Source: Candidatus Enterosoma sp. (GTDB taxonomy: Bacteria; Bacillota_I; Bacilli_A; RFN20; CAG-288). From it: a stretch of DNA of 48,867 nt. Position numbers and translations under genes: made by a program. How positions within the stretch are numbered: the stretch's first letter is position 1; each line of letters starts with the position of its first letter. Below the pieces are notes generated by a model, which was not told the DNA's origin, did not search any database, and saw only the letters and a program-made list of their open reading frames with translations. This document shows positions 1-48,867 of the stretch, one piece after another. Location of the stretch: contig JBNMLQ010000002.1 of assembly GCA_050874925.1 (NCBI GenBank), forward strand, positions 1 to 48,867, in the 5' to 3' direction.

Positions 1-729
1 AAGATGAAATACCTTGAATATGGACAGGTCATCTATATGTATCAGGGAGAAATCAAACTCGGCGACAGCCTTCTCGAGAAGGATGGATATCACATTCCTC
101 TTGATCCGAAGAAGACGGCGCCGCAGAATGCCAACGCCTATTTCAAGAAATATCAGAAAGCAAAAAGTGCTCTTTCGATTTTAAAGGACCTCATCGAAAA
201 GACCAAGGATGAGATATCCTATTTGGAAAAGAAGAAGCTTGAGGCCGAAGACGGTACGCCAAGAGATGTCATGGAACTCAAGAGTGAACTCCTCGAAGAA
301 GGATACATCAAAGAAAAACAGGGCCGTAACACCGTTTACAAGGTTTCCAAAAAACATCATTACGATCCCCACTTCATCATCACAGAAAAAGGAAAAATCG
401 GTTTTGGCATGAACGGACTTCAGAACGAAGAACTCACCTTCCACCAGGCAAAGAAGGACGATCTCTTCTTCCATGTCAAGGATTATCCCGGAAGCCATGT
501 CATCCTCTTTGATACCAAAGACGAAGACATGCAGGTGCTCGCCTGTGAACTTGCTTTGTACATTTCCCATCTGGACAATGGAACAGTCATGATTGCCAAA
601 AAGAAGGATGTCAAAAAGAATGCCAACAAGATCGGACTTGTCAACATCCTGAAATATGAAACCAAGGTCATAAAGTTCATCCGCAAGGATTCGCTCGACC
701 TGTTCAAAAAGGCACTGAAGGCTGATTGA
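1..729 (+). CDS. rqcH: RqcH/FbpA-family ribosome quality control protein, C-terminal part (NFACT-R/DUF814 region); 5' end lies outside the window
   Basis: Frame is open to the window edge. Coiled-coil segment followed by an FFHVKDYPGSHVIL-type NFACT-R motif, typical of Firmicute FbpA/RqcH C-termini. Confidence 0.7.
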   Translation, partial: KMKYLEYGQVIYMYQGEIKLGDSLLEKDGYHIPLDPKKTAPQNANAYFKKYQKAKSALSILKDLIEKTKDEISYLEKKKLEAEDGTPRDVMELKSELLEEGYIKEKQGRNTVYKVSKKHHYDPHFIITEKGKIGFGMNGLQNEELTFHQAKKDDLFFHVKDYPGSHVILFDTKDEDMQVLACELALYISHLDNGTVMIAKKKDVKKNANKIGLVNILKYETKVIKFIRKDSLDLFKKALKAD

Positions 730-1301
730 CGTCTTGAAATTGTGTTCTATCCTATAATATAGCAATAGAATAAAGCACATAGATAATTGCAAGGGATAAG
801 ACAGCATCCGTTTTTCAATGATTTCAATAAGATTGATTCCTATGATCAAAGGAATGTCTTACACTTAGCGAACATATAGTATCACATCAGACACCGCTAA
901 CCAGTCTCAATAAAGATAAACAATATCCCTAATTATAATAAGGAAAAGAAGCTGTTCATAATCAGGGTGTCATCATGAAAACATCCGTAAATTATTTCTT
1001 TGACCGAACACTATCATGGAAAAGGCATATGAAGGAAGATTAGTGAAATAAAATAGTCCTAACCAGCAACACACATGTGTGCGGGTTAAGACTAAAAAGA
1101 AGCGCCTTCTAGCAGTTTCCAGTTTAGCCAAGATTTAAACTGGTGGGCAATGCCCTTACGTTGCTTCCGCTCTTAATCCTACTATTGAAAAGAAAAAAAG
1201 AAGAAGAATCTGAATAGGGACCTAACATATAATGTGATTATACCAATGAGGTAAGGGAGCCACTTTTGAGCAGCTCGGTCCCAAAAAATTCGTTCAAATT
1301 G

Positions 1302-1330
1302 TTGACATTAAGTCTTAGAGAAGGTATATT
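1302..1330 (+). promoter_or_regulatory. sigma-A type promoter upstream of tRNA-Thr
   Basis: TTGACA (1302-1307), 17-nt spacer, TATATT (1325-1330), about 20 nt upstream of the tRNA 5' end. Confidence 0.6.
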
Positions 1331-1349
1331 AATTCACGCGGTAATTTTT

Positions 1350-1423
1350 GCCCCCTTAGTTAAGTGGTATAACGGATCCTTGGTAAGGATCAATTGCTAG
1401 TTCGATTCTGGCTCGGGGCACCA
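1350..1423 (+). tRNA. tRNA-Thr (anticodon GGU), atypical
   Basis: Hand-folded cloverleaf. D stem GTTA/TAAC, anticodon stem GATCC/GGATC with loop TTGGTAA, T arm GCTAG-TTCGATT-CTGGC, encoded CCA. The two innermost acceptor pairs are mismatched (C6.C67, U7.U66). Confidence 0.6.
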
Positions 1424-1484
1424 CTCGTAAAAAATAGTCGTATGAATATGCCGGTCTGTGTGCATCAATGAAGGAGGAAACCCA

Positions 1485-2303
1485 ATGAGTTCTTCTGAAG
1501 AAAAGAAATCAAACAAAGGCAGAGCCCATGCTTTAGCTGCTTGGGAATGGTTTAAAGAGGCTGCTTGGTTACAGGTTTTACTCATTGTTGCAGTCGTCGT
1601 CGGATTGGTTATCGCAATTCCGTTCGTCGTACAGGCCATCGTCAATGCTGTCAATGCCAACAATTCCAACTTCTATGAAGAGCATAGAATCAAATACGCT
1701 GATGCTCAAAAGTATGTTGAGGGCAAGGATTCCAAGGCTGCTGGTTGGATCGGTGATGGAAAGACCGAATACAAAACCAGTGATGACAAGGAAGGATTCG
1801 TCGTTCTTTATTACAAACAGAACGATACGGATTGCACCAACCTTCAGAGCAGGATTGAAACCTGGTACAACAACTTCAACAAGAACTATGGTGAAGGAAA
1901 TTTGAAGTTCTATTCCATCGATGTCAGCTGGTGCCCGAATGACAGCGATAATATCGCTGATTATGAAGGAAACAGAAGCAAATACGATAATCCTTATATC
2001 AGTCTCGAAGAACAGCAGGAAGTGATGGATTCCGTCAAGGAAGTCTATCTCAAGCAGGATGATACGCATCAGTCTTCTTCCGTTACCGAAGAAACTCTTG
2101 AAAAGAGATTAGATACCGGTGCAAATGTCTCTACCATGGAAACTCCCCTCTTCATCACCTATAGCAGAAAGAAGGGTTCCAATACCAAATTCGATATGAC
2201 AAAGGTCATCTTCGATACCGTTGGGAGCTTATCCAACAGCTCTGAGACCGATGTTGCCAAGCTCATGCTTGACATCTACAACTTCCAGGTCGTCACAAAG
2301 TAA
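1485..2303 (+). CDS. hypothetical membrane-anchored protein (single N-terminal TM, extracytoplasmic domain)
   Basis: AAGGAGG (1471-1477) 7 nt before the ATG. Hydrophobic segment LQVLLIVAVVVGLVIAIPFVV. No motif I can name. Confidence 0.65.
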   Translation: MSSSEEKKSNKGRAHALAAWEWFKEAAWLQVLLIVAVVVGLVIAIPFVVQAIVNAVNANNSNFYEEHRIKYADAQKYVEGKDSKAAGWIGDGKTEYKTSDDKEGFVVLYYKQNDTDCTNLQSRIETWYNNFNKNYGEGNLKFYSIDVSWCPNDSDNIADYEGNRSKYDNPYISLEEQQEVMDSVKEVYLKQDDTHQSSSVTEETLEKRLDTGANVSTMETPLFITYSRKKGSNTKFDMTKVIFDTVGSLSNSSETDVAKLMLDIYNFQVVTK

Positions 2304-2307
2304 AATC

Positions 2308-2334
2308 AGCAGCTCGCAAGAGCTGCTTTTTTTG
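2308..2334 (+). terminator. rho-independent terminator
   Basis: AGCAGCTC-GCAA-GAGCTGCT hairpin followed by a T7 run. Confidence 0.8.
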
Positions 2335-2349
2335 TGCTATACTTCTCTT

Positions 2350-2901
2350 ATGAATGAACAAGGATACTTGGAGACCAAAGACGTCTATCTTCGTCATTTC
2401 AAGGAAAAAGACCTTGATGACATTTTTGCATACTCCTCCATTCCGGGAGTCGGAGAGAATGCTGGTTGGAAACATCACATCTCAAAAGATGTCACCAAAG
2501 CCGTATTATACAATTATTTCCTTATCCATGATGGCTGCATTGCCATCGTAAGCAAGAAGAACAAACATGTCATAGGTTCCATATCCATGACAAAAGACAG
2601 TTCCCTATGCCAGGATTTCAAGGGGATGAAATGCTTTGAACTAGGATATGTCCTGCATCCAAGATATCAGAACAAGGGTATCGTCAGCGATGTCGTAAAG
2701 ACACTTACGGAATACGTGTTTTCCCATAGGAAGGCCGATGTCCTTCTCATCTCCTGTCACAAGGACAACATCGCATCCAGGAAAGTCGCCATCAAAAACG
2801 GTTTTGTCAGGTACAAAATCCTGGAAGACATCTATTTTCCTGCCATCGATGAGTTCCGCACGCAATACTGCTATTTTCTCGAGAACAATCAAAAAAGATG
2901 A
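2350..2901 (+). CDS. GNAT family N-acetyltransferase (RimJ/RimL-like)
   Basis: Q-N-K-G-I acetyl-CoA loop (RYQNKGIVSDV) and overall GNAT pattern. Start moved to the first ATG after the upstream terminator; no clear SD. Confidence 0.7.
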   Translation: MNEQGYLETKDVYLRHFKEKDLDDIFAYSSIPGVGENAGWKHHISKDVTKAVLYNYFLIHDGCIAIVSKKNKHVIGSISMTKDSSLCQDFKGMKCFELGYVLHPRYQNKGIVSDVVKTLTEYVFSHRKADVLLISCHKDNIASRKVAIKNGFVRYKILEDIYFPAIDEFRTQYCYFLENNQKR

Positions 2902-2913
2902 CCCGTCTTTAGA

Positions 2914-3408
2914 TCATCTTTCGTTTTTATGGAACTTTTCGTTCATCTTCCTTACAACTTGAAGGGGAACAAGGCTGCTGATATCCTGGTTTTGGAAGAA
3001 GAGTTCCTTGATAGCAGAAGAAGAGATGAAGGCCTGATTCTTCTTAGCCATGAGATAGACCATATCAATATCAGGCTCCAGATATTCGTTGACCTCATGG
3101 AGCTGATATTCTGCCTCATAATCCGTCACGGCTCTCAAGCCACGGATAAGTGCCTGGGCATGAAGCTTCTTGGCTTCCTTGACGACCAGATGCTGGGTGG
3201 ATACGATTTCAAATCCTTCATATCCCTGAAAGACTTCCTTGGCCATATCCACACGCTCTTCGCATGTGAACATATAATGTCCGGCCTTCATCGGGTTATC
3301 AGCGATCATGATATAGACTTTATCAAAGAAATTCTTTGCCCTCAACGCAACATCGACATGTCCGTTGGTGAGAGGATCAAACGATCCAGGATATACTGCA
3401 ATCTTCAT
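2914..3408 (-). CDS. coaD: phosphopantetheine adenylyltransferase
   Basis: MKIAVYPGSFDPLTNGHVDV N-terminus (nucleotidyltransferase H-x-G-H motif); about 160 aa. Confidence 0.93.
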   Translation of the reverse strand: MKIAVYPGSFDPLTNGHVDVALRAKNFFDKVYIMIADNPMKAGHYMFTCEERVDMAKEVFQGYEGFEIVSTQHLVVKEAKKLHAQALIRGLRAVTDYEAEYQLHEVNEYLEPDIDMVYLMAKKNQAFISSSAIKELFFQNQDISSLVPLQVVRKMNEKFHKNER

Positions 3409-3409
3409 A

Positions 3410-3952
3410 TCAATCCTCCTTGGTATATACGGCTACGTGCTTTGCACCATATCGATACTCCTTCATGGAATATCCTTCAATTTCTTCATTGATCGGTTCC
3501 TGTTCGGAAACGATGACGGCATTCTTTGCAAACATGTCCCTCTGGCTCATATCCCTGATGATATTGGCATTGATATTCATCCTATACGGTGGATCTAGAA
3601 ACAGGATATCCAGCTTCAATTCCGGATTTCTTTTGATAAATACACGATAATCACCCAAAAACAATTCATGATTCTCTGGCTGAATACCTAAGGCCTTGAT
3701 ATTATTCTTCAAGACGAGAAAGGTGCCTCTGTCCTTATCGATGAAGTAGCATTTCCTGGCGCCTCGGGAGAGAGCTTCCAGACCCATGGCTCCAGATCCG
3801 GCAAACAAGTCGCAGCATATGGCATTCTCCGGCTTCTTCTGAAGCACATTGAAAATAGCCTGACGGACTTTGTCCATGGTCGGGCGTGTGACTTTGCTGT
3901 TTGGTATCTCCAGATACCTTCCTTTATAGATGCCACCGATGATTCTAATCAT
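3410..3952 (-). CDS. rsmD: 16S rRNA (guanine966-N2)-methyltransferase
   Basis: DLFAGSGAMGLEALSRGA SAM motif and the LDPPY motif. Adjacent to coaD as in B. subtilis ylbH-coaD. Confidence 0.9.
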   Translation of the reverse strand: MIRIIGGIYKGRYLEIPNSKVTRPTMDKVRQAIFNVLQKKPENAICCDLFAGSGAMGLEALSRGARKCYFIDKDRGTFLVLKNNIKALGIQPENHELFLGDYRVFIKRNPELKLDILFLDPPYRMNINANIIRDMSQRDMFAKNAVIVSEQEPINEEIEGYSMKEYRYGAKHVAVYTKED

Positions 3953-4307
3953 ACTTTTTGATTTCCTTTGTCAACCTGTCCGAAATCATGACAAGGATAT
4001 GTCTCAGCTTCTGATACCTATCAAGATATTCTGCCATGAGAGGATTCCTTCTTAGTTCCTCATCCTTTTGATTCGATAGGACAAGATAATCATGTTTCTT
4101 CTTCTCGTCTGTTTCCTTTTCGGCCATGGCAATATAAGAGTCCCGTTCTTCCGAAAGGGAGACAAGCCTGTCATCCTGATAGATTTTCTCTGACAGCTTC
4201 TTCATCTCCTGATAAATTCTGGAGTTTTTGAAGGATTCCAGGAACTGGAATTCCTCATTCATGAATTCGATTTCTTCCATAGCAAAATAATTATACGGAT
4301 ATTGCAT
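3945..4307 (-). CDS. YlbF/YmcA-like helical protein
   Basis: Small helical, charged protein directly upstream of rsmD-coaD (B. subtilis ylbF position). The internal ATG at 4280 is an alternative start. Confidence 0.6.
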   Translation of the reverse strand: MQYPYNYFAMEEIEFMNEEFQFLESFKNSRIYQEMKKLSEKIYQDDRLVSLSEERDSYIAMAEKETDEKKKHDYLVLSNQKDEELRRNPLMAEYLDRYQKLRHILVMISDRLTKEIKKYD

Positions 4308-4343
4308 ATCAAATTCAAAAATTTTGCTATAATTATTTCCAGT

Positions 4344-4892
4344 ATGAAATTATTTAAAATCTATACCGTCGATGACCCAGTGGTTCATCAGAAAGCCAAA
4401 GAAGTATCTTTCCCGATTTCAGATGAAATCAGGCAGACCATCCTGGATATGGTCGAATATCTGAAACTATCCCAGGACGACAAATTCGCCAAGGAACACC
4501 ACATCCGTGCCGGTATCGGCATCGCTGCTCCCCAGATTGGCATATCCAAGCGTTTCTTTGCCATCTGCATGGATGACAATGACAAGCACTATGAATACGG
4601 GCTTGTCAATCCAAAGATTGTCTCCTCTTCCGTAAAGAAGGCTGCCCTTGCCAATGGCGAAGGCTGTCTTAGCGTTCCCAAGGATGTACCTGGGCTTGTC
4701 TATCGCTATTTCAAAGTCACCATCGAAGCCTATGATGTCTTATCCGACAAGAATGTACGACTTCGCCTGTCCGGATATCCTGCCATCTGTTTCCAACATG
4801 AATACGACCATCTGGACGGGGTCCTCTACATCGATAAAATCGACAAGAAGGATCCGTTCCACGTCGATCCGGATGCTGTCATGATTGAATAA
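4344..4892 (+). CDS. def: peptide deformylase
   Basis: GIGIAAPQIG, EGCLS and HEYDHLDG metal-binding motifs. Start trimmed to MKLFKIY. Confidence 0.93.
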   Translation: MKLFKIYTVDDPVVHQKAKEVSFPISDEIRQTILDMVEYLKLSQDDKFAKEHHIRAGIGIAAPQIGISKRFFAICMDDNDKHYEYGLVNPKIVSSSVKKAALANGEGCLSVPKDVPGLVYRYFKVTIEAYDVLSDKNVRLRLSGYPAICFQHEYDHLDGVLYIDKIDKKDPFHVDPDAVMIE

Positions 4893-5006
4893 AGCGTTTT
4901 CGATGAACAAAGGTTTACATGTTGCTCTGTTTTTTATAAAATAAAACCAATAATACTTTTTTTGATTGGAATTTTATCATTTCACATTTTTATTTGAGGT
5001 ACTACT

Positions 5007-6707
5007 ATGTCTGAAAACAAAAAAATCACATCTCCTGTACAAATCTATGCCTTAGGCGGTCTCGGCGAGGTCGGCAAGAACATCTACTGCATCGAGAATG
5101 ACAACAGCATTCTCATCATTGACTGCGGTGTCATGTTCCCGGATGATTCCATGCCAGGAATCGACTATGTCATCCCTGATTTCACCCATCTGGTCGAAAA
5201 CCAGAACAAAATCAAAGGTCTTGTCATCACCCATGGACACGAAGACCATATCGGTGGCATTCCTTTTATTCTCAAGCAGATCAACATTCCTGTCATCTAT
5301 GCTCCTAAGATTGCCTGTGCCTTGATTCGCCACAAGCTGGAAGATGCAAGGATTCCCACCAAGACGCCCATCAAGGAATACGATGAGGATGATGTCATCA
5401 AATTCGGTGACTTCACCGTCGAATTCTATCACGTCACACATTCCATTCCTGATTCCTTCGGTCTCTGCATCACCACTCCGCAGGGAACCATCGTCGAATC
5501 CGGTGACTTCAAGATCGACCTCACTCCTGTCGACCATGACTTCGACATATCCAAGCTTGTCCATTTCGGTGACAGGGGAATCGACTTGCTGATGGCCGAT
5601 TCGACCAATGCCGAAAAGGAAGGCTACACCAACTCCGAACATACCGTCTTGCGCGGAATCGTCGATGTGTTCAACGAAGCCAATGGACGTCTCATCATCT
5701 CCACCTTCGCCTCCAACATCTCCCGTATCGAGCAGATCATCGAAACCTCCATCCGTTTCAAGAGAAAAATCTTCATCTTCGGCCGCTCCATGGAATCCAA
5801 CATCGATGCAGCCAGGGAATTCGGATATATCCATTGTCCGGACGAATATCTTGCCAGACCGGAAGAACTCAAAACCACTCCGCCTGACAAGATCACCATC
5901 CTTTGCACTGGTACCCAGGGTGAACCGATGGCCGTCTTATCCCGTATCGCCAGAGGCGATCACCGCTTCATCCACATCATTCCCGGAGATACGGTCGTCT
6001 TCTCTTCCAGTGCCATTCCAGGCAATACTGGAAGCATCAATGCCCTCGTCAACCAGCTGACAAGGCTCGGTGCCGAAGTCATCACCAATTCAGCCTTCAC
6101 CAATCTGCACGCTTCCGGACATGCCTCCAGACAGGAGATGAGACTCCTCCAAAAGCTTGCCAGGCCGAAATATTTCATGCCTGTCCATGGCGAATACAGA
6201 ATGCTCAAGCTCCATGCCAGAATCGGTGTGGAATGTGGACTTCCTCAGGATCATACCTTCGTTTGTGAAAACGGAGACGTCCTCAACCTCATCAACCACA
6301 AGGTGACCAGGGGCGGAAGCGTCCATGCAGACAGCATCTACATCGACGGAAAATCCCCTGTCGGCATCTCTACCAGCGTCATCAAGGATCGTTCGACTTT
6401 GATCAACGAAGGCATGGTTTCCGTCTTCGTCGTCATCGATCCGAAGAAGAATGCACTGATTGCGACTCCGGTGGTCGAATCAAAAGGATTCATCTCTTCC
6501 AACAAGAAGGGGCTCCAGAAGAAGGCCGGTGAGCTCATTGCCATCGACATCACCAAGCTCCTCACCTCCGACAGAAAGGTCACATACATGGATATCAAGA
6601 ACACCATCAAGGCTACCACAAGCCACTTCCTTTACAGGGAGTCCCATCGCAATCCGATGGTCATTCCTGTCATCCTGACCTATGACAAGGAGGCAGCCAT
6701 CCAATGA
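5007..6707 (+). CDS. rnj: ribonuclease J
   Basis: Metallo-beta-lactamase HGHEDHIGG motif, beta-CASP region, about 565 aa, N-terminus typical of RNase J. Confidence 0.93.
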   Translation: MSENKKITSPVQIYALGGLGEVGKNIYCIENDNSILIIDCGVMFPDDSMPGIDYVIPDFTHLVENQNKIKGLVITHGHEDHIGGIPFILKQINIPVIYAPKIACALIRHKLEDARIPTKTPIKEYDEDDVIKFGDFTVEFYHVTHSIPDSFGLCITTPQGTIVESGDFKIDLTPVDHDFDISKLVHFGDRGIDLLMADSTNAEKEGYTNSEHTVLRGIVDVFNEANGRLIISTFASNISRIEQIIETSIRFKRKIFIFGRSMESNIDAAREFGYIHCPDEYLARPEELKTTPPDKITILCTGTQGEPMAVLSRIARGDHRFIHIIPGDTVVFSSSAIPGNTGSINALVNQLTRLGAEVITNSAFTNLHASGHASRQEMRLLQKLARPKYFMPVHGEYRMLKLHARIGVECGLPQDHTFVCENGDVLNLINHKVTRGGSVHADSIYIDGKSPVGISTSVIKDRSTLINEGMVSVFVVIDPKKNALIATPVVESKGFISSNKKGLQKKAGELIAIDITKLLTSDRKVTYMDIKNTIKATTSHFLYRESHRNPMVIPVILTYDKEAAIQ

Positions 6708-7276
6708 TCATCCTTGCCAGCCAGTCACCAAGAAGGAAGGAAATCCTCAAAGAGATTCTGGGAGACACTCCCTTCGTCTGCATTCCCTCCAGCTTTGACG
6801 AAAGAAAAATCCATGAAGATGATTTGAAAGCTCTCTGCCTTGAAGAAGCCAGAGGCAAGGGTCTTACCGTAGCAAAGGATCACCCTTCAGACATCATCAT
6901 CTCTTCCGATACCATGGTCTCCTACAAGGGAGAGCAGCTCGGCAAACCAAAAGACCACGACGATGCCATGAGGATGCTTCGTGAGCTTTCCGGAAACACC
7001 CACGAAATCGTCACTGCCTATTCCATCTTCAAAGGTAAAACCGAATTGCGCCATCGTGTCGTCGTTGCCAGGCTCTTCATCGAGAAGATGGCCGATGCCG
7101 AAATCGAGATGTATCTCGATACCGGTTCCCCTTATGACAAGGCCGGCGGATATGGCGTCCAGGATACCGACTTCATCAACTCGAAGATACTCCAAGGTGA
7201 TATGTATACCATCATGGGGCTTCCAAAGCAGGAACTTGAAGACGACCTTTACGACTTAGATATTCTCAAAGACTGA
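6704..7276 (+). CDS. maf: Maf-like nucleoside triphosphate pyrophosphatase
   Basis: LASQSPRRKEIL N-terminus and GAYGIQ-like GGYGVQD motif. 4-nt overlap with rnj. Confidence 0.9.
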   Translation: MIILASQSPRRKEILKEILGDTPFVCIPSSFDERKIHEDDLKALCLEEARGKGLTVAKDHPSDIIISSDTMVSYKGEQLGKPKDHDDAMRMLRELSGNTHEIVTAYSIFKGKTELRHRVVVARLFIEKMADAEIEMYLDTGSPYDKAGGYGVQDTDFINSKILQGDMYTIMGLPKQELEDDLYDLDILKD

Positions 7277-7280
7277 AATA

Positions 7281-7318
7281 AGCCATCTTCCCAAATTCAA
7301 TGGGAGGATGGCTTTTTA
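7281..7318 (+). terminator. rho-independent terminator after maf
   Basis: 13-bp stem AGCCATCTTCCCA / TGGGAGGATGGCT (one wobble) followed by TTTTT. Confidence 0.8.
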
Positions 7319-7344
7319 TGTATATGAAATATCCAAAGCGTTTT

Positions 7345-7719
7345 TTATTTCTGCTTATCGATGTTTTCTTTCAGAAGCCTGGAGAACTCTTCACTCTTGG
7401 AGCCGATGACAAAGACGATCTTGCTTCCCATATACATGACAGAAGAAAGCTCCTTGTTGATGGCCTCCTTGTCGATGAGTTCGGGATTTTTAAGAAGGAC
7501 GGTGACTCTGCTTCCCTGTTGGGAGATTGAGACGATGTTGTCGTTTCCACCGAAGCAGGTGGACAGATTCCCTGCGCTCTGTTCGACTCTCTCATTGGCC
7601 TCCTCATCCGATTTGCGGATTTTGGAAAGACGGACTGCTCTGACGACAAGAAAGACGATCAAAGCGACAACCAATATACCGACGACCACGGAAACGGAAA
7701 TGATGACAGCCTTATTCAT
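7345..7719 (-). CDS. membrane-anchored PTS EIIB(Glc)-like domain protein lacking the phospho-cysteine
   Basis: N-terminal TM. The rest aligns by eye to PtsG EIIB (FGGNDNIVSI..SRVTVLL..GSKIVFVIGSKSEEF vs FGGKENITNLDACITRLRV..GVQAIFGTKSDNL), with Gln in place of the active Cys. Confidence 0.6.
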   Translation of the reverse strand: MNKAVIISVSVVVGILVVALIVFLVVRAVRLSKIRKSDEEANERVEQSAGNLSTCFGGNDNIVSISQQGSRVTVLLKNPELIDKEAINKELSSVMYMGSKIVFVIGSKSEEFSRLLKENIDKQK

Positions 7720-7722
7720 GAT

Positions 7723-8517
7723 TTATGATTCCTTTCCAGAAAGATTCTTTCTGAGCCTTACGATCTGAGACGACTTCCGAAGATGAAGAAGAGAGACGGA
7801 TTCATTTCCCTGATGGGTGAAAGTGAAATTCTGTCCGATGAATTCCGGCTTATGTTCACCATCGATATAGACCATGGTTTTCTCTACATCACGGACATGG
7901 ATCTGAAGCTTTTGCCTTCCTGAGAGGATGGCCTTGGCAATCGGATTCACATAGAGCCTGTTCCTGCAGGGAGCCAGGATGCTGAACTGATAGATGTCTG
8001 AGGTGTTATCAAGGACAAGCGGAGATCCAAGGCTTGAAAGAAAGCCTGAAGAACCACATGGTGTCGAGACGACAATGCCGTTGCACCGGTTGTCCGTCAG
8101 AAGTTCTCCGTCGACATAGACATCCATGAAGACGGTCTCCCCGGATTGGATGGCAAGATCGTTGATACAACGGAATTCCTTCCCATCGATGTTGATTTCA
8201 TATAGAGGAAGCAAGTCAGGAACACCTTCCTCATTCAGGATATCCCGGATGAAGGCTTCTTCCTCTCCGATGGAATAATCGGAATAGAAGCCAAGGTGTC
8301 CGGTGTTGAAAAGAAGATAGCGGACATCATCCAAGGATGCCATCCTATCATGGACCGCTCTCAGAAAAGAGCCGTCACCGCCTAGGATGATGACAAGTCT
8401 AGGGTTTGCTTCATCTTGGACAAAGCCGTTTTTTTCAAGGGCGGTAACAATTTTCTCTGACAAGGCAGCATTGTTCTCCATCCACTTGGAATATATCATG
8501 AAATGGGTTGGTTTCAT
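7723..8517 (-). CDS. nadK: NAD kinase
   Basis: ILGGDGSFLRA and NGIVVSTPCGSSGF motifs. Confidence 0.92.
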   Translation of the reverse strand: MKPTHFMIYSKWMENNAALSEKIVTALEKNGFVQDEANPRLVIILGGDGSFLRAVHDRMASLDDVRYLLFNTGHLGFYSDYSIGEEEAFIRDILNEEGVPDLLPLYEINIDGKEFRCINDLAIQSGETVFMDVYVDGELLTDNRCNGIVVSTPCGSSGFLSSLGSPLVLDNTSDIYQFSILAPCRNRLYVNPIAKAILSGRQKLQIHVRDVEKTMVYIDGEHKPEFIGQNFTFTHQGNESVSLLHLRKSSQIVRLRKNLSGKES

Positions 8518-8586
8518 CGAGTGCTATCTCTTTTTATTTTCCTCGCTTTATTGTATCATATTAGCGTTAAAAAAGAGGTTTCAAAT

Positions 8587-9168
8587 ATGTCAAGCACAAA
8601 CATTGAAATTGAAGCAAAGGTCCTTCTCTCCAAGGAAAACTATGACAAGCTCGTCAAGGGCCTGAAGTTCCCTGAAGAACGTACCAAGCAGACCAACTAT
8701 TATTTCGACAGCAACGATCAGATTCTGAAGAAATACGGAATGATCCTTCGTATCCGTGAAACCGATAAGAAGTTCGTCTTCACCATGAAGGCTCCGTTAA
8801 GCGAAGGCCTTCTTGAAAAGAACCAGAACCTCAGCGACAGACAGGCTGAAGATCTGATCGACCACAACATCTTCCCGGAAGGTGACATCAAGAACTTCCT
8901 GGATATTCTCCAGATCGATTCCGGAAAGCTTCATGTCCTTGCCACCCTGACCACTGCCAGAAGACACATCGAATATAAGAACACCAAGGTCGATATCTCC
9001 CAGAACACCTATGGAAACCACGTCGACTATGAGCTTGAATGCGATTCGGATTCTTCCTTCCGCTCCAAGGATACCATCAAGGAAATCTGTGGAAAATATG
9101 GCATCCGCTATTCCTTGAACAAGGTTTCCAAGGAAGAAAGAGCCATCACTGCAGCTTTAAACAAATGA
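8587..9168 (+). CDS. CYTH domain protein (triphosphatase / class IV cyclase fold)
   Basis: IEIEAKVLL (ExExK) N-terminal motif. Start trimmed to MSSTNIEIEAK. Sits beside nadK as yjbK does in B. subtilis. Confidence 0.85.
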   Translation: MSSTNIEIEAKVLLSKENYDKLVKGLKFPEERTKQTNYYFDSNDQILKKYGMILRIRETDKKFVFTMKAPLSEGLLEKNQNLSDRQAEDLIDHNIFPEGDIKNFLDILQIDSGKLHVLATLTTARRHIEYKNTKVDISQNTYGNHVDYELECDSDSSFRSKDTIKEICGKYGIRYSLNKVSKEERAITAALNK

Positions 9169-9173
9169 TATGT

Positions 9174-9198
9174 GTCCATCCTCTGGATGGACTTTTTT
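9174..9198 (+). terminator. rho-independent terminator
   Basis: GTCCATCC-TCT-GGATGGAC hairpin followed by T6. Confidence 0.8.
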
Positions 9199-9214
9199 GA
9201 AAGGAAAGAAAAAA

Positions 9215-10441
9215 ATGAAACAGGAAATCATCGAAAAATACGCTGAACTGATTGTCAGGACCGGAGCCAATGTCCAGAAGGGACAGTATGTCGTCATCCG
9301 CACCGGAGTCTTTGAGGAAGACTTTGCCGCCACCGTGGCCAAGGAATGCTACAAGGCAGGAGCAAAAAGAGTCTTCATCCACTGGCAATCAGCAAAGCTT
9401 GACCTCGTCGATAATCGCTATGCCGATGAAGAAGCACTAAAAGAGGTACCTCTCTTTGAAGAGGAAGCACATCGATTCATGCTTGAAAAGCTTCCCGTCC
9501 TCATCTGGCTTGACGGAGACAATCCAGATGGTCAGAACGGACTGGACAATGACAAGGCAGCCAGAATCCGCAAGGCCAGACATGCCATCCTAGGAAAATA
9601 CCGTGACCAAAGGGAGAACCATTTCCAATGGGTCATCGCCGGTGTCCCATCGCTTCCATGGGCAAAGAAGATCTTCCCTGACCTTCCTGATGAAGAAGCC
9701 ATCGAAGCCTTATGGGAGAAGATTCTCTATACCTCAAGAGCACTGGATGGGAACGGCATCGAAAACTGGAAGAAGCATAATGAGGATTTGAAGAAGAAAT
9801 GCGCTTATCTCAATTCCCTGCGGTTGAAGAAGCTCACCTATCATTCTTCCAACGGAACCGACTTCTGGGTTTCATTGATTCCCGGGGTACGCTTTGAAGG
9901 CGGTGATGAAAAAACCTTGGAAGGTGTCGTCTATTCTCCCAACATTCCAAGCGAAGAATGCTTCACTTCCCCAAGGAAAGGGGAGGCTGAAGGCATCGTC
10001 TATGCAACCAAGCCGCTTTGCTATCAGGGACAGATGATCGAGAACTTCTCCATCCGTTTCCATAAAGGAAAAGCCGTGGAAGTCCATGCCGAAAAAGGAC
10101 AGGAAGCATTGGAATCCATTCTTCATTTGGATGAAGGAAGTGCCTACTTGGGAGAATGCGCACTTGTCCCTTATCATTCTCCCATCAATCTTACCAATAT
10201 TCTTTTCTTCAACACACTCTATGATGAGAATGCAGCCTGCCACCTTGCCTTAGGGACAGGATTCAGCAACCTCTATCCGGATTTTGAAAAATACACGGAT
10301 GAACAGATCCGTGGCTTTGGCATCAACTATTCCCTCTCCCATGTCGACTTCATGATCGGAAGCAAGGACATGGAAATCAAAGGCACCAAGGAAGATGGAA
10401 GCAAAGTCCTCATCTTCAAGGATGGAGACTGGGCTTTCTGA
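9215..10441 (+). CDS. aminopeptidase, M29 family (AmpS/PepS-like)
   Basis: N-terminus MKQEIIEKYAELIVRTGANVQKGQ and C-terminal H..D/E metal-ligand regions typical of thermophilic-type M29 aminopeptidases. Confidence 0.85.
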   Translation: MKQEIIEKYAELIVRTGANVQKGQYVVIRTGVFEEDFAATVAKECYKAGAKRVFIHWQSAKLDLVDNRYADEEALKEVPLFEEEAHRFMLEKLPVLIWLDGDNPDGQNGLDNDKAARIRKARHAILGKYRDQRENHFQWVIAGVPSLPWAKKIFPDLPDEEAIEALWEKILYTSRALDGNGIENWKKHNEDLKKKCAYLNSLRLKKLTYHSSNGTDFWVSLIPGVRFEGGDEKTLEGVVYSPNIPSEECFTSPRKGEAEGIVYATKPLCYQGQMIENFSIRFHKGKAVEVHAEKGQEALESILHLDEGSAYLGECALVPYHSPINLTNILFFNTLYDENAACHLALGTGFSNLYPDFEKYTDEQIRGFGINYSLSHVDFMIGSKDMEIKGTKEDGSKVLIFKDGDWAF

Positions 10442-10452
10442 TTTCAAAAAAA

Positions 10453-11058
10453 TTACAATGCTACCTCTTCCTCGATGAGCTTCACTTCATCGATTCTTTC
10501 GTTTGTCTTCAATGCGATAGATAGGGCATAGCCATGAATGACAAAACTCTTCACCTGATAGGTTTCTTCTTGATAGGAAACACTTCCCTCCAAAGAAGGG
10601 ACTGCCTTGATGTCATTGCCGATGAGGCCAAGTCCGCTTGCCTTTGACAAGGCTTCCTTCCTGGTCCAAAAAAGAAAGAAGTCCTGATCATCATGGATAA
10701 GACCAGATTCCTTCTCACTGAAAGCATACGGAATCAGCTTTTGTCGACGCTCTCTTATTTTTTCAATGTCGATTCCACATGGAACATCAGAGACAAGGAA
10801 GGCAACATAGGAGCAGGAATGGGACAAATTGAAAAAGATACCATCCATCACCGGCTTGTGATATTTCGTGAATGACAGCATCCGGTCACCTGGAAGGTAT
10901 CGCTTCAGGAAATAACCTGATCCTATCTCCTGAAGTCTCTTCTCCTGCAGAAGCATACCCATGGCCTTCTCTTTTCTTTCTGGAGAAATATAAGAAAGAA
11001 GCTGTTCTTCCTTTTCCTTGATTTTATCGATGGAAAGGACTCTTACCTGTAGATTCAT
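10453..11058 (-). CDS. 4'-phosphopantetheinyl transferase (Sfp-type)
   Basis: GIDIE and FWTRKEALSKA (W/F-x-x-KE-A-x-x-K) motifs. Confidence 0.85.
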   Translation of the reverse strand: MNLQVRVLSIDKIKEKEEQLLSYISPERKEKAMGMLLQEKRLQEIGSGYFLKRYLPGDRMLSFTKYHKPVMDGIFFNLSHSCSYVAFLVSDVPCGIDIEKIRERRQKLIPYAFSEKESGLIHDDQDFFLFWTRKEALSKASGLGLIGNDIKAVPSLEGSVSYQEETYQVKSFVIHGYALSIALKTNERIDEVKLIEEEVAL

Positions 11059-11070
11059 ATTTCAATTATA

Positions 11071-11098
11071 TTGCAAACCAGGACAAAATCACTATAAT
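11071..11098 (+). promoter_or_regulatory. promoter of the riboswitch-ribU transcript
   Basis: TTGCAA, 16-nt spacer, TATAAT. Confidence 0.6.
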
Positions 11099-11108
11099 TT
11101 CCTTTGTA

Positions 11109-11218
11109 GCGATTCAGGGAAAGGTGAAATTCCTTCTCGGCGGTATACCCCGCGCGGACTTGTTCCATGATTTGGTGAAATTCCAAAGGCGACAGTAAAG
11201 GCTGGATAAAAGAATGGC
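11109..11218 (+). promoter_or_regulatory. FMN riboswitch (RFN element) aptamer
   Basis: Conserved RFN blocks AGGGAAAGGTGAAATTCC, CGGCGGTA, CCCGCG, GATTTGGTGAAATTCCAAAGGCGACAGT and GGCTGGAT. P1 pairing ATTC/GAAT. Confidence 0.9.
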
Positions 11219-11248
11219 TGACTGGTTTTTTTGCATCACAAGAATTCC

Positions 11249-11285
11249 AAATCCCTGAGGCGCCTGAGTCTCCGGGATTTTTCTT
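11249..11285 (+). terminator. riboswitch expression-platform terminator
   Basis: AAATCCCTGAG / CTCCGGGATTT stem (one mismatch) followed by a T-run, just before the ribU RBS. Confidence 0.7.
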
Positions 11286-11307
11286 GGAGAAGAAAGGACC
11301 TTACATT

Positions 11308-12051
11308 ATGAGAAGAAGCAGTTCCGAAGTCGTCACCCGTCTATGTACGATTGCCTTGCTTTCTGCATTGGGCTTCGTATTGATGGCCTTTCTAAGGATT
11401 CCCTATCCGCCTGCACCATGGCTGATGATCGAATTCTCGGATGTTGTCGTCTTGATTGCCTATGCGATGTACGGACTGAGCGGAGGATTGATGGTCAGCA
11501 TCTTCAAGACGCTTCTTGACATGGCCGTTCATGGACTGACCGGAGCATACGGCATCGGAAACATCACTGCCTTTGTCACATCACTTTGTTTTGTCTTAGC
11601 CTTGTTCATGGCAAGCCATCTTCTGAAGCTTTTTAAAAAGGGTCTTCCGTTTCGTATCCTTGGATACCTCTTCATCACCATATTGGTAGCAACCCTATTG
11701 ACTCTTTTAAACGTTCTGTTCATCACACCGACCTATCTGACAGGGACATTTACCACATGCTTTGATTCACAGGCTGTCCAGTCTGTCATCAACGGCTTCA
11801 ACGGCATGGGCATAGAAGGAAACGTCTATTTCCTTTTGATCTTCATCATCTATTTCCCGTTCAACCTTCTTAAAGGAGCCTGCATCTGTGCCATCTATGA
11901 ACTCATCTTCAACAGGCTCATCTTCGTCCTGATGGAGAGGTCTCCAAAGATGAAGAAGTACTTCCTAGGCTCCATCTTCAAAAAGAAGGAGAATATAGAA
12001 GATTCAGGCAAGAACAAGGAAAAAGACACCGATAAGAAAGCTACAAAATAA
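11308..12051 (+). CDS. ribU: riboflavin ECF-transporter S component (RibU/FmnP-like) with Lys-rich C-terminal tail
   Basis: Multi-TM protein immediately downstream of an FMN riboswitch, with an N-terminal region typical of RibU. ATG at 11308 preferred over the TTG at 11284. Confidence 0.8.
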   Translation: MRRSSSEVVTRLCTIALLSALGFVLMAFLRIPYPPAPWLMIEFSDVVVLIAYAMYGLSGGLMVSIFKTLLDMAVHGLTGAYGIGNITAFVTSLCFVLALFMASHLLKLFKKGLPFRILGYLFITILVATLLTLLNVLFITPTYLTGTFTTCFDSQAVQSVINGFNGMGIEGNVYFLLIFIIYFPFNLLKGACICAIYELIFNRLIFVLMERSPKMKKYFLGSIFKKKENIEDSGKNKEKDTDKKATK

Positions 12052-12105
12052 TTTGCTTTTCATCCCTTCTCCTCCTACAATATTTCCAAATCGGAGGAAA
12101 TCTTT

Positions 12106-12522
12106 ATGAAGTCTGCTGCAAAAGTATGTTATTTGGTTTCGTTCATTCTGTCGATCGGTCTATGTATCGGGTATATCATCGGCTTCATCATCTTCATGTG
12201 TCTTGATGTCGAGACCTATGCCCGTGCCATCTGTGCAGCTTCCGATATGCAATACAGTGAAATCGTCCTTGCTTCCGTAAGCGTGACCATGACCATCCTG
12301 AGACTGACGTTCGGTGTTCTTGTCTTCGATTCACTCTGCTCCATCGGTGTTTCCTTATATGGTTATCTTTCCTATGACAAGAGCATAGAAAAGGGAGGTC
12401 TCTTCTTTCCTGTGTTATCCATCGTCATCGGCTTCATCGGAAATATACTTCTTCTCATTTCAGGAATCCTTTACCTCATCGACTCGGGACTAAGAAAGAA
12501 AAATCAGACTTATCAAGCCTAG
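12106..12522 (+). CDS. hypothetical 4-TM membrane protein
   Basis: GGAGGA RBS and four hydrophobic segments. No recognisable motif. Confidence 0.6.
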   Translation: MKSAAKVCYLVSFILSIGLCIGYIIGFIIFMCLDVETYARAICAASDMQYSEIVLASVSVTMTILRLTFGVLVFDSLCSIGVSLYGYLSYDKSIEKGGLFFPVLSIVIGFIGNILLLISGILYLIDSGLRKKNQTYQA

Positions 12523-12547
12523 GCACAAAGCCTGGGCATTTTCTTTT
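12517..12547 (+). terminator. rho-independent terminator
   Basis: GCCTAGGC-ACAAA-GCCTGGGC hairpin (one wobble) followed by a T-rich run. Overlaps the stop codon. Confidence 0.7.
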
Positions 12548-12735
12548 CAGCTTCCTATATGACTTATACATATAGACTTGAAATCTTGATATGTCTTTGA
12601 CGCCAAAAAAGAAAGCGCAATCATGGACAAACACCTATCTTTGAGTCAAAGAGAAGCCCCTTTTTTTGTCAGTTCCCTTGTTTTCCTAAAATATCAAATT
12701 AAAATACTCCTTGTTTTTAGGAGGATATAAATAGT

Positions 12736-13788
12736 ATGGATGTCATCAAACAAGTATTGACCGATCAGAATTTCCTTGGAGCTATCTTAGGATCGGTTGT
12801 ATTCATCCTGCTAGGATTCTTCCTACGGCAAAAGAACATCATCTCAAAGCACGGAAAAAGCGTCTTGAATGCCATCGTCATGAAGATCGCCATTCCCTGC
12901 ATGGCCTTCTGTGCCTTCATGTCCGATTTCTCTTCTTCGGATTTCGTTTCCAATATTCTCATCTTTGTCTTTGATATCGTATTCTATCTGATCTTCATCC
13001 TTATCGGAAACCTGATCTTCATCAAGTTCGACAAGGAAAAGAAGACCATCTATTCCATCTTGATGGCTGTCGGACAGCTGACGCTGTTTTCCATGCCGAT
13101 TCTCCAGGCCGTATATGGACTGGATTCCGGCGTTCTGATTCCTGCCAGCATGATGTCCATCGCCTTCCGTCTCGTCGTCTATATCTACTCTTATATTGCC
13201 ATCACCGGTGAAAGGATCACCAAGGACAACTTCGGCAAGACCATGAAGAACATCTTTGTCAACCCTGTCATGATCTGTATGTTCCTAGGTCTCATCATCT
13301 GGGCTACTCAGAACGTCGTCTTCCAGGTACAGGTCGGAGATGCAACCTACGGATTCACCAGAATCGACAAGACGCTTCCTGCCTTATATAAGGTATTCCA
13401 ATACGGAAACAATCTTGCCACGCCTCTTGCGATGCTTCTGATGGGTGTCACCCTTGGCGAAGCAGACTTCCTTACGGCAATCAAGAACAAATATGCCTGG
13501 CTCATCGCCGTCTTGAGAACCTTTGCCATTCCGCTTTGCATCCTTGGCATCTGCACGCTCTTGCAGGCCACCCATGTCTTCCAATTCAGTGAAATACAGC
13601 TTGCCGCCATGGTCATCGGAAATGCCGCACCGACAAGTGCCGTCGTCGTCGTATACTGCGTCAACTACAACAAACAGGCCTATATCGGAAGCGACTGTGT
13701 CATGCTGTCGACCATCCTTTCCGTCATCGGAATGCCGATTTTCTTCGTTCTTGTCAAGCTCTTCATGACCTTCCCGATCTTTGCCTGA
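12736..13788 (+). CDS. AEC (auxin efflux carrier) family permease
   Basis: About 10 TM, 350 aa. N-terminus and overall pattern typical of AEC/malate-permease-like transporters. AGGAGG RBS. Confidence 0.8.
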   Translation: MDVIKQVLTDQNFLGAILGSVVFILLGFFLRQKNIISKHGKSVLNAIVMKIAIPCMAFCAFMSDFSSSDFVSNILIFVFDIVFYLIFILIGNLIFIKFDKEKKTIYSILMAVGQLTLFSMPILQAVYGLDSGVLIPASMMSIAFRLVVYIYSYIAITGERITKDNFGKTMKNIFVNPVMICMFLGLIIWATQNVVFQVQVGDATYGFTRIDKTLPALYKVFQYGNNLATPLAMLLMGVTLGEADFLTAIKNKYAWLIAVLRTFAIPLCILGICTLLQATHVFQFSEIQLAAMVIGNAAPTSAVVVVYCVNYNKQAYIGSDCVMLSTILSVIGMPIFFVLVKLFMTFPIFA

Positions 13789-13875
13789 TACATATCGATT
13801 TACAAATCCGAAAAGTCTTTTTCACATAATTGCAAAAAAGTAAAACGATTTAATTTTGCTCTTCCCCTTCTTCTT

Positions 13876-13889
13876 TTAAAACGCTTACA
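13876..13889. promoter_or_regulatory. cre / LacI-family operator-like palindrome upstream of malQ
   Basis: TTAAAACGCTTACA matches the cre consensus TGWAANCGNTNWCA at 13 of 14 positions. Confidence 0.35.
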
Positions 13890-13936
13890 TAGTCTATAGA
13901 ATGAACATAGATTCAACGTCTCAGAGGTACACTTCA

Positions 13937-15430
13937 ATGAACAGAAAAAATCGTGAAAACGGAATACTGCTTCCTGTCTCCAGCCTTCCTTCCGACCATG
14001 GCATCGGAACCCTGGGAAAAGAAGCTTTCTCTTTTGTTGATTTCCTTTCCCAATGCCATGTGAACATCTGGCAGATGCTTCCACTCAACGTGACAAGCTT
14101 CGGCGACTCACCCTATCAGTCCCCTTCTTCAAACGGTCTCAATTATTACTTCATCGACTTGGACATCCTCATCAAAAAAGGATTGCTGAAGAAAGCCGAT
14201 GTCGAGTCCGGTGATTTCTTCACGGACGAAAGAAGGGTATCCTATGGAATGCTCTTTGAAAAAAGAATCAAGCTTCTCAAAAAAGCCTTCGACCATTTCC
14301 CAAGACATGACAAAGAATTCCTGAGTTTCGAGAAGAAAGGCGAATTCCGTGATTTTGCTTTCTTCATGACCATGAAGGAGCTTCATGGATTCCGTCCATG
14401 GTATGAATGGGATGAGAGACATTACACACCCACGCTCGAAGAGAAGGTCATCTCCAGCCATCAGGATCTATATCTCTTCTACATCTGGACACAATATGAA
14501 TTCCTGGATGAATTCCATGCGCTGAAGAAATACGCCAACGAGAAAGGCATCCGTCTGATGGGCGATATGCCTTTGTATCTGGCTTTGGATTCCGTCGAAG
14601 CCTATAAATATCCGGAGATGTTCCGGTTTGACGAAAACCACAATCCTACCATCGTTGCCGGATGTCCGCCGGACTACTTCAATGCCGATGGTCAGCTGTG
14701 GGGCAACCCCATCTATGACTGGGATTATATGAAGGCTACCGGCTATGCCTGGTGGAACAGACGCATCGAGAACAACCTCAAGCTGTTCGACATCCTCAGA
14801 ATCGATCACTTCCGCGGAATCGCCGCCTACTACACCATTCCCTATGGTGCCACAAACGCAAGGAAGGGTGAATGGCTTGATGGTCCGGGAATGGATCTGT
14901 TCCGTGGCAAGGAAAACCTTCCTATCATCGCGGAAGACCTCGGCTTCATGGATGACAAGGTAAGGGAACTTCTCAGGGAGTCCGGATATCCGGGAATGAA
15001 GGTGCTCGAATTTGCCTTTGACGGACATTATGACAACGAGCACAAGCCTTCCCAGGCAAAATACAACTATGTCTGCTATACCGGTACCCATGACAACGAT
15101 ACCATCAAAGGATATATCGAATCTCTTTCCAAGGCAGACCTTGATACCTTCAAAAAGGATTTGAAGAAGGAATGTGACCTCTTTGCCGTCGACTATCATG
15201 ACGAAGACAACAATGCCCTGACCAGAAGCGTATGCCAGCTATGCTATGCCTCTCCCTGCAGGATTGCCATCATTCCCTTTGCCGATATCGCATGCTTCGA
15301 CAGTGAAGCGAGGATGAATGTTCCGGCAGAGCTTTCCGGAAAGAACTGGACATTCCGCTATCTGAAGAGCGATTTCAACGAAGAAGTCAAGCAGTTCTTG
15401 AAGGATTCCATTGAAAAATACGGTCGTTAA
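13937..15430 (+). CDS. malQ: 4-alpha-glucanotransferase (amylomaltase, GH77)
   Basis: GILLPVSSLPSDHGIGTLG N-terminus, DHFRG and other GH77 blocks. An alternative start at 13901 is possible. Confidence 0.92.
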   Translation: MNRKNRENGILLPVSSLPSDHGIGTLGKEAFSFVDFLSQCHVNIWQMLPLNVTSFGDSPYQSPSSNGLNYYFIDLDILIKKGLLKKADVESGDFFTDERRVSYGMLFEKRIKLLKKAFDHFPRHDKEFLSFEKKGEFRDFAFFMTMKELHGFRPWYEWDERHYTPTLEEKVISSHQDLYLFYIWTQYEFLDEFHALKKYANEKGIRLMGDMPLYLALDSVEAYKYPEMFRFDENHNPTIVAGCPPDYFNADGQLWGNPIYDWDYMKATGYAWWNRRIENNLKLFDILRIDHFRGIAAYYTIPYGATNARKGEWLDGPGMDLFRGKENLPIIAEDLGFMDDKVRELLRESGYPGMKVLEFAFDGHYDNEHKPSQAKYNYVCYTGTHDNDTIKGYIESLSKADLDTFKKDLKKECDLFAVDYHDEDNNALTRSVCQLCYASPCRIAIIPFADIACFDSEARMNVPAELSGKNWTFRYLKSDFNEEVKQFLKDSIEKYGR

Positions 15431-15440
15431 GATATATTAT

Positions 15441-15466
15441 AGGCTTCCATATCGGAAGCCTTTTTA
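15441..15466 (+). terminator. rho-independent terminator after malQ
   Basis: AGGCTTCC-ATATC-GGAAGCCT hairpin followed by TTTTT. Confidence 0.8.
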
Positions 15467-15666
15467 TTAGCATTTGATATTTGAATATAAAATTGGAAGC
15501 ATACCTATCCTTAAAAAACTATCAAAGCTGATATCCATAAAGAATGAATCCAGCAAAACAGACGAATACCATTCTTAGTGCAAGGTAAGGATGATATTCA
15601 TCTTCCTATCATCATGAAAGCTAAAACCAGTCGATGAATCCAGGACAGGTGACCTATTTATCAATC

Positions 15667-15704
15667 AAAGGCATGGAAATCGATATATTTCCATGCCTTT
15701 TCAT
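15667..15704 (+). terminator. orphan strong terminator hairpin in the malQ-udk spacer
   Basis: 14-bp perfect stem AAAGGCATGGAAAT / ATTTCCATGCCTTT, 6-nt loop, then TTCATTTT. Confidence 0.6.
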
Positions 15705-15747
15705 TTTGCTTCCCTTATAATAAAGATGTTCATATAGAGGTAGTACC

Positions 15748-16452
15748 ATGTCCAGAATCATTCTTGTCGGCGGAGGTTCATCTTCCGGTAAATCCTATAT
15801 CACGACCAGCGTCATCAAAAATCTCAACACCGATGAAATCACCAGGATTTCCATCGATGATTTCTATAAAGACCAGAGCAATATCTCCATGGAAGAAAGA
15901 ATCAAGGTCAACTATGACCATCCCAAGGCATTTGACTGGAAAATGATGAGAAAGCAGATTTCGGATCTGAAGAATGACATCCCCATCGACAAGCCCATCT
16001 ATGATTTCACCATCCACAATCGAAGTGACAAGACAGAACACATCGTTCCAAAGAAGCTTGTCATCGTCGAAGGCATCATGGCCCTTGTCGACAAACAATT
16101 GAGAGAGCTCGGCGATCTGAAGATTTTCATCACGGCAACACCGGAAGTCCGATTCCTGCGTCGCTTCATCCGTGACCATACGGAAAGAAAGAGAAGCTAC
16201 GAAAACATCGTCAGCCAATACATCACCACCGTCGCTCCGATGTATGAAGAAATCGTCAAACCGTCAAGCAACTATGCCGATCTCATCATCAACAACGATG
16301 GAGCCATCGCAAACCTTGCCATGGATGTCCTCTCCTGCGTCTTCAAGGATCAGCTGGAAAAGGCAACCGATGGAAAACCGCACATCAACAAGCCCTCCAA
16401 TGAATTCTCTGAAGAAGTCCTTAACAGGGTCTTCCAGAGCGCGACAAAATAA
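15748..16452 (+). CDS. udk: uridine kinase
   Basis: P-loop GGGSSSGKS and the NYDHPKAFD motif. Confidence 0.9.
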   Translation: MSRIILVGGGSSSGKSYITTSVIKNLNTDEITRISIDDFYKDQSNISMEERIKVNYDHPKAFDWKMMRKQISDLKNDIPIDKPIYDFTIHNRSDKTEHIVPKKLVIVEGIMALVDKQLRELGDLKIFITATPEVRFLRRFIRDHTERKRSYENIVSQYITTVAPMYEEIVKPSSNYADLIINNDGAIANLAMDVLSCVFKDQLEKATDGKPHINKPSNEFSEEVLNRVFQSATK

Positions 16453-16473
16453 GGTTCCGACCAATAATATAGC

Positions 16474-17043
16474 TCATTTGATTCTCTTGACGATTCTACG
16501 ATGCACATAAGCCGTATCATTGGGCTGAAGTTCAGTCTCAACAAGGTCAGCAAGGACTCCGGAAGAGAAACGGAATTCATCCGAGAACTTCAGATACTTG
16601 TTGACGAATTTCTTGCTTTCGATGAGACGCAAGGCAATATAGGCACGGCAAAGATAATAATAGGTGCTCTTTTGAGGCTCCCAGATTCTTGCCGTGATAT
16701 AAGTGTAAAACCTGCTATAGCTTCTATCGGCCCTGTTGGAAAGATAGGCTTCATATTCATGGGCAAGATTCTTTGCATACTGAAGATTCAGTTCTTCATG
16801 GAAGAGATCCGCTTTCTCTGACAGGATCTTGTCATATTCTTCTTCCAAAGGTTTCAGTTGCTTGAGGATTTCCCTCTTCTGGGCACGGGCTTTCTTCAGC
16901 TTGTTCTCCAGGATTTCGTCTTCCTTCTCGCCAAGAGCATCGTCATACCGTTCTATCCTGGCCTTGACCAATCTAAGTTTCTTCTTCAAATCACTGATCT
17001 CACCCTTCATCTGAGGAAGGGACTTCTGGTTATTCTCATCCAT
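16474..17043 (-). CDS. hypothetical coiled-coil protein
   Basis: Long ORF with good coding appearance. N-terminal half is heptad-like and K/E-rich. No motif recognised. Confidence 0.6.
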   Translation of the reverse strand: MDENNQKSLPQMKGEISDLKKKLRLVKARIERYDDALGEKEDEILENKLKKARAQKREILKQLKPLEEEYDKILSEKADLFHEELNLQYAKNLAHEYEAYLSNRADRSYSRFYTYITARIWEPQKSTYYYLCRAYIALRLIESKKFVNKYLKFSDEFRFSSGVLADLVETELQPNDTAYVHRRIVKRIK

Positions 17044-17110
17044 GTTTCTTTTCTCCTGACATCATTGTAAGAGAAATCCATCCATTATGGAACCGAAATG
17101 AAAAAAATCG

Positions 17111-17139
17111 TTGACTATTGATATCAAGTAGAGTAGAAT
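17111..17139 (+). promoter_or_regulatory. promoter of tRNA-Ala(GGC)
   Basis: TTGACT, 17-nt spacer, TAGAAT, about 32 nt upstream of the tRNA. Confidence 0.6.
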
Positions 17140-17171
17140 TATCTTCGCTTGAAAGCTCAAGCAAAACTTTT

Positions 17172-17247
17172 GGGGCTGTAGCTCAATTGGGAGAGCGCCT
17201 CCATGGCATGGAGGAGGTCGAGGGTTCGATCCCCTTCAGCTCCACCA
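17172..17247 (+). tRNA. tRNA-Ala (anticodon GGC)
   Basis: 76-nt cloverleaf, G3:U70 identity pair, anticodon loop ATGGCAT, encoded CCA. Confidence 0.92.
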
Positions 17248-17346
17248 AAAATGATTGGAGATGAACCACCTTTAGAGTTCCATAAAGCAAATGGCTTCCT
17301 AGGTTTGGTTCTTGAACGGCATCCTAAGTAATTGGGGTGCCTTTTT
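17248..17346 (+). repeat. tRNA-Ala trailer plus terminator module, copy A
   Basis: Including the last 7 nt of the tRNA, it matches the reverse complement of 30761-30866 with about 8 mismatches in about 107 nt. Ends in the hairpin GGCATCC/GGGTGCC plus T5 (17318-17346). Confidence 0.85.
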
Positions 17347-17580
17347 CGTTTTGTTAGTTGAATTGGCATGCGCATTTCAATCTAGAGAAAATGAAATTTA
17401 TGCGTTTTTAAGACGGTTAGCGACACTTTAGCTCTTTAGTTTGCCGATAAGCCAGTGTTTGTTGTTCCATCATTTGAACTAAAAATGGCATAGAGCTTTT
17501 TGCTATGGGCGTTAAGGAAATATTGTTTAGTGCGTTATGTATCTTGAAAGAGACAAATTTGCATTTAAAAAAAGCATTCA

Positions 17581-17637
17581 AATAAACGGACAATATACGG
17601 ACATTTTATTGAATATATGTCCGTTTAATGATAAAAT
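17581..17637 (+). promoter_or_regulatory. promoter/operator module of AlbA_2 paralog 1 (repeat copy 1)
   Basis: TTGAAT (17609-17614), 17-nt spacer, TGnTAAAAT (-10 at 17632-17637). Perfect inverted repeat ACGGACAT (17597-17604) / ATGTCCGT (17617-17624) brackets the -35. A third direct copy ACGGACAA lies at 17586-17593. Confidence 0.6.
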
Positions 17638-17664
17638 GCAACCGAAAGAACGAGATATTTTTAT

Positions 17665-18993
17665 ATGGATAAGTTTATTGAGTCTGATGGAGTTGAGTTG
17701 AAGGAGAAATTCAATGATAAATTCGTCAAGGAAGTTGTGGCGTTTTTGAACACCAATGGAGGGAAAATTTTTATTGGAGTCACTGATGATGGTTTTGCTG
17801 TTGGAGTAAAAAATATTGACGAGACAATGAGAAAAATATCCGATGTTCTTACTACCCAGATTGAACCGCAGCCAGAAGATGAAGTAGATATCAGGGTTGT
17901 TTTTGCGGAAGGTAAAAGCGTTTTAGCTATCGATATTAAAAAAGGAAAGTTTTCACTCTATTGCATCAAAAAATATGGATATTCAGCCTCTGGTTGCCTT
18001 GTTCGCGTAGGAACGACATGTAGAGAAATGACCGATCAGCAAATTCATAGGCGTTATCAGCAACGTTTCTTTAACTCCGATATTTTGTCGTCATCGACGA
18101 GCTCTAGGCAGGATTTAACGTTCAATGTTCTGAGACCGCTTTATGTGGAAAAAGGTTTTATCCTTCATGATGAAACGTTTGCTAAAAATCTAGGGTTGCT
18201 CACAGATGAGGGAAAATACAATGTTATGGCGGAGCTATTGTCTGATCAGAATCGCTTTTCATTCATTTTCGTCAAATTCGCAGGTGAGGATAAATCGGCA
18301 ATTTCCCAGAGAAGCGATTATGGCCGGAAATCAATACTTTTCGGATATGAGCAGATGATGAATCGAATTTCAGCGGAAAACATATGCCTATCGGACACCA
18401 CGGTTAGACCTAGAGTAGACACATATTGTTACGACTATGACAGCGTGAACGAAGCGGTCGTCAACGCAATTGTTCACAATGATTGGAGCATTAGCGAACC
18501 TCAGGTGTCTTTCTTTTCTAATCGTATTGAGATTTTGTCACATGGTGGGCTTCCTTATAATCTTAGCCTAGAAGACTTTTTTGCCGGAGTAAGCCGACCT
18601 AGGAACGAAAAGTTAATGCGCATTTTTTCTGACCTTGACATCGTTGACCATACAGGTCACGGAATTCCGATTATTGTTAAAAGATATGGCAAGAATGCCT
18701 TTGAAATCACAGATTCGCATATTATCGTCACAATACCTTTCGATGAGAAAGTAGCTGTATCGTTGAATGCCCATTTAAATGTCGGTACAAATGGCGGCTT
18801 AAGGGCCAAAGACACAGCCTTTACCGTTCTTAGCGAAATTCGCAAGAACCCATCGTCAACGGCGGAAGAAATCGCCTGTAATATTGGGAAAAGCAAAAAA
18901 ACCGTTGAGCGCTATTTTTCTGCTCTTCAAAAGGAAGGCGCGATTCTTCGTGTCGGTTCCAAGAAGAACGGACATTGGAAAGTTGTTAAGTAA
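17665..18993 (+). CDS. AlbA_2 (Schlafen-like) / HATPase_c_4 / winged-HTH protein, paralog 1 (COG2865 type)
   Basis: N-terminus ESDGVELKEKF..FLNTNGGKIFIGV, central VNAIVHNDWS..ILSHGGLP..RNEKLMRIF..HTGHGIP, C-terminal wHTH ..TVERYFSALQKEGAILRVGSKKNGHWKVV. Confidence 0.85.
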   Translation: MDKFIESDGVELKEKFNDKFVKEVVAFLNTNGGKIFIGVTDDGFAVGVKNIDETMRKISDVLTTQIEPQPEDEVDIRVVFAEGKSVLAIDIKKGKFSLYCIKKYGYSASGCLVRVGTTCREMTDQQIHRRYQQRFFNSDILSSSTSSRQDLTFNVLRPLYVEKGFILHDETFAKNLGLLTDEGKYNVMAELLSDQNRFSFIFVKFAGEDKSAISQRSDYGRKSILFGYEQMMNRISAENICLSDTTVRPRVDTYCYDYDSVNEAVVNAIVHNDWSISEPQVSFFSNRIEILSHGGLPYNLSLEDFFAGVSRPRNEKLMRIFSDLDIVDHTGHGIPIIVKRYGKNAFEITDSHIIVTIPFDEKVAVSLNAHLNVGTNGGLRAKDTAFTVLSEIRKNPSSTAEEIACNIGKSKKTVERYFSALQKEGAILRVGSKKNGHWKVVK

Positions 18994-19024
18994 AAGGCCA
19001 GCAATTCAATTCTATCGACGTTTC

Positions 19025-19121
19025 CTCCACCAAAAAGATTTCCAAGCGAACCGGTATACGTTAATTGCAACGGATATCTAGGTGTCGTGTTCAAATGGCG
19101 TCCTTAACGGGACGTTTTTTT
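19025..19121 (+). repeat. degenerate copy C of the tRNA-Ala 3' end plus trailer plus terminator module
   Basis: CTCCACCAAAAAGATT versus CTCCACCAAAAATGATT at 17238-17254. Further collinear islands (GAACC, CTAGGT, GTTC, GGC.TCCT). Ends in the hairpin CGTCC/GGACG plus T7 (19099-19121). Confidence 0.55.
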
Positions 19122-19128
19122 GTTTGTT

Positions 19129-19164
19129 TACAATGACATTTACAGTGACTTTTACAGTGACATT
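19129..19164 (+). repeat. 3 x 12-bp tandem repeat (TACAATGACATT TACAGTGACTTT TACAGTGACATT)
   Basis: Read directly from the sequence. Shares the core GACATTT with the repeats upstream of paralogs 1 and 3. Confidence 0.85.
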
Positions 19165-19170
19165 CTAACT

Positions 19171-19226
19171 AATAAACGGACAATATAGGGCCATTTTATA
19201 GAAAATGTCCGTTTAACGATAGAATA
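19171..19226 (+). repeat. second, decayed copy of the paralog-1 promoter/operator module
   Basis: Aligns with 17581-17637 at about 49 of 57 positions with a 1-nt deletion. The central ACGGACAT site is mutated to AGGGCCAT. The -10 becomes TAGAAT. Confidence 0.8.
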
Positions 19227-19399
19227 ATCTTGTTATCTTTTCCATCGCTGACAACACGGATAAAGCTGCATACTTCTTCAAACGTATCATCTCCACAGGC
19301 GATATCATCTATTATTCTTCCAACCTGTCTGAAGCCATAGCAAAGACCATTGTCATTCCCAATGATGGAAGCAAGACCAAGTATGACGAAAGCATCCAA
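19196..19399 (-). pseudogene. possible truncated gene remnant (67-codon ORF, TTG start, 3' end runs into the repeat copy)
   Basis: ORF reads like real protein (VILGLASIIGNDNGLCYGFRQVGRIIDD) but has no RBS or ATG, and its last codons are supplied by the 19171-19226 repeat. Confidence 0.25.
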
Positions 19400-19493
19400 T
19401 GGTAGATGTTTCTTCGTATGACTCTATACTCAACTCTCGTTTTGATTTATAATCTATAGGCAATCAAAGAATTGCAAAAAGAGGTACTGTTTT

Positions 19494-20399
19494 ATGAAAA
19501 TCAATCTGGAAGTAAAGAAAGCATTGGAAGAAGGAAGACCTGTCGTAGCACTGGAATCCACCATCATTTCCCATGGCATGCCATATCCGAAGAACGTCGA
19601 ATGCGCTCTCGGTGTCGAGAAGGTCATCCGTGACAATGGTGCCATCCCTGCCACCATCGGTATCATCGAAGGAGAACCGATTGTCGGTATGACACCGGAA
19701 GAAATCGAACTCCTCGGCAAGACCAAGGGCATCGAAAAGGTCTCCAGGAGAGACATTCCCGTCATCTGTGCAATGAAGAAGTGGGGTGCAACGACCGTTG
19801 CAACCACCATGATCTTTGCCAAGATGGCCGGCATCGAATTCTTCGTCACCGGCGGTATCGGCGGAGCTCATAGAAAAGCCAACGTCACCTTTGATATCTC
19901 TGCCGATCTCGATGAACTTGGAAAGACCGATGTCACTGTCATCTGTGCAGGTCCGAAGGCCATCCTTGACCTTGGACTTACCCTCGAATATCTCGAGACC
20001 AAGGGTGTTCCGGTCCTCGGATACAATACCGACAAGCTTCCGGCCTTCTTTACCAGAACAAGCGATTTCAAGGTCGACTACAACGTCAAGACTCCTCTTG
20101 ACATCGCCAAGATTGTCAAAGCCAAGAGAGACTACCATCTTGAAGGTGGTGTCCTTGTCACCAATCCGATTCCGGAAGAATATTCTCTTCCTGCCGAATA
20201 CATCAATGCCGAAATCGACAAGGCTATCGCTGAAATGGAAGCCAAAGGCATCAGAGGAAAGGATGAAACCCCGTTCCTTCTTGCCAAGATCGTCGAACTT
20301 ACCGGCGGAAAGAGTCTGGAAGCCAACATCCACCTTATCATGAACAATGCCAAACTTGGTGCTCAGGCTGCCGTCGAATACGCCAAGCTCAGAAAGTAA
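19494..20399 (+). CDS. psuG: pseudouridine-5'-phosphate glycosidase
   Basis: VALESTIISHGMPYPKN and the remainder of the IndA/PsuG pattern; 301 aa. Confidence 0.92.
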   Translation: MKINLEVKKALEEGRPVVALESTIISHGMPYPKNVECALGVEKVIRDNGAIPATIGIIEGEPIVGMTPEEIELLGKTKGIEKVSRRDIPVICAMKKWGATTVATTMIFAKMAGIEFFVTGGIGGAHRKANVTFDISADLDELGKTDVTVICAGPKAILDLGLTLEYLETKGVPVLGYNTDKLPAFFTRTSDFKVDYNVKTPLDIAKIVKAKRDYHLEGGVLVTNPIPEEYSLPAEYINAEIDKAIAEMEAKGIRGKDETPFLLAKIVELTGGKSLEANIHLIMNNAKLGAQAAVEYAKLRK

Positions 20400-20400
20400 C

Positions 20401-21291
20401 ATGTCTGATACAATGCTCCTCTTTGGAGGCTCCAACATCGATTACATCGGAACAAGCGATGAGAAACTGATCGACGGAGTTTCCAATATCGGAAGCGTCA
20501 GCATCTCCTTCGGCGGAGTGATGAGAAACATCGCCGAGAATCTTGCCAGGCTTGGAAACCACATCGATTTCGTGACTGCCATCGGAAAGGATTCCCTTGG
20601 CATCAAGCTGAAAGAAGCTTTGCTATCCTTGGGAATCCATATCCATTCTCCAGAGAGCGACCTCATGACAGGTTCCTATCTTGCCATCAATGACTCGAAC
20701 CATGACATGGCCTTGGCTCTATGTGACAACAGGATCATCGAGACCATCAATCCGGATTACATCAAATCCTTGGATGCCTTGATAAAAGGACATGAATATC
20801 TTTCCCTGGATGCCAATCTCTCAAAGGAAGCCATCGACTTTCTCTTTAAGAATTACCCACAGAAGAAATTCATCGTCGAAGCCATCAGCCCGGAAAAGGT
20901 CGTCAAATTCAAAGACCATCTTTCAAAAATCTACCTGATCAAAGCAAACAGCCATGAAGCTGAGGCCTTGACAGGCAAATCGCTTTCTCCCATCACCATG
21001 ACCGAGGAGCTGTTGAAGAAAGGTGTAAAAAACGTCGTCCTCTCTTCCGGAGGAGATGACATCCATATCGGCTATGACCAGAACATCATCGAACCGGTAC
21101 AGGTAAAGCGGGAAACCGAATTTGTCAACACCACCGGCTGTGGAGATGCCTTGACCAGTGGTATCATCGATTATTTCCTCAGAGGCTATTCCCTGAAGGA
21201 ATCCGTAGAGTTCGGTCAGCTTCTATCCAAGCTGACACTGATGTCACCACACGCAACGACAGAAGAAGTAAAAAAATATAGGCATGACTAA
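20401..21291 (+). CDS. psuK: pseudouridine kinase (PfkB family)
   Basis: PfkB motifs (GGSNIDY.., NTTGCGDALTSG). ATG 1 nt after the psuG stop. Confidence 0.85.
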   Translation: MSDTMLLFGGSNIDYIGTSDEKLIDGVSNIGSVSISFGGVMRNIAENLARLGNHIDFVTAIGKDSLGIKLKEALLSLGIHIHSPESDLMTGSYLAINDSNHDMALALCDNRIIETINPDYIKSLDALIKGHEYLSLDANLSKEAIDFLFKNYPQKKFIVEAISPEKVVKFKDHLSKIYLIKANSHEAEALTGKSLSPITMTEELLKKGVKNVVLSSGGDDIHIGYDQNIIEPVQVKRETEFVNTTGCGDALTSGIIDYFLRGYSLKESVEFGQLLSKLTLMSPHATTEEVKKYRHD

Positions 21292-21310
21292 GGTCATGCC
21301 TATTTCTTTT
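21279..21310. terminator. bidirectional terminator between psuK and the lipoprotein gene
   Basis: TAGGCATGAC-TAAG-GTCATGCCTA hairpin flanked by an A-run and a T-run. Overlaps the psuK stop codon. Confidence 0.75.
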
Positions 21311-21313
21311 GAT
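21296..21313 (+). repeat. 18-bp exact direct repeat, copy 1 (ATGCCTATTTCTTTTGAT)
   Basis: Identical 18-mer at 21928-21945. Confidence 0.9.
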
Positions 21314-21327
21314 GGAAACAGTTCCGT

Positions 21328-21909
21328 CTATTTCAATGTATAGGTCAGAAGAAGGTCTTCCGTATATTGGAAATAGTGATGCAGCTCAAGTCCGTTTTCA
21401 GTGACTCCGAAAGTGATGGGATCGCCATAGGACAAATGATAATATCCGTTCTTCTTTACCTTTTCATAGACTTCCTTGGAAGTATACTTTGCCTGGAATG
21501 TCAGGTCAAAACCCTCCGGAGTCTTGTCAGACTGGTATTCCAACCATTTTACCTGATTATCGACGACGCGATGATCGAGGTCGACGAAAACACGTATTTC
21601 TTCAGCAAGGAATCCGGCAAGGCCGACAAAGTCATAATACTGATAATCCTGTGAATAGGGACTTTGGCAGACCTTGATGGTTTTATCCTCGATACCATAA
21701 TACCTATCGACATAAAGGGTATCCCCGCTATCATTCTGATAGATGAAGACTTCGGCATAGGTCGAAGAATATCCCGCGGTGACCTTCGTTTTCCCATCTG
21801 TGGAAACAATCTCCAATCTGCTGACTTCAATCGTCCCTCCTGTCGGCGCACCACAGGATGAAAGCAATGCAAGAGTAGAAGCAATCAACGCAACTTTACT
21901 GATTTTCAT
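21328..21909 (-). CDS. hypothetical lipoprotein
   Basis: Signal peptide with lipobox LLSSC (MKISKVALIASTLALLSSCG). AGGAGG RBS. Confidence 0.75.
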   Translation of the reverse strand: MKISKVALIASTLALLSSCGAPTGGTIEVSRLEIVSTDGKTKVTAGYSSTYAEVFIYQNDSGDTLYVDRYYGIEDKTIKVCQSPYSQDYQYYDFVGLAGFLAEEIRVFVDLDHRVVDNQVKWLEYQSDKTPEGFDLTFQAKYTSKEVYEKVKKNGYYHLSYGDPITFGVTENGLELHHYFQYTEDLLLTYTLK

Positions 21910-21927
21910 ATATTTCCTCCTTTATAT

Positions 21928-21945
21928 ATGCCTATTTCTTTTGAT
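21928..21945 (+). repeat. 18-bp exact direct repeat, copy 2 (overlaps the stop of the aldo/keto reductase gene)
   Basis: Identical to 21296-21313. Confidence 0.9.
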
Positions 21946-22936
21946 CCAACAGAACGACACCTTCCTTAGGATTCTCAAGGATGGCTCCGACAATCGGATG
22001 TGGAACGTAGGGTTCTTCAAGATATGCGACCTCTTCCTTCGTCAGCTTGACATCCAAGGAAGCAACGGCATCATCGACATAGATAGTCTTGGTCGCTCCG
22101 ATGATCGGAGCACCGATTCCCTTGAAATACTGCCATGCCAGAGCAATCTGGGACATCTTGCATCCATGCTTCAGGGAAAGCTCCTTGACTCTCTTGACGA
22201 TTTCCATATCATACTCTTCCATGCGATCATATTTGCCACATAAAGTCTTGTCCGTCTTTCTTCGAAGGGAATCATACATCCATGTGTCTCTGGTAAGATG
22301 GCCTCCTGCGAGTGGACTATAGGGCATCAAGAAGACGTCCTTTTTCTTACAGAGAGGTATCATCTCCCTTTCATCTTCCCTATATAGGAGATTGTAATGA
22401 TTTTCCATGGCTGAGAACTGTGTCCATCCATGTTCCTTTGCCACCATCTGCATGTCATAGAACTGATATCCATACATGGCCGAGGCTCCGATGGCCCTGA
22501 CCTTTCCTGATCTGACAAGATCATGAAGAGCTTCCATCGTTTCCTCGATGGGTGTCTCATAGTCAAAGCGATGGATGATATAGAGATCAAGATGGCTTGT
22601 GCCCAGTCTCCTCAGGGTTCCTTCAATCTCCCTGTTGATAGCCTCTTTTTTCAGCCTTCCAGGATTGAAATAGACTTTGGAGGCGATGACGACCTTGTCT
22701 CTTGCAACATTCTTCTTCAGAGCCCTTCCAAGATATTCTTCGCTTGTACCCTTGGAGTAACCATTTGCCGTATCGAAGAAATTGATACCCAAGCTTAGGG
22801 CATGTCTTATCACTTCCTCGCTTTTTTCTTCGTCCAGGGTCCAGTCATGCATGGTGCCAGCTTTTCCAAAGCTCATGCATCCTAAGCAGACCTTGGATAC
22901 TTCAATACCAGTCTTTCCAAGTTCTGTATATTCCAT
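21932..22936 (-). CDS. aldo/keto reductase
   Basis: MEYTELGKTGIEVSKVCLGCMSFG N-terminus and AKR blocks. Start trimmed to the ATG behind AAAGGAGAAAGG. Confidence 0.9.
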   Translation of the reverse strand: MEYTELGKTGIEVSKVCLGCMSFGKAGTMHDWTLDEEKSEEVIRHALSLGINFFDTANGYSKGTSEEYLGRALKKNVARDKVVIASKVYFNPGRLKKEAINREIEGTLRRLGTSHLDLYIIHRFDYETPIEETMEALHDLVRSGKVRAIGASAMYGYQFYDMQMVAKEHGWTQFSAMENHYNLLYREDEREMIPLCKKKDVFLMPYSPLAGGHLTRDTWMYDSLRRKTDKTLCGKYDRMEEYDMEIVKRVKELSLKHGCKMSQIALAWQYFKGIGAPIIGATKTIYVDDAVASLDVKLTKEEVAYLEEPYVPHPIVGAILENPKEGVVLLDQKK

Positions 22937-23002
22937 ATCCTTTCTCCTTTGTTTCATTATATCATATCGATTCATCATTAAAATGTTGAAAAACAAATCT
23001 TG

Positions 23003-23024
23003 GTTTTAAGTTCGTTTTAACTTC
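23003..23024 (+). promoter_or_regulatory. two 11-bp direct repeats (GTTTTAAGTTC GTTTTAACTTC); candidate OmpR-family response-regulator box
   Basis: Helical-turn-spaced direct repeats overlap the -35 position of a TAGACT -10 (23031-23036), upstream of the lipoprotein-RR-HK operon. Confidence 0.4.
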
Positions 23025-23064
23025 GCCTTCTAGACTGCTATCAAATAACAAGGAGGATTCCCTT

Positions 23065-24957
23065 ATGAAAAAAAGACTTCTTATGACTTTATCCCTTCTT
23101 TCTGCTCTTGCCTTGATAGGATGCAAGAATGCATCATCTGATACGAGAAGTTCTTCTGACACATCATCCAAAGGCAATGCATCGACATCGGACACATCCC
23201 AGTCAGGAAACACATCCGATACCTATAAAAATACCATCGACACCTATGTCGAACCTGAAATCGAGGCTTTTGAAAGCCAGACGGATGAAGACCTGTCCGA
23301 CTATGACATCACCGACATCAGCAAGCTGACAAAGAAACTGGAAATCACAAGCGGCGGAACCTATGTTCTGTGCAATGAGAATGATGATTTCCAGGTAGAA
23401 GTCAACACTTCTTCCGATGTCGTCTTGATCCTAAATGGTGTCAGCATCAAATCCACTGATGGACCTGCCATCAACGTCGTCAAAGCCAATTCCTTCACCT
23501 TGAAGCTTTCCAGTCACACCAAGAATTACCTGGAAGACTCTGAAAGCAACACACTCGACGGAGTCCTCAACGTCAAGAAATGCAATCTGGACATCCAAGG
23601 AGACGGATATCTTATCGTAAAGTCGAACGGACTTGTCACAGATGAAATCGAATCCGGCATCGGAATCTACTGTTCCAAGGAAATCGACATCAAGAAGAGT
23701 CACATCCAGGTGACTTCATGTGACCACGGAATCAGTGGAAAGACAGGATTGAAGGTGGAAGATGCCTACCTTGATATCACCGCATCCCTAGATGGCATCC
23801 ATTCCAAGGAAGGTGGATTGTCTTTGAAGAATTCCATCCTGAAGAACAGTTCCAAAGGTGATGGCATCGATGTCACGAATGAGATCGAGATAGATAGTTC
23901 TTCCCTCTATATCACAACAGAAGGAGAATTCCTTCTTTATTCCGCATCCCAGGATACGGACGACAGCCTCTATGAAGATAGCCGGTATATCAAAGACGGA
24001 AACAGCTACAAGAAGATATCCAAGGATGATATGAACCATTACCAGACGAGGTATTATTTCAAGACCAAATGCAAAGGCATGAAATCGGATACGGGAATCA
24101 ACATCGATGATTCCACAATCGACATCAATTCATCGGATGATGCCATCGCCTCTGACGGAGACATCGACATCATCCATTCCAAGATTGATATCCATACTTT
24201 GGATCAGGGACTCAACAGTGAACAGAACGTCAACATCGGAAGCAAGGAAACGACGACGTTCGATGAGAGCTTCTACATCCGCATCTATTCCTCCTTTGAA
24301 GGAATCCAGGGTGCCTATATCAACTTCTATGACGGATATACCTATATCATTTCCGATGACGATGGAGTCAATGCGACAAGCGATACTCTGAATGATGTCA
24401 GCATCAACATCCATCAGGAAGCCTTCCTATACGTCAATGCAGAAGGAGACGGAATCGATTCAAACGGTTACGTGACGATGGACGGAGGAACGGCTGTCAT
24501 ATATGGTCCGTCAAGCGGAGGAAACTTTTCTTTGGACTTCGACAAGACCTTTGCTCTGACGGGTGGAAATCTCTTTGCCTTCTCCAATCCGGATATGATT
24601 GAGCTTCCGGATAACAGCCAGAATCTTGTCAGCGCAAATACGAATGACAGCTTCGCCCAGAATGAGATGATCACATTGAAAGGGGATGACCTATCCTATT
24701 CCTTCTTGCTTCCAAAAGCCTATTCCAGGATGTCCTTCATCGCTTCTACACCTGAGCTGAAGACTTCTTCTACCTATCAGGTCTGCAAAGGAGGGACACC
24801 CAAAGGAAGTTTCCACAACGGTGTGCTTCTGGCTTCTGAAACATCCGGAGAGGAAACACTCTATGAATTCACCATCTCTTCTTTGACAACCAACCTTGGA
24901 AACGGAAACCAACAGGGCCCTGGCTTCAATCCTGGTGGAAGACCGGGCCGTCCATGA
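23065..24957 (+). CDS. Cthe_2159-like carbohydrate-binding beta-helix lipoprotein (PF14262-type)
   Basis: Lipobox LALIGC, Ser/Thr-rich linker, then ITSGGTYVL..VVLILNGVSIKSTDGPAINV and GDGIDSNGYVTMDGGTAVIYGP blocks typical of this family. Confidence 0.75.
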   Translation: MKKRLLMTLSLLSALALIGCKNASSDTRSSSDTSSKGNASTSDTSQSGNTSDTYKNTIDTYVEPEIEAFESQTDEDLSDYDITDISKLTKKLEITSGGTYVLCNENDDFQVEVNTSSDVVLILNGVSIKSTDGPAINVVKANSFTLKLSSHTKNYLEDSESNTLDGVLNVKKCNLDIQGDGYLIVKSNGLVTDEIESGIGIYCSKEIDIKKSHIQVTSCDHGISGKTGLKVEDAYLDITASLDGIHSKEGGLSLKNSILKNSSKGDGIDVTNEIEIDSSSLYITTEGEFLLYSASQDTDDSLYEDSRYIKDGNSYKKISKDDMNHYQTRYYFKTKCKGMKSDTGINIDDSTIDINSSDDAIASDGDIDIIHSKIDIHTLDQGLNSEQNVNIGSKETTTFDESFYIRIYSSFEGIQGAYINFYDGYTYIISDDDGVNATSDTLNDVSINIHQEAFLYVNAEGDGIDSNGYVTMDGGTAVIYGPSSGGNFSLDFDKTFALTGGNLFAFSNPDMIELPDNSQNLVSANTNDSFAQNEMITLKGDDLSYSFLLPKAYSRMSFIASTPELKTSSTYQVCKGGTPKGSFHNGVLLASETSGEETLYEFTISSLTTNLGNGNQQGPGFNPGGRPGRP

Positions 24958-24992
24958 TTCCATCCTCATCTGCTTTTTGCTAAAATAATGCC

Positions 24993-25670
24993 ATGAAAAT
25001 ACTTCTTGCTGATGATGAAAAAGACCTTCTTGACGGCCTGTCGACAATCCTGAAGATGAACCATTATGCCGTCGATTGCTGCCATGACGGAGAAGAAGCC
25101 ATCGCATTGCTCTCCCTATATTCCTATGATGTCGTGATACTGGATATCATGATGCCGAAGAAAGACGGCTATGAAGTCCTGAAGACGATGAGAGACAGGG
25201 GTGACCAAACCCCTGTCATCTTTCTGACTGCCAAAAGCGAACTCGATGACAAAATCAAAGGGTTCGATCTCGGAGCCGATGATTATCTTGGAAAGTCTTT
25301 TTCAGGAAAAGAACTTCTTGCCAGGATAAAAGCACTTCTCAGGCGTTCATCAAGAATGGAAGGATTCGTCCTTTCCTTTGGCAACACCATCCTCGACACG
25401 TCGGATTTTTCTATCCGTAACGGCGAAAAGAAAGAGCCTTTGGTCAACAAGGAATTCCAGATCATGGAATTGCTGATAAGTTCGCCGAAGAAGGTCTTTT
25501 CCAGCGAGAAGATCATGGAACATGTATGGCCCTATGATTCCTTGGCGGACATCTCCACCGTCTGGTCCTTCATCTCCAACCTGAGAAGGAAACTGAAGAA
25601 GATTGATAGCAACATCCTGATCAAGTCAAACCGAGGGCTGGGCTATTCCCTGGAGGAGAGCCATGTTTAG
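24993..25670 (+). CDS. OmpR/PhoB-family response regulator
   Basis: Receiver domain (DD..VILDIMMPKKDG..K) and C-terminal winged helix (..SNRGLGYSL). Confidence 0.92.
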   Translation: MKILLADDEKDLLDGLSTILKMNHYAVDCCHDGEEAIALLSLYSYDVVILDIMMPKKDGYEVLKTMRDRGDQTPVIFLTAKSELDDKIKGFDLGADDYLGKSFSGKELLARIKALLRRSSRMEGFVLSFGNTILDTSDFSIRNGEKKEPLVNKEFQIMELLISSPKKVFSSEKIMEHVWPYDSLADISTVWSFISNLRRKLKKIDSNILIKSNRGLGYSLEESHV

Positions 25671-26856
25671 GAATCTGAAAAGGAAGTTCTTCCTTTTGGT
25701 GTCCATCACGACTTTCCTGATTTTGCTTTTGGTGTTCTTGATTCTCAATCTCACCATGAAGGTTACGACGGAGAACAATCTGAAGAACCAGTTTGCCATG
25801 ATACAGGAAAGGCTGGATGAACCTCATAGACCGGATGGGCCTCACGAAGGTGGCTTCCCACCTAGGTACATCCTTGTCACCCTTGATGGAGATGAAATAT
25901 CAAGCATCTCTTCAAGCGAAGGATTTCCCCTTGATGAAAACAAAATCAAAGAGATGACCGCACAGGTCATCAGGAAAGAAAAGGGATTCGATCGAATCGA
26001 ATGCTATTATTATTCCTTCGAGAACTCCAGGATTCTTTATCTGGATGCGACAGCGGATATCAACAGCATGAAGAATACCTTGATGATTTCTCTTATCATC
26101 TGTTCTTCTTCCTTCCTGCTGATTTCCTTGTTTGCCTTTCTGATTTCCTCCATGGTCATCAAGCCCTATGAGAGACTGTATCAGAAAGAAAAGACCTTCA
26201 TCACCGATGCAAGCCATGAACTGAAGACACCCTTAAGCATCATCCAGACAAACAACGAAATCCTGAAGGAGACCTATCCGAATGACAGATGGGTCGACAG
26301 CAATCTCGTTCAGACAAAAAGAATGGGGAAACTCATCCATGATCTGATATCCTTAAGCAAGCTTGAAGAACTCAAAGGACGTATCTCAAAGGAAGATTTC
26401 TGCCTTTCCGACCTCCTTTTGGATGCCATCGTTCCCTATGAAGGCGTGTTCCAGAAAAAAGGTATCCAGGTAAAAGAAGATGTCACGGATGACATCCATT
26501 ATGTCGGAAACGAAGAGAGCATCATGAAACTCTTCCAGGTGATGACAGACAATGCCTTAAAATATACTTCACCAAACGGAACATTGAAGGTCAGCCTGAA
26601 GGAAGAAAAAAAGGCCGTCCTGATTCTTTTTGAAAACAGCACGACACTAAAAGAAGGTACAGACTTAAGCAATATCTTCGACCGCTTTGCATCATTGGAT
26701 CCTTCCAGGAGCCGTGACAGCTCCGGCTTTGGCATCGGGCTGTCGATTGCCAAGACGATTGTCGACTGCCATGAAGGAAAGATATCGGCATCGATAAAGG
26801 ATGGCATGATTCACTTTGAGATAAGACTGAAAAAAATAACTGCAAAGGCTTCTTGA
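25663..26856 (+). CDS. sensor histidine kinase
   Basis: Two TM segments, H-box FITDASHELKTPL, N and G boxes. 8-nt overlap with the response-regulator gene. Confidence 0.9.
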   Translation: MFRNLKRKFFLLVSITTFLILLLVFLILNLTMKVTTENNLKNQFAMIQERLDEPHRPDGPHEGGFPPRYILVTLDGDEISSISSSEGFPLDENKIKEMTAQVIRKEKGFDRIECYYYSFENSRILYLDATADINSMKNTLMISLIICSSSFLLISLFAFLISSMVIKPYERLYQKEKTFITDASHELKTPLSIIQTNNEILKETYPNDRWVDSNLVQTKRMGKLIHDLISLSKLEELKGRISKEDFCLSDLLLDAIVPYEGVFQKKGIQVKEDVTDDIHYVGNEESIMKLFQVMTDNALKYTSPNGTLKVSLKEEKKAVLILFENSTTLKEGTDLSNIFDRFASLDPSRSRDSSGFGIGLSIAKTIVDCHEGKISASIKDGMIHFEIRLKKITAKAS

Positions 26857-27094
26857 ATGATATGAAAGCAAAGCTTTTCCCTCATCAACGAACCATGCCT
26901 ACCCTCAAGGATCAGCTTATTTTTCAAAGATAATTACTACAAATTCCTACGACAGCCGAAGAAAAAGTAGCTTTCTATCGACATATTTCAAAACCAACTG
27001 TCAAAGTTTTATTCCGTGAAACCTGATAGCTATACCACATGAAATATCAAAGTTCCCAATCAGTCCTAAGATAATCAGGCTTGCCTGAATACGT

Positions 27095-27413
27095 CTAAAG
27101 ATTCTTGTAATAATCCGTGATATAGTCTTTTACGACAAAAGAGCCATCATTGATCTCAATAAGAGGTCATTCAGCTGCTTGAGAAGAGACAGCATGATAG
27201 GCTCTTCCTATTTTTTCCTTGTTGAAGTAACAAGGCATATCATAACAAACTCATAATATCCTTCATACATTTCCGATATCTCCTTGTTCAGTTCACGTAT
27301 CTTTTCATCGCTATCTAGGATATCGATACCGGTCAAAGGTTCTCCTGTCTGGGTGTTGCTTATTCAAATCGGTCCTTGCATGAAGTCTGATTTAAATTTA
27401 ACTGTCTTTTCAT
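27095..27413 (-). pseudogene. decayed gene remnants (frameshifted fragments)
   Basis: An 18-codon ORF with an RBS (27360-27413) continues in another frame as NTQTGEPLTGIDILDSDEKIRELNKEISEMYEGYYEF (27208-27363). A further fragment, PLIEINDGSFVVKDYITDYYKNL-stop, lies at 27095-27166. Confidence 0.3.
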
Positions 27414-27459
27414 TTTTCTCCGTATTGATAAAGCAAAAATTTTTATGCCTACAAACGCA

Positions 27460-28827
27460 TCAGTTTCTGTTTTTTTCCATCGGCTTGAATGTAGTCATGA
27501 ATCTTTTCAGCAAAAAAGTGCAGAAATACGGAAATGTATACACTTTATCATCATAACCTATGTTATTTGCTGACAATTTGAAGCCATAGGCAATATCCCT
27601 ATATTTATCCAAGGAAATCAAAGAACGCATCGACTTGGAATTACCGCTTCTTGCTTTTACTTCGATAGGAATCAGGTTTTCCGCAGAACGGATAAAAAAG
27701 TCTTCTTCAAGCGTTGAATCCTCGCGCTTATAATAATACAGCTTATATCCGGCTTTTACCAAAGCCTCACCGACAACATTTTCATAAAGCGCCCCCTTAT
27801 ATACACCGAGATTTTTATTTGCCCGCAAATCATCCTGTGATTCTTCATCCAAAAGCGAAACAAGCAAACCCGTATCCGCAAAGTACAATTTGAATTTGTC
27901 TATATTGCAATTCCCAGACAATGGCAGTTCCGGTGACTCTAAACAGTAACAAGCATTTACGATACCTGCATCAACCAACCATTCTGCACATCCGCGATAA
28001 TCCTTAAAACGGGCACCTTTTTCAATTTTTGATAGCTGGAATTTTTTATTTTCCTTTGCAAGTTGTGCCGGAATGCTATTGAAAACATTCAATATTCTCG
28101 TTTGATCGACTCCTTCTGCATATTTACGGATATCTTCTTTATAATCGGCAATGAGTTGATGTTGCGTATCCAAAGAACCCTCAAATGTCCCTTTTTGAAT
28201 ATAGTCTTTTACTACTGCAGGCATCCCACCTAAAATCACATAATCAAGAAATATTCCATGGAACAATGAAAATTCAAATTCATTGAACGGATTGAGATTC
28301 TTCATATGTGAAAGCATATTGTCAATCACATCCTCGTCATAACCCTTGGCCCATAAGAATTCTTCAAAATCCATCGACTGCATTTCATAATCGGTCTTAT
28401 TGCCAACGCTATTGCTTTCGATTCTTTTGTAATTGAGACCTAGCATGGAACCACTGCAAATCACATCGAATCTCCCGTCTTCATTAAAAAATTTAAGTGA
28501 TGTCGCTATTTCCGGGAACTCCGTTATCTCATCAAAGAATATAAGAGTATTTCCATCTATGAATTTCTTTGATGGATCCAGCAACGAAATGTTCTTGACA
28601 ACAGCCTTTGCTCCATAACCATCTATCGTTATTTTCTTGTATTTCTCTTCCTTTACAAAATTGATTTCGACAAAACTCTTATATCCAGCAATTTTCGCAA
28701 AATGACGAATAGATTCCGTTTTCCCTATCTGACGGCACCCTCTTACAATAAGAGGCTTCCTACGAGGGTCATTTTTCCAATCTAACAAAAAAGTATCTAT
28801 TTTTCGTCTTAAATAATCGTTTGACAT
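27460..28827 (-). CDS. AAA_14 / DUF4143 ATPase (COG1373 type)
   Basis: Walker A GCRQIGKT, Walker B LIFFDEI, C-terminal ..IPIEVKARSGNSK.. block typical of DUF4143. Start trimmed to MSNDYL behind AGGAG. Confidence 0.85.
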   Translation of the reverse strand: MSNDYLRRKIDTFLLDWKNDPRRKPLIVRGCRQIGKTESIRHFAKIAGYKSFVEINFVKEEKYKKITIDGYGAKAVVKNISLLDPSKKFIDGNTLIFFDEITEFPEIATSLKFFNEDGRFDVICSGSMLGLNYKRIESNSVGNKTDYEMQSMDFEEFLWAKGYDEDVIDNMLSHMKNLNPFNEFEFSLFHGIFLDYVILGGMPAVVKDYIQKGTFEGSLDTQHQLIADYKEDIRKYAEGVDQTRILNVFNSIPAQLAKENKKFQLSKIEKGARFKDYRGCAEWLVDAGIVNACYCLESPELPLSGNCNIDKFKLYFADTGLLVSLLDEESQDDLRANKNLGVYKGALYENVVGEALVKAGYKLYYYKREDSTLEEDFFIRSAENLIPIEVKARSGNSKSMRSLISLDKYRDIAYGFKLSANNIGYDDKVYTFPYFCTFLLKRFMTTFKPMEKNRN

Positions 28828-28849
28828 AGCAGTCTCCTGTTTTGCTTCC

Positions 28850-28878
28850 ATTATAGCAGTCATGAAAATGAGTCGCAA
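28850..28878 (-). promoter_or_regulatory. promoter of the AAA_14/DUF4143 gene
   Basis: On the minus strand: TTGCGA, 17-nt spacer, TATAAT. Confidence 0.55.
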
Positions 28879-29109
28879 GATTATTCAACACTTTTTTGAG
28901 CCACTTTTGACATATCATTTACACTTTTTCTGGCGAGTTTTGCATTGTCAATTACAAAAATCCTTTTTCTTATATAACAAAAGCAAGTTAAAGATTTTAT
29001 GACAAAAGAAGAAAATAAACCAAGTTGGCTAATATTGTAAACAGCATGATAAAATTCCAGGCAAACCTACACTAATGTTCCGATAAGTTTCATTATCGTT
29101 ACCTGTTAG

Positions 29110-30462
29110 CTATCTAATGACCTTCCAATACCCTTTTTTGTTCGTTCCGACTCTTTCTATGAAACCTTTCTCTTCCAAAGAGATGAAGACTCTTGAAACA
29201 GTTCTTCTTGATATGTTGAGGTTCACAACCAAGGCGCCATAAGAAACATTCGGATTATTGATTAGCTCTAGCAAGACTCTTTTCTCATTATCCGTCAACT
29301 CTGTATCCGATATCTTATCGCAATCTTCATTGATCTTTTCGACATCATTTTTGCCGAAGTTAATTTGTGATGTGACTTTCTCATTAAATGGAATGATGAC
29401 ATTGACGTAAGTATCATGCACGTCAAAGACACCTTTTCCATATTTTTCAATAATCTTAGGGATACCATGGCCGGTATGTTCCACTATTCCAAGCTTCAGG
29501 AAAATACGCATAAGAACATTATTTCGGGGATGACTCACACCATTAAAAAAATCATCGATGGTTATTTCTTTTGGAATGCCACCATGTGATGTGATTTCCA
29601 GCCTATCGTCATAGAAAGAAACCAACGGTTCCGAAATCGTCCAATCATTATGAACAAAAGCATTGACCAAAGCCTCATTGACTGCATCCATATCATAAAG
29701 ATACTCATCAACACGAGGCCTTACTGTTGTGTCAGTTACACAAATATTTTCAGCGATAAGCCTGTCCTTAATCCTTTGCAATCCTAATATTATGCTTTGA
29801 TTGCCATAATCATTTCTTTGAGAGATTGATGCTTTTGTGTTTCCTTTAAACTTAACAAAAATTATCGGAATCATATTTCTATCGGCTAATATTTCAGCCA
29901 TTAGATTGTATGTTCCATCTTCTCTTTTCAAATTAAAATTACTGCAAAAAGTCGATTCATTTATATGATACCCCTTGCTTACAAGCAAGACTTTCAACAT
30001 ATCGAAAGATAAAGGCGCATAATGGGATGGTGATTTAAGTATATAATCATCATCCACAAAATTCATTTTGTATCTATATTCGATTTCAGCAGTCATCATT
30101 TCCTTACACGTGGTGCCAATTCGAACAAGACACCCCTTTGATGAAAAACCATATTTTTTAATACAATAAAGAGGCTTCAAACCACGTTTTACGGAGATTT
30201 TAAGAACCGTCTTCCCCTCATCTATTAACAATGATATAGAAATTTCGTTTGAAGGTTCCGGCTCAATTTGAGACGTGATGATATCTGATATCTTCTTTTG
30301 TATGTCATCCATGCTGCCGTGCTGAAGACCGATAACGCCACCATTATCATCTATTCCAATTAGAATATCTCCACCATTACGATTCAAAAAAGAAACAATA
30401 TCCCTAACAACGGTATCAGAATATTTTTCTTTCAATTCCAAATTTTCAGATTCGATATACAT
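29110..30462 (-). CDS. AlbA_2 (Schlafen-like) / HATPase_c_4 / winged-HTH protein, paralog 2
   Basis: Collinear with paralog 1 at roughly half of positions by eye (ESENLELKEKY..FLNRNGGDILIGI..YCIKKYGFSSKGCLVRIGTTC..VNAFVHNDWTISEP..HTGHGIP..KKGYWKVI). Confidence 0.85.
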   Translation of the reverse strand: MYIESENLELKEKYSDTVVRDIVSFLNRNGGDILIGIDDNGGVIGLQHGSMDDIQKKISDIITSQIEPEPSNEISISLLIDEGKTVLKISVKRGLKPLYCIKKYGFSSKGCLVRIGTTCKEMMTAEIEYRYKMNFVDDDYILKSPSHYAPLSFDMLKVLLVSKGYHINESTFCSNFNLKREDGTYNLMAEILADRNMIPIIFVKFKGNTKASISQRNDYGNQSIILGLQRIKDRLIAENICVTDTTVRPRVDEYLYDMDAVNEALVNAFVHNDWTISEPLVSFYDDRLEITSHGGIPKEITIDDFFNGVSHPRNNVLMRIFLKLGIVEHTGHGIPKIIEKYGKGVFDVHDTYVNVIIPFNEKVTSQINFGKNDVEKINEDCDKISDTELTDNEKRVLLELINNPNVSYGALVVNLNISRRTVSRVFISLEEKGFIERVGTNKKGYWKVIR

Positions 30463-30499
30463 GTCAGCAAGTCCCCCCTAAATTAATATTATTATAAAT

Positions 30500-30655
30500 T
30501 ATTTTTGCCATTTACTAAAGATTTTTGCCATCGGCATGGGATTTTTGCCAAATCCATTGAGATTTTTGCCACATATGCCGGGATTTTTGCCAAATCCATT
30601 GAGATTTTTGCCACATATGCTGGGATTTTTGCCATTTGACAAGGGATTTTTGCCA
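30500..30655 (-). repeat. array of 8 phased repeats, core GATTTTTGCCA (TGGCAAAAATC in gene sense), period 20-21 bp
   Basis: Core starts at 30501, 30521, 30541, 30562, 30583, 30604, 30625 and 30646. Includes a 42-bp unit duplicated with one mismatch (30561-30602 and 30603-30644). Lies directly upstream of the TATAAT of paralog 2. Confidence 0.9.
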
Positions 30656-30760
30656 TTATGATTAGATAAAGAGATCAAATATATAAAATAAGATTTAACC
30701 CTTTGTTATAACGAAGGCATATTTCTGTTGTTTACTAATACATAAAAGCTATTTTTTATC

Positions 30761-30860
30761 AAAAAAGACATCCCAATTACTTAGGATGCCGTTCAAGAAC
30801 CAAACCTAGGAAACTATTTGCGTTATGGAACCCTAAGGGTGGTTCATCTCCAATCATTTT
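30761..30860 (-). repeat. tRNA-Ala trailer plus terminator module, copy B (inverted relative to copy A)
   Basis: Its reverse complement matches 17248-17346 with few mismatches, including the terminator hairpin and T-run. Confidence 0.85.
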
Positions 30861-30888
30861 TGATGGAGCCGAGCCAACCGGGAGCGAA
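30861..30888 (-). repeat. partial copy of the 3' 23 nt of tRNA-Ala(CGC) (att-like direct repeat)
   Basis: Minus-strand TTCGCTCCCGGTTGGCTC[GGCTC]CATCA versus the tRNA 3' end TTCGATCCCGGTTGGCTCCACCA: 21 of 23 positions plus a 5-nt internal duplication. Same orientation as the tRNA at 32720-32795. Confidence 0.8.
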
Positions 30889-30926
30889 AACTAATTTGAT
30901 GAATGGCAGCATTGCTAGCTAACGCT

Positions 30927-32264
30927 CTATTTTAGGATTTCCCAATAGCCATACTGATTCTTTCCAATTCGTTTAGCAAATCCTTTTTTTGTTAACGATG
31001 TGAGTATTCTTTGAATGGTTTTGTCCCCTCTTCCAAGTGCTTTTTCAAGTTCTTCTTTCCGAATTTTGGGGTTTGCCTTAAGCATCTGATAAACGATTGC
31101 TTCGTTATCTGAAAGAATTTTTAGATCTGCATGGTCAACCGCTTGAACAAATGATTGGACATTCGGCCGAATAAAATCAAAATAAAACCCATAAGCAGTA
31201 TTACGAAATTCCCATTCTACCTTTGCTTCCTGGCAAAGTTGATTCATTCTGCGAAAACCCGTGCCTGATTTTTCGACATCTTTGCACCGGAACAGAATGC
31301 CTAGCATCAATGGATTCCGCTTAATCGATGCAATATTTTTGCTAATAAAATCATATGGAGTAAGATCATCCGGAAACGATCCTGGGTTATAAATTGTTAC
31401 TTTATGTGGATGTATATCGATTTCTATCTCTGGATTGCTTCTGTAATCCGCATGTGCAAAAGCATTAATGACCATCTCATGAATAGCTCTTTCAGGAATT
31501 TCAGGTGTTTCTAGTCTTTTGCGGGAATTGAAGTCGACACGTGTATTTATATGACTTAAAATATAAACTTCTGCTTCATGAATCAATTGATAAATGTTTC
31601 CGTGAAATTCTTTTAAATCGAGGAAAGTGATTTTCTGATCCGTTGCAAAGCAGGCGGCTTTTAAAGAAACAGGATTACCTTTCCCAAAAATAGCATATCC
31701 TGCATTGTTAATTGTTTTATCGAAACATACTTCAAGAGTTGTAAGCAATTCCTCTTTGTCATAGGCTTTCATATCTAAGCGACCGCAAGATATGGATTCT
31801 TGATAGAAATCTAATAGCGTGGAATCGTCAATGTCATCAATAGTGTGCTTTCCTTCGCTTTCCCAACTAAGTGAATAGACAGCTTTTTTGACTAATCTGA
31901 CGAGTTCGTCACGACTCATTTTTCTATTTTGAGTTCCTACTCTGGTAAGAAACTTTCCATAGGCAGAATATGGGAATTGTCGTCCAGAAAAAGAAATTTT
32001 AATCACTGCTTTATTTTCAATGGGAATGACTTCGATAGTCGGGGTGATTTTCGGTTCAATATCACGCATGATGGATTCTCCTAAATCTTTTAAGGTTGAA
32101 TCACTGACAATTTGGCCGATTGCATTACCGTTATCTTTCACGCCGAAATAAACAGTTCCATATCCGTGTTTGTTCAAAATGGAAACCATGGATTCAATTC
32201 CTTCTCTTTTTTCACCAGTAGACTCTTTAAATTCGGTTATTTCTGATTCTTTGCCAAAGTTCAT
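30927..32264 (-). CDS. AlbA_2 (Schlafen-like) / HATPase_c_4 / winged-HTH protein, paralog 3 (divergent)
   Basis: ESEITEFKES..HGYGTVYFGVKDNG, central INAFAHADY..IYNPGSF..KRNPLM..KSGTGF, C-terminal wHTH ..TIQRILTSLTKKGFAKRIGKNQYGYWEIL. Confidence 0.85.
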   Translation of the reverse strand: MNFGKESEITEFKESTGEKREGIESMVSILNKHGYGTVYFGVKDNGNAIGQIVSDSTLKDLGESIMRDIEPKITPTIEVIPIENKAVIKISFSGRQFPYSAYGKFLTRVGTQNRKMSRDELVRLVKKAVYSLSWESEGKHTIDDIDDSTLLDFYQESISCGRLDMKAYDKEELLTTLEVCFDKTINNAGYAIFGKGNPVSLKAACFATDQKITFLDLKEFHGNIYQLIHEAEVYILSHINTRVDFNSRKRLETPEIPERAIHEMVINAFAHADYRSNPEIEIDIHPHKVTIYNPGSFPDDLTPYDFISKNIASIKRNPLMLGILFRCKDVEKSGTGFRRMNQLCQEAKVEWEFRNTAYGFYFDFIRPNVQSFVQAVDHADLKILSDNEAIVYQMLKANPKIRKEELEKALGRGDKTIQRILTSLTKKGFAKRIGKNQYGYWEILK

Positions 32265-32293
32265 ATTTGTGCCTCCTATTTAAAAATTATATA

Positions 32294-32341
32294 AAATGTC
32301 CAAGCAAATGTCCAAGCAAATGTCCAGGCAAATGTCCAGGC
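32294..32341 (-). repeat. 4 x 12-bp perfect-period tandem repeat (gene sense GC(C/T)TGGACATTT) overlapping the promoter of paralog 3
   Basis: Plus strand reads AAATGTCCAAGC x2 then AAATGTCCAGGC x2. Each unit carries TGGACA. The copy at 32309-32314 lies 17 nt from a TATAAT (32286-32291, minus strand). Confidence 0.9.
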
Positions 32342-32719
32342 GCTTTTATAAATTATTTCTATATAACAATCAAAAAAAGGCAAGCATATAGCATTTGACA
32401 AAGCCATTGTTTGTTGCGAATTCGTTAACAAAAAGTCCGCTCCTTCTGAATTCCTTCACATATTCAAGCCTGTCCTGGTCCGTGGATTTATTCATATGAT
32501 TCTGTTAATGAGAGAATATCAGCCCGCCATGGCATTGCTACTGAAAAGCTGGGTGTTCTGAATTGACATACAATCAATTTTAGGGCACAAAAAAAGCGGA
32601 CCGCCATGGATCCACTAATATTGGTTAGTGCTTAAGAATTTCACTAGCATCTAGCCGTATGCCGAAGCAGCCATTAATCAGGTAGACCTGAAGAACAGCA
32701 GTTCGACCACCATTCAATT

Positions 32720-32795
32720 TGGTGGAGCCAACCGGGATCGAACCGGCGACCTTCTCGTTGCGAACGAGACGCTCTCCCAACTGAGCTATGGCCCC
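32720..32795 (-). tRNA. tRNA-Ala (anticodon CGC)
   Basis: 76-nt cloverleaf on the minus strand, G3:U70, anticodon loop TTCGCAA, encoded CCA. Confidence 0.92.
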
Positions 32796-32821
32796 GACAA
32801 TAGTCAATTATAAACAATTGA

Positions 32822-33313
32822 CTATAGAAATGAAAGCATGACTTTATAACTTTCAATCAGCTTCTCAAGAGAGCATGCAGCATTGGCTGCACTCGGTGAA
32901 GGCAAGGGAATGTCATCATCTCCGATGTATTTCCGATAGACATCATGGCTTGCCTTACCCGTAGTAAAGACAGCCCTGATATCATGATTCTTCTTTATCT
33001 CCTCAATCGTCGTTTTTGTCGATACGACATTGCGGATGCTGGAATCAGAGGATGCACGGATATCACATTCATAGATAGAATCATAGAGTGCAATACGATG
33101 TTTCTTTAGAAACACCTTTCTCTCTTCGATGGAGATAGGTTCTTCTTCATGGAAGACTCCAGCCAATATCTTATAGAAGCGATTGGTCTTATGGGCATAA
33201 TAAAAGTTAGCCTTCCTGGTAGCAATGCTGGGAAGAGAACCTAGTATCAGAATCCTTGAATCCGGATTGACGAAAGGCTTCAGGCTTTCATGCGTGACAT
33301 GTGAATATTCCAT
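32822..33313 (-). CDS. DNA-deoxyinosine (hypoxanthine) glycosylase, UDG family 6
   Basis: ILILGSLPS..FYYAHKTNRFY and LPSPSAANA motifs characteristic of HDG-type UDG-superfamily enzymes. Confidence 0.8.
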   Translation of the reverse strand: MEYSHVTHESLKPFVNPDSRILILGSLPSIATRKANFYYAHKTNRFYKILAGVFHEEEPISIEERKVFLKKHRIALYDSIYECDIRASSDSSIRNVVSTKTTIEEIKKNHDIRAVFTTGKASHDVYRKYIGDDDIPLPSPSAANAACSLEKLIESYKVMLSFL

Positions 33314-33322
33314 AATCTAAGA

Positions 33323-33345
33323 AGTGCCTGGCATAGCCAGGCACT
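33323..33345 (-). terminator. terminator-like hairpin after the DUF308 gene
   Basis: AGTGCCTGGC-ATA-GCCAGGCACT perfect 10-bp stem with a weak T-tract. Confidence 0.5.
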
Positions 33346-33356
33346 GAATCAACTTG

Positions 33357-33893
33357 TTACTTCTTAAGTTTGATGACGATAAGCTTCTTGTTGGTGATGG
33401 CAGAAACGATGAGAAGAACGGCATAGATGATGAAGACGATACCAAGAATCAAGGAAGCATACTGCTGAAGTCCGCCAACATTGAACCAGAGAAGGAATCC
33501 GAAGGTGAGAAGCAATGCAGCAAGGACCAGCATGATGACATTGGCCGTCATGAATCTCTTGTTCATGAATCCGGAGAGAGAATCAAGAAGATAGAGAGCA
33601 CCAAGGACGATCATCAGAAGGGCGATGAGCTGGAAATAACCAGTGAAGAGAGCAAACGGAGAAACCGGAAGAAGAGCAAGGCCCAAGGTAAGAAGGATGG
33701 CTCCGCTATATCCGTTGCTTCCGATGAAGCTCTTCTCGATGATGACACCGGCGACGATGAAGCAGGCTCCGGCAGTAAGAAGAGAAATAGAGATGAGCCA
33801 GCCAAGCAACGTATTTCCGCTGACACCGACACATAAGAGGATTCCAAGGACAAGATAGATGATTCCTTGGATCAGGGTTTGTTTGTTTTTCAT
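33357..33893 (-). CDS. HdeD/DUF308-family membrane protein
   Basis: Six hydrophobic segments in the repeated G-x-x-x-I/L-x-G pattern typical of DUF308. Confidence 0.7.
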   Translation of the reverse strand: MKNKQTLIQGIIYLVLGILLCVGVSGNTLLGWLISISLLTAGACFIVAGVIIEKSFIGSNGYSGAILLTLGLALLPVSPFALFTGYFQLIALLMIVLGALYLLDSLSGFMNKRFMTANVIMLVLAALLLTFGFLLWFNVGGLQQYASLILGIVFIIYAVLLIVSAITNKKLIVIKLKK

Positions 33894-33958
33894 GTTTTAC
33901 CTCACATTTTTAGCCTGAATAGTATACATTTAAATTATAATCAAAGGTAGTAAAAATA

Positions 33959-35077
33959 ATGAAAATCATCATCCTTCCGGATTCCTTCAAAGGAACCATG
34001 TCCTCTCTTACCGTCGCAGAGATTCTAAAGGAAGAATTCCAATCAGCTTATCCTGATGCAGAGATACTTTCCCTTCCTTTTGCAGATGGAGGGGAAAACA
34101 GCCTGGACTGCTTCAATAGAATTTGGAAAGACTGTAGCCAAGAACACCTGACCATTCCTGATCCATCCAAAAGAAAGATGATTGAAAGTGAATACCTCAT
34201 CCATCAAGGCATGGCTGTCATCGAATCAGCCAAGGCCATCGGGCTTGACAAAACCAGCATTCACAACCCGGCTTTGACATCAAGCTATGGACTTGGGCTT
34301 CTGATAAAGGATGCCTTAGAGAAAAACGTCTCTTCCTTTCTTGTCACCTTGGGAGGAAGCTGCACCAATGATGGCGGTATCGGTATGCTAGAGGCTCTCG
34401 GATATACTTTTTATGATAAGAATCATCAAAGAGTGATATCTGATAAGAGTTCCTTCCTTGATATCTGCACCATCGAAGATACCAAACTGACGTCTCTTTC
34501 CAAGGCAAAGTTTCAAATCTATAGCGACGTCATCAATCCACTTTTAGGAGAAGACGGAGCCACATATCGTTTTGCCAGACAGAAAGGCGCAAAGGAAGAA
34601 GACATACCTATCCTAGAAGAAGCCATGAAGAATTTCAAAGATACAACCATCCGCTTCACAGGAAGAGATTTTTCTATGAGCGATGGGAGCGGGGCAGCCG
34701 GAGGACTTGGTTTTGCCTTCCTATCTTATTTTGAAAGCAATATCGTCTCCGGTGCTGAAGCCATCCTTTCCCTATATCATTTTGATGAGCTGATAAAAGG
34801 ATGTAACCTCATCGTGACAGGAGAAGGAAGAACGGACATCTCTTCCATGGAAGGAAAATGTATCAGCGTCATCGCCAAAAAAGCATCAAAAAAGAAAATA
34901 CCGCTCCTGCTTGTTTCCGGAACGATCGATGAGGAAGTCATTCCCCGGCTTGAAAGCATCGGTTACCATGAAAGAATTTCAGTCAGCAGTCCAAGAAGAA
35001 GCTATGAAAACATCATCAAACATCCAGAAGAAGACCTCAGAAAGGCCGTGAAAGGATATCTCAAATGTTCTATCTAG
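33959..35077 (+). CDS. glxK: glycerate kinase
   Basis: MKIIILPDSFKGTMSS N-terminus and GEGRTD.. C-terminal motif. Confidence 0.9.
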   Translation: MKIIILPDSFKGTMSSLTVAEILKEEFQSAYPDAEILSLPFADGGENSLDCFNRIWKDCSQEHLTIPDPSKRKMIESEYLIHQGMAVIESAKAIGLDKTSIHNPALTSSYGLGLLIKDALEKNVSSFLVTLGGSCTNDGGIGMLEALGYTFYDKNHQRVISDKSSFLDICTIEDTKLTSLSKAKFQIYSDVINPLLGEDGATYRFARQKGAKEEDIPILEEAMKNFKDTTIRFTGRDFSMSDGSGAAGGLGFAFLSYFESNIVSGAEAILSLYHFDELIKGCNLIVTGEGRTDISSMEGKCISVIAKKASKKKIPLLLVSGTIDEEVIPRLESIGYHERISVSSPRRSYENIIKHPEEDLRKAVKGYLKCSI

Positions 35078-37275
35078 TCAAAGTATATATCGGAAGGCAG
35101 GTCATCGCCTTGGATAGACCCTTCTCCTATTACAGCCTGGAGGAAGACATCCATCAGGGAATGAGAGTCCTTGTCCCTTTTGCTTCCAGCAAGGAAACCA
35201 TCGGATTTGTCATCGAAGAACCCGTGAAAATCGAAGAAAGCCTGGAGGAATATCAAAAGAAGAATTCCTTGAAGCTTGCCAGGATAACAAAGAAGGTCGA
35301 TAGCGAGGCCCTGCTTGATGACAAGATGATTTCCCTTGCCAGGAAGATCTCCGACTATTATCAAACCGACCTCATCAAAGTCCTCAACACCATGCTTCCT
35401 CCGAGTCTCAAGCCAAAGAACTCCGCCTTGAACAAACCACAGGGAAAATTCGCTACATTCGTCTTTGCCAATGACATCTCCATCGCCTTAAAGAAGAACG
35501 AAGAGACTCTCTACCATAAAATCAAAGCCTGCAAGGATGGTGTAAGGCTTAGCAAGATCACGGCAAAGAAGACCCTTGAGAAGCTTCTTTCCTATAACGC
35601 CCTCAGGAAGGAAGAAGTTCCGGTATCCAGGATTCCACAGATGGAGGCTGCTTCGCTTCTTCCTTTCGATCTGACCTTGCAACAGGAGAACGCCTATCAG
35701 ACAATCATGGAGAGAAAAGACAGAAACGTCTTTCTTTTGGAAGGCGTCACCGGTTCAGGAAAGACGGAAGTCTATATCAGATTATGCGAAACTTATCTTA
35801 AAAAAGGCAAAGGCGTCCTGGTCCTCTTTCCCGAAATTGCCTTGACCGACCATATGGTCAACATGTTCTTGGGTCACTTTCCGGAGTCTGTATCCGTCCT
35901 CAATTCTTCTCTTTCCGACAGCCGGAAATATGATGAATACATGAAAATTCTCCATGGTGAAAGCAAGATTGTCCTTGGTACGCGAAGTGCTGTCTTTGCA
36001 CCTGTATCGGATCTTGGGCTGATCATCATCGATGAAGAACACTCCTCTTCCTATAAGCAGGACAGCCAGCCATATTATGATGCCATCGAAGTAGCCAAGA
36101 TGAGATGCGAAGAAAATGGCAAGGTCGTATTGGGTTCCGCTACACCGAGAATCATCGACCGTGCGAGAGCTGAAAAGGGTCTTTATGTACCGGTGTACAT
36201 GACCCAGAGATATGCAAAGAATCAGGAAAAGGATCTGACGATAGTCGATATGAACAACTCCGCATGCCTCAATCCGATGATTTCCAGCATGATTTCCATT
36301 CCTCTTCAGGAGGAGATCACCAAGACCCTGAAGGCCCATCAGCAGGCTATGATTCTCCTCAACAGACGCGGATATGCCCCCTTGTTCATCTGTCGGAACT
36401 GCCATCAGAGTGCTCTTTGTCCAAACTGTGGCATCCCTTTGAATTACCATCGAAGAGATGACACTCTACGCTGCCATCACTGCGGATACAAGGTCAGCAG
36501 CGTGGATTACACCTGTTCATGCAAAAGCCATGACTTCCTGACCCTCGGATATGGGACGGAAAAGGTCATGGAGGAGCTGAAGATGCTCTACCCGATGGCT
36601 AAGATCGCCCGTCTTGACAGCGATGTCAGCAACAATGAAGTCAGGCACGAACTTTTGGAAAGCTTCAGAAACGGAGACACCGACATCCTCATCGGCACCC
36701 AAGTCATCGCCAAGGGTCACGACTTCCCAAAGGTCACCCTGGCTGCCATGCTGGACTGCGATTCCTCTCTTCGCTTACCAAGCTACCTAGCCAATGAGGA
36801 AACCTTCGACTTAATCTGTCAATTCGTAGGAAGGACAGGAAGAAAAGACCTCAAGGGCAGGGTACTCCTTCAGACCTATGCCCCGGATAACAAGACCATC
36901 CAACTTGCTGCAAAGCAGGATTATGAAGCCTTCTATCGTCTGGAGATGGAGGAGCGGAGAAAATATCTCTATCCACCCTATGTCTATCTGACTCAGATCA
37001 TCGTCAAGGCACTGGACGCAAAAAGATGTGAGGAAGTAGCCATCCGGGTAAAGGAATACCTCCTTTCTGCCATCGGGAACAGGAAATTCAACATCTACGG
37101 ACCATCTTTGCCCTACATTCCTCATATCAACGGAAGATATTATCGCAATATTTTGATAAAATATAAGAACCCGGAAGAAGCCAAGGAAGTCTTCCGCGGA
37201 CTGAGAGCCATCAGACTTGCCAACAAGGATGCCGAAATCCTGATCAATGTCGACCCTGGCAATGAAGGCTTCTAG
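35065..37275 (+). CDS. priA: primosomal protein N' (replication restart helicase PriA)
   Basis: Walker A GVTGSGKTEVY, DEEH box, Cys-rich zinc region CRNCHQSALCPNCGIPLNYHRRDDTLRCHHCG. Confidence 0.93.
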   Translation: MFYLVKVYIGRQVIALDRPFSYYSLEEDIHQGMRVLVPFASSKETIGFVIEEPVKIEESLEEYQKKNSLKLARITKKVDSEALLDDKMISLARKISDYYQTDLIKVLNTMLPPSLKPKNSALNKPQGKFATFVFANDISIALKKNEETLYHKIKACKDGVRLSKITAKKTLEKLLSYNALRKEEVPVSRIPQMEAASLLPFDLTLQQENAYQTIMERKDRNVFLLEGVTGSGKTEVYIRLCETYLKKGKGVLVLFPEIALTDHMVNMFLGHFPESVSVLNSSLSDSRKYDEYMKILHGESKIVLGTRSAVFAPVSDLGLIIIDEEHSSSYKQDSQPYYDAIEVAKMRCEENGKVVLGSATPRIIDRARAEKGLYVPVYMTQRYAKNQEKDLTIVDMNNSACLNPMISSMISIPLQEEITKTLKAHQQAMILLNRRGYAPLFICRNCHQSALCPNCGIPLNYHRRDDTLRCHHCGYKVSSVDYTCSCKSHDFLTLGYGTEKVMEELKMLYPMAKIARLDSDVSNNEVRHELLESFRNGDTDILIGTQVIAKGHDFPKVTLAAMLDCDSSLRLPSYLANEETFDLICQFVGRTGRKDLKGRVLLQTYAPDNKTIQLAAKQDYEAFYRLEMEERRKYLYPPYVYLTQIIVKALDAKRCEEVAIRVKEYLLSAIGNRKFNIYGPSLPYIPHINGRYYRNILIKYKNPEEAKEVFRGLRAIRLANKDAEILINVDPGNEGF

Positions 37276-37288
37276 AAAGGAACATACC

Positions 37289-37897
37289 ATGATTATCGTA
37301 TCTTTACTCGGAATGGATCGCTATGAGGCGATCGAAAAGACAAAGAAGCTTCACCAAAGACTTGTCGAAGCCTATGGAATAGAAGACAACGAACTCGAAT
37401 TCTTTGCTCCGGATTCATTCATCATCCATGACGGCATGGAGCAGACCTCCTTCCGTCTGAACGTCAAGGTGGAAGCCCCCTTCGACGATCAGGACAAGGA
37501 AGATATCGTCAAGGACATCATCTTCGATGAACTCAAGGATCTTGCCATCCACATCCGTGTCCTCTTCACTTACTTCGATACGGAGCACGAATATCTCAAG
37601 ATCGACGACTCCTACCCGGAATATATGAGTGAGAAAAACACCGTCAAGGCTGACTGCCATGACGATGATGACGATGAAGAGACAAGGCAGGATGAAGAAG
37701 AAACCTATGATGAACCCTACATGGGTGACATCATCTCCGAATTCGACGAGTATATCAAGAAGCATCCTAACGCAACCAACGAAGAAGTCTATCAGGCATT
37801 ATCCGGCATCCGTGAAAAGGTCACGGCCAGCCATCACGAAGACAGTGAGGAAGAGGACGATGCCATCGACGACTTCGGCAACGATCAGAACGACTAG
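37289..37897 (+). CDS. hypothetical protein with highly acidic C-terminal half
   Basis: AAAGGAA RBS. Small alpha/beta-looking N-terminal domain followed by D/E runs (HDDDDDEETRQDEEE, SEEEDDAIDD). Confidence 0.6.
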   Translation: MIIVSLLGMDRYEAIEKTKKLHQRLVEAYGIEDNELEFFAPDSFIIHDGMEQTSFRLNVKVEAPFDDQDKEDIVKDIIFDELKDLAIHIRVLFTYFDTEHEYLKIDDSYPEYMSEKNTVKADCHDDDDDEETRQDEEETYDEPYMGDIISEFDEYIKKHPNATNEEVYQALSGIREKVTASHHEDSEEEDDAIDDFGNDQND

Positions 37898-37919
37898 CCT
37901 GGGAAACCAGGCTTTTTCT
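37896..37919 (+). terminator. rho-independent terminator
   Basis: AGCCTGG-GAAA-CCAGGCT hairpin followed by TTTTT. Confidence 0.8.
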
Positions 37920-38054
37920 GTATTCGAGTAGGGTAGGAATATAGTATATCTACAGTTTTAATTCCTTTTCAGGCCTGATGCCATCTACGTTGTCATCCGA
38001 CAATCAGACATACAAAAAGACTACAAAAAGCAAGACAGTCTATCAAAATCCTGT

Positions 38055-38082
38055 CTTAAAAAGCCTGGCATCAAACCAGGCT
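38055..38082 (-). terminator. rho-independent terminator (minus strand)
   Basis: AGCCTGG-N7-CCAGGCT with a T5 run on the minus strand. A second hairpin AAGACAG/CTGTCTT follows at about 38026-38055. Confidence 0.7.
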
Positions 38083-38476
38083 ATGCATCCGGACTTTCGA
38101 TTTCTCCCAGGTCAGCCACATCGAAGCTTCCATAAGAGAAGGACAATGTCACATCATTGTCTTCTTCATTGAAATTGGTTCCTTCCAATTCAAGGAAGAG
38201 ATGTGTTTTTGTATCTTCTGCCTTGATGGTCTTATAGTTGTCACATTCCTCTCCTTGGAAGGAATAGTCCTTCACATCGTGGAAAGTGATGCGGAAGAGG
38301 TGTCCGTTAAGACCGCTGCAGCAGTCGTCATGGTCCTCCTCGTCATGTTCATCCTCATCCTCATGTTCTTCGTTGTCTCCTACGACAAGAAGGGAGAGTA
38401 CGTCTCCATCGAATCCGAAGCGGATCACTTCGCATTCCATGAGACATCCCAGATCCGTAAAATCATTTGCTGTCAT
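38081..38476 (-). CDS. hypothetical acidic protein with His/Asp/Glu/Cys-rich insert
   Basis: Good coding appearance. NEEHEDEDEHDEEDHDDCC tract. Start overlaps the upstream gene by 14 nt. Confidence 0.6.
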   Translation of the reverse strand: MTANDFTDLGCLMECEVIRFGFDGDVLSLLVVGDNEEHEDEDEHDEEDHDDCCSGLNGHLFRITFHDVKDYSFQGEECDNYKTIKAEDTKTHLFLELEGTNFNEEDNDVTLSFSYGSFDVADLGEIESPDA

Positions 38477-38831
38477 TTTCTTTTTCTTCTTTGATGATGA
38501 CGGTCCTGCCGTTGATGATTTCCTTCTTCACAACCTTCGGATGCTCGACCTTCTTGATGAATCCGACATAGACAAAGACGACAAGAAGAATCGCCGTCAG
38601 TACCCAAAAGAGAATCAACACGGAGATATCGGCTGAAGTAGGCCCGACTTCTTCAAGGGTATTCTTATACTGGGAACTGTCTCCGAAAAGAGTATATCCC
38701 TGAGAGAGCTTGACTGAGAAGCTGATAGAGAAATATAGCAGCAATGCCAAAGTGAGGCCAAAAAAGCCAAGGGCGATGTAATCATCCCTGTTCATCTGTC
38801 TGAATCGTTCTAGATAATGTTTCTTTTCCAT
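38463..38831 (-). CDS. hypothetical 2-TM membrane protein
   Basis: Two hydrophobic segments. Translationally coupled to 38081-38476. Confidence 0.6.
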   Translation of the reverse strand: MEKKHYLERFRQMNRDDYIALGFFGLTLALLLYFSISFSVKLSQGYTLFGDSSQYKNTLEEVGPTSADISVLILFWVLTAILLVVFVYVGFIKKVEHPKVVKKEIINGRTVIIKEEKENDSK

Positions 38832-38913
38832 AGGACTTCATTGTAGCATAAAACAAAGGTCAGTCGAAGAGAAAATCATGACAAAAGGCTATCTTTCGAT
38901 AGCCTCATGTCAT

Positions 38914-39642
38914 TTAAAGATCAGCGTTGTTGTAGACGGCCTGGACGTCTTCGATTTCGTCCATGTCTTCGAGCAGCTTTTCGAGCTTGTCCTTGTCCTC
39001 ATCGGAGATGTGGACACGGTCACCGCTCGGGATGTAGGTGTTCTCGCACTGGGTGAGTCCATCTTCGCCGAGGTTGAAATCAGCGACACAGACTTCTCTG
39101 GCATGGTCAAGTCCTTCCGGAGAGACCTGAAGAACAACGGTGGTATCATCCTTTTCGATATCCTGGAGATCGACTTCATTCATGATGAGGTCTTCTTCGA
39201 TTTCATCGAGAGACTTGTCGGATTCGAAGGAGATGACACCCATGTACTTGAAGTTGAAGGCAGCAGAGCCGGAGTTTCCGACCTTTCCGCCATGGTGAGA
39301 GAAGCATGCCCTGACAGCAGAGAAAGCTCTCTTTTCATTGTCGGTCAAAGTGTCGACCATGATGGCAACTCCGCCAGGACCGAAACCTTCATATCTTCCG
39401 GCGACGAAAGCGGCAGCATCCTTGTCCTTGGCCTTGGCGATAGCTCTGTCAATGACATCACGGGTGACATGCTGAGCCTTCCACTTTTCGATGGCGGATC
39501 TCAAAGCGAGGTTATCTTTGGGGTCAGGGACACCGGACTTTGCGGCAAGATAGATTTCCTTGCTGGCTCTGTTGTACAATGCAGATTTGGCTGCATTGGT
39601 TTGAGCAATCTTCTTTGCTCTGACTTCGTGTGCTCTACCCAT
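38914..39642 (-). CDS. yebC: YebC/PmpR-family transcriptional regulator
   Basis: About 240 aa. MGRAHEVRAKK..IYLAAKSG N-terminus and overall YebC/YeeN pattern. Confidence 0.85.
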   Translation of the reverse strand: MGRAHEVRAKKIAQTNAAKSALYNRASKEIYLAAKSGVPDPKDNLALRSAIEKWKAQHVTRDVIDRAIAKAKDKDAAAFVAGRYEGFGPGGVAIMVDTLTDNEKRAFSAVRACFSHHGGKVGNSGSAAFNFKYMGVISFESDKSLDEIEEDLIMNEVDLQDIEKDDTTVVLQVSPEGLDHAREVCVADFNLGEDGLTQCENTYIPSGDRVHISDEDKDKLEKLLEDMDEIEDVQAVYNNADL

Positions 39643-39741
39643 AGTTTTTACCTCTTTTTATTATAATTCTGTTATCGATGCACAAAAAAATGCATGACTC
39701 ACTTATTATAGGAACATCATAGGCTCTCTTCAAGAAAAAAA

Positions 39742-42525
39742 TCACTCGCTGCGCAATGCATCGACAGGATTCTGCCTGCCAGCCTTCAGGGAAGGAATCC
39801 ATGCGGCAATCATTCCGACAACGACAGAGAAGGCTGTCACGATCAGCCAATGATACCAGACGAAGTCCGATATCGTTCCGACATGGTAATTCGGATAATA
39901 GCAATTGAGAAGGGCATTGATGGGGAAGGATAAGACATAGGTGAAGAAGCTTCCGATGATGCCTGTCAATGTTCCGACGATGAGGGATTCGATTTCAAAG
40001 ATCCTGACGACATCACTCTTCCTGGAACCTAGGGAACGGAGCAATCCAATCTCTTTTTTCCTTTCCAGGACATTGTTGGAAGTAAGAAGTGCCGTCATGG
40101 CCGAACTGACGACAAGGGAAATAGCAGCAAAGATGAGAAGGATGATAGAAGCCAAGGATATCATCTCACCGATATCCTCAAGCATATAATTGGCTTCGGA
40201 AGAGACATAATAGACCTGCTCCTGGTCATTGGTAGCATGGTCAGGGTTCCCATCGATGCTGTTGAATGCATCCAGTTTTTCAAGAAGAAGGGATCGGTCC
40301 GTCAATGTCATCGGGAAGATGACGATGCTCTGGATGCTGCTATAGGCATTGGCATAGCTGATGACGGAGATGACACTCTGATATGTCTTTTCGATGTCTC
40401 CCTGAAGATAGGAGTTCATGATGCTTTCAAGCTGGGCCTGGATGACGTTCTCATCCGAAAGGTCTTTTCCGATGAGTTCATCCATGACAAGGCTTGCCCC
40501 ATGGGTCCTGGCCTCCTTCAAGAAGGTCGAAAAGCCATTGTAATAGAAATTACCCCTCACAAACGGATAATAGCAGAAATACCTGTTGAAGACTTCATTC
40601 AGGGCATTGGTCGGAAGGATGCTGCTTTCTCCGCTTTTATAGTCCTTCAGCACATCCTGAAGGTCCTGGATGAAAGAAGACAGAAGCTCTGTCTCCGACT
40701 TTCCGGTATCCTTCCTGAAGAGAAGGTTCTGATGTATGGTATTGCTCACCATGGACTTTGCATTGTCCGCCGTCAGGCTCTCCTGGAGAGAAGGAAGATA
40801 GCACAATGCGGTATTCAGGATGTTGATGGAGGAAGTAGACTTCGGACGGAGGATGCCTTTGATTCTCAGCTCTGTGCCATGGTTCTCATAGAATTCCTGG
40901 TTCAATTCGTTTTCGCTGTAATAGGTGACCTGTTTGTCATTGCCAAGCCCGTCCTTGACAGTCACAGTCTCATTCAGGGCATACCGTTCATCATTGGAGA
41001 AGACCTTATATGTCTTAGGAGACTTGCCGTTTTCTTCATTTCCGACGATATCCTCGAATTTGATCGGCTGGACCTTGGTCTTCAGGCTTTCGTCTTCTAC
41101 ATCCTGTTGGGTATCGCTGCTGCTATAGAAGCCTAATCTCTGAAGGATCCGGAAGCTGACGGAATTGTATTTGTCTACGACAAGGACAAGGTCGTTCTTG
41201 TCTGTCGGAAGGCTTCCTGCAATCACATCATACTGATCCAGGTTTCCATATAAGACATGGAAGATATTGTAAGGAAGCGTAGAGGAATAAGCATAGGAAT
41301 TGTAGTTTGTGTAAGTCGTATCGACATAGGAAAGACTTTCCTTCTTGTTCCCTGACTTGGAAGCAGGAAACATCGTTGCCAGGTTGAAGGAATAGTCATT
41401 GCCATAGCTTTCGATATATTCTCTGACGATGCCTTCTTTCTTGAGGCTGTCCAGATAGGAGAAATACTTGGCCGAGAAATGATTGTAGGTATAGGAAGTC
41501 TCGCTTCCGACATCCACCTTTGGATAGATTTCATCTACATCTGGATAGAGAGCCGAGGCATTCTTCTCTCCATAGCTTTCAGACTGGTTCTTCTGGTTGT
41601 AGCTAGGAACGACAACCGGAAGGCTTGTCGCCGTCTCGCTGTTGATGCGATAGGAATAGTTGCCGAAGCCTGTATTGATGGCCAAGAAAAAGCCGATGCC
41701 GATCATACCAAAGGAATTGGCAATACCGGAAAGAATGGTCTTCCATTTTCTGGATATGACATTCTTCATGGCCAGCTTGAAGCTCATGAAGAAGGACAGT
41801 CTGCTTTTTCTCAGTTCGGTCTTCTTTTCAATCTTTATATCCTTCTTTTCAATGGTTTCATCGGAAACAAGCTTTCCATCCTTCATGGAGATGATTCTGT
41901 CGGAATACTCTTTGGCAAGCTCTTCGTTATGAGTCACCATGATGACAAGACGGTTCTTGCTCAGTTCCTTGAGGAGGGACATGATGCTAAGGGAATTGGC
42001 ACTGTCCAGAGCACCTGTCGGTTCATCTGCCAAGATCACCCTGGGATCCGTGACAAGGCATCTGGCGATAGCGACACGCTGAGCCTGACCACCGGAAAGC
42101 TGGTTTGGCTTCTTGTCTTTCAAATCCAGGACACCGACCTGCTTCAAGGCATCCAAGGCCATGGATGTGATTTCCTTGTCCGGATAATCACGGACTTCCA
42201 AGGCCACCTTGACATTGTCAAGGACGCTGAGCTGAGGTATCAGATAATAATTCTGGAAGACAAAGCCGATGACGTTGTTGCGATAGCTGTTTTTCTTCTT
42301 GTCATCCATCTCTCTCAGAGAACAGCCATCGAAAAGGATGTCTCCGGAATCGAAGGAATCCAGTCCGCCGATACAGTTGAGAAGGGTCGTCTTTCCGCAT
42401 CCGCTCGGACCGAGGACGGAGACAAATTGGACATCGGGAAAGTCCAAGGACAGATCCTCGATGGCACGATACGGTTTCTTATCGACGAAATAGTCCTTCT
42501 TCAGATGGGTGATTTCAAGCATCAA
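39742..42525 (-). CDS. fused ABC transporter ATPase / FtsX-MacB-type permease with a roughly 480-aa extracytoplasmic domain
   Basis: Walker A GPSGCGKTT, signature LSGGQAQR, Walker B LADEPTGALD. Then TM1, a long hydrophilic domain and three C-terminal TMs (FtsX topology). Confidence 0.88.
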   Translation of the reverse strand: MMLEITHLKKDYFVDKKPYRAIEDLSLDFPDVQFVSVLGPSGCGKTTLLNCIGGLDSFDSGDILFDGCSLREMDDKKKNSYRNNVIGFVFQNYYLIPQLSVLDNVKVALEVRDYPDKEITSMALDALKQVGVLDLKDKKPNQLSGGQAQRVAIARCLVTDPRVILADEPTGALDSANSLSIMSLLKELSKNRLVIMVTHNEELAKEYSDRIISMKDGKLVSDETIEKKDIKIEKKTELRKSRLSFFMSFKLAMKNVISRKWKTILSGIANSFGMIGIGFFLAINTGFGNYSYRINSETATSLPVVVPSYNQKNQSESYGEKNASALYPDVDEIYPKVDVGSETSYTYNHFSAKYFSYLDSLKKEGIVREYIESYGNDYSFNLATMFPASKSGNKKESLSYVDTTYTNYNSYAYSSTLPYNIFHVLYGNLDQYDVIAGSLPTDKNDLVLVVDKYNSVSFRILQRLGFYSSSDTQQDVEDESLKTKVQPIKFEDIVGNEENGKSPKTYKVFSNDERYALNETVTVKDGLGNDKQVTYYSENELNQEFYENHGTELRIKGILRPKSTSSINILNTALCYLPSLQESLTADNAKSMVSNTIHQNLLFRKDTGKSETELLSSFIQDLQDVLKDYKSGESSILPTNALNEVFNRYFCYYPFVRGNFYYNGFSTFLKEARTHGASLVMDELIGKDLSDENVIQAQLESIMNSYLQGDIEKTYQSVISVISYANAYSSIQSIVIFPMTLTDRSLLLEKLDAFNSIDGNPDHATNDQEQVYYVSSEANYMLEDIGEMISLASIILLIFAAISLVVSSAMTALLTSNNVLERKKEIGLLRSLGSRKSDVVRIFEIESLIVGTLTGIIGSFFTYVLSFPINALLNCYYPNYHVGTISDFVWYHWLIVTAFSVVVGMIAAWIPSLKAGRQNPVDALRSE

Positions 42526-43172
42526 AGTGCCTCTATTCTCATATTGAGCTCATGACAGGTGACATGATTGGCAGTGGCAATATCCCTCATTTTGGCAAAA
42601 AGGGCTTCGTTGGAATCTTCGATGCCAAGAAGCGGTAGAAGATAATCTTTTGCCTTCCTGCTGACGATGGGGATATCAAAGAAGCCGGCCTTCTCAAAGA
42701 AGATGCAGGACTTCACAAAATAGATTCCGGAAAGATTGGACTTCTTTCTGAAGTTCTCAAGATATCCCAAGACCTGGCTGTCATCCGTGCATTCGAGATA
42801 GACTTCCTTGCGGAAGGAATCGAATGAATCATATCTGGAAAAGAAGCGAGCCGTCAGAAAGACAGCCTGCGTCAGCTTCTTATAGGGAGACGGATTCTTC
42901 GGCTTGAAATGATCTAAGACACGGTTGAGTTGGGCAAGGTACTGTCCGTTGTGAAGGAGCTGCCTTGGATAGTAGTCTTCGAAAAGGTCGCTGAATTCCT
43001 TCTCGTGCTCCTTATAGTCCACGCTCTCAAGCGTCTGTTCGCTGACCTGAAGAAAGGCAAGCAGCTTCGTCAGTTCGGCGATGTTGAAGATTCCCTTTCT
43101 CTTGGGAATCTTCAAATCCTTCGTCCTGTTCTTCAAATCCTGATAGATTTCCTCATAAGTCATTTTCGACAA
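42522..43172 (-). CDS. hypothetical helical protein
   Basis: 4-nt overlap with the ABC gene. The segment SGIYFVKSCIFFEKAGFFDIPIVSRKAKDYL is faintly helix-hairpin-helix-like (weak). Confidence 0.6.
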   Translation of the reverse strand: MSKMTYEEIYQDLKNRTKDLKIPKRKGIFNIAELTKLLAFLQVSEQTLESVDYKEHEKEFSDLFEDYYPRQLLHNGQYLAQLNRVLDHFKPKNPSPYKKLTQAVFLTARFFSRYDSFDSFRKEVYLECTDDSQVLGYLENFRKKSNLSGIYFVKSCIFFEKAGFFDIPIVSRKAKDYLLPLLGIEDSNEALFAKMRDIATANHVTCHELNMRIEAL

Positions 43173-44148
43173 CCTCCATCACAAGGATACAACGATGTGT
43201 GCTGACATACAATATGCCATCCTTTGACCAGATAGACTCGATCGGGTAGTTGAAGTTGGCTACGAAGTCAAAATTGCCATTCTCCGTGGAGATGAGGCTC
43301 AAAGAATACGTCGCACCTGTCTTCTTGGAAGACATCATGACCATATAGGAAGGGGAGATAAGCTCTATGCCATGGATGATTTCCTTCCTCAGCCATTGCT
43401 TGGGAACTTTCATCAGCTCCGGTCCGCTTTGAAGCATGATGCCGGCATCCTGGTCATATTCATCCGAGATGAGGTCGAAGCGATTGAGCTCCTTGAGTCT
43501 TTCATCAAACAGCCTCACTCCGAAATCCGTGATGAAATAGACCTGTTTCTTTTCCTCGTTGATCAGGAAGTTGTCCACATAGAAGGGTGCATCTTCTGCC
43601 AAGGTCATATTTTCATCCTTTGTCATCTCATAGACATGATGGTCTCTTCCGACCAAAAGGAAGGAATCACGGAAAGGAACATAGATGACACGGTCTATGC
43701 ACCTTTCAAAAGGAATCTCATCCACAAGAGACAGATCCTTCAAGGAGTAGATCAAAAGAGAATTATTGGGAGCATCTTCATTTTGGAAGCTGAAATTACC
43801 TCTGAAGTCATCTCCGTTCCTTCCGGAAAGAAGATACAGTTTTCCGTCATGGATCAAGTCTCCATGGTCGACAATCATTCCCTTCTCATAGGCCTTGAGT
43901 TCAAAAAGAGGCTTCCTGTTTTTCAAATCATAGGTCTTATAGCCATGGTCTTCGTTTTTCAATAAAAGGAAATCATCCCCGAACAGCCTCGGCTCGCATC
44001 CCTGATAGAAATCGATGATGGCATCCTTCTCGAGTCCGCTTTCCTTGTCAATAAAGTGAATGCCAAGGAAATCGATGATCAGCATCCAATCCTTATAAGC
44101 GATAACAGCATCGGCCTGGTCATATTTCTTGCAATACCTGAGTTTCAT
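43153..44148 (-). CDS. hypothetical cytoplasmic protein (repetitive beta-strand pattern, possibly propeller-like)
   Basis: AAGGAGAAG RBS. No signal peptide and no recognisable motif. 20-nt overlap with the downstream gene. Confidence 0.6.
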   Translation of the reverse strand: MKLRYCKKYDQADAVIAYKDWMLIIDFLGIHFIDKESGLEKDAIIDFYQGCEPRLFGDDFLLLKNEDHGYKTYDLKNRKPLFELKAYEKGMIVDHGDLIHDGKLYLLSGRNGDDFRGNFSFQNEDAPNNSLLIYSLKDLSLVDEIPFERCIDRVIYVPFRDSFLLVGRDHHVYEMTKDENMTLAEDAPFYVDNFLINEEKKQVYFITDFGVRLFDERLKELNRFDLISDEYDQDAGIMLQSGPELMKVPKQWLRKEIIHGIELISPSYMVMMSSKKTGATYSLSLISTENGNFDFVANFNYPIESIWSKDGILYVSTHRCILVMEVVENDL

Positions 44149-44160
44149 TCTCTTCTCCTT

Positions 44161-45048
44161 TCAATCCGTCTCGTTTAAGAATGTCAGCAGTTCTTCGGCA
44201 TAGGCTTTTTTATCTTCATAGAGAGACATATGCCTGGAATGGGGCATCGTAACCCATTTCTTCTTACACGTCAATGCATCATACATCTTCTTGTTCTGAT
44301 AGAGAGTCGATTCATCATGTTTGCCATGGATCAGGAGAACAGGAACATGAATCAGATGAAGCTTGTCCAGATACTCGTAATCCTTCAGGTTTCCAAGAGG
44401 TTTGAATTCACACGGCCCCCAGGCTGTCATATAGGCTTCTCTTCCGAAGTTCTTCTTCCTGGTCAGGCAGTCTGGATCATCTTTGCCCCATGGGCCTGAA
44501 ACGAAATGATGCATATAGTCTTCCATGGCAGCCTGGAAGGAGGGATCGTCAAAGTTCTGTTCCTTCTCTCCTTTTTCAATCGCTTCTATCTCCTCTTTTG
44601 GAAGCTGTAGAATCAGCCTATGTGTTTCTTTCTCCCATAGGCTTGCACTGGCCAGGGTAGAAGAGAAGACGACTGATTTCACACCTTTTGGCTGATAATC
44701 ACAAAGATAGATGATCTCCAGCATCCCACCCCAGGAATGGCCTAGAAGATGGACTTCATCATATCCAAGATATTTCCTGAGTTCCTCAAGTTCCTTGACC
44801 CATACTTCCTTCCTATATAGCTCAGGATGACCTTCTTCGACATAGGAAAGTCCGCATCCAATCTGATCATACATCAGAAACGGACGGTCATCCTTCTTGG
44901 CTAGGTCATCAAGCAATTCATAGGAATTATGTGTCGATCCCGGTCCTCCGTGAAGAAGGACAAGCGGTGTCTTCCTTCCGTTTGGATTGACGATACGATA
45001 ATACGTCGAATAGCCCATAAAGGGCATATAGCCTTCTTTGATTTCCAT
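44161..45048 (-). CDS. pip: proline iminopeptidase (alpha/beta hydrolase)
   Basis: LLHGGPGS oxyanion motif and GHSWGG nucleophile elbow. Confidence 0.88.
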   Translation of the reverse strand: MEIKEGYMPFMGYSTYYRIVNPNGRKTPLVLLHGGPGSTHNSYELLDDLAKKDDRPFLMYDQIGCGLSYVEEGHPELYRKEVWVKELEELRKYLGYDEVHLLGHSWGGMLEIIYLCDYQPKGVKSVVFSSTLASASLWEKETHRLILQLPKEEIEAIEKGEKEQNFDDPSFQAAMEDYMHHFVSGPWGKDDPDCLTRKKNFGREAYMTAWGPCEFKPLGNLKDYEYLDKLHLIHVPVLLIHGKHDESTLYQNKKMYDALTCKKKWVTMPHSRHMSLYEDKKAYAEELLTFLNETD

Positions 45049-45144
45049 CGTGACTTACTCCTTCATAGATATATTGTCAGCCAAGACTTCCTTCTTCTCA
45101 CCGAAAAGATAAAAAGCGCTTACACATCAAGAATGACATTCTCT

Positions 45145-46458
45145 TCAGAGATCAACCTTCGTCTTGCTTCTCTTCAGCTTCTTCCATTTCGGCTTGGTGA
45201 AGACACCAAGGATGATGGCCAGGGCCTGCAAGACCATATAGCTTGGGAAAAGGATCAAAGAGAGAACATAGGTCTTCCTGTTCTTGATGATGAGCTTCTT
45301 TCTTTCCATCAGGGATGAGATCAAAGGCTGCAGGAAGAAAGGCATCAGATAGCAGGCACATACCGCAATGATGACAAAAAGAAGGAAGAATTCAAATCCA
45401 TAGACACCGCATCCATAGGCAACGATGGTATTGCCTAATCCGGTATAGACAAGCGCATAGATGAAGTAAGGAGCAAACCATAATACAGCGATGACGGCAG
45501 CAGGAACCGTCGCAATGTTGAAATACTGATCCAGATAGGTCATCTTCAAAGAGAAAGGAACATCCTTTCTGAAGAGTGTCTTGAAAAACCTGCCAAGGCA
45601 ATGGATGCCGGTTGAGAAGAAGAGCTTCACCAGACCGTTTCCCATCCTGGCATTGCGCTTGTACATATCGGATATGCTCGTAGGCTGATCCTCATAGAGG
45701 ATGGCATCATCGATATATTCAACCTTCTTCGAATCCTTGAGAAGCCGGTTGAGGGTGAACTCGATGTCATCGGAAGCACTCATGGCATCCCAGTCCAAGG
45801 CATATTCTGCCTTGACCATGGAGCAGCAGCCGTTCATGACGACACCAAGATGAAGGGCGCTCCTGCTTCTGCAGGCAAAGAAGTCATCCCTGCAATACCA
45901 TAATCCGGTCATGCAGGAGATGATGTTGTCCGTCAGGTTCTTGCTGTTTTCATAGGTTCTTCCCAGCACGACCCCGTCATCGGCAGCATCGTTGCAGGCA
46001 TTGAGATAATTCTTGTCGACCTGGTTGTCGGCATCGATGAAAAGGAAGTATTCATAAGTCCCTTTCGGTTCCTTCTTAAGTTCATCCATACCAAGCTTCA
46101 TGCAATAGGAAGCCTTCTGATGCTTCGGATCCTTATCGCTCAGGATGATCGTCCTTGCCCCATGTTCGGCTGCAATCCTAGCCGTATCATCATCACAGTT
46201 GTGGCAGAAGACGATGACATGCTTCTTTTCATCCGGATAATCACAGTGCATGGCGGAATCGACGCTCTGGGCGATGACGTCTTCTTCGTTGTGGGCACGG
46301 ATGATGAAGGTGAAGTCATGGTATGTCTTGGCCTTCTTGTATTTCCTTGGCTTCAGAAAGAAGACAAACATAAAAAGGATTTGAAAAAGAAAGACCGACC
46401 CGACAAGGACGATCATGAAGATGTCAATCCACCATAATACGGTATTCAGAATATCCAT
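45145..46458 (-). CDS. membrane-embedded family 2 glycosyltransferase (processive-type topology)
   Basis: N-terminal TM, GT-A domain (FIIRAHNEEDVI.., DADN) and 4-5 C-terminal TMs. Confidence 0.8.
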   Translation of the reverse strand: MDILNTVLWWIDIFMIVLVGSVFLFQILFMFVFFLKPRKYKKAKTYHDFTFIIRAHNEEDVIAQSVDSAMHCDYPDEKKHVIVFCHNCDDDTARIAAEHGARTIILSDKDPKHQKASYCMKLGMDELKKEPKGTYEYFLFIDADNQVDKNYLNACNDAADDGVVLGRTYENSKNLTDNIISCMTGLWYCRDDFFACRSRSALHLGVVMNGCCSMVKAEYALDWDAMSASDDIEFTLNRLLKDSKKVEYIDDAILYEDQPTSISDMYKRNARMGNGLVKLFFSTGIHCLGRFFKTLFRKDVPFSLKMTYLDQYFNIATVPAAVIAVLWFAPYFIYALVYTGLGNTIVAYGCGVYGFEFFLLFVIIAVCACYLMPFFLQPLISSLMERKKLIIKNRKTYVLSLILFPSYMVLQALAIILGVFTKPKWKKLKRSKTKVDL

Positions 46459-46469
46459 AAGTCGGCTCC

Positions 46470-47273
46470 TTAATGCTGGCTGATGTTCTCTAGCCTGTCG
46501 ATGATCACAAGGTCATGTTTCTTTGCAAAACTGACAGCCTCAAACTGAGCCGAGGAATCCGCAATCTGACTCGGTGCATGGGCATCATCACCGAAAATAC
46601 ACTTGGCATGATATTTGCTTACCAAGGAAAAGAAATCATCCGTCGGATAGAAGAAACGCTTGGTCCTTCCGATTCGCTTTGGCCCGTTGCGGATGCCGGC
46701 AAGATTGATTTCCAGAGGGATGTCATATGCGATGCAGGCCTCGATCATCTCCTTGGATATCTTCTTGCAATCCGAATCGAAGTTCTCGATCGACATCATG
46801 AAATAATCCGGATGGGCAAAGATCTTATACATTCCGGATGTGATGGCCTTGATGGCAAGGTCCTTGTATAGATAGAGTTGTGAGGGGGACGTGATCTTGG
46901 AGAACTGACAGATGGACTCATGGTTGTCATTCATGGCCATATGGTTGCCTAGGATCATATAATCCAAGACACCGTTGTCCAGCATCTCCTTGAAGAAAGG
47001 GAAATAGCATGGAAATGATTCAGCTTCGAATCCAAGATAGATGGTGATCTGGTCCTTGTATTTTTCCTTGAGGGCATTGATGGAATTGACATAGTCATCA
47101 AACATGGAGAAGTCACCTCTCCTATATGGTTCGCTGAATCCGGGAAGCATGGCATGATCGGAAAATCCGAGATATCTGAGACCATGTCCCAAGGCTTCCA
47201 GAACATATTCTTCGTCTTCGCCCTTGGCGTGACCGCACCGCTTGGTATGCGTATGGTAATTGGCAATGAACAT
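46470..47273 (-). CDS. PHP-domain phosphatase (HisJ family histidinol-phosphatase-like)
   Basis: NYHTHTKRCGHA N-terminal metal motif and downstream H/D ligands. Confidence 0.85.
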   Translation of the reverse strand: MFIANYHTHTKRCGHAKGEDEEYVLEALGHGLRYLGFSDHAMLPGFSEPYRRGDFSMFDDYVNSINALKEKYKDQITIYLGFEAESFPCYFPFFKEMLDNGVLDYMILGNHMAMNDNHESICQFSKITSPSQLYLYKDLAIKAITSGMYKIFAHPDYFMMSIENFDSDCKKISKEMIEACIAYDIPLEINLAGIRNGPKRIGRTKRFFYPTDDFFSLVSKYHAKCIFGDDAHAPSQIADSSAQFEAVSFAKKHDLVIIDRLENISQH

Positions 47274-47334
47274 GACTCTATTTTATCACCATGGCAATGT
47301 TTTTAAAACGCTTAGCAAAGAAGCAGGCCTTCTT

Positions 47335-47955
47335 TCATCGAATGAAGTTCGTATGGGAACCATATTCAGGCTCCGGTCTTTTGACTCCTTTTTCCTCTCC
47401 GGCCTTCAGACACTTCATGAGGTAGGCCATGTTCATGGCTAGATTGCGCATCGTCTGGAGACCTTCCAGGTCCTGAACTGCCTCTCCCTGCTTTCTTCCA
47501 AAGACATTGTTCCAATAGGAGGAACCGACGACGATCATATTGCTGATGGTGGCATATTTGTTCAGGACATCAAAGGTTGTCGAAGTACCTGCTCTTCTTG
47601 CCACCGTCACACTGGCACATGGCTTGAAGGCAAAAGCTCTTCCTCCGCAATAGAAGACTCGATCAAGAAGAGAGAGAATCCTTCCGCTGGGATGAGCATA
47701 ATAGACCGGTGAACCAAAGACAAATCCATCTGCTTCCTTTGCCTTCTTCAAGAAATCATTGCAGATGTCATCATCAAAGATGCAACCATTTTCCGTACAC
47801 TTTCCACATCCGATGCAGTCCCTTATCGGCTTGACACCTATCTGATAGATTTCTGTTTCAATTCCTTCCTTATGGAAGACTTCTTCCATCTCATGCAATG
47901 CGACATATGTATTTCCGTTCGCATGCGGTGAACCATTCAGCATCAGTACCTTCAT
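47335..47955 (-). CDS. flavodoxin-like FMN reductase / iron-sulfur flavoprotein
   Basis: LNGSPHANGNT FMN-binding loop and CIGCGKC cluster motif. Start trimmed to MKVLML behind GGAGG. Confidence 0.8.
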   Translation of the reverse strand: MKVLMLNGSPHANGNTYVALHEMEEVFHKEGIETEIYQIGVKPIRDCIGCGKCTENGCIFDDDICNDFLKKAKEADGFVFGSPVYYAHPSGRILSLLDRVFYCGGRAFAFKPCASVTVARRAGTSTTFDVLNKYATISNMIVVGSSYWNNVFGRKQGEAVQDLEGLQTMRNLAMNMAYLMKCLKAGEEKGVKRPEPEYGSHTNFIR

Positions 47956-48026
47956 ATTGACCTCCATCACCTTTGTCTTTCAAAAGGTTTCTCTCTCAAT
48001 TATACTTTTACCAAGGAGGAATTCCT

Positions 48027-48867
48027 ATGCCTTTTCATATCTTAAGAGATGACGATGATTCCTTAGAGGTAGACCTGATTCTTGATTTTTCCTTCTCTGA
48101 TAAGCAACATTCGCTCTCATCATCAAAGAAAAAGAACATCCAGACATATTCCATACAAATAGATAAGATCACCGATGACTGGAATAAGATATCATCCAGT
48201 TATAAAGCCGGACTAAGCAAAGTCTTGTCTCAGGGAAAAAGGATTGCTCTTATTCCCTTCACCAAAGAAGAGAAGGATATCAACTTGGCCAAAGAAGCCA
48301 TCATTGACGTATTGGAGAAAGAACCAGGTCTTGATATCACATTGATTGTAAACAAGACAAAGGATTCTCTTCCTACAATGGAAGATATCCATAGCTTCCT
48401 TGACGAAGAGAAACTGTTGATATGCCATCTAAATGAAGATGAAATCCTTCAAAAGAAAGAAAAAAGAATCTTCCGTCCCCGTGTCCTAAGAACCATACAG
48501 ACCTATAGCCTGAAGGATGACAAAGATCAGGAGATTCCAAAAGAAGATGTCACCTTCAGTGACAAGCTTTTTGAATACATCAAAGAAAGAGATATGACTT
48601 CCCATGACTTCTATAAAGCTGTCAACATCGACAGGAAGCTCTTCTCCAAGATGCAAAGCAAAGACTATGCCCCAAGCAAGAAGACAGCTCTTGCCTGCTG
48701 CATAGCCTTAAGACTGAACGAAGAAGAATCAAAGGATTTACTCTCCTATGCAGGATATACCTTCTCAAGAAGTGACAATGCTGACTGCATCATCCTTTAC
48801 TGCATCAAAAAAGGAACCTATGACTGCATGCTGATAGATCAGATTATGGAGATGAACGGGGTTGATC
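48027..48867 (+). CDS. hypothetical protein with C-terminal XRE-like HTH region; 3' end lies outside the window
   Basis: Not in the supplied ORF track because there is no stop in the window. AGGAGG RBS. Frame is open from 48027 to the window end. The segment FSDKLFEYIKERDMTSHDFYKAVNIDRKLFSKM resembles an HTH. Confidence 0.6.
   Translation, partial: MPFHILRDDDDSLEVDLILDFSFSDKQHSLSSSKKKNIQTYSIQIDKITDDWNKISSSYKAGLSKVLSQGKRIALIPFTKEEKDINLAKEAIIDVLEKEPGLDITLIVNKTKDSLPTMEDIHSFLDEEKLLICHLNEDEILQKKEKRIFRPRVLRTIQTYSLKDDKDQEIPKEDVTFSDKLFEYIKERDMTSHDFYKAVNIDRKLFSKMQSKDYAPSKKTALACCIALRLNEEESKDLLSYAGYTFSRSDNADCIILYCIKKGTYDCMLIDQIMEMNGVD

Follow-up and report, generated by a model that had tools for sequence, protein, structure and literature searches.

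The pairing of a Schlafen (SLFN) domain with a GHKL ATPase was recently named Schlatpase, and the form with an HTH tail was noted as its commonest architecture. Cash and SLFN-pAgo are bacterial SLFN tRNases that were characterised in 2026; in the homologous module of RzAgo, ATP leads to tetramer formation and then to tRNA cleavage, a mechanism also described for Cash, and surveys in print link proteins that combine SLFN, ATPase and DNA-binding domains to restriction-modification (R-M), BREX and CRISPR. PDC-S01, a candidate consisting of one gene, has about 39,000 catalogued instances; the single representative assayed failed to protect against T4, T5 or T7. DUF4143 is a family of the PD-(D/E)XK nuclease fold.

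The window, the whole 48,867-nt stretch of Candidatus Enterosoma sp. DNA that we analysed, holds three Schlatpase-HTH paralogs and one AAA_14/DUF4143 ATPase, and the domain matches of all four genes exceeded the Pfam cut-offs, which bears out the domain calls of the first-pass annotation. Schlatpase-HTH #1 (450 aa; 29110-30462, minus strand), #2 (445 aa; 30927-32264, minus strand) and #3 (442 aa; 17665-18993, plus strand) each consist of SLFN_AlbA_2 (E ~1e-18 to 6e-20), HATPase_c_4 (E 6e-12 to 8e-17) and a winged HTH (wHTH), with 50% identity between #1 and #3 and 25% between #1 and #2. All three paralogs have the residue motifs E(x)4(E/D)xK, an SFLN..GG box, D39, the GHKL E263xxxN267 and GxG without variation (in #2, E6..E11xK13, E263xxxN267 and GTG), and the SLFN motif is kept in 79 of 80 relatives. 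Foldseek with the AF2 model of #1 matched 3LMM (E 2e-12), SLFN12, SLFN13-N, the SAMD9 tRNase, MarR wHTHs and GHKL folds. On this domain composition the three paralogs are assigned to the Schlatpase family (SLFN_AlbA_2 plus GHKL ATPase) with a C-terminal wHTH, and nuclease and ATPase competence is predicted from the named families.

The ATPase (27460-28878, minus strand) matches AAA_14 (Pfam E 2.6e-21) and DUF4143 (E 1.9e-37), is covered at full length by PADLOC PDLC04786 (E 2.3e-153), and carries the motifs Walker A GCRQIGKT, Walker B LIFFDE and D..EVK. By these matches it is a full-length PDC-S01 candidate in which an AAA+ ATPase is joined to a nuclease-like domain of the PD-(D/E)XK type. Its start codon is probably the ATG at 28839; the counterpart in strain L006 was called as 459 aa, and a weak, imperfect 33-nt repeat (2.1 copies by TRF; 28888-28956, minus strand) lies 5′ of the gene. 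The locus had been said to contain no recognisable effector, which does not agree with the SLFN E(x)4(E/D)xK and acidic residues that a check for Schlafen nuclease residues found intact in the three paralogs, or with the PD-(D/E)XK fold of DUF4143; with the motifs of both nuclease and ATPase intact, an effector can be recognised. The description of both families as functionally uncharacterised in bacteria is outdated, given the work on Cash and SLFN-pAgo, the naming of Schlatpase and the cataloguing of PDC-S01.

Compared to the left (0.449) and right (0.457) flanks, the GC content of the patch at 27121-32719 was low (0.362), as claimed from spot counts, and all 5.6-kb segments with GC of at most 0.37 lay over this patch; the cassette of paralog 3 (17248-19460) had a GC content of 0.388. 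One border is the expected tRNA-Ala(CGC) (32720-32795, minus strand; ARAGORN, Rfam 66.6 bits), whose 3′ end, CCACCAAA, ends at 32718 and is precisely where the strains diverge. Position 27120 is the common endpoint of five independent metagenome contigs coming from the histidine-kinase side and is probably the left edge of the variable region, because all five stop there. The stretch at 26857-27459 (no strand assigned), described earlier as decayed gene remnants, is non-coding and riddled with stops in its translations, and a family search detected no family in it; any gene remnants here are putative. No integrase or transposase was found in the ORF list of the window, in agreement with the first-pass annotation.

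Identity to L001 (a 96% relative) and to L008-L013 (98% strains) ends at 32718, flush with the tRNA 3′ end. No fewer than four types of junction occur at this site, every one breaking at the same tRNA-end sequence. Cassette #2, missing from L001 and from L009-L013, is a 1.86-kb insertion between tRNA 3′-end duplicates. Its leader (32595-32719, minus strand) is a diverged trailer with a terminator hairpin (32616-32595) at its end, and its distal bracket is TTTTCGCTCCCGGTTGGCTCGGCTCCATCA, a decayed duplicate of the tRNA-Ala(CGC) 3′ end (30861-30890, minus strand). The adjoining trailer T3 with its terminator hairpin (30790-30767) spans 30762-30860 (minus strand; inverted repeat I1) and has 92% identity to the trailer behind tRNA-Ala(GGC); in strains that lack cassette #2, a T3-type trailer comes directly after tRNA-Ala(CGC). 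We read the tRNA fragment at 30861-30890 as an internal seam between cassettes of the patch that were inserted one after another. The tRNA-fragment repeats reported earlier thus exist, not as outer boundaries, one being inside the patch, between Schlatpase-HTH #1 and #2, and the other (19010-19036) following paralog 3.

The same bracket, a tRNA 3′-end duplicate plus trailer, is common to cassettes #2 and #3. Just 5′ of paralog 3, tRNA-Ala(GGC) (17172-17247) and trailer T1 (17248-17346) occupy 17172-17346 (plus strand), and the decayed tRNA-Ala 3′ fragment (19010-19036) with trailer T2 and its terminator forms the distal bracket (19010-19126, plus strand). Strain L008 has the initial 33 nt of T2 (19037-19069) behind tRNA-Ala(CGC), within an exact match of 45 nt (19025-19069) that includes the tRNA 3′ end common to both. 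At 19127-19225 (plus strand), operator arrays stand orphaned, followed by no gene: 3.2 copies of TTTACAGTGACA (19127-19164) and, at 89% identity, a further copy of the #3 operator element (19171-19225). They are probably left over from cassettes that were replaced. L022 and L023 are syntenic (uridine kinase, 71%, then tRNA-Ala(GGC)), yet carry a cassette of another class. Of the 7 closest relatives, 4 have a tRNA on the same strand 280-440 nt 5′ of the gene. A tRNA-end bracket was looked for in L020-L023 and not found, and the exact protein of cassette #2 was found in a single genomic context. Together, these junctions describe a strain-variable islet that grew as small single-gene cassettes, lacking an integrase, were inserted one after another at the tRNA-Ala(CGC) 3′ end, with tRNA-Ala(GGC) as a sister insertion site where paralog 3 is bracketed likewise. 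The earlier proposals of an accessory, horizontally acquired patch and of autonomous modules rather than an operon are supported, the former by presence and absence among strains.

Each Schlatpase-HTH gene has a putative operator array at its promoter. In #1, TGGCAAAAAT occurs eight times at a spacing of 20-21 nt (30501-30655, minus strand; TRF), and the motif is present 5′ of the gene in 9/9 relatives at 68% identity or more. In #2 (32286-32341, minus strand), 3.8 copies of AAATGTCCAAGC at 32294-32338 (gene orientation GCTTGGACATTT; 12-nt period, TRF score 83) include the −35 TGGACA, followed after 17 nt by the −10 TATAAT, the best promoter match of the region (11/12), and #3 shows two copies of ACGGACA and then an inverted TGTCCGT (17581-17637, plus strand). 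Upstream enrichment was 32-fold for TGGCAAAAA and 19-fold for ATGTCGG. An operator copy falls in the −35/−10 spacer or overlaps the −35, and copy number differs among relatives (2-8 upstream, 0-5 in the linker). Generic tandem repeats were no commoner 5′ of Schlatpase-HTH genes than 5′ of control genes.

In seven lineages each gene has its promoter motif a second time, as a 12-nt array in the linker that precedes the wHTH and is predicted to be disordered. The linker class equalled the upstream class in 57 of 59 loci (A 7/7, B 45/47, C 4/4, E 1/1), with cross-class matches in 2 of about 295 cells; the class motif was absent from the rest of the gene, and further independent lineages (L097 and the second paralogs of L017 and L029) obey the same rule. 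The window genes carry single linker copies: a degenerate cGGCAAAAAT in #1 (29347-29356, minus strand; encoding FGKND, where relatives have (GKND)3-5 arrays), AATGTCCAA in #2, before the wHTH and inverted relative to the promoter array (31155-31163, minus strand), and AATGTCGGT in #3, with one mismatch to the promoter motif (18778-18786, plus strand). In a longest-shared-word test these single copies were not separable from other parts of the genes, and the strength of the rule rests on the relatives. The linker of the second L029 paralog keeps the direct-direct-inverted layout of its promoter while the encoded peptides differ, so that it is the DNA that has been conserved. Within a motif class the wHTH recognition helix is conserved, and from one class to another it differs, a correlation confounded by phylogeny. 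Gene conversion, instead of binding by one protein, could also explain the concerted evolution of both arrays.

In the window as well as in L006, the ATPase and the adjoining Schlatpase-HTH genes share a strand and lie head-to-tail, and in other subfamilies an HTH-less Schlatpase stands behind an ATPase of another kind (TrlF family), with which it forms an overlapping operon, as would suit one cooperating multi-gene system. We consider this highly improbable: no AAA_14/DUF4143 ORF was detectable within 6 kb in the 80 related loci (tblastn 0/80, phmmer 0/80; positive control included), the gaps between the genes (230-460 nt) hold promoter-like elements and terminators of their own, and the ~39,000 PDC-S01 instances are catalogued as a single-gene candidate. 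Because none of the 80 loci has such a gene nearby, the adjacency appears coincidental and the ATPase a neighbour of the Schlafen-type genes, no partner; the first-pass annotation had proposed checking whether the pairing is conserved and had itself named its lack of enrichment across genomes as telling against it. The paralogs could also be ordinary autoregulated transcription factors with a cellular regulon (the COG2865 label), in which the Schlafen/GHKL part senses a ligand or nucleic acid and there is neither a toxic nuclease nor a defence role. Database names ("winged helix-turn-helix transcriptional regulator", "predicted HTH transcriptional regulator"), the overlap of operator-like arrays with promoters and an additional #3 operator copy 5′ of psuG favour this, as do the scarcity of HsdR (nearby in 1/80 loci) and ten neighbours sampled among the 80 loci, most of which look housekeeping from their translations (uridine kinase alone confirmed by tblastn; prolyl-tRNA synthetase and methionine synthase by eye). 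It is nevertheless unlikely in our view: the nuclease motif is kept in 79/80 relatives and the GHKL catalytic residues in most, conservation that is unexpected of a mere sensor and therefore argues against one; the motif is essentially missing from the rest of the loci; the genes are AT-rich, exist in several copies, vary among strains and show turnover at tRNA hotspots; relatives occur on conjugative plasmids and within operons for type I R-M; and the published links to R-M, BREX and CRISPR point the same way.

Selfish addiction cassettes, toxin-antitoxin-like, in which the SLFN nuclease is a toxin silenced by wHTH autorepression and which persist and spread at tRNA hotspots to their own advantage, not for host defence, would account for the single-gene, autonomous and tightly self-regulated architecture, for cassettes that accrete and turn over at the 3′ ends of tRNAs and leave orphan operators as relics, and for occurrence on plasmids and one Mycoplasma phage (satellite phages carry the GHKL+wHTH part only). 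We give this little credence, since a separate labile antitoxin and a mobility gene are absent and the exact cassette #2 protein has one genomic context; addiction and defence are also compatible, many abortive-infection systems being TA-like. Quite improbable, too, is that the arrays are slippage-prone low-complexity DNA with linker peptide repeats, or recombination or arm-type sites for tRNA insertion kept alike by gene conversion. Their variable copy number in relatives, their position between tRNA fragment or trailer and gene, and an upstream tandem-repeat rate not above control would fit, as would the precedent of type I hsdS genes, in which repeats of 12 nt determine spacing (EcoR124). 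Against this, the arrays stand in fixed register with −35/−10 at loci without a tRNA (L017-L019, L024, L025), the two motif orientations in the linker of the second L029 paralog encode different peptides, motif classes follow the recognition helix, and no recombinase is present.

The reading that we prefer, and hold to be somewhat better than an even bet, is a serially inserted islet of three independent genes, two Schlatpase-HTH and one PDC-S01-type ATPase, with wHTH autoregulation through promoter and linker operators. From the observed sequence anatomy, motif concordance and strain variation we infer that each wHTH would bind both the array of its clade-specific 7-10-bp motif overlapping the promoter and the 12-nt array in the linker DNA, the promoter operators and an auxiliary intragenic operator, via looping or roadblock, giving tight negative autoregulation of a toxic nuclease; the arrays may also template an inactive, DNA-bound oligomer. 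By homology with RzAgo and Cash, a putative trigger would probably bring the Schlafen domains together as an active tRNA endonuclease, and translation would then stop (abortive infection or toxicity), possibly as an anti-phage function. A defence-island context is weak here because only 1/80 loci of this clade has a type I R-M neighbour; the three genes, all of known families, would be independent, single-gene, defence-type cassettes with a candidate defence role. What is new here is the same clade-specific motif in the promoter and in the wHTH-proximal linker coding DNA: the two arrays may be autoregulatory operators, possibly templating oligomers, and a motif shared by promoter and coding sequence probably marks the site that is read by the genes' own DNA-binding domain.

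Paralogs 1 (29110-30462, minus strand), 2 (30927-32264, minus strand), and 3 (17665-18993, plus strand) carry an SLFN_AlbA_2 domain (PF04326; 67.2, 67.5, and 72.3 bits against a gathering cut-off of 25.3) and a GHKL ATPase domain (PF13749, HATPase_c_4; 61.4, 45.9, and 53.5 bits against a cut-off of 26), and their winged helix-turn-helix (wHTH) regions match TrmB, MarR_2, and HTH_24 in Pfam. All domain calls of the first-pass annotation, for the paralogs and for the neighboring ATPase alike, lie above the curated Pfam cut-offs. NCBIfam gave only weak HTH matches and no family for these proteins. The combination of SLFN_AlbA_2 with a PF13749 GHKL ATPase defines the Schlatpase proteins, which make up 60,692 of 103,533 prokaryotic Schlafen proteins, are mostly small, and in many cases have a C-terminal HTH, as do the paralogs here; they are recognized by the motifs E(x)4(D/E)xK and GHKL E314/N318, a SAFAN box, and an acidic triad (10.64898/2026.05.29.728809). 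The gene families at this locus are known and catalogued, and their earlier description as functionally uncharacterized in bacteria has been overtaken: Schlatpase has been named, RzAgo and Cash have been characterized, and PDC-S01, the family of the ATPase, is a catalogued candidate.

Paralogs 1 and 3 share 50% identity, and paralogs 1 and 2 share 25%. The residues E4..E9-x-K11, an (S/A)(F/I)LN..GG box, and D39 are invariant in all three, each of which also has E263xxxN267 and a G-x-G lid (GHG/GTG), and the nuclease motif E(x)4(E/D)xK is kept in 79 of 80 relatives. Judged from the motif rather than from a superposition, D39 would be the counterpart of SLFN13 D248. The AlphaFold2 model of paralog 1 had a mean pLDDT of 68.5, with about 80 for the three domains and less than 50 for the linker at residues 369-387. 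In Foldseek searches with this model, the best whole-model match was 3LMM (E 2e-12), and Schlafen folds were also recovered (SLFN12 7lre, E 3e-4; SLFN13-N 5yd0, E 6e-4; the SAMD9 tRNase 9o0d; SLFN14 9nyy), together with GHKL folds and MarR-family wHTH structures, the latter at an rmsd of 2-3 Å. Predicting the AlbA_2 structure and looking for Schlafen nuclease residues, as the first-pass annotation had suggested, returned both the fold and the motif residues. Since the nuclease and GHKL ATPase motifs are intact and Schlafen folds are matched, an effector is recognizable in the paralogs, and the initial statement to the contrary was wrong.

SLFN-pAgo/RzAgo has the same two-domain module as the three paralogs, with the nuclease motif, a SAFAN-like box, and the GHKL E(x)3N, and the PADLOC pAgo HMM matches the SLFN + GHKL module; it differs by an Argonaute sensor and guide RNA, whereas the paralogs have a MarR-like wHTH instead. 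Cash (SLFN-Csx15), a cA4-activated tRNase and abortive-infection effector (Nat Commun 2026, PMC13462974), is likewise a prokaryotic Schlafen nuclease whose N-terminal part carries an E..(D/E) catalytic pair, but it has a cA4-binding Csx15 sensor and depends on type III CRISPR, where the paralogs have the GHKL ATPase and wHTH. DIP2311 of Corynebacterium diphtheriae (3LMM), the best structural match, is the only sequence-detectable PDB relative; it is 15-17% identical, longer (~555-583 residues), and a structural-genomics entry without known function. By homology with RzAgo and Cash, the paralogs may be ATP-gated oligomeric tRNA endonucleases, an activity demonstrated only for these two. The exact paralog 2 protein was found only in the same UDG-tRNA locus and in no other context. 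We also considered an internal wHTH-only isoform and rejected it, as the sequences read by eye lack an in-frame ATG start downstream of the linker array.

The islet that holds the ATPase gene and paralogs 1 and 2 has a GC content of 0.362 (27121-32719), compared with 0.449 and 0.457 in its flanks, and all 5.6-kb windows with GC ≤0.37 fall over it. It is occupied by three long ORFs, all on the minus strand, and these are the only ORFs of more than 100 aa in 26857-32720; the ORF list and Pfam gave no recombinase or integrase among them. The islet is bounded by tRNA-Ala(CGC) (32720-32795, minus strand), and tRNA-Ala(GGC) (17172-17247, plus strand) lies immediately upstream of paralog 3, both genes being called by ARAGORN and Rfam. 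Upstream of paralog 1, TGGCAAAAAT occurs eight times at a spacing of 20-21 nt (30501-30655), upstream of paralog 2 a 12-nt unit is repeated 3.8 times (32294-32338; motif GGACATTTGC), and a weak 33-nt x2 repeat precedes the ATPase gene; the array motif of paralog 3 is ACGGACA. The AT-rich shift, the tandem arrays, and the absence of an integrase or transposase had all been noted in the first-pass annotation and were recovered here.

The flanking genes are ordinary: those for a response regulator and a histidine kinase border the patch at one end, and those for a UDG-family protein, glycerate kinase, and PriA at the other. Schlafen proteins with an ATPase and a DNA-binding domain have been placed in defense clusters with R-M, BREX, and type I CRISPR, their activation being left open (PMC13462974); in contrast, we found no CRISPR, R-M, or BREX genes within ±6 kb of the patch. 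A tblastn search of the four proteins (the ATPase and paralogs 1-3) against the masked window gave no remnants in intergenic DNA; the weak matches at 40270-40647 and 47204-47046 were discarded as spurious, because they correspond to a shadow frame of an ABC-transporter gene and to an unrelated ORF, respectively. The supposed gene remnants at 26857-27459 and 19226-19460 had no Pfam match even at E ≤1. Paralog 3 lies between a uridine kinase and a pseudouridine-5'-phosphate glycosidase (Indigoidine_A/PsuG) with a PfkB kinase (PsuK-like) (neighbors at 15748-16452 and 19494-21291), and these nucleoside-salvage genes beside a putative tRNase are probably hotspot context only. An FMN riboswitch (RF00050, 86.3 bits; 11106-11221, plus strand) is unrelated to the patch.

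A scan of the genome collection gave one relative only, a "Bacillales bacterium" MAG (L001), so the species-level presence or absence of the patch rests on metagenome contigs. L001 and the window share 94% protein identity in glycerate kinase and 96% DNA identity over the 12.4 kb common to both, an alignment that covers UDG and tRNA-Ala(CGC) and ends exactly at the tRNA 3' end. The tRNA there continues directly into a ~100-nt trailer of its own with a terminator, followed by AGTGACAT repeats. The same trailer type occurs in the window after tRNA-Ala(GGC) (17248-17346) and mid-patch (30762-30860), where it is 92% identical to the copy after tRNA-Ala(GGC) over a 111-nt repeat (30762-30872) and is preceded by a decayed tRNA(CGC) 3' end (30861-30890). 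This duplication of the tRNA 3' end (32720-32744 and 30861-30890) brackets paralog 2 together with a trailer, terminator, and promoter of its own, and the whole is therefore a ~1.86-kb insertion. Metagenome contigs of the same species bear this out, and L006, L007, and L015 have the insertion. Cassette 3 is bracketed in the same manner (17225-17251 and 19010-19036), with tRNA(GGC) and its trailer followed by the gene, the tRNA fragment, and a further trailer.

Strains at 98% identity carry other sequences at this site. In L009-L013, a trailer of the type at 17248-17346 and 30762-30860 directly follows the tRNA, and in L008 the tRNA is followed by a stretch identical to window positions 19025-19069. 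In all of these strains, and in L001, identity with the window ends at 32718, and each of the four junction types in total breaks at CCACCAAA. That close relatives differ in having or lacking the insertion, and that the break falls at the tRNA, bears out the accessory nature of the patch. The first-pass annotation was right on its general nature as a set of accessory, autonomous modules that are plausibly defense-related. At the opposite end, five contigs from different samples (L002-L005 and L016) all end at 27120, which is likely the left edge of the variable region; their shared end points either to a repeat or to a junction that varies between strains.

Two loci (L022 and L023) are syntenic with the paralog 3 site, a uridine kinase (71% identical) leading to tRNA-Ala(GGC), but hold a cassette of the paralog 1 type, and a same-strand tRNA (Ala-CGC, Ala-GGC, or Ser-GCT) lies 280-440 nt upstream in 4 of the 7 closest relatives of paralog 1 with enough upstream sequence. 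Both the different cassette and the upstream tRNAs are consistent with a hotspot model. No tRNA-end direct repeats were found around the cassettes of L020-L023. In L020 and L021 (5793-6000), the ~200 nt from tRNA to Schlatpase gene are nearly identical behind different tRNAs (Ala-CGC and Ser-GCT), which argues that the cassette starts right after the tRNA CCA end with its own terminator.

Trailers of ~100 nt follow each tRNA-Ala gene or fragment (17248-17346, 19037-19126, 30762-30860, and 32595-32719; 195-305 in L001) and have a terminator hairpin as well as a 5' part that is conserved (AAAATGATTGGA.A.GAACC...). Neither trailer nor arrays matched an Rfam family, and the trailer shows little covariation. 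Two copies that are 92% identical stand in inverted orientation 13.4 kb apart, so the intervening segment could be inverted. Downstream of the paralog 3 bracket there are orphan arrays without a gene (19127-19225): one consists of TTTACAGTGACA repeated 3.2 times, a motif class shared with L001, L097, and the second paralog of L029, and the second, an 89% copy of the paralog 3 operator element, is located ~270 nt upstream of psuG. These arrays may be remnants of cassettes; alternatively, the pseudouridine genes may be additional targets of regulation by paralog 3.

Integrase-less cis-mobilizable elements are known to accrete in tandem at tRNA genes, as in the CIME/ICE accretion of streptococci. 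The patch shares with such tRNA-targeted islands the insertion at the tRNA 3' end with end duplication, tandem accretion, presence or absence between strains, and lower GC, but differs by its ~1.8-kb one-gene units, the lack of an integrase in the window, and a tRNA trailer and terminator belonging to each unit. The locus offers a clean natural case of turnover at tRNA 3' ends by integrase-less cassettes of 1.8 kb.

The third gene of the islet (27460-28878, minus strand) encodes an AAA_14 + DUF4143 protein, which matches the PADLOC PDC-S01 HMM (PDLC04786) with E 2.3e-153, residues 23-460 aligning to profile positions 3-435 of 439. Inspection revealed the Walker A (GCRQIGKT) and Walker B (LIFFDE) motifs together with a C-terminal D..EVK signature; DUF4143 itself is listed among the PD-(D/E)XK nuclease-fold families (PMC3424549). 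With this end-to-end match and its ATPase/PD-(D/E)XK make-up, the protein has no feature that distinguishes it from PDC-S01, the fourth most common defense candidate, with ~39,000 instances and only candidate status pending validation (PMC12988326); a challenge of one representative with T4, T5, and T7 showed no protection (bioRxiv 10.1101/2024.09.26.614923). No record of the exact 459-aa ATPase was found elsewhere.

We compared 80 metagenome loci with relatives of paralogs 1 and 3 (49-80% identity; L017-L096). An AAA_14/DUF4143-like ORF within 6 kb was found in 0 of 80 by tblastn (E < 1e-5) and in 0 of 80 by phmmer on all ORFs (E < 0.01), the positive control, the window's own ATPase gene, scoring 1070 bits. 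The adjacency of the ATPase to AlbA_2 genes, whose conservation the first-pass annotation had proposed to check, is not conserved: the ATPase is a neighbor of the Schlatpase genes, not a partner. A second Schlatpase paralog adjoins in ~6 of the 80 loci, and an HsdR-like ORF lies near the gene in only 1. On a Mycoplasmopsis and an Aliarcobacter plasmid (L097 and L099), the gene sits between hsdS and hsdR, inside type I R-M operons. On the E. coli IncC plasmid pNDM10505 (L102) and on a Pseudomonas avellanae plasmid (L103), a gene for an HTH-less Schlatpase (~386 aa) follows a TrlF-family AAA-like ATPase gene and overlaps it at its 3' end; in L102 the Schlatpase gene precedes hsdS. This is an apparently genuine, distinct ATPase-Schlatpase operon on conjugative plasmids. 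Phage-borne relatives comprise a near full-length protein beside repB in Mycoplasma phage phiMFV1 (H31) and, in the Streptococcus satellite phages Javan72/77/80/96/416/757 (H39-H44), the GHKL + wHTH part without the Schlafen domain.

The new element at this locus is that one motif recurs in the promoter and in the linker-coding DNA of the same gene. All relatives of paralog 1 at ≥68% identity have TGGCAAAAA 2-8 times within -160 to -27, a 32-fold enrichment over the rest of the loci, with one copy in the -35/-10 spacer (e.g., TTGATAtaATGGCAAAAATaatgTATAAT), and the ~50% clade has ATGTCGG at -95 to -41 (19-fold enriched). The remaining copies per locus are intragenic and stand in tandem with a 12-nt period (about +1106/+1118/+1130) in the linker that joins the GHKL domain to the wHTH. 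These arrays encode (GKND)3-5 in the paralog 1 clade and (NVGL/I)3-4 in the ATGTCGG clade; in the 56-60% clade, the linker array TGGCACyGAT encodes (GTDx)2-3. An all-pairs permutation of linker against upstream k-mers was confounded, most loci coming from one clade, and was replaced by a cross-class table. In this table the motif of the linker was also found upstream in 7/7, 45/47, 4/4, and 1/1 loci, with 2 off-diagonal matches in ~295 cells, and it was absent from the remainder of the gene.

Independent lineages obey the rule as well. The Mycoplasmopsis gene has AGTGACA three to four times at the promoter and the inverted ATGTCAC four times in the linker. The second paralog of L017 has four GTGGGTGATAAA copies in the linker, encoding (VGDK)4, with GGGTGATAAA at -12 and an inverted near-copy at about -55. 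Members of one motif class share their wHTH recognition helix, which differs from class to class, being ISRRTVSR with TGGCA-type motifs, VTKRTIER with ATGTCGG, and ..T(I/V)QR with ATGTCCA and ATGTCAC. The window genes have one linker copy each: cGGCAAAAAT in paralog 1 (29347-29356), AATGTCCAA in paralog 2 (31155-31163; inverted relative to its promoter array), and AATGTCGGT in paralog 3 (18778-18786; one mismatch from its promoter motif). These single copies are weak evidence alone, and a generic "longest shared word" test within the window fails to discriminate them in DNA so rich in AT; the case rests on the relatives.

Linker arrays vary among close relatives. Between +1090 and +1150 of each gene in L017-L096, the 12-nt unit occurs 0, 1, 3, or 5 times in the TGGCAAAAA class and 2-5 times in the ATGTCGG class, so the length of the ATPase-HTH linker is plastic. 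This is reminiscent of type I hsdS genes, in which 12-bp repeats set the spacing. Four loci (L060, L065, L066, and L074) have a linker without an array and repeat the promoter arrangement, two inverted and two direct CCGACAT/ATGTCGG sites, 25-60 nt downstream of the gene (about +1348 to +1384), resembling the downstream copy after paralog 3. In a distant family member on a Candidatus Chlorohelix plasmid (L101, 1153-2868), the 12-mer AATGCGGGATTA occurs three times at the promoter region and once at +877, outside the linker; motif sharing between promoter and gene body may therefore reach beyond the clades studied.

From the observed sequence anatomy, motif concordance, and strain-level turnover, a mechanism can be sketched. 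The wHTH of each protein would read its private motif; the promoter array would mediate negative autoregulation of a potentially toxic enzyme, and the intragenic array would be an auxiliary operator acting through looping or as a roadblock. Repressors with auxiliary intragenic operators include those of lacO2 inside lacZ and galOI inside galE, which likewise have operator copies at the promoter and in transcribed coding region and to which the putative binding of an oligomeric repressor can be likened; they differ from the present case, a tandem array in the gene's own linker-coding DNA that co-varies with the promoter motif across clades. The 3-8 regularly spaced sites may further template a DNA-bound inactive oligomer, analogous to the guide RNA that holds RzAgo in an inactive filament (10.64898/2026.05.29.728809). 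In the complete scheme, a "self-DNA tether", the wHTH binds a motif written twice, represses its gene, and templates an inactive tRNase oligomer, whose release or re-assembly with ATP fires the nuclease; we put this forward tentatively and hold it to be rather unlikely as a whole.

Several rival readings were weighed against the proposed mechanism. The repeats could be non-functional or related to recombination, and tandem repeats as such are no more frequent upstream of Schlatpase genes (8.7%) than of control genes (11.3%) at a score of ≥40, so only motif content is informative. Against this stands the second paralog of L029, whose linker repeats the direct-direct-inverted layout of its promoter: the two orientations encode different peptides (SDIS/SDTL and NVTL), which points to selection on the DNA and not on a peptide repeat. 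A plain transcription factor would account for a wHTH paired with promoter motifs, and this reading is to be set beside the intact nuclease and ATPase motifs. A selfish addiction cassette would fit single-gene units that come and go between strains. A true partnership with the ATPase, suggested by its position beside paralogs 1 and 2, is not supported by the comparison of related loci, and PDC-S01, although among the commonest defense candidates, should not be taken here as the partner of the adjoining Schlatpase.

For bacterial Schlafen nucleases, a role as tRNA-cutting antiviral effectors has recently been demonstrated, but only in fusions with Argonaute, Csx15, or Ig-like sensors. How proteins of the commonest type, which combine Schlafen, GHKL ATPase, and HTH, are activated was left open by both recent papers (10.64898/2026.05.29.728809, PMC13462974); promoter and linker operator arrays are not described in the SLFN-pAgo/RzAgo work (10.64898/2026.05.29.728809), and we found no description of the pattern in the literature. 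Two features go beyond routine here, namely the clean organization into cassettes at tRNA 3' ends and the promoter/linker motif rule. This rule predicts the DNA sequence read by each protein, giving a testable handle on the commonest Schlafen architecture, and suggests tight autoregulation and possibly DNA-templated assembly. If true, the self-DNA tether would mean a control logic not described before in a family of more than 60,000 Schlatpase proteins, many of them ending in an HTH, and would give experimenters a cognate DNA ligand for each member.

Follow-up and report, generated by a model that had tools for sequence, protein, structure and literature searches.

The 1.8-kb single-gene islet behind tRNA-Ala(CGC) in Candidatus Enterosoma sp., at positions 30861–32719, is probably one unit of an accretion array that large serine recombinases (LSRs) built at the CCA end of this tRNA gene. 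It lies in a stretch of 48,867 nucleotides (hereafter the window), which belongs to a MAG of 272 contigs with a completeness of 92% and a contamination of 5.6%. The islet keeps both att junctions (32718–32729 and 30859–30870) and one cargo gene. Because the recombinase gene is absent, it can at most be a derivative of an LSR element and not an autonomous member. It is a recombinase-less unit made up of two junctions and one self-regulated COG2865 gene, and in this respect it is like a cis-mobilizable element.

Layout of the islet at tRNA-Ala(CGC)

The features of the islet and its borders, in the direction of the minus strand, are as follows.

32720–32795, minus: tRNA-Ala(CGC), called by ARAGORN and Rfam; T-loop GTTC 24 nt from the CCA end
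32718–32729, minus: left-junction core (attL), GGCTCCACCAAA, from sequence comparison
32625–32726, minus: tail B, an open 33-codon relic, STKLNGGRTAVLQVYLINGCFGIRLDASEILKH followed by a stop codon, read TCC ACC AAA; by homology to LSR tails
32586–32624, minus: terminator hairpin and T-run 3′ of tail B, read from the sequence
32370–32495, minus: 41-codon ORF, no family match in Pfam
32294–32341, minus: four tandem copies of a 12-nt repeat, GCCTGGACATTT, which overlap the paralog 3 promoter
30927–32264, minus: paralog 3, a COG2865-type protein of 445 aa with SLFN AlbA_2, HATPase_c_4 and wHTH domains, from domain matches
30861–30890, minus: tRNA-like fragment with a T-loop-like TTTCG 29 nt from the CCA end, read as the P arm of an LSR attP
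30777–30860, minus: tail A, KMIGDEPPLGFHNANSFLGLVLERHPK followed by a stop codon, which continues the frame of the P arm; an LSR C-terminal tail
30762–30776, minus: last part of the tail-A terminator, with the T-run and the hairpin's 3′ strand, from the sequence and the repeat search

An earlier note on this DNA had reported that the 3′ end of tRNA-Ala(CGC) recurs at 30888–30861, in front of a trailer like that of the other tRNA-Ala gene, and our comparison confirmed this. The partial copy reads TTCGCTCCCGGTTGGCTC[GGCTC]CATCA; its distal 18 nt differ from the tRNA at one position, and no second match of this kind appeared in 100 shuffles. In the repeat search, positions 30872–30762 matched 17236–17346, the end and trailer of tRNA-Ala(GGC), with 92% identity over 111 nt. 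The only features between the tRNA gene and the fragment are the replacement trailer and its terminator, the 41-codon ORF, the four 12-nt repeats and paralog 3. Paralog 3 is the sole cargo, and profile searches of the window for tyrosine and serine recombinases (PF00589, PF00239) gave no match, all matches in the genome being on other contigs; the description of the cargo as one regulator-like gene with no recombinase was borne out. The 12-nt repeats presumably form the operator for the wHTH domain of paralog 3 itself. Over the window, Rfam recognized tRNAs and an FMN riboswitch only, and the trailers are covered by no known RNA family.

At the left junction, the 3′ part of tRNA-Ala(CGC) would correspond to the B arm of the attachment site and tail B to the P′ arm, and comparison of the sequences places the probable crossover within TCCACCA. 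Tail B shows homology to the LSR C-terminal tail encoded on contig G005:C30 of a relative, and it carries GAAC at +16. At the other end, the fragment translates in the tail-A frame as FSLPVGSAPS, with a TAG immediately upstream. Tail A at 30777–30860 would be the P′ arm of an older unit, and the 5′ strand of its terminator hairpin lies within its own last codons.

The 41-codon ORF at 32370–32495 was suspected to be a transposase remnant, but a Pfam match was absent. The spacer upstream of this ORF contains the motif TATGTCAATTCAGAACAC (32553–32570), which also occurs after tails in G018 and G049; the copy behind tail B is the only one in the genome.

The tRNA trailers are coding tails of LSR genes

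All three trailer types of the window (A, B and C) are open, codon-constrained C-terminal tails of LSRs. In the CCA CCA frame, each of the eight copies of tail A is open, and seven of them have an identical stop; their variable columns are distributed 11/3/13 over the three codon positions, and the other frames contain 2–5 stops. The nine copies of tail B are also all open, with a conserved peptide pattern. The intact LSR gene of G006:C126 continues via GGTTCGCTTACATCTTCGTTTTGTCCACCA into a stretch that is 95% identical to positions 30793–30867 of the window. Near-identical LSR orthologues share the common end ...GGSLT(S/T)SFCPP and then enter six different tails, tail A among them; the divergence starts exactly after “...CPP” (CCA CCA). 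More generally, intact LSR genes of relatives pass from a tRNA-like stretch through the CCACCA core into these tails, and GAAC is found at +16 in 9/10 tails. The earlier suggestion that the original tRNA trailer had been displaced by the insertion does not fit these observations: the old and the replacement trailers are both relics of LSR C-terminal tails.

Read by eye, trailer D of G002 and G013 showed no consistent frame, and it lacks GAAC at +16, so that it may be part of a different system.

The fragment has the spacing of an attP arm

The distance from GTTC to the CCA end is 24 nt in 6/6 tRNA and tmRNA genes, versus 29–30 nt in 6/6 intact LSR genes. At 29 nt, the window fragment agrees in spacing with the attP half-site of intact LSR genes, and it aligns gap-free to the attP arm of the recombinase gene itself. 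In the LI integrase system, the ZD motif is shifted 5 bp outward in attP as compared with attB half-sites (PMC3783163). Given this published offset, the spacing of 29 rather than 24 nt means that what had been described as a 5-nt internal duplication of the tRNA copy fits an attP arm. We infer that the fragment is a P arm, not a displaced tRNA end.

After removal of the 5 nt, the fragment is identical to the resident tRNA at 21 of 23 positions, whereas the P arms of intact LSR genes are all less similar to their tRNAs. The fragments at the equivalent junctions in G007 and G013 have the tRNA-type spacing of 24 nt (the one in G013 has 3 mismatches to its tRNA over 23 nt), and G005:C30 retains a tmRNA fragment of at least 45 nt; therefore, not every scar in these arrays is a P arm. 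The window fragment is in frame with the downstream tail A and not with tail B, so that the two ends of the islet may not form a matched attP.

A twin islet and an older unit in the same window

The window contains a second islet, at tRNA-Ala(GGC), and an older unit behind tail A.

17172–17331, plus: twin locus, tRNA-Ala(GGC) and then tail A (PPKMIGDEPPLEFHKANGFLGLVLERHPK followed by a stop codon), from the tRNA call and frame reading
17665–18993, plus: COG2865 paralog 1, cargo of the 1,784-nt twin islet, from Pfam and the empty-site comparison
18994–19107, plus: LSR 3′ relic KASNSILSTFPPPKR... passing via the core CTCCACCAAAAA into tail C (..FPSEPVYVNCNGYLGVVFKWRP followed by a stop codon); twin right junction
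27460–28878, minus: AAA_14/DUF4143 ATPase matching the PADLOC candidate defence family PDC-S01, from domain and PADLOC matches
29110–30462, minus: COG2865 paralog 2, cargo behind tail A in the older unit, from Pfam
30516–30655, minus: repeat array with a 21-nt period in the promoter of paralog 2, older unit, from the repeat search

Contig G006:C26, from a sister species, is an exact empty site of the twin islet. Compared with it, the window has an insert of 1,784 nt with the 12-nt repeat CTCCACCAAAAA at its borders; upstream of the second core, the arm agrees with the tRNA at just 16/23 positions and translates like an LSR C-terminus. All three paralogs scored above the Pfam cut-off for AlbA_2, HATPase_c_4 and a TrmB/MarR-type wHTH. 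The genome has about 13 COG2865 paralogs, most of them without an adjacent tRNA, and the family is therefore not tRNA-linked as such. The AAA_14/DUF4143 ATPase lies in the same low-GC patch as the array at tRNA-Ala(CGC).

The islet is present in independent assemblies and absent from other alleles

The structure also occurs, unchanged or with a few differences, in Logan contigs that cover at least 10 gut-metagenome runs and four or more studies, and an independent co-assembly carries it at 99.4% identity. This recurrence excludes an assembly artefact. Run X10 contains an islet-free allele in which tRNA-Ala(CGC) is joined straight to the trailer starting at 30860 (tail A): the unitig holding UDG and the tRNA, with a depth of 8.9, splits into an islet branch of 4.43 and a tRNA–tail A branch of 4.8. 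The tRNA with a type-A trailer was also found in G006, G016 and UMGS237. Together with the clean twin empty site in G006 and the 12-nt core, these alleles uphold the proposal that junctions of site-specific recombination at the tRNA 3′ end bound the islet.

A joint from 30858 to 32718 in run X5 was rejected as an empty site; it rests on a 63-nt unitig with a G016-type tail A and a depth inconsistent with the flank, and it probably comes from another species. The junction expected of an excision circle, P arm to tail B (...GGCTCGGCTCCATCA joined to AATTGAATGGTGG), had 0 matches in the metagenome contigs scanned, and the P arm alone as a query retrieved the same locus only.

Complete elements and a model for the array

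Two complete elements were found in relatives. In G016:C54, the tmRNA is joined to tail A and followed by a DpnII R-M system, an ATPase, an LSR and a P arm adjoining a plain trailer; in L106, the tmRNA is joined to tail C and followed by an NgoFVII R-M system and an LSR. The same layout is present in the genome under study on C33, at tRNA-Ser(TGA). The relatives' recombinases contain Resolvase, Recombinase and Zn_ribbon_recom domains; among NCBIfam models, they come closest to CcrB, CcrA and XisF. No LSR for the tRNA-Ala sites was found in the 92%-complete MAG, whose only LSR is the one at tRNA-Ser. At least five single-gene units have the order tail, operator repeats, gene and arm (the two islets of the window at the CGC and GGC genes, and those in G007, G024 and G013), with the gene stop 0–130 nt from the arm.

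On C6, tRNA-His is present in two identical copies 2.9 kb apart, followed by two paralogs; no Ala-type junctions were seen there.

In the model that we propose, these LSRs would have their attP within the final ~40 codons of the recombinase gene. In the complete elements of relatives, this gene reads outward through a tRNA-like P arm and the core TCCACCA into a tail of 27–35 codons that would double as the P′ arm. Upon integration at a tRNA-Ala or tmRNA 3′ end, the tail would come to lie directly after the tRNA, forming attL, while the body of the LSR would end up on the opposite side, at attR. In the islet, the joint between the tRNA and tail B would then be attL and the 30-nt fragment at 30890–30861 the P arm, and tail A behind the fragment would be the leftover of an earlier element, with paralog 2 as its remaining cargo. 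The tails are coding and LSR-derived, and the arm spacing, the short core and the empty sites are observed directly. The recombinase-less state may have arisen by decay in place or by movement in trans. Accretion at the tRNA CCA end is likewise observed, although the model does not explain it; targeting of attL-like sites is not known for LSRs.

Alternative explanations

The arrangement had been called a textbook signature of site-specific integration. Site-specific integration stands, but the sites indicate accretion by a serine recombinase with a 12-nt core and not the duplication made by a tyrosine integrase. A classic island, which we consider unlikely, would be a tyrosine-integrase element with the last ~23 nt of tRNA-Ala as its attP and a crossover in the T-loop; the fragment would be the displaced tRNA end with the original trailer, the integrase would have been lost later and the GGCTC repeat would be a later slip. 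The tRNA T-loop is indeed a common target of tyrosine integrases (PMC12884075), the fragment is 21/23 identical to the tRNA, and the fragments in G013 and G007 have tRNA-type spacing behind single-gene units. However, the window contains no tyrosine integrase and the whole MAG only three (PF00589, on C71, C24 and C183), both trailers are coding tails from LSR genes, the spacing in the window fragment is the 29 nt of LSR P arms, and at the twin the repeat defined by the true empty site is the 12-nt core only, with an arm only 16/23 like the tRNA. Less likely still is a tandem module, in which tRNA-Ala, trailer and gene were duplicated or imported beside the resident tRNA, and the inner tRNA copy later lost its 5′ two-thirds by deletion. 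In G049:C167, two complete tRNA-Ala(CGC) genes do lie within 1.7 kb of each other, with tail A after the first and a plain terminator after the second, and the second tmRNA end of at least 45 nt in G005:C30 points the same way. Against this, the tRNA similarity in the window is absent upstream of the T-loop, where a TAG and the paralog 3 stop codon lie within 38 nt; the boundaries of independent islets coincide within a few nt; and a truncated tRNA would not predict the 5-nt offset or the gap-free fit to LSR codons. Chance similarity or mis-assembly, to which a contaminated 272-contig MAG might be prone, has a negligible probability in view of the shuffling result, the real 111-nt repeat at 92% identity and the many independent runs and the co-assembly.

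A still-mobile, non-autonomous cassette is a variant of the preferred LSR accretion array and differs from it only in the origin of the recombinase-less state. The circularised islet would constitute a complete attP (P arm plus tail) with one gene and would be moved in trans by co-resident LSRs. We regard this as possible, though not as the favoured account. The five or more single-gene units of common layout, the presence and absence that is precise at the core, and the P-type spacing preserved in the window fragment speak for it. The missing circle junction, the lack of a cognate LSR in this genome, the B-type arms of some units and the pairing of the fragment in frame with tail A instead of tail B speak against it, as does the observation that near-identical cassettes did not recur at a second locus.

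Relation to known systems

The LSRs of the relatives share the Resolvase, Recombinase and Zn_ribbon domains with large serine integrases (A118/LI, Bxb1, phiC31, SPbeta SprA and CcrAB), and the repeat is likewise a short core. The 5-bp outward offset of the attP motif corresponds to that described for LI integrase (PMC3783163). Unlike those systems, the target here is the CCA end of tRNA-Ala or tmRNA genes, the attP lies in the recombinase ORF so that integration would swap the last 27–35 residues, the P arm mimics the tRNA arm, and the window unit lacks a recombinase. Passages of PMC3218068 call tRNA targets rare for serine recombinases and name phiRSM1 at tRNA-Ser and the Mycobacterium AICEs at tRNA-Leu, which resemble our case in that a serine recombinase integrates at a tRNA gene. 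They belong to other lineages (a small filamentous phage and actinobacterial elements), and these passages report no attP within an ORF and no orphan tails.

In the ICESt1/ICESt3 family of Streptococcus thermophilus, CIME accretion comprises three steps: an element integrates, it decays, and a further one then integrates at its site (PMC5704250). Our array resembles this model of site-specific accretion, as do decayed IMEs in tandem. Those cases differ in using tyrosine integrases and in having larger elements, whereas here the units are single-gene ones of 1.6–1.9 kb whose junctions consist of LSR arms and coding tails. Integron cassette arrays resemble our system in their serial single-gene units with their own recombination sites, gathered at one chromosomal site and carrying defence-type cargo. 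The resemblance is one of layout only: there is no IntI, attI or attC, no tyrosine recombinase is found nearby, and each unit has its own promoter and operator, with promoter repeats in each. In the myxophage Mx8 (IntP/IntX), attP lies inside the integrase gene and integration alters the C-terminus of the integrase, which is a tyrosine recombinase. The position of attP is thus shared with Mx8, which differs in having no fossil tails reused by later elements.

Tentatively, LSR cassettes might form integron-like arrays at tRNA-Ala and tmRNA ends in this uncultured genus of gut Bacilli. Such recombinase-less single-gene cassettes, when circularised, would consist of a complete attP (a tRNA-mimicking P arm and a recombinase tail) and one self-regulated defence-type gene (COG2865 or AAA_14/DUF4143), and they might be captured and shuffled in trans by co-resident LSRs. 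Orphan tails would then serve as ready-made C-termini for the next recombinase, and the 5-nt GGCTC duplication might be enough to convert a B arm into a P arm.

The conserved “trailers” of tRNA-Ala and tmRNA genes resemble structured non-coding RNA yet are fossil recombinase tails, and they are a trap for the annotation of small RNAs and genomic islands. The system adds a serine integrase from non-CPR gut Bacilli with an attP in its own ORF and a tRNA 3′-end target, a design that is little documented, and its natural sites give a sequence-level view of the 5-bp rule that distinguishes attP from attB. The sites form a hot spot at which single defence-type genes (COG2865, PDC-S01 and R-M systems) swap between strains. 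Were the cassettes to move in trans, the arrays would amount to a cassette-array system that depends on serine recombinases, with compact att sites in RNA genes that are universally conserved, and these sites might be useful for genome engineering.

The islet behind tRNA-Ala(CGC)

The islet lies on the minus strand between tRNA-Ala(CGC) and a partial copy of that gene:

Features of the islet
32720-32795, minus: tRNA-Ala(CGC) (ARAGORN and Rfam)
between tRNA and fragment: trailer plus terminator, unlike that on the 30860 side
between tRNA and fragment: 41-codon ORF without family match
32294-32341, between tRNA and fragment: four 12-nt repeats
between tRNA and fragment: 445-aa AlbA_2/HATPase_c_4/wHTH gene (paralog 3)
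30888-30861, minus: tRNA-like fragment, reading TTCGCTCCCGGTTGGCTCGGCTCCATCA

The first 18 nt of the fragment agree with the tRNA at all but one position, and a second match to this stretch occurred in 0 of 100 shuffles. Relative to the tRNA, the fragment has five additional bases (GGCTC) and a C-to-T change within CCACCA. The stretch running from 30872 to 30762 shares 92% identity across 111 nt with 17236-17346, which comprises the end and trailer of tRNA-Ala(GGC). The G+C content is ∼35% over roughly 26900-32400, compared with ∼45% in the flanks. Logan contigs from ten or more gut-metagenome runs, which span at least four studies, contain the structure as well, and an independent co-assembly has it at 99.4% identity. 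These data bear out two claims of an earlier note: that a partial tRNA copy is followed by a trailer like that of tRNA-Ala(GGC), and that the islet holds a single regulator-like gene without a recombinase, as no recombinase gene was found in the window. The motif TATGTCAATTCAGAACAC or near variants come after the tail terminators of three loci, each from a different species (window 32553-32570, L026 and L078); it occurs once in the window's own genome.

Trailers as coding tails of large serine recombinases

A search of the islet DNA against G006, the closest relative, yielded a match on contig C126, where an intact large serine recombinase (LSR) gene passes through GGTTCGCTTACATCTTCGTTTTGTCCACCA and continues into DNA that shares 95% identity with window 30793-30867. 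This trailer, A, was compared in eight copies, located at the 3′ end of an LSR gene and behind tRNA-Ala(GGC), (CGC) and (TGC), a tmRNA and the window fragment. All eight are open for 29-30 codons when read as CCA CCA AAA ATG, and seven share the stop codon; the variable columns number 11, 3 and 13 at codon positions 1, 2 and 3, and the other frames contain 2-5 stops. Trailer C likewise codes for a homologous peptide, PPKRFPSEPVYVNCNGYLGVVFKWRP followed by a stop. Trailer B, which belongs to the islet, has an open frame when read as TCC ACC AAA; its peptide, STKLNGGRTAVLQVYLINGCFGIRLDASEILKH and a stop, is a homologue of the C-terminal tail of the LSR on G005:C30, and frame and shared pattern are kept in nine copies at tRNA, tmRNA, LSR and relic junctions.

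Searching the LSR C-terminus against the protein database returned near-identical orthologues that all contain ...GGSLT(S/T)SFCPP and then continue into six different endings, tail A among them, with the switch point exactly at CCA CCA. The trailers are thus C-terminal coding tails of LSRs, and the crossover would lie in the CCA-end core of the tRNA, inside TCCACCA. The trailers had been taken for the original tRNA trailer, displaced by an insertion, and its replacement; both are instead LSR tail-coding pieces. A conserved junction, TCCACCA + (A/G/T)GT(C/G)GCATA(A/G)GT.GAGAAC, present about once per genome in about 25 same-genus genomes (e.g. G021:C7:58980), belongs to none of tail families A-C; it may be the native trailer of one tRNA-Ala/tmRNA locus or a fourth tail family.

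Arm geometry and the additional five bases

The distance between the T-loop GTTC and the CCA end is 24 nt in 6/6 tRNA/tmRNA targets and 29-30 nt in 6/6 intact LSR genes; GAAC, its other-strand form, stands at +16 in nine of ten tails. With a centre within TCCACCA, the attP arms would be symmetric and the tRNA arm 5 bp shorter. In attB half-sites the zinc-ribbon-domain motif is 5 bp nearer the centre than in attP (Rutherford et al. 2013, PMC3783163).

The spacing in the window fragment is 29 nt. It is in frame with tail A, not tail B, and reads FSLPVGSAPS in that frame, closely preceded by a TAG. Compared with GSTPIGLAPP, the reading of the G016 LSR's P arm, it agrees gap-free at 5 of 10 residues and 18 of 30 nt (counted by hand). 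Spacing and gap-free match together suggest that GGCTC is what would be expected of an attP arm. Of the earlier description, "21 of 23 positions plus a 5-nt internal duplication", the likeness and the extra bases stand, and the latter are better read as attP-arm spacing than as a duplication. Because the fragment is unusually tRNA-like (21/23), it may also be a displaced tRNA end with a later 5-nt slip. In G006, L140 (G006:C26, about 3970-4040, opposite strand) has an isolated inverted P-type arm 3 kb behind tRNA-Ala(GGC); its GTTCG and CCA are 29 nt apart, and ∼60 nt of tail C are attached to it.

Empty sites

A twin islet follows tRNA-Ala(GGC), in the order tRNA, trailer A, repeat-bearing promoter, paralog 1, a degenerate tRNA-like stretch (19010-19036), and trailer C with terminator. 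G006:C26 aligns with window 16222-17256 (96%) and 19025-21962 (92%) with a 16-nt overlap. The window has a 1,784-nt insert of tail A, promoter, paralog 1 and arm, with the 12-nt repeat CTCCACCAAAAA at both ends. Only 16 of 23 positions agree with the tRNA in the arm that precedes the second core (counted by hand), and its translation, KASNSILSTFPPPK, resembles ASNGNNGGSLTSSFCPPK in the G006 LSR; this arm thus arrived with the insert as an LSR 3′ relic and is not a displaced tRNA end.

For tRNA-Ala(CGC), the predicted allele with the tRNA directly before the old trailer was found in metagenome run X10. A 603-nt UDG-tRNA unitig (depth 8.9) forks into a branch leading to tail B and the islet (4.43) and a 49-nt unitig (4.8) in which the tRNA's final 30 nt are joined to AATGATTGGAGATGAACCA, precisely the beginning of tail A. 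Since the depth over paralog 2 differs from the sum of both branches, the islet-free strain may differ further downstream too. Other branches in runs X1 and X5, with tail C and G016-type tail A, are probably from other species. No islet circle junction was found in the metagenome contigs.

Complete LSR elements

LSR elements
G016:C54: tmRNA 3′ end, tail A, Xre-type gene, DpnII-type R-M, AAA_13 ATPase, 162-aa ORF, LSR, P arm, plain trailer
L106 (metagenome contig): tmRNA, tail C, R-M system unlike that of G016:C54, LSR
C33:10142-16294 (window's own genome): LSR element at tRNA-Ser(TGA), of the same design

The G016 element measures ∼7.3 kb, and its LSR has Resolvase, Recombinase and Zn_ribbon_recom domains; the L106 LSR is of the same clade as that of G006:C126. 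On C33, a 36-codon tail follows tRNA-Ser(TGA) and the LSR gene, ∼6 kb further on, ends in the tRNA-Ser-like GTTCGGAAAAATACACTACTGCTCCGCCA at the contig end; the 29- versus 24-nt arm rule is also obeyed. These elements carry a tail behind the tRNA (attL) and a recombinase with a short foreign ending (attR), and excision would give the LSR back its long tail.

Recurrence of the layout

The UDG-tRNA-Ala(CGC) flank is kept among same-genus relatives; beyond the tRNA the sequence is hypervariable, and this is where many contigs break off. Four trailer types occur there across species, and three relatives have further single-gene units that end distally in a tRNA-like stretch.

Trailers behind tRNA-Ala(CGC) and single-gene units
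Type A: G006, G016
Type B: G003, G009, G018
Type C: G007
Type D: G002, G013
Unit in G007: tail C, paralog-1-like gene, fragment, tail A
Unit in G024: paralog-3-like gene, fragment, tail B
Unit in G013: AAA_14/DUF4143 gene, tRNA-like stretch at far end

In the window, the tail-A copies 17236-17346 and 30762-30872 form 111-nt inverted repeats around 13.4 kb between facing tRNA-Ala genes; recombination between them would flip this segment. On contig C177 (2120-2293) of the same genome, tRNA-Ala(TGC) precedes a tail-A variant and a paralog-1 operator copy without the paralog gene; LSR tails thus stand behind each of the genome's three tRNA-Ala genes. Contig C6 (16190-22527) has two identical tRNA-His genes at a distance of 2.9 kb, which enclose a TetR-like gene and a 581-aa gene; behind the second tRNA come two tandem COG2865 paralogs with near-identical promoters. 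On L078 (G049:C167, reverse strand 1467-3255), two full tRNA-Ala(CGC) genes lie 1.7 kb apart around one gene of opposite orientation, with tail A behind the first and a plain terminator behind the second.

Cargo and defence genes

The islet cargo is a COG2865-type protein. In this genome the promoter of every COG2865 paralog contains a short tandem or inverted repeat that differs from those of the others, e.g. AATGATAGAATA seven times on C77; this suggests autoregulation via the wHTH domain. Such repeats and arrays lie at window 17581-17637, 19129-19225, 30516-30655 and 32294-32341, and on contigs C1, C36, C42, C77, C97, C145 and C160. Those at 19129-19225 are gene-less orphan copies, and 19129-19164 matches the operator of the G024 paralog-3-like gene.

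The AAA_14/DUF4143 ATPase at 27460-28878 has a match in the PADLOC candidate defence family PDC-S01 (E = 2e-153), and homologues stand directly behind tRNA-Ala(CGC) in G009, G012 and G013. At this site relatives have R-M systems, an ATPase-subtilase pair, a Schlafen-type helicase and prophage genes, which mark it as a hot spot where defence-type genes are frequent.

Origin of the islet

Most likely, the islet is one unit of an accretion array that LSRs built by recombining at the CCA end of tRNA-Ala(CGC). The junction of tRNA and tail B would be attL; in that of fragment and tail A, a P arm would meet the tail left by an older unit with paralog 2 as cargo. The islet lacks a recombinase, as do cis-mobilizable elements of tyrosine-integrase systems (PMC5704250). 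This state may have arisen by deletion in place, but end points beside the arm would then be needed in several independent units. A cassette mobilised in trans would explain the regular layout; however, its circle was not found in the metagenome contigs, this MAG has no cognate LSR, and no identical cassette was seen at two loci. Some relatives' junctions (G007, G013, G005, G011) have tRNA-type arms or longer tmRNA fragments, and these mixed arms, together with the two full tRNA copies in G049, indicate that more than one kind of event shaped the arrays.

Serine recombinases usually target protein-coding genes (PMC5357655), and their integration into tRNA genes has been described as rare, known cases being phiRSM1 and the Mycobacterium AICEs (PMC3218068). 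The present case would place the design with attP within the LSR gene and a tRNA target in a gut-Bacilli lineage, with tRNA-Ala and tmRNA as shared target and with orphan tails whose frames have stayed open behind each of the three tRNA-Ala genes in a single genome. The recombinase-less single-gene units would be its further addition.
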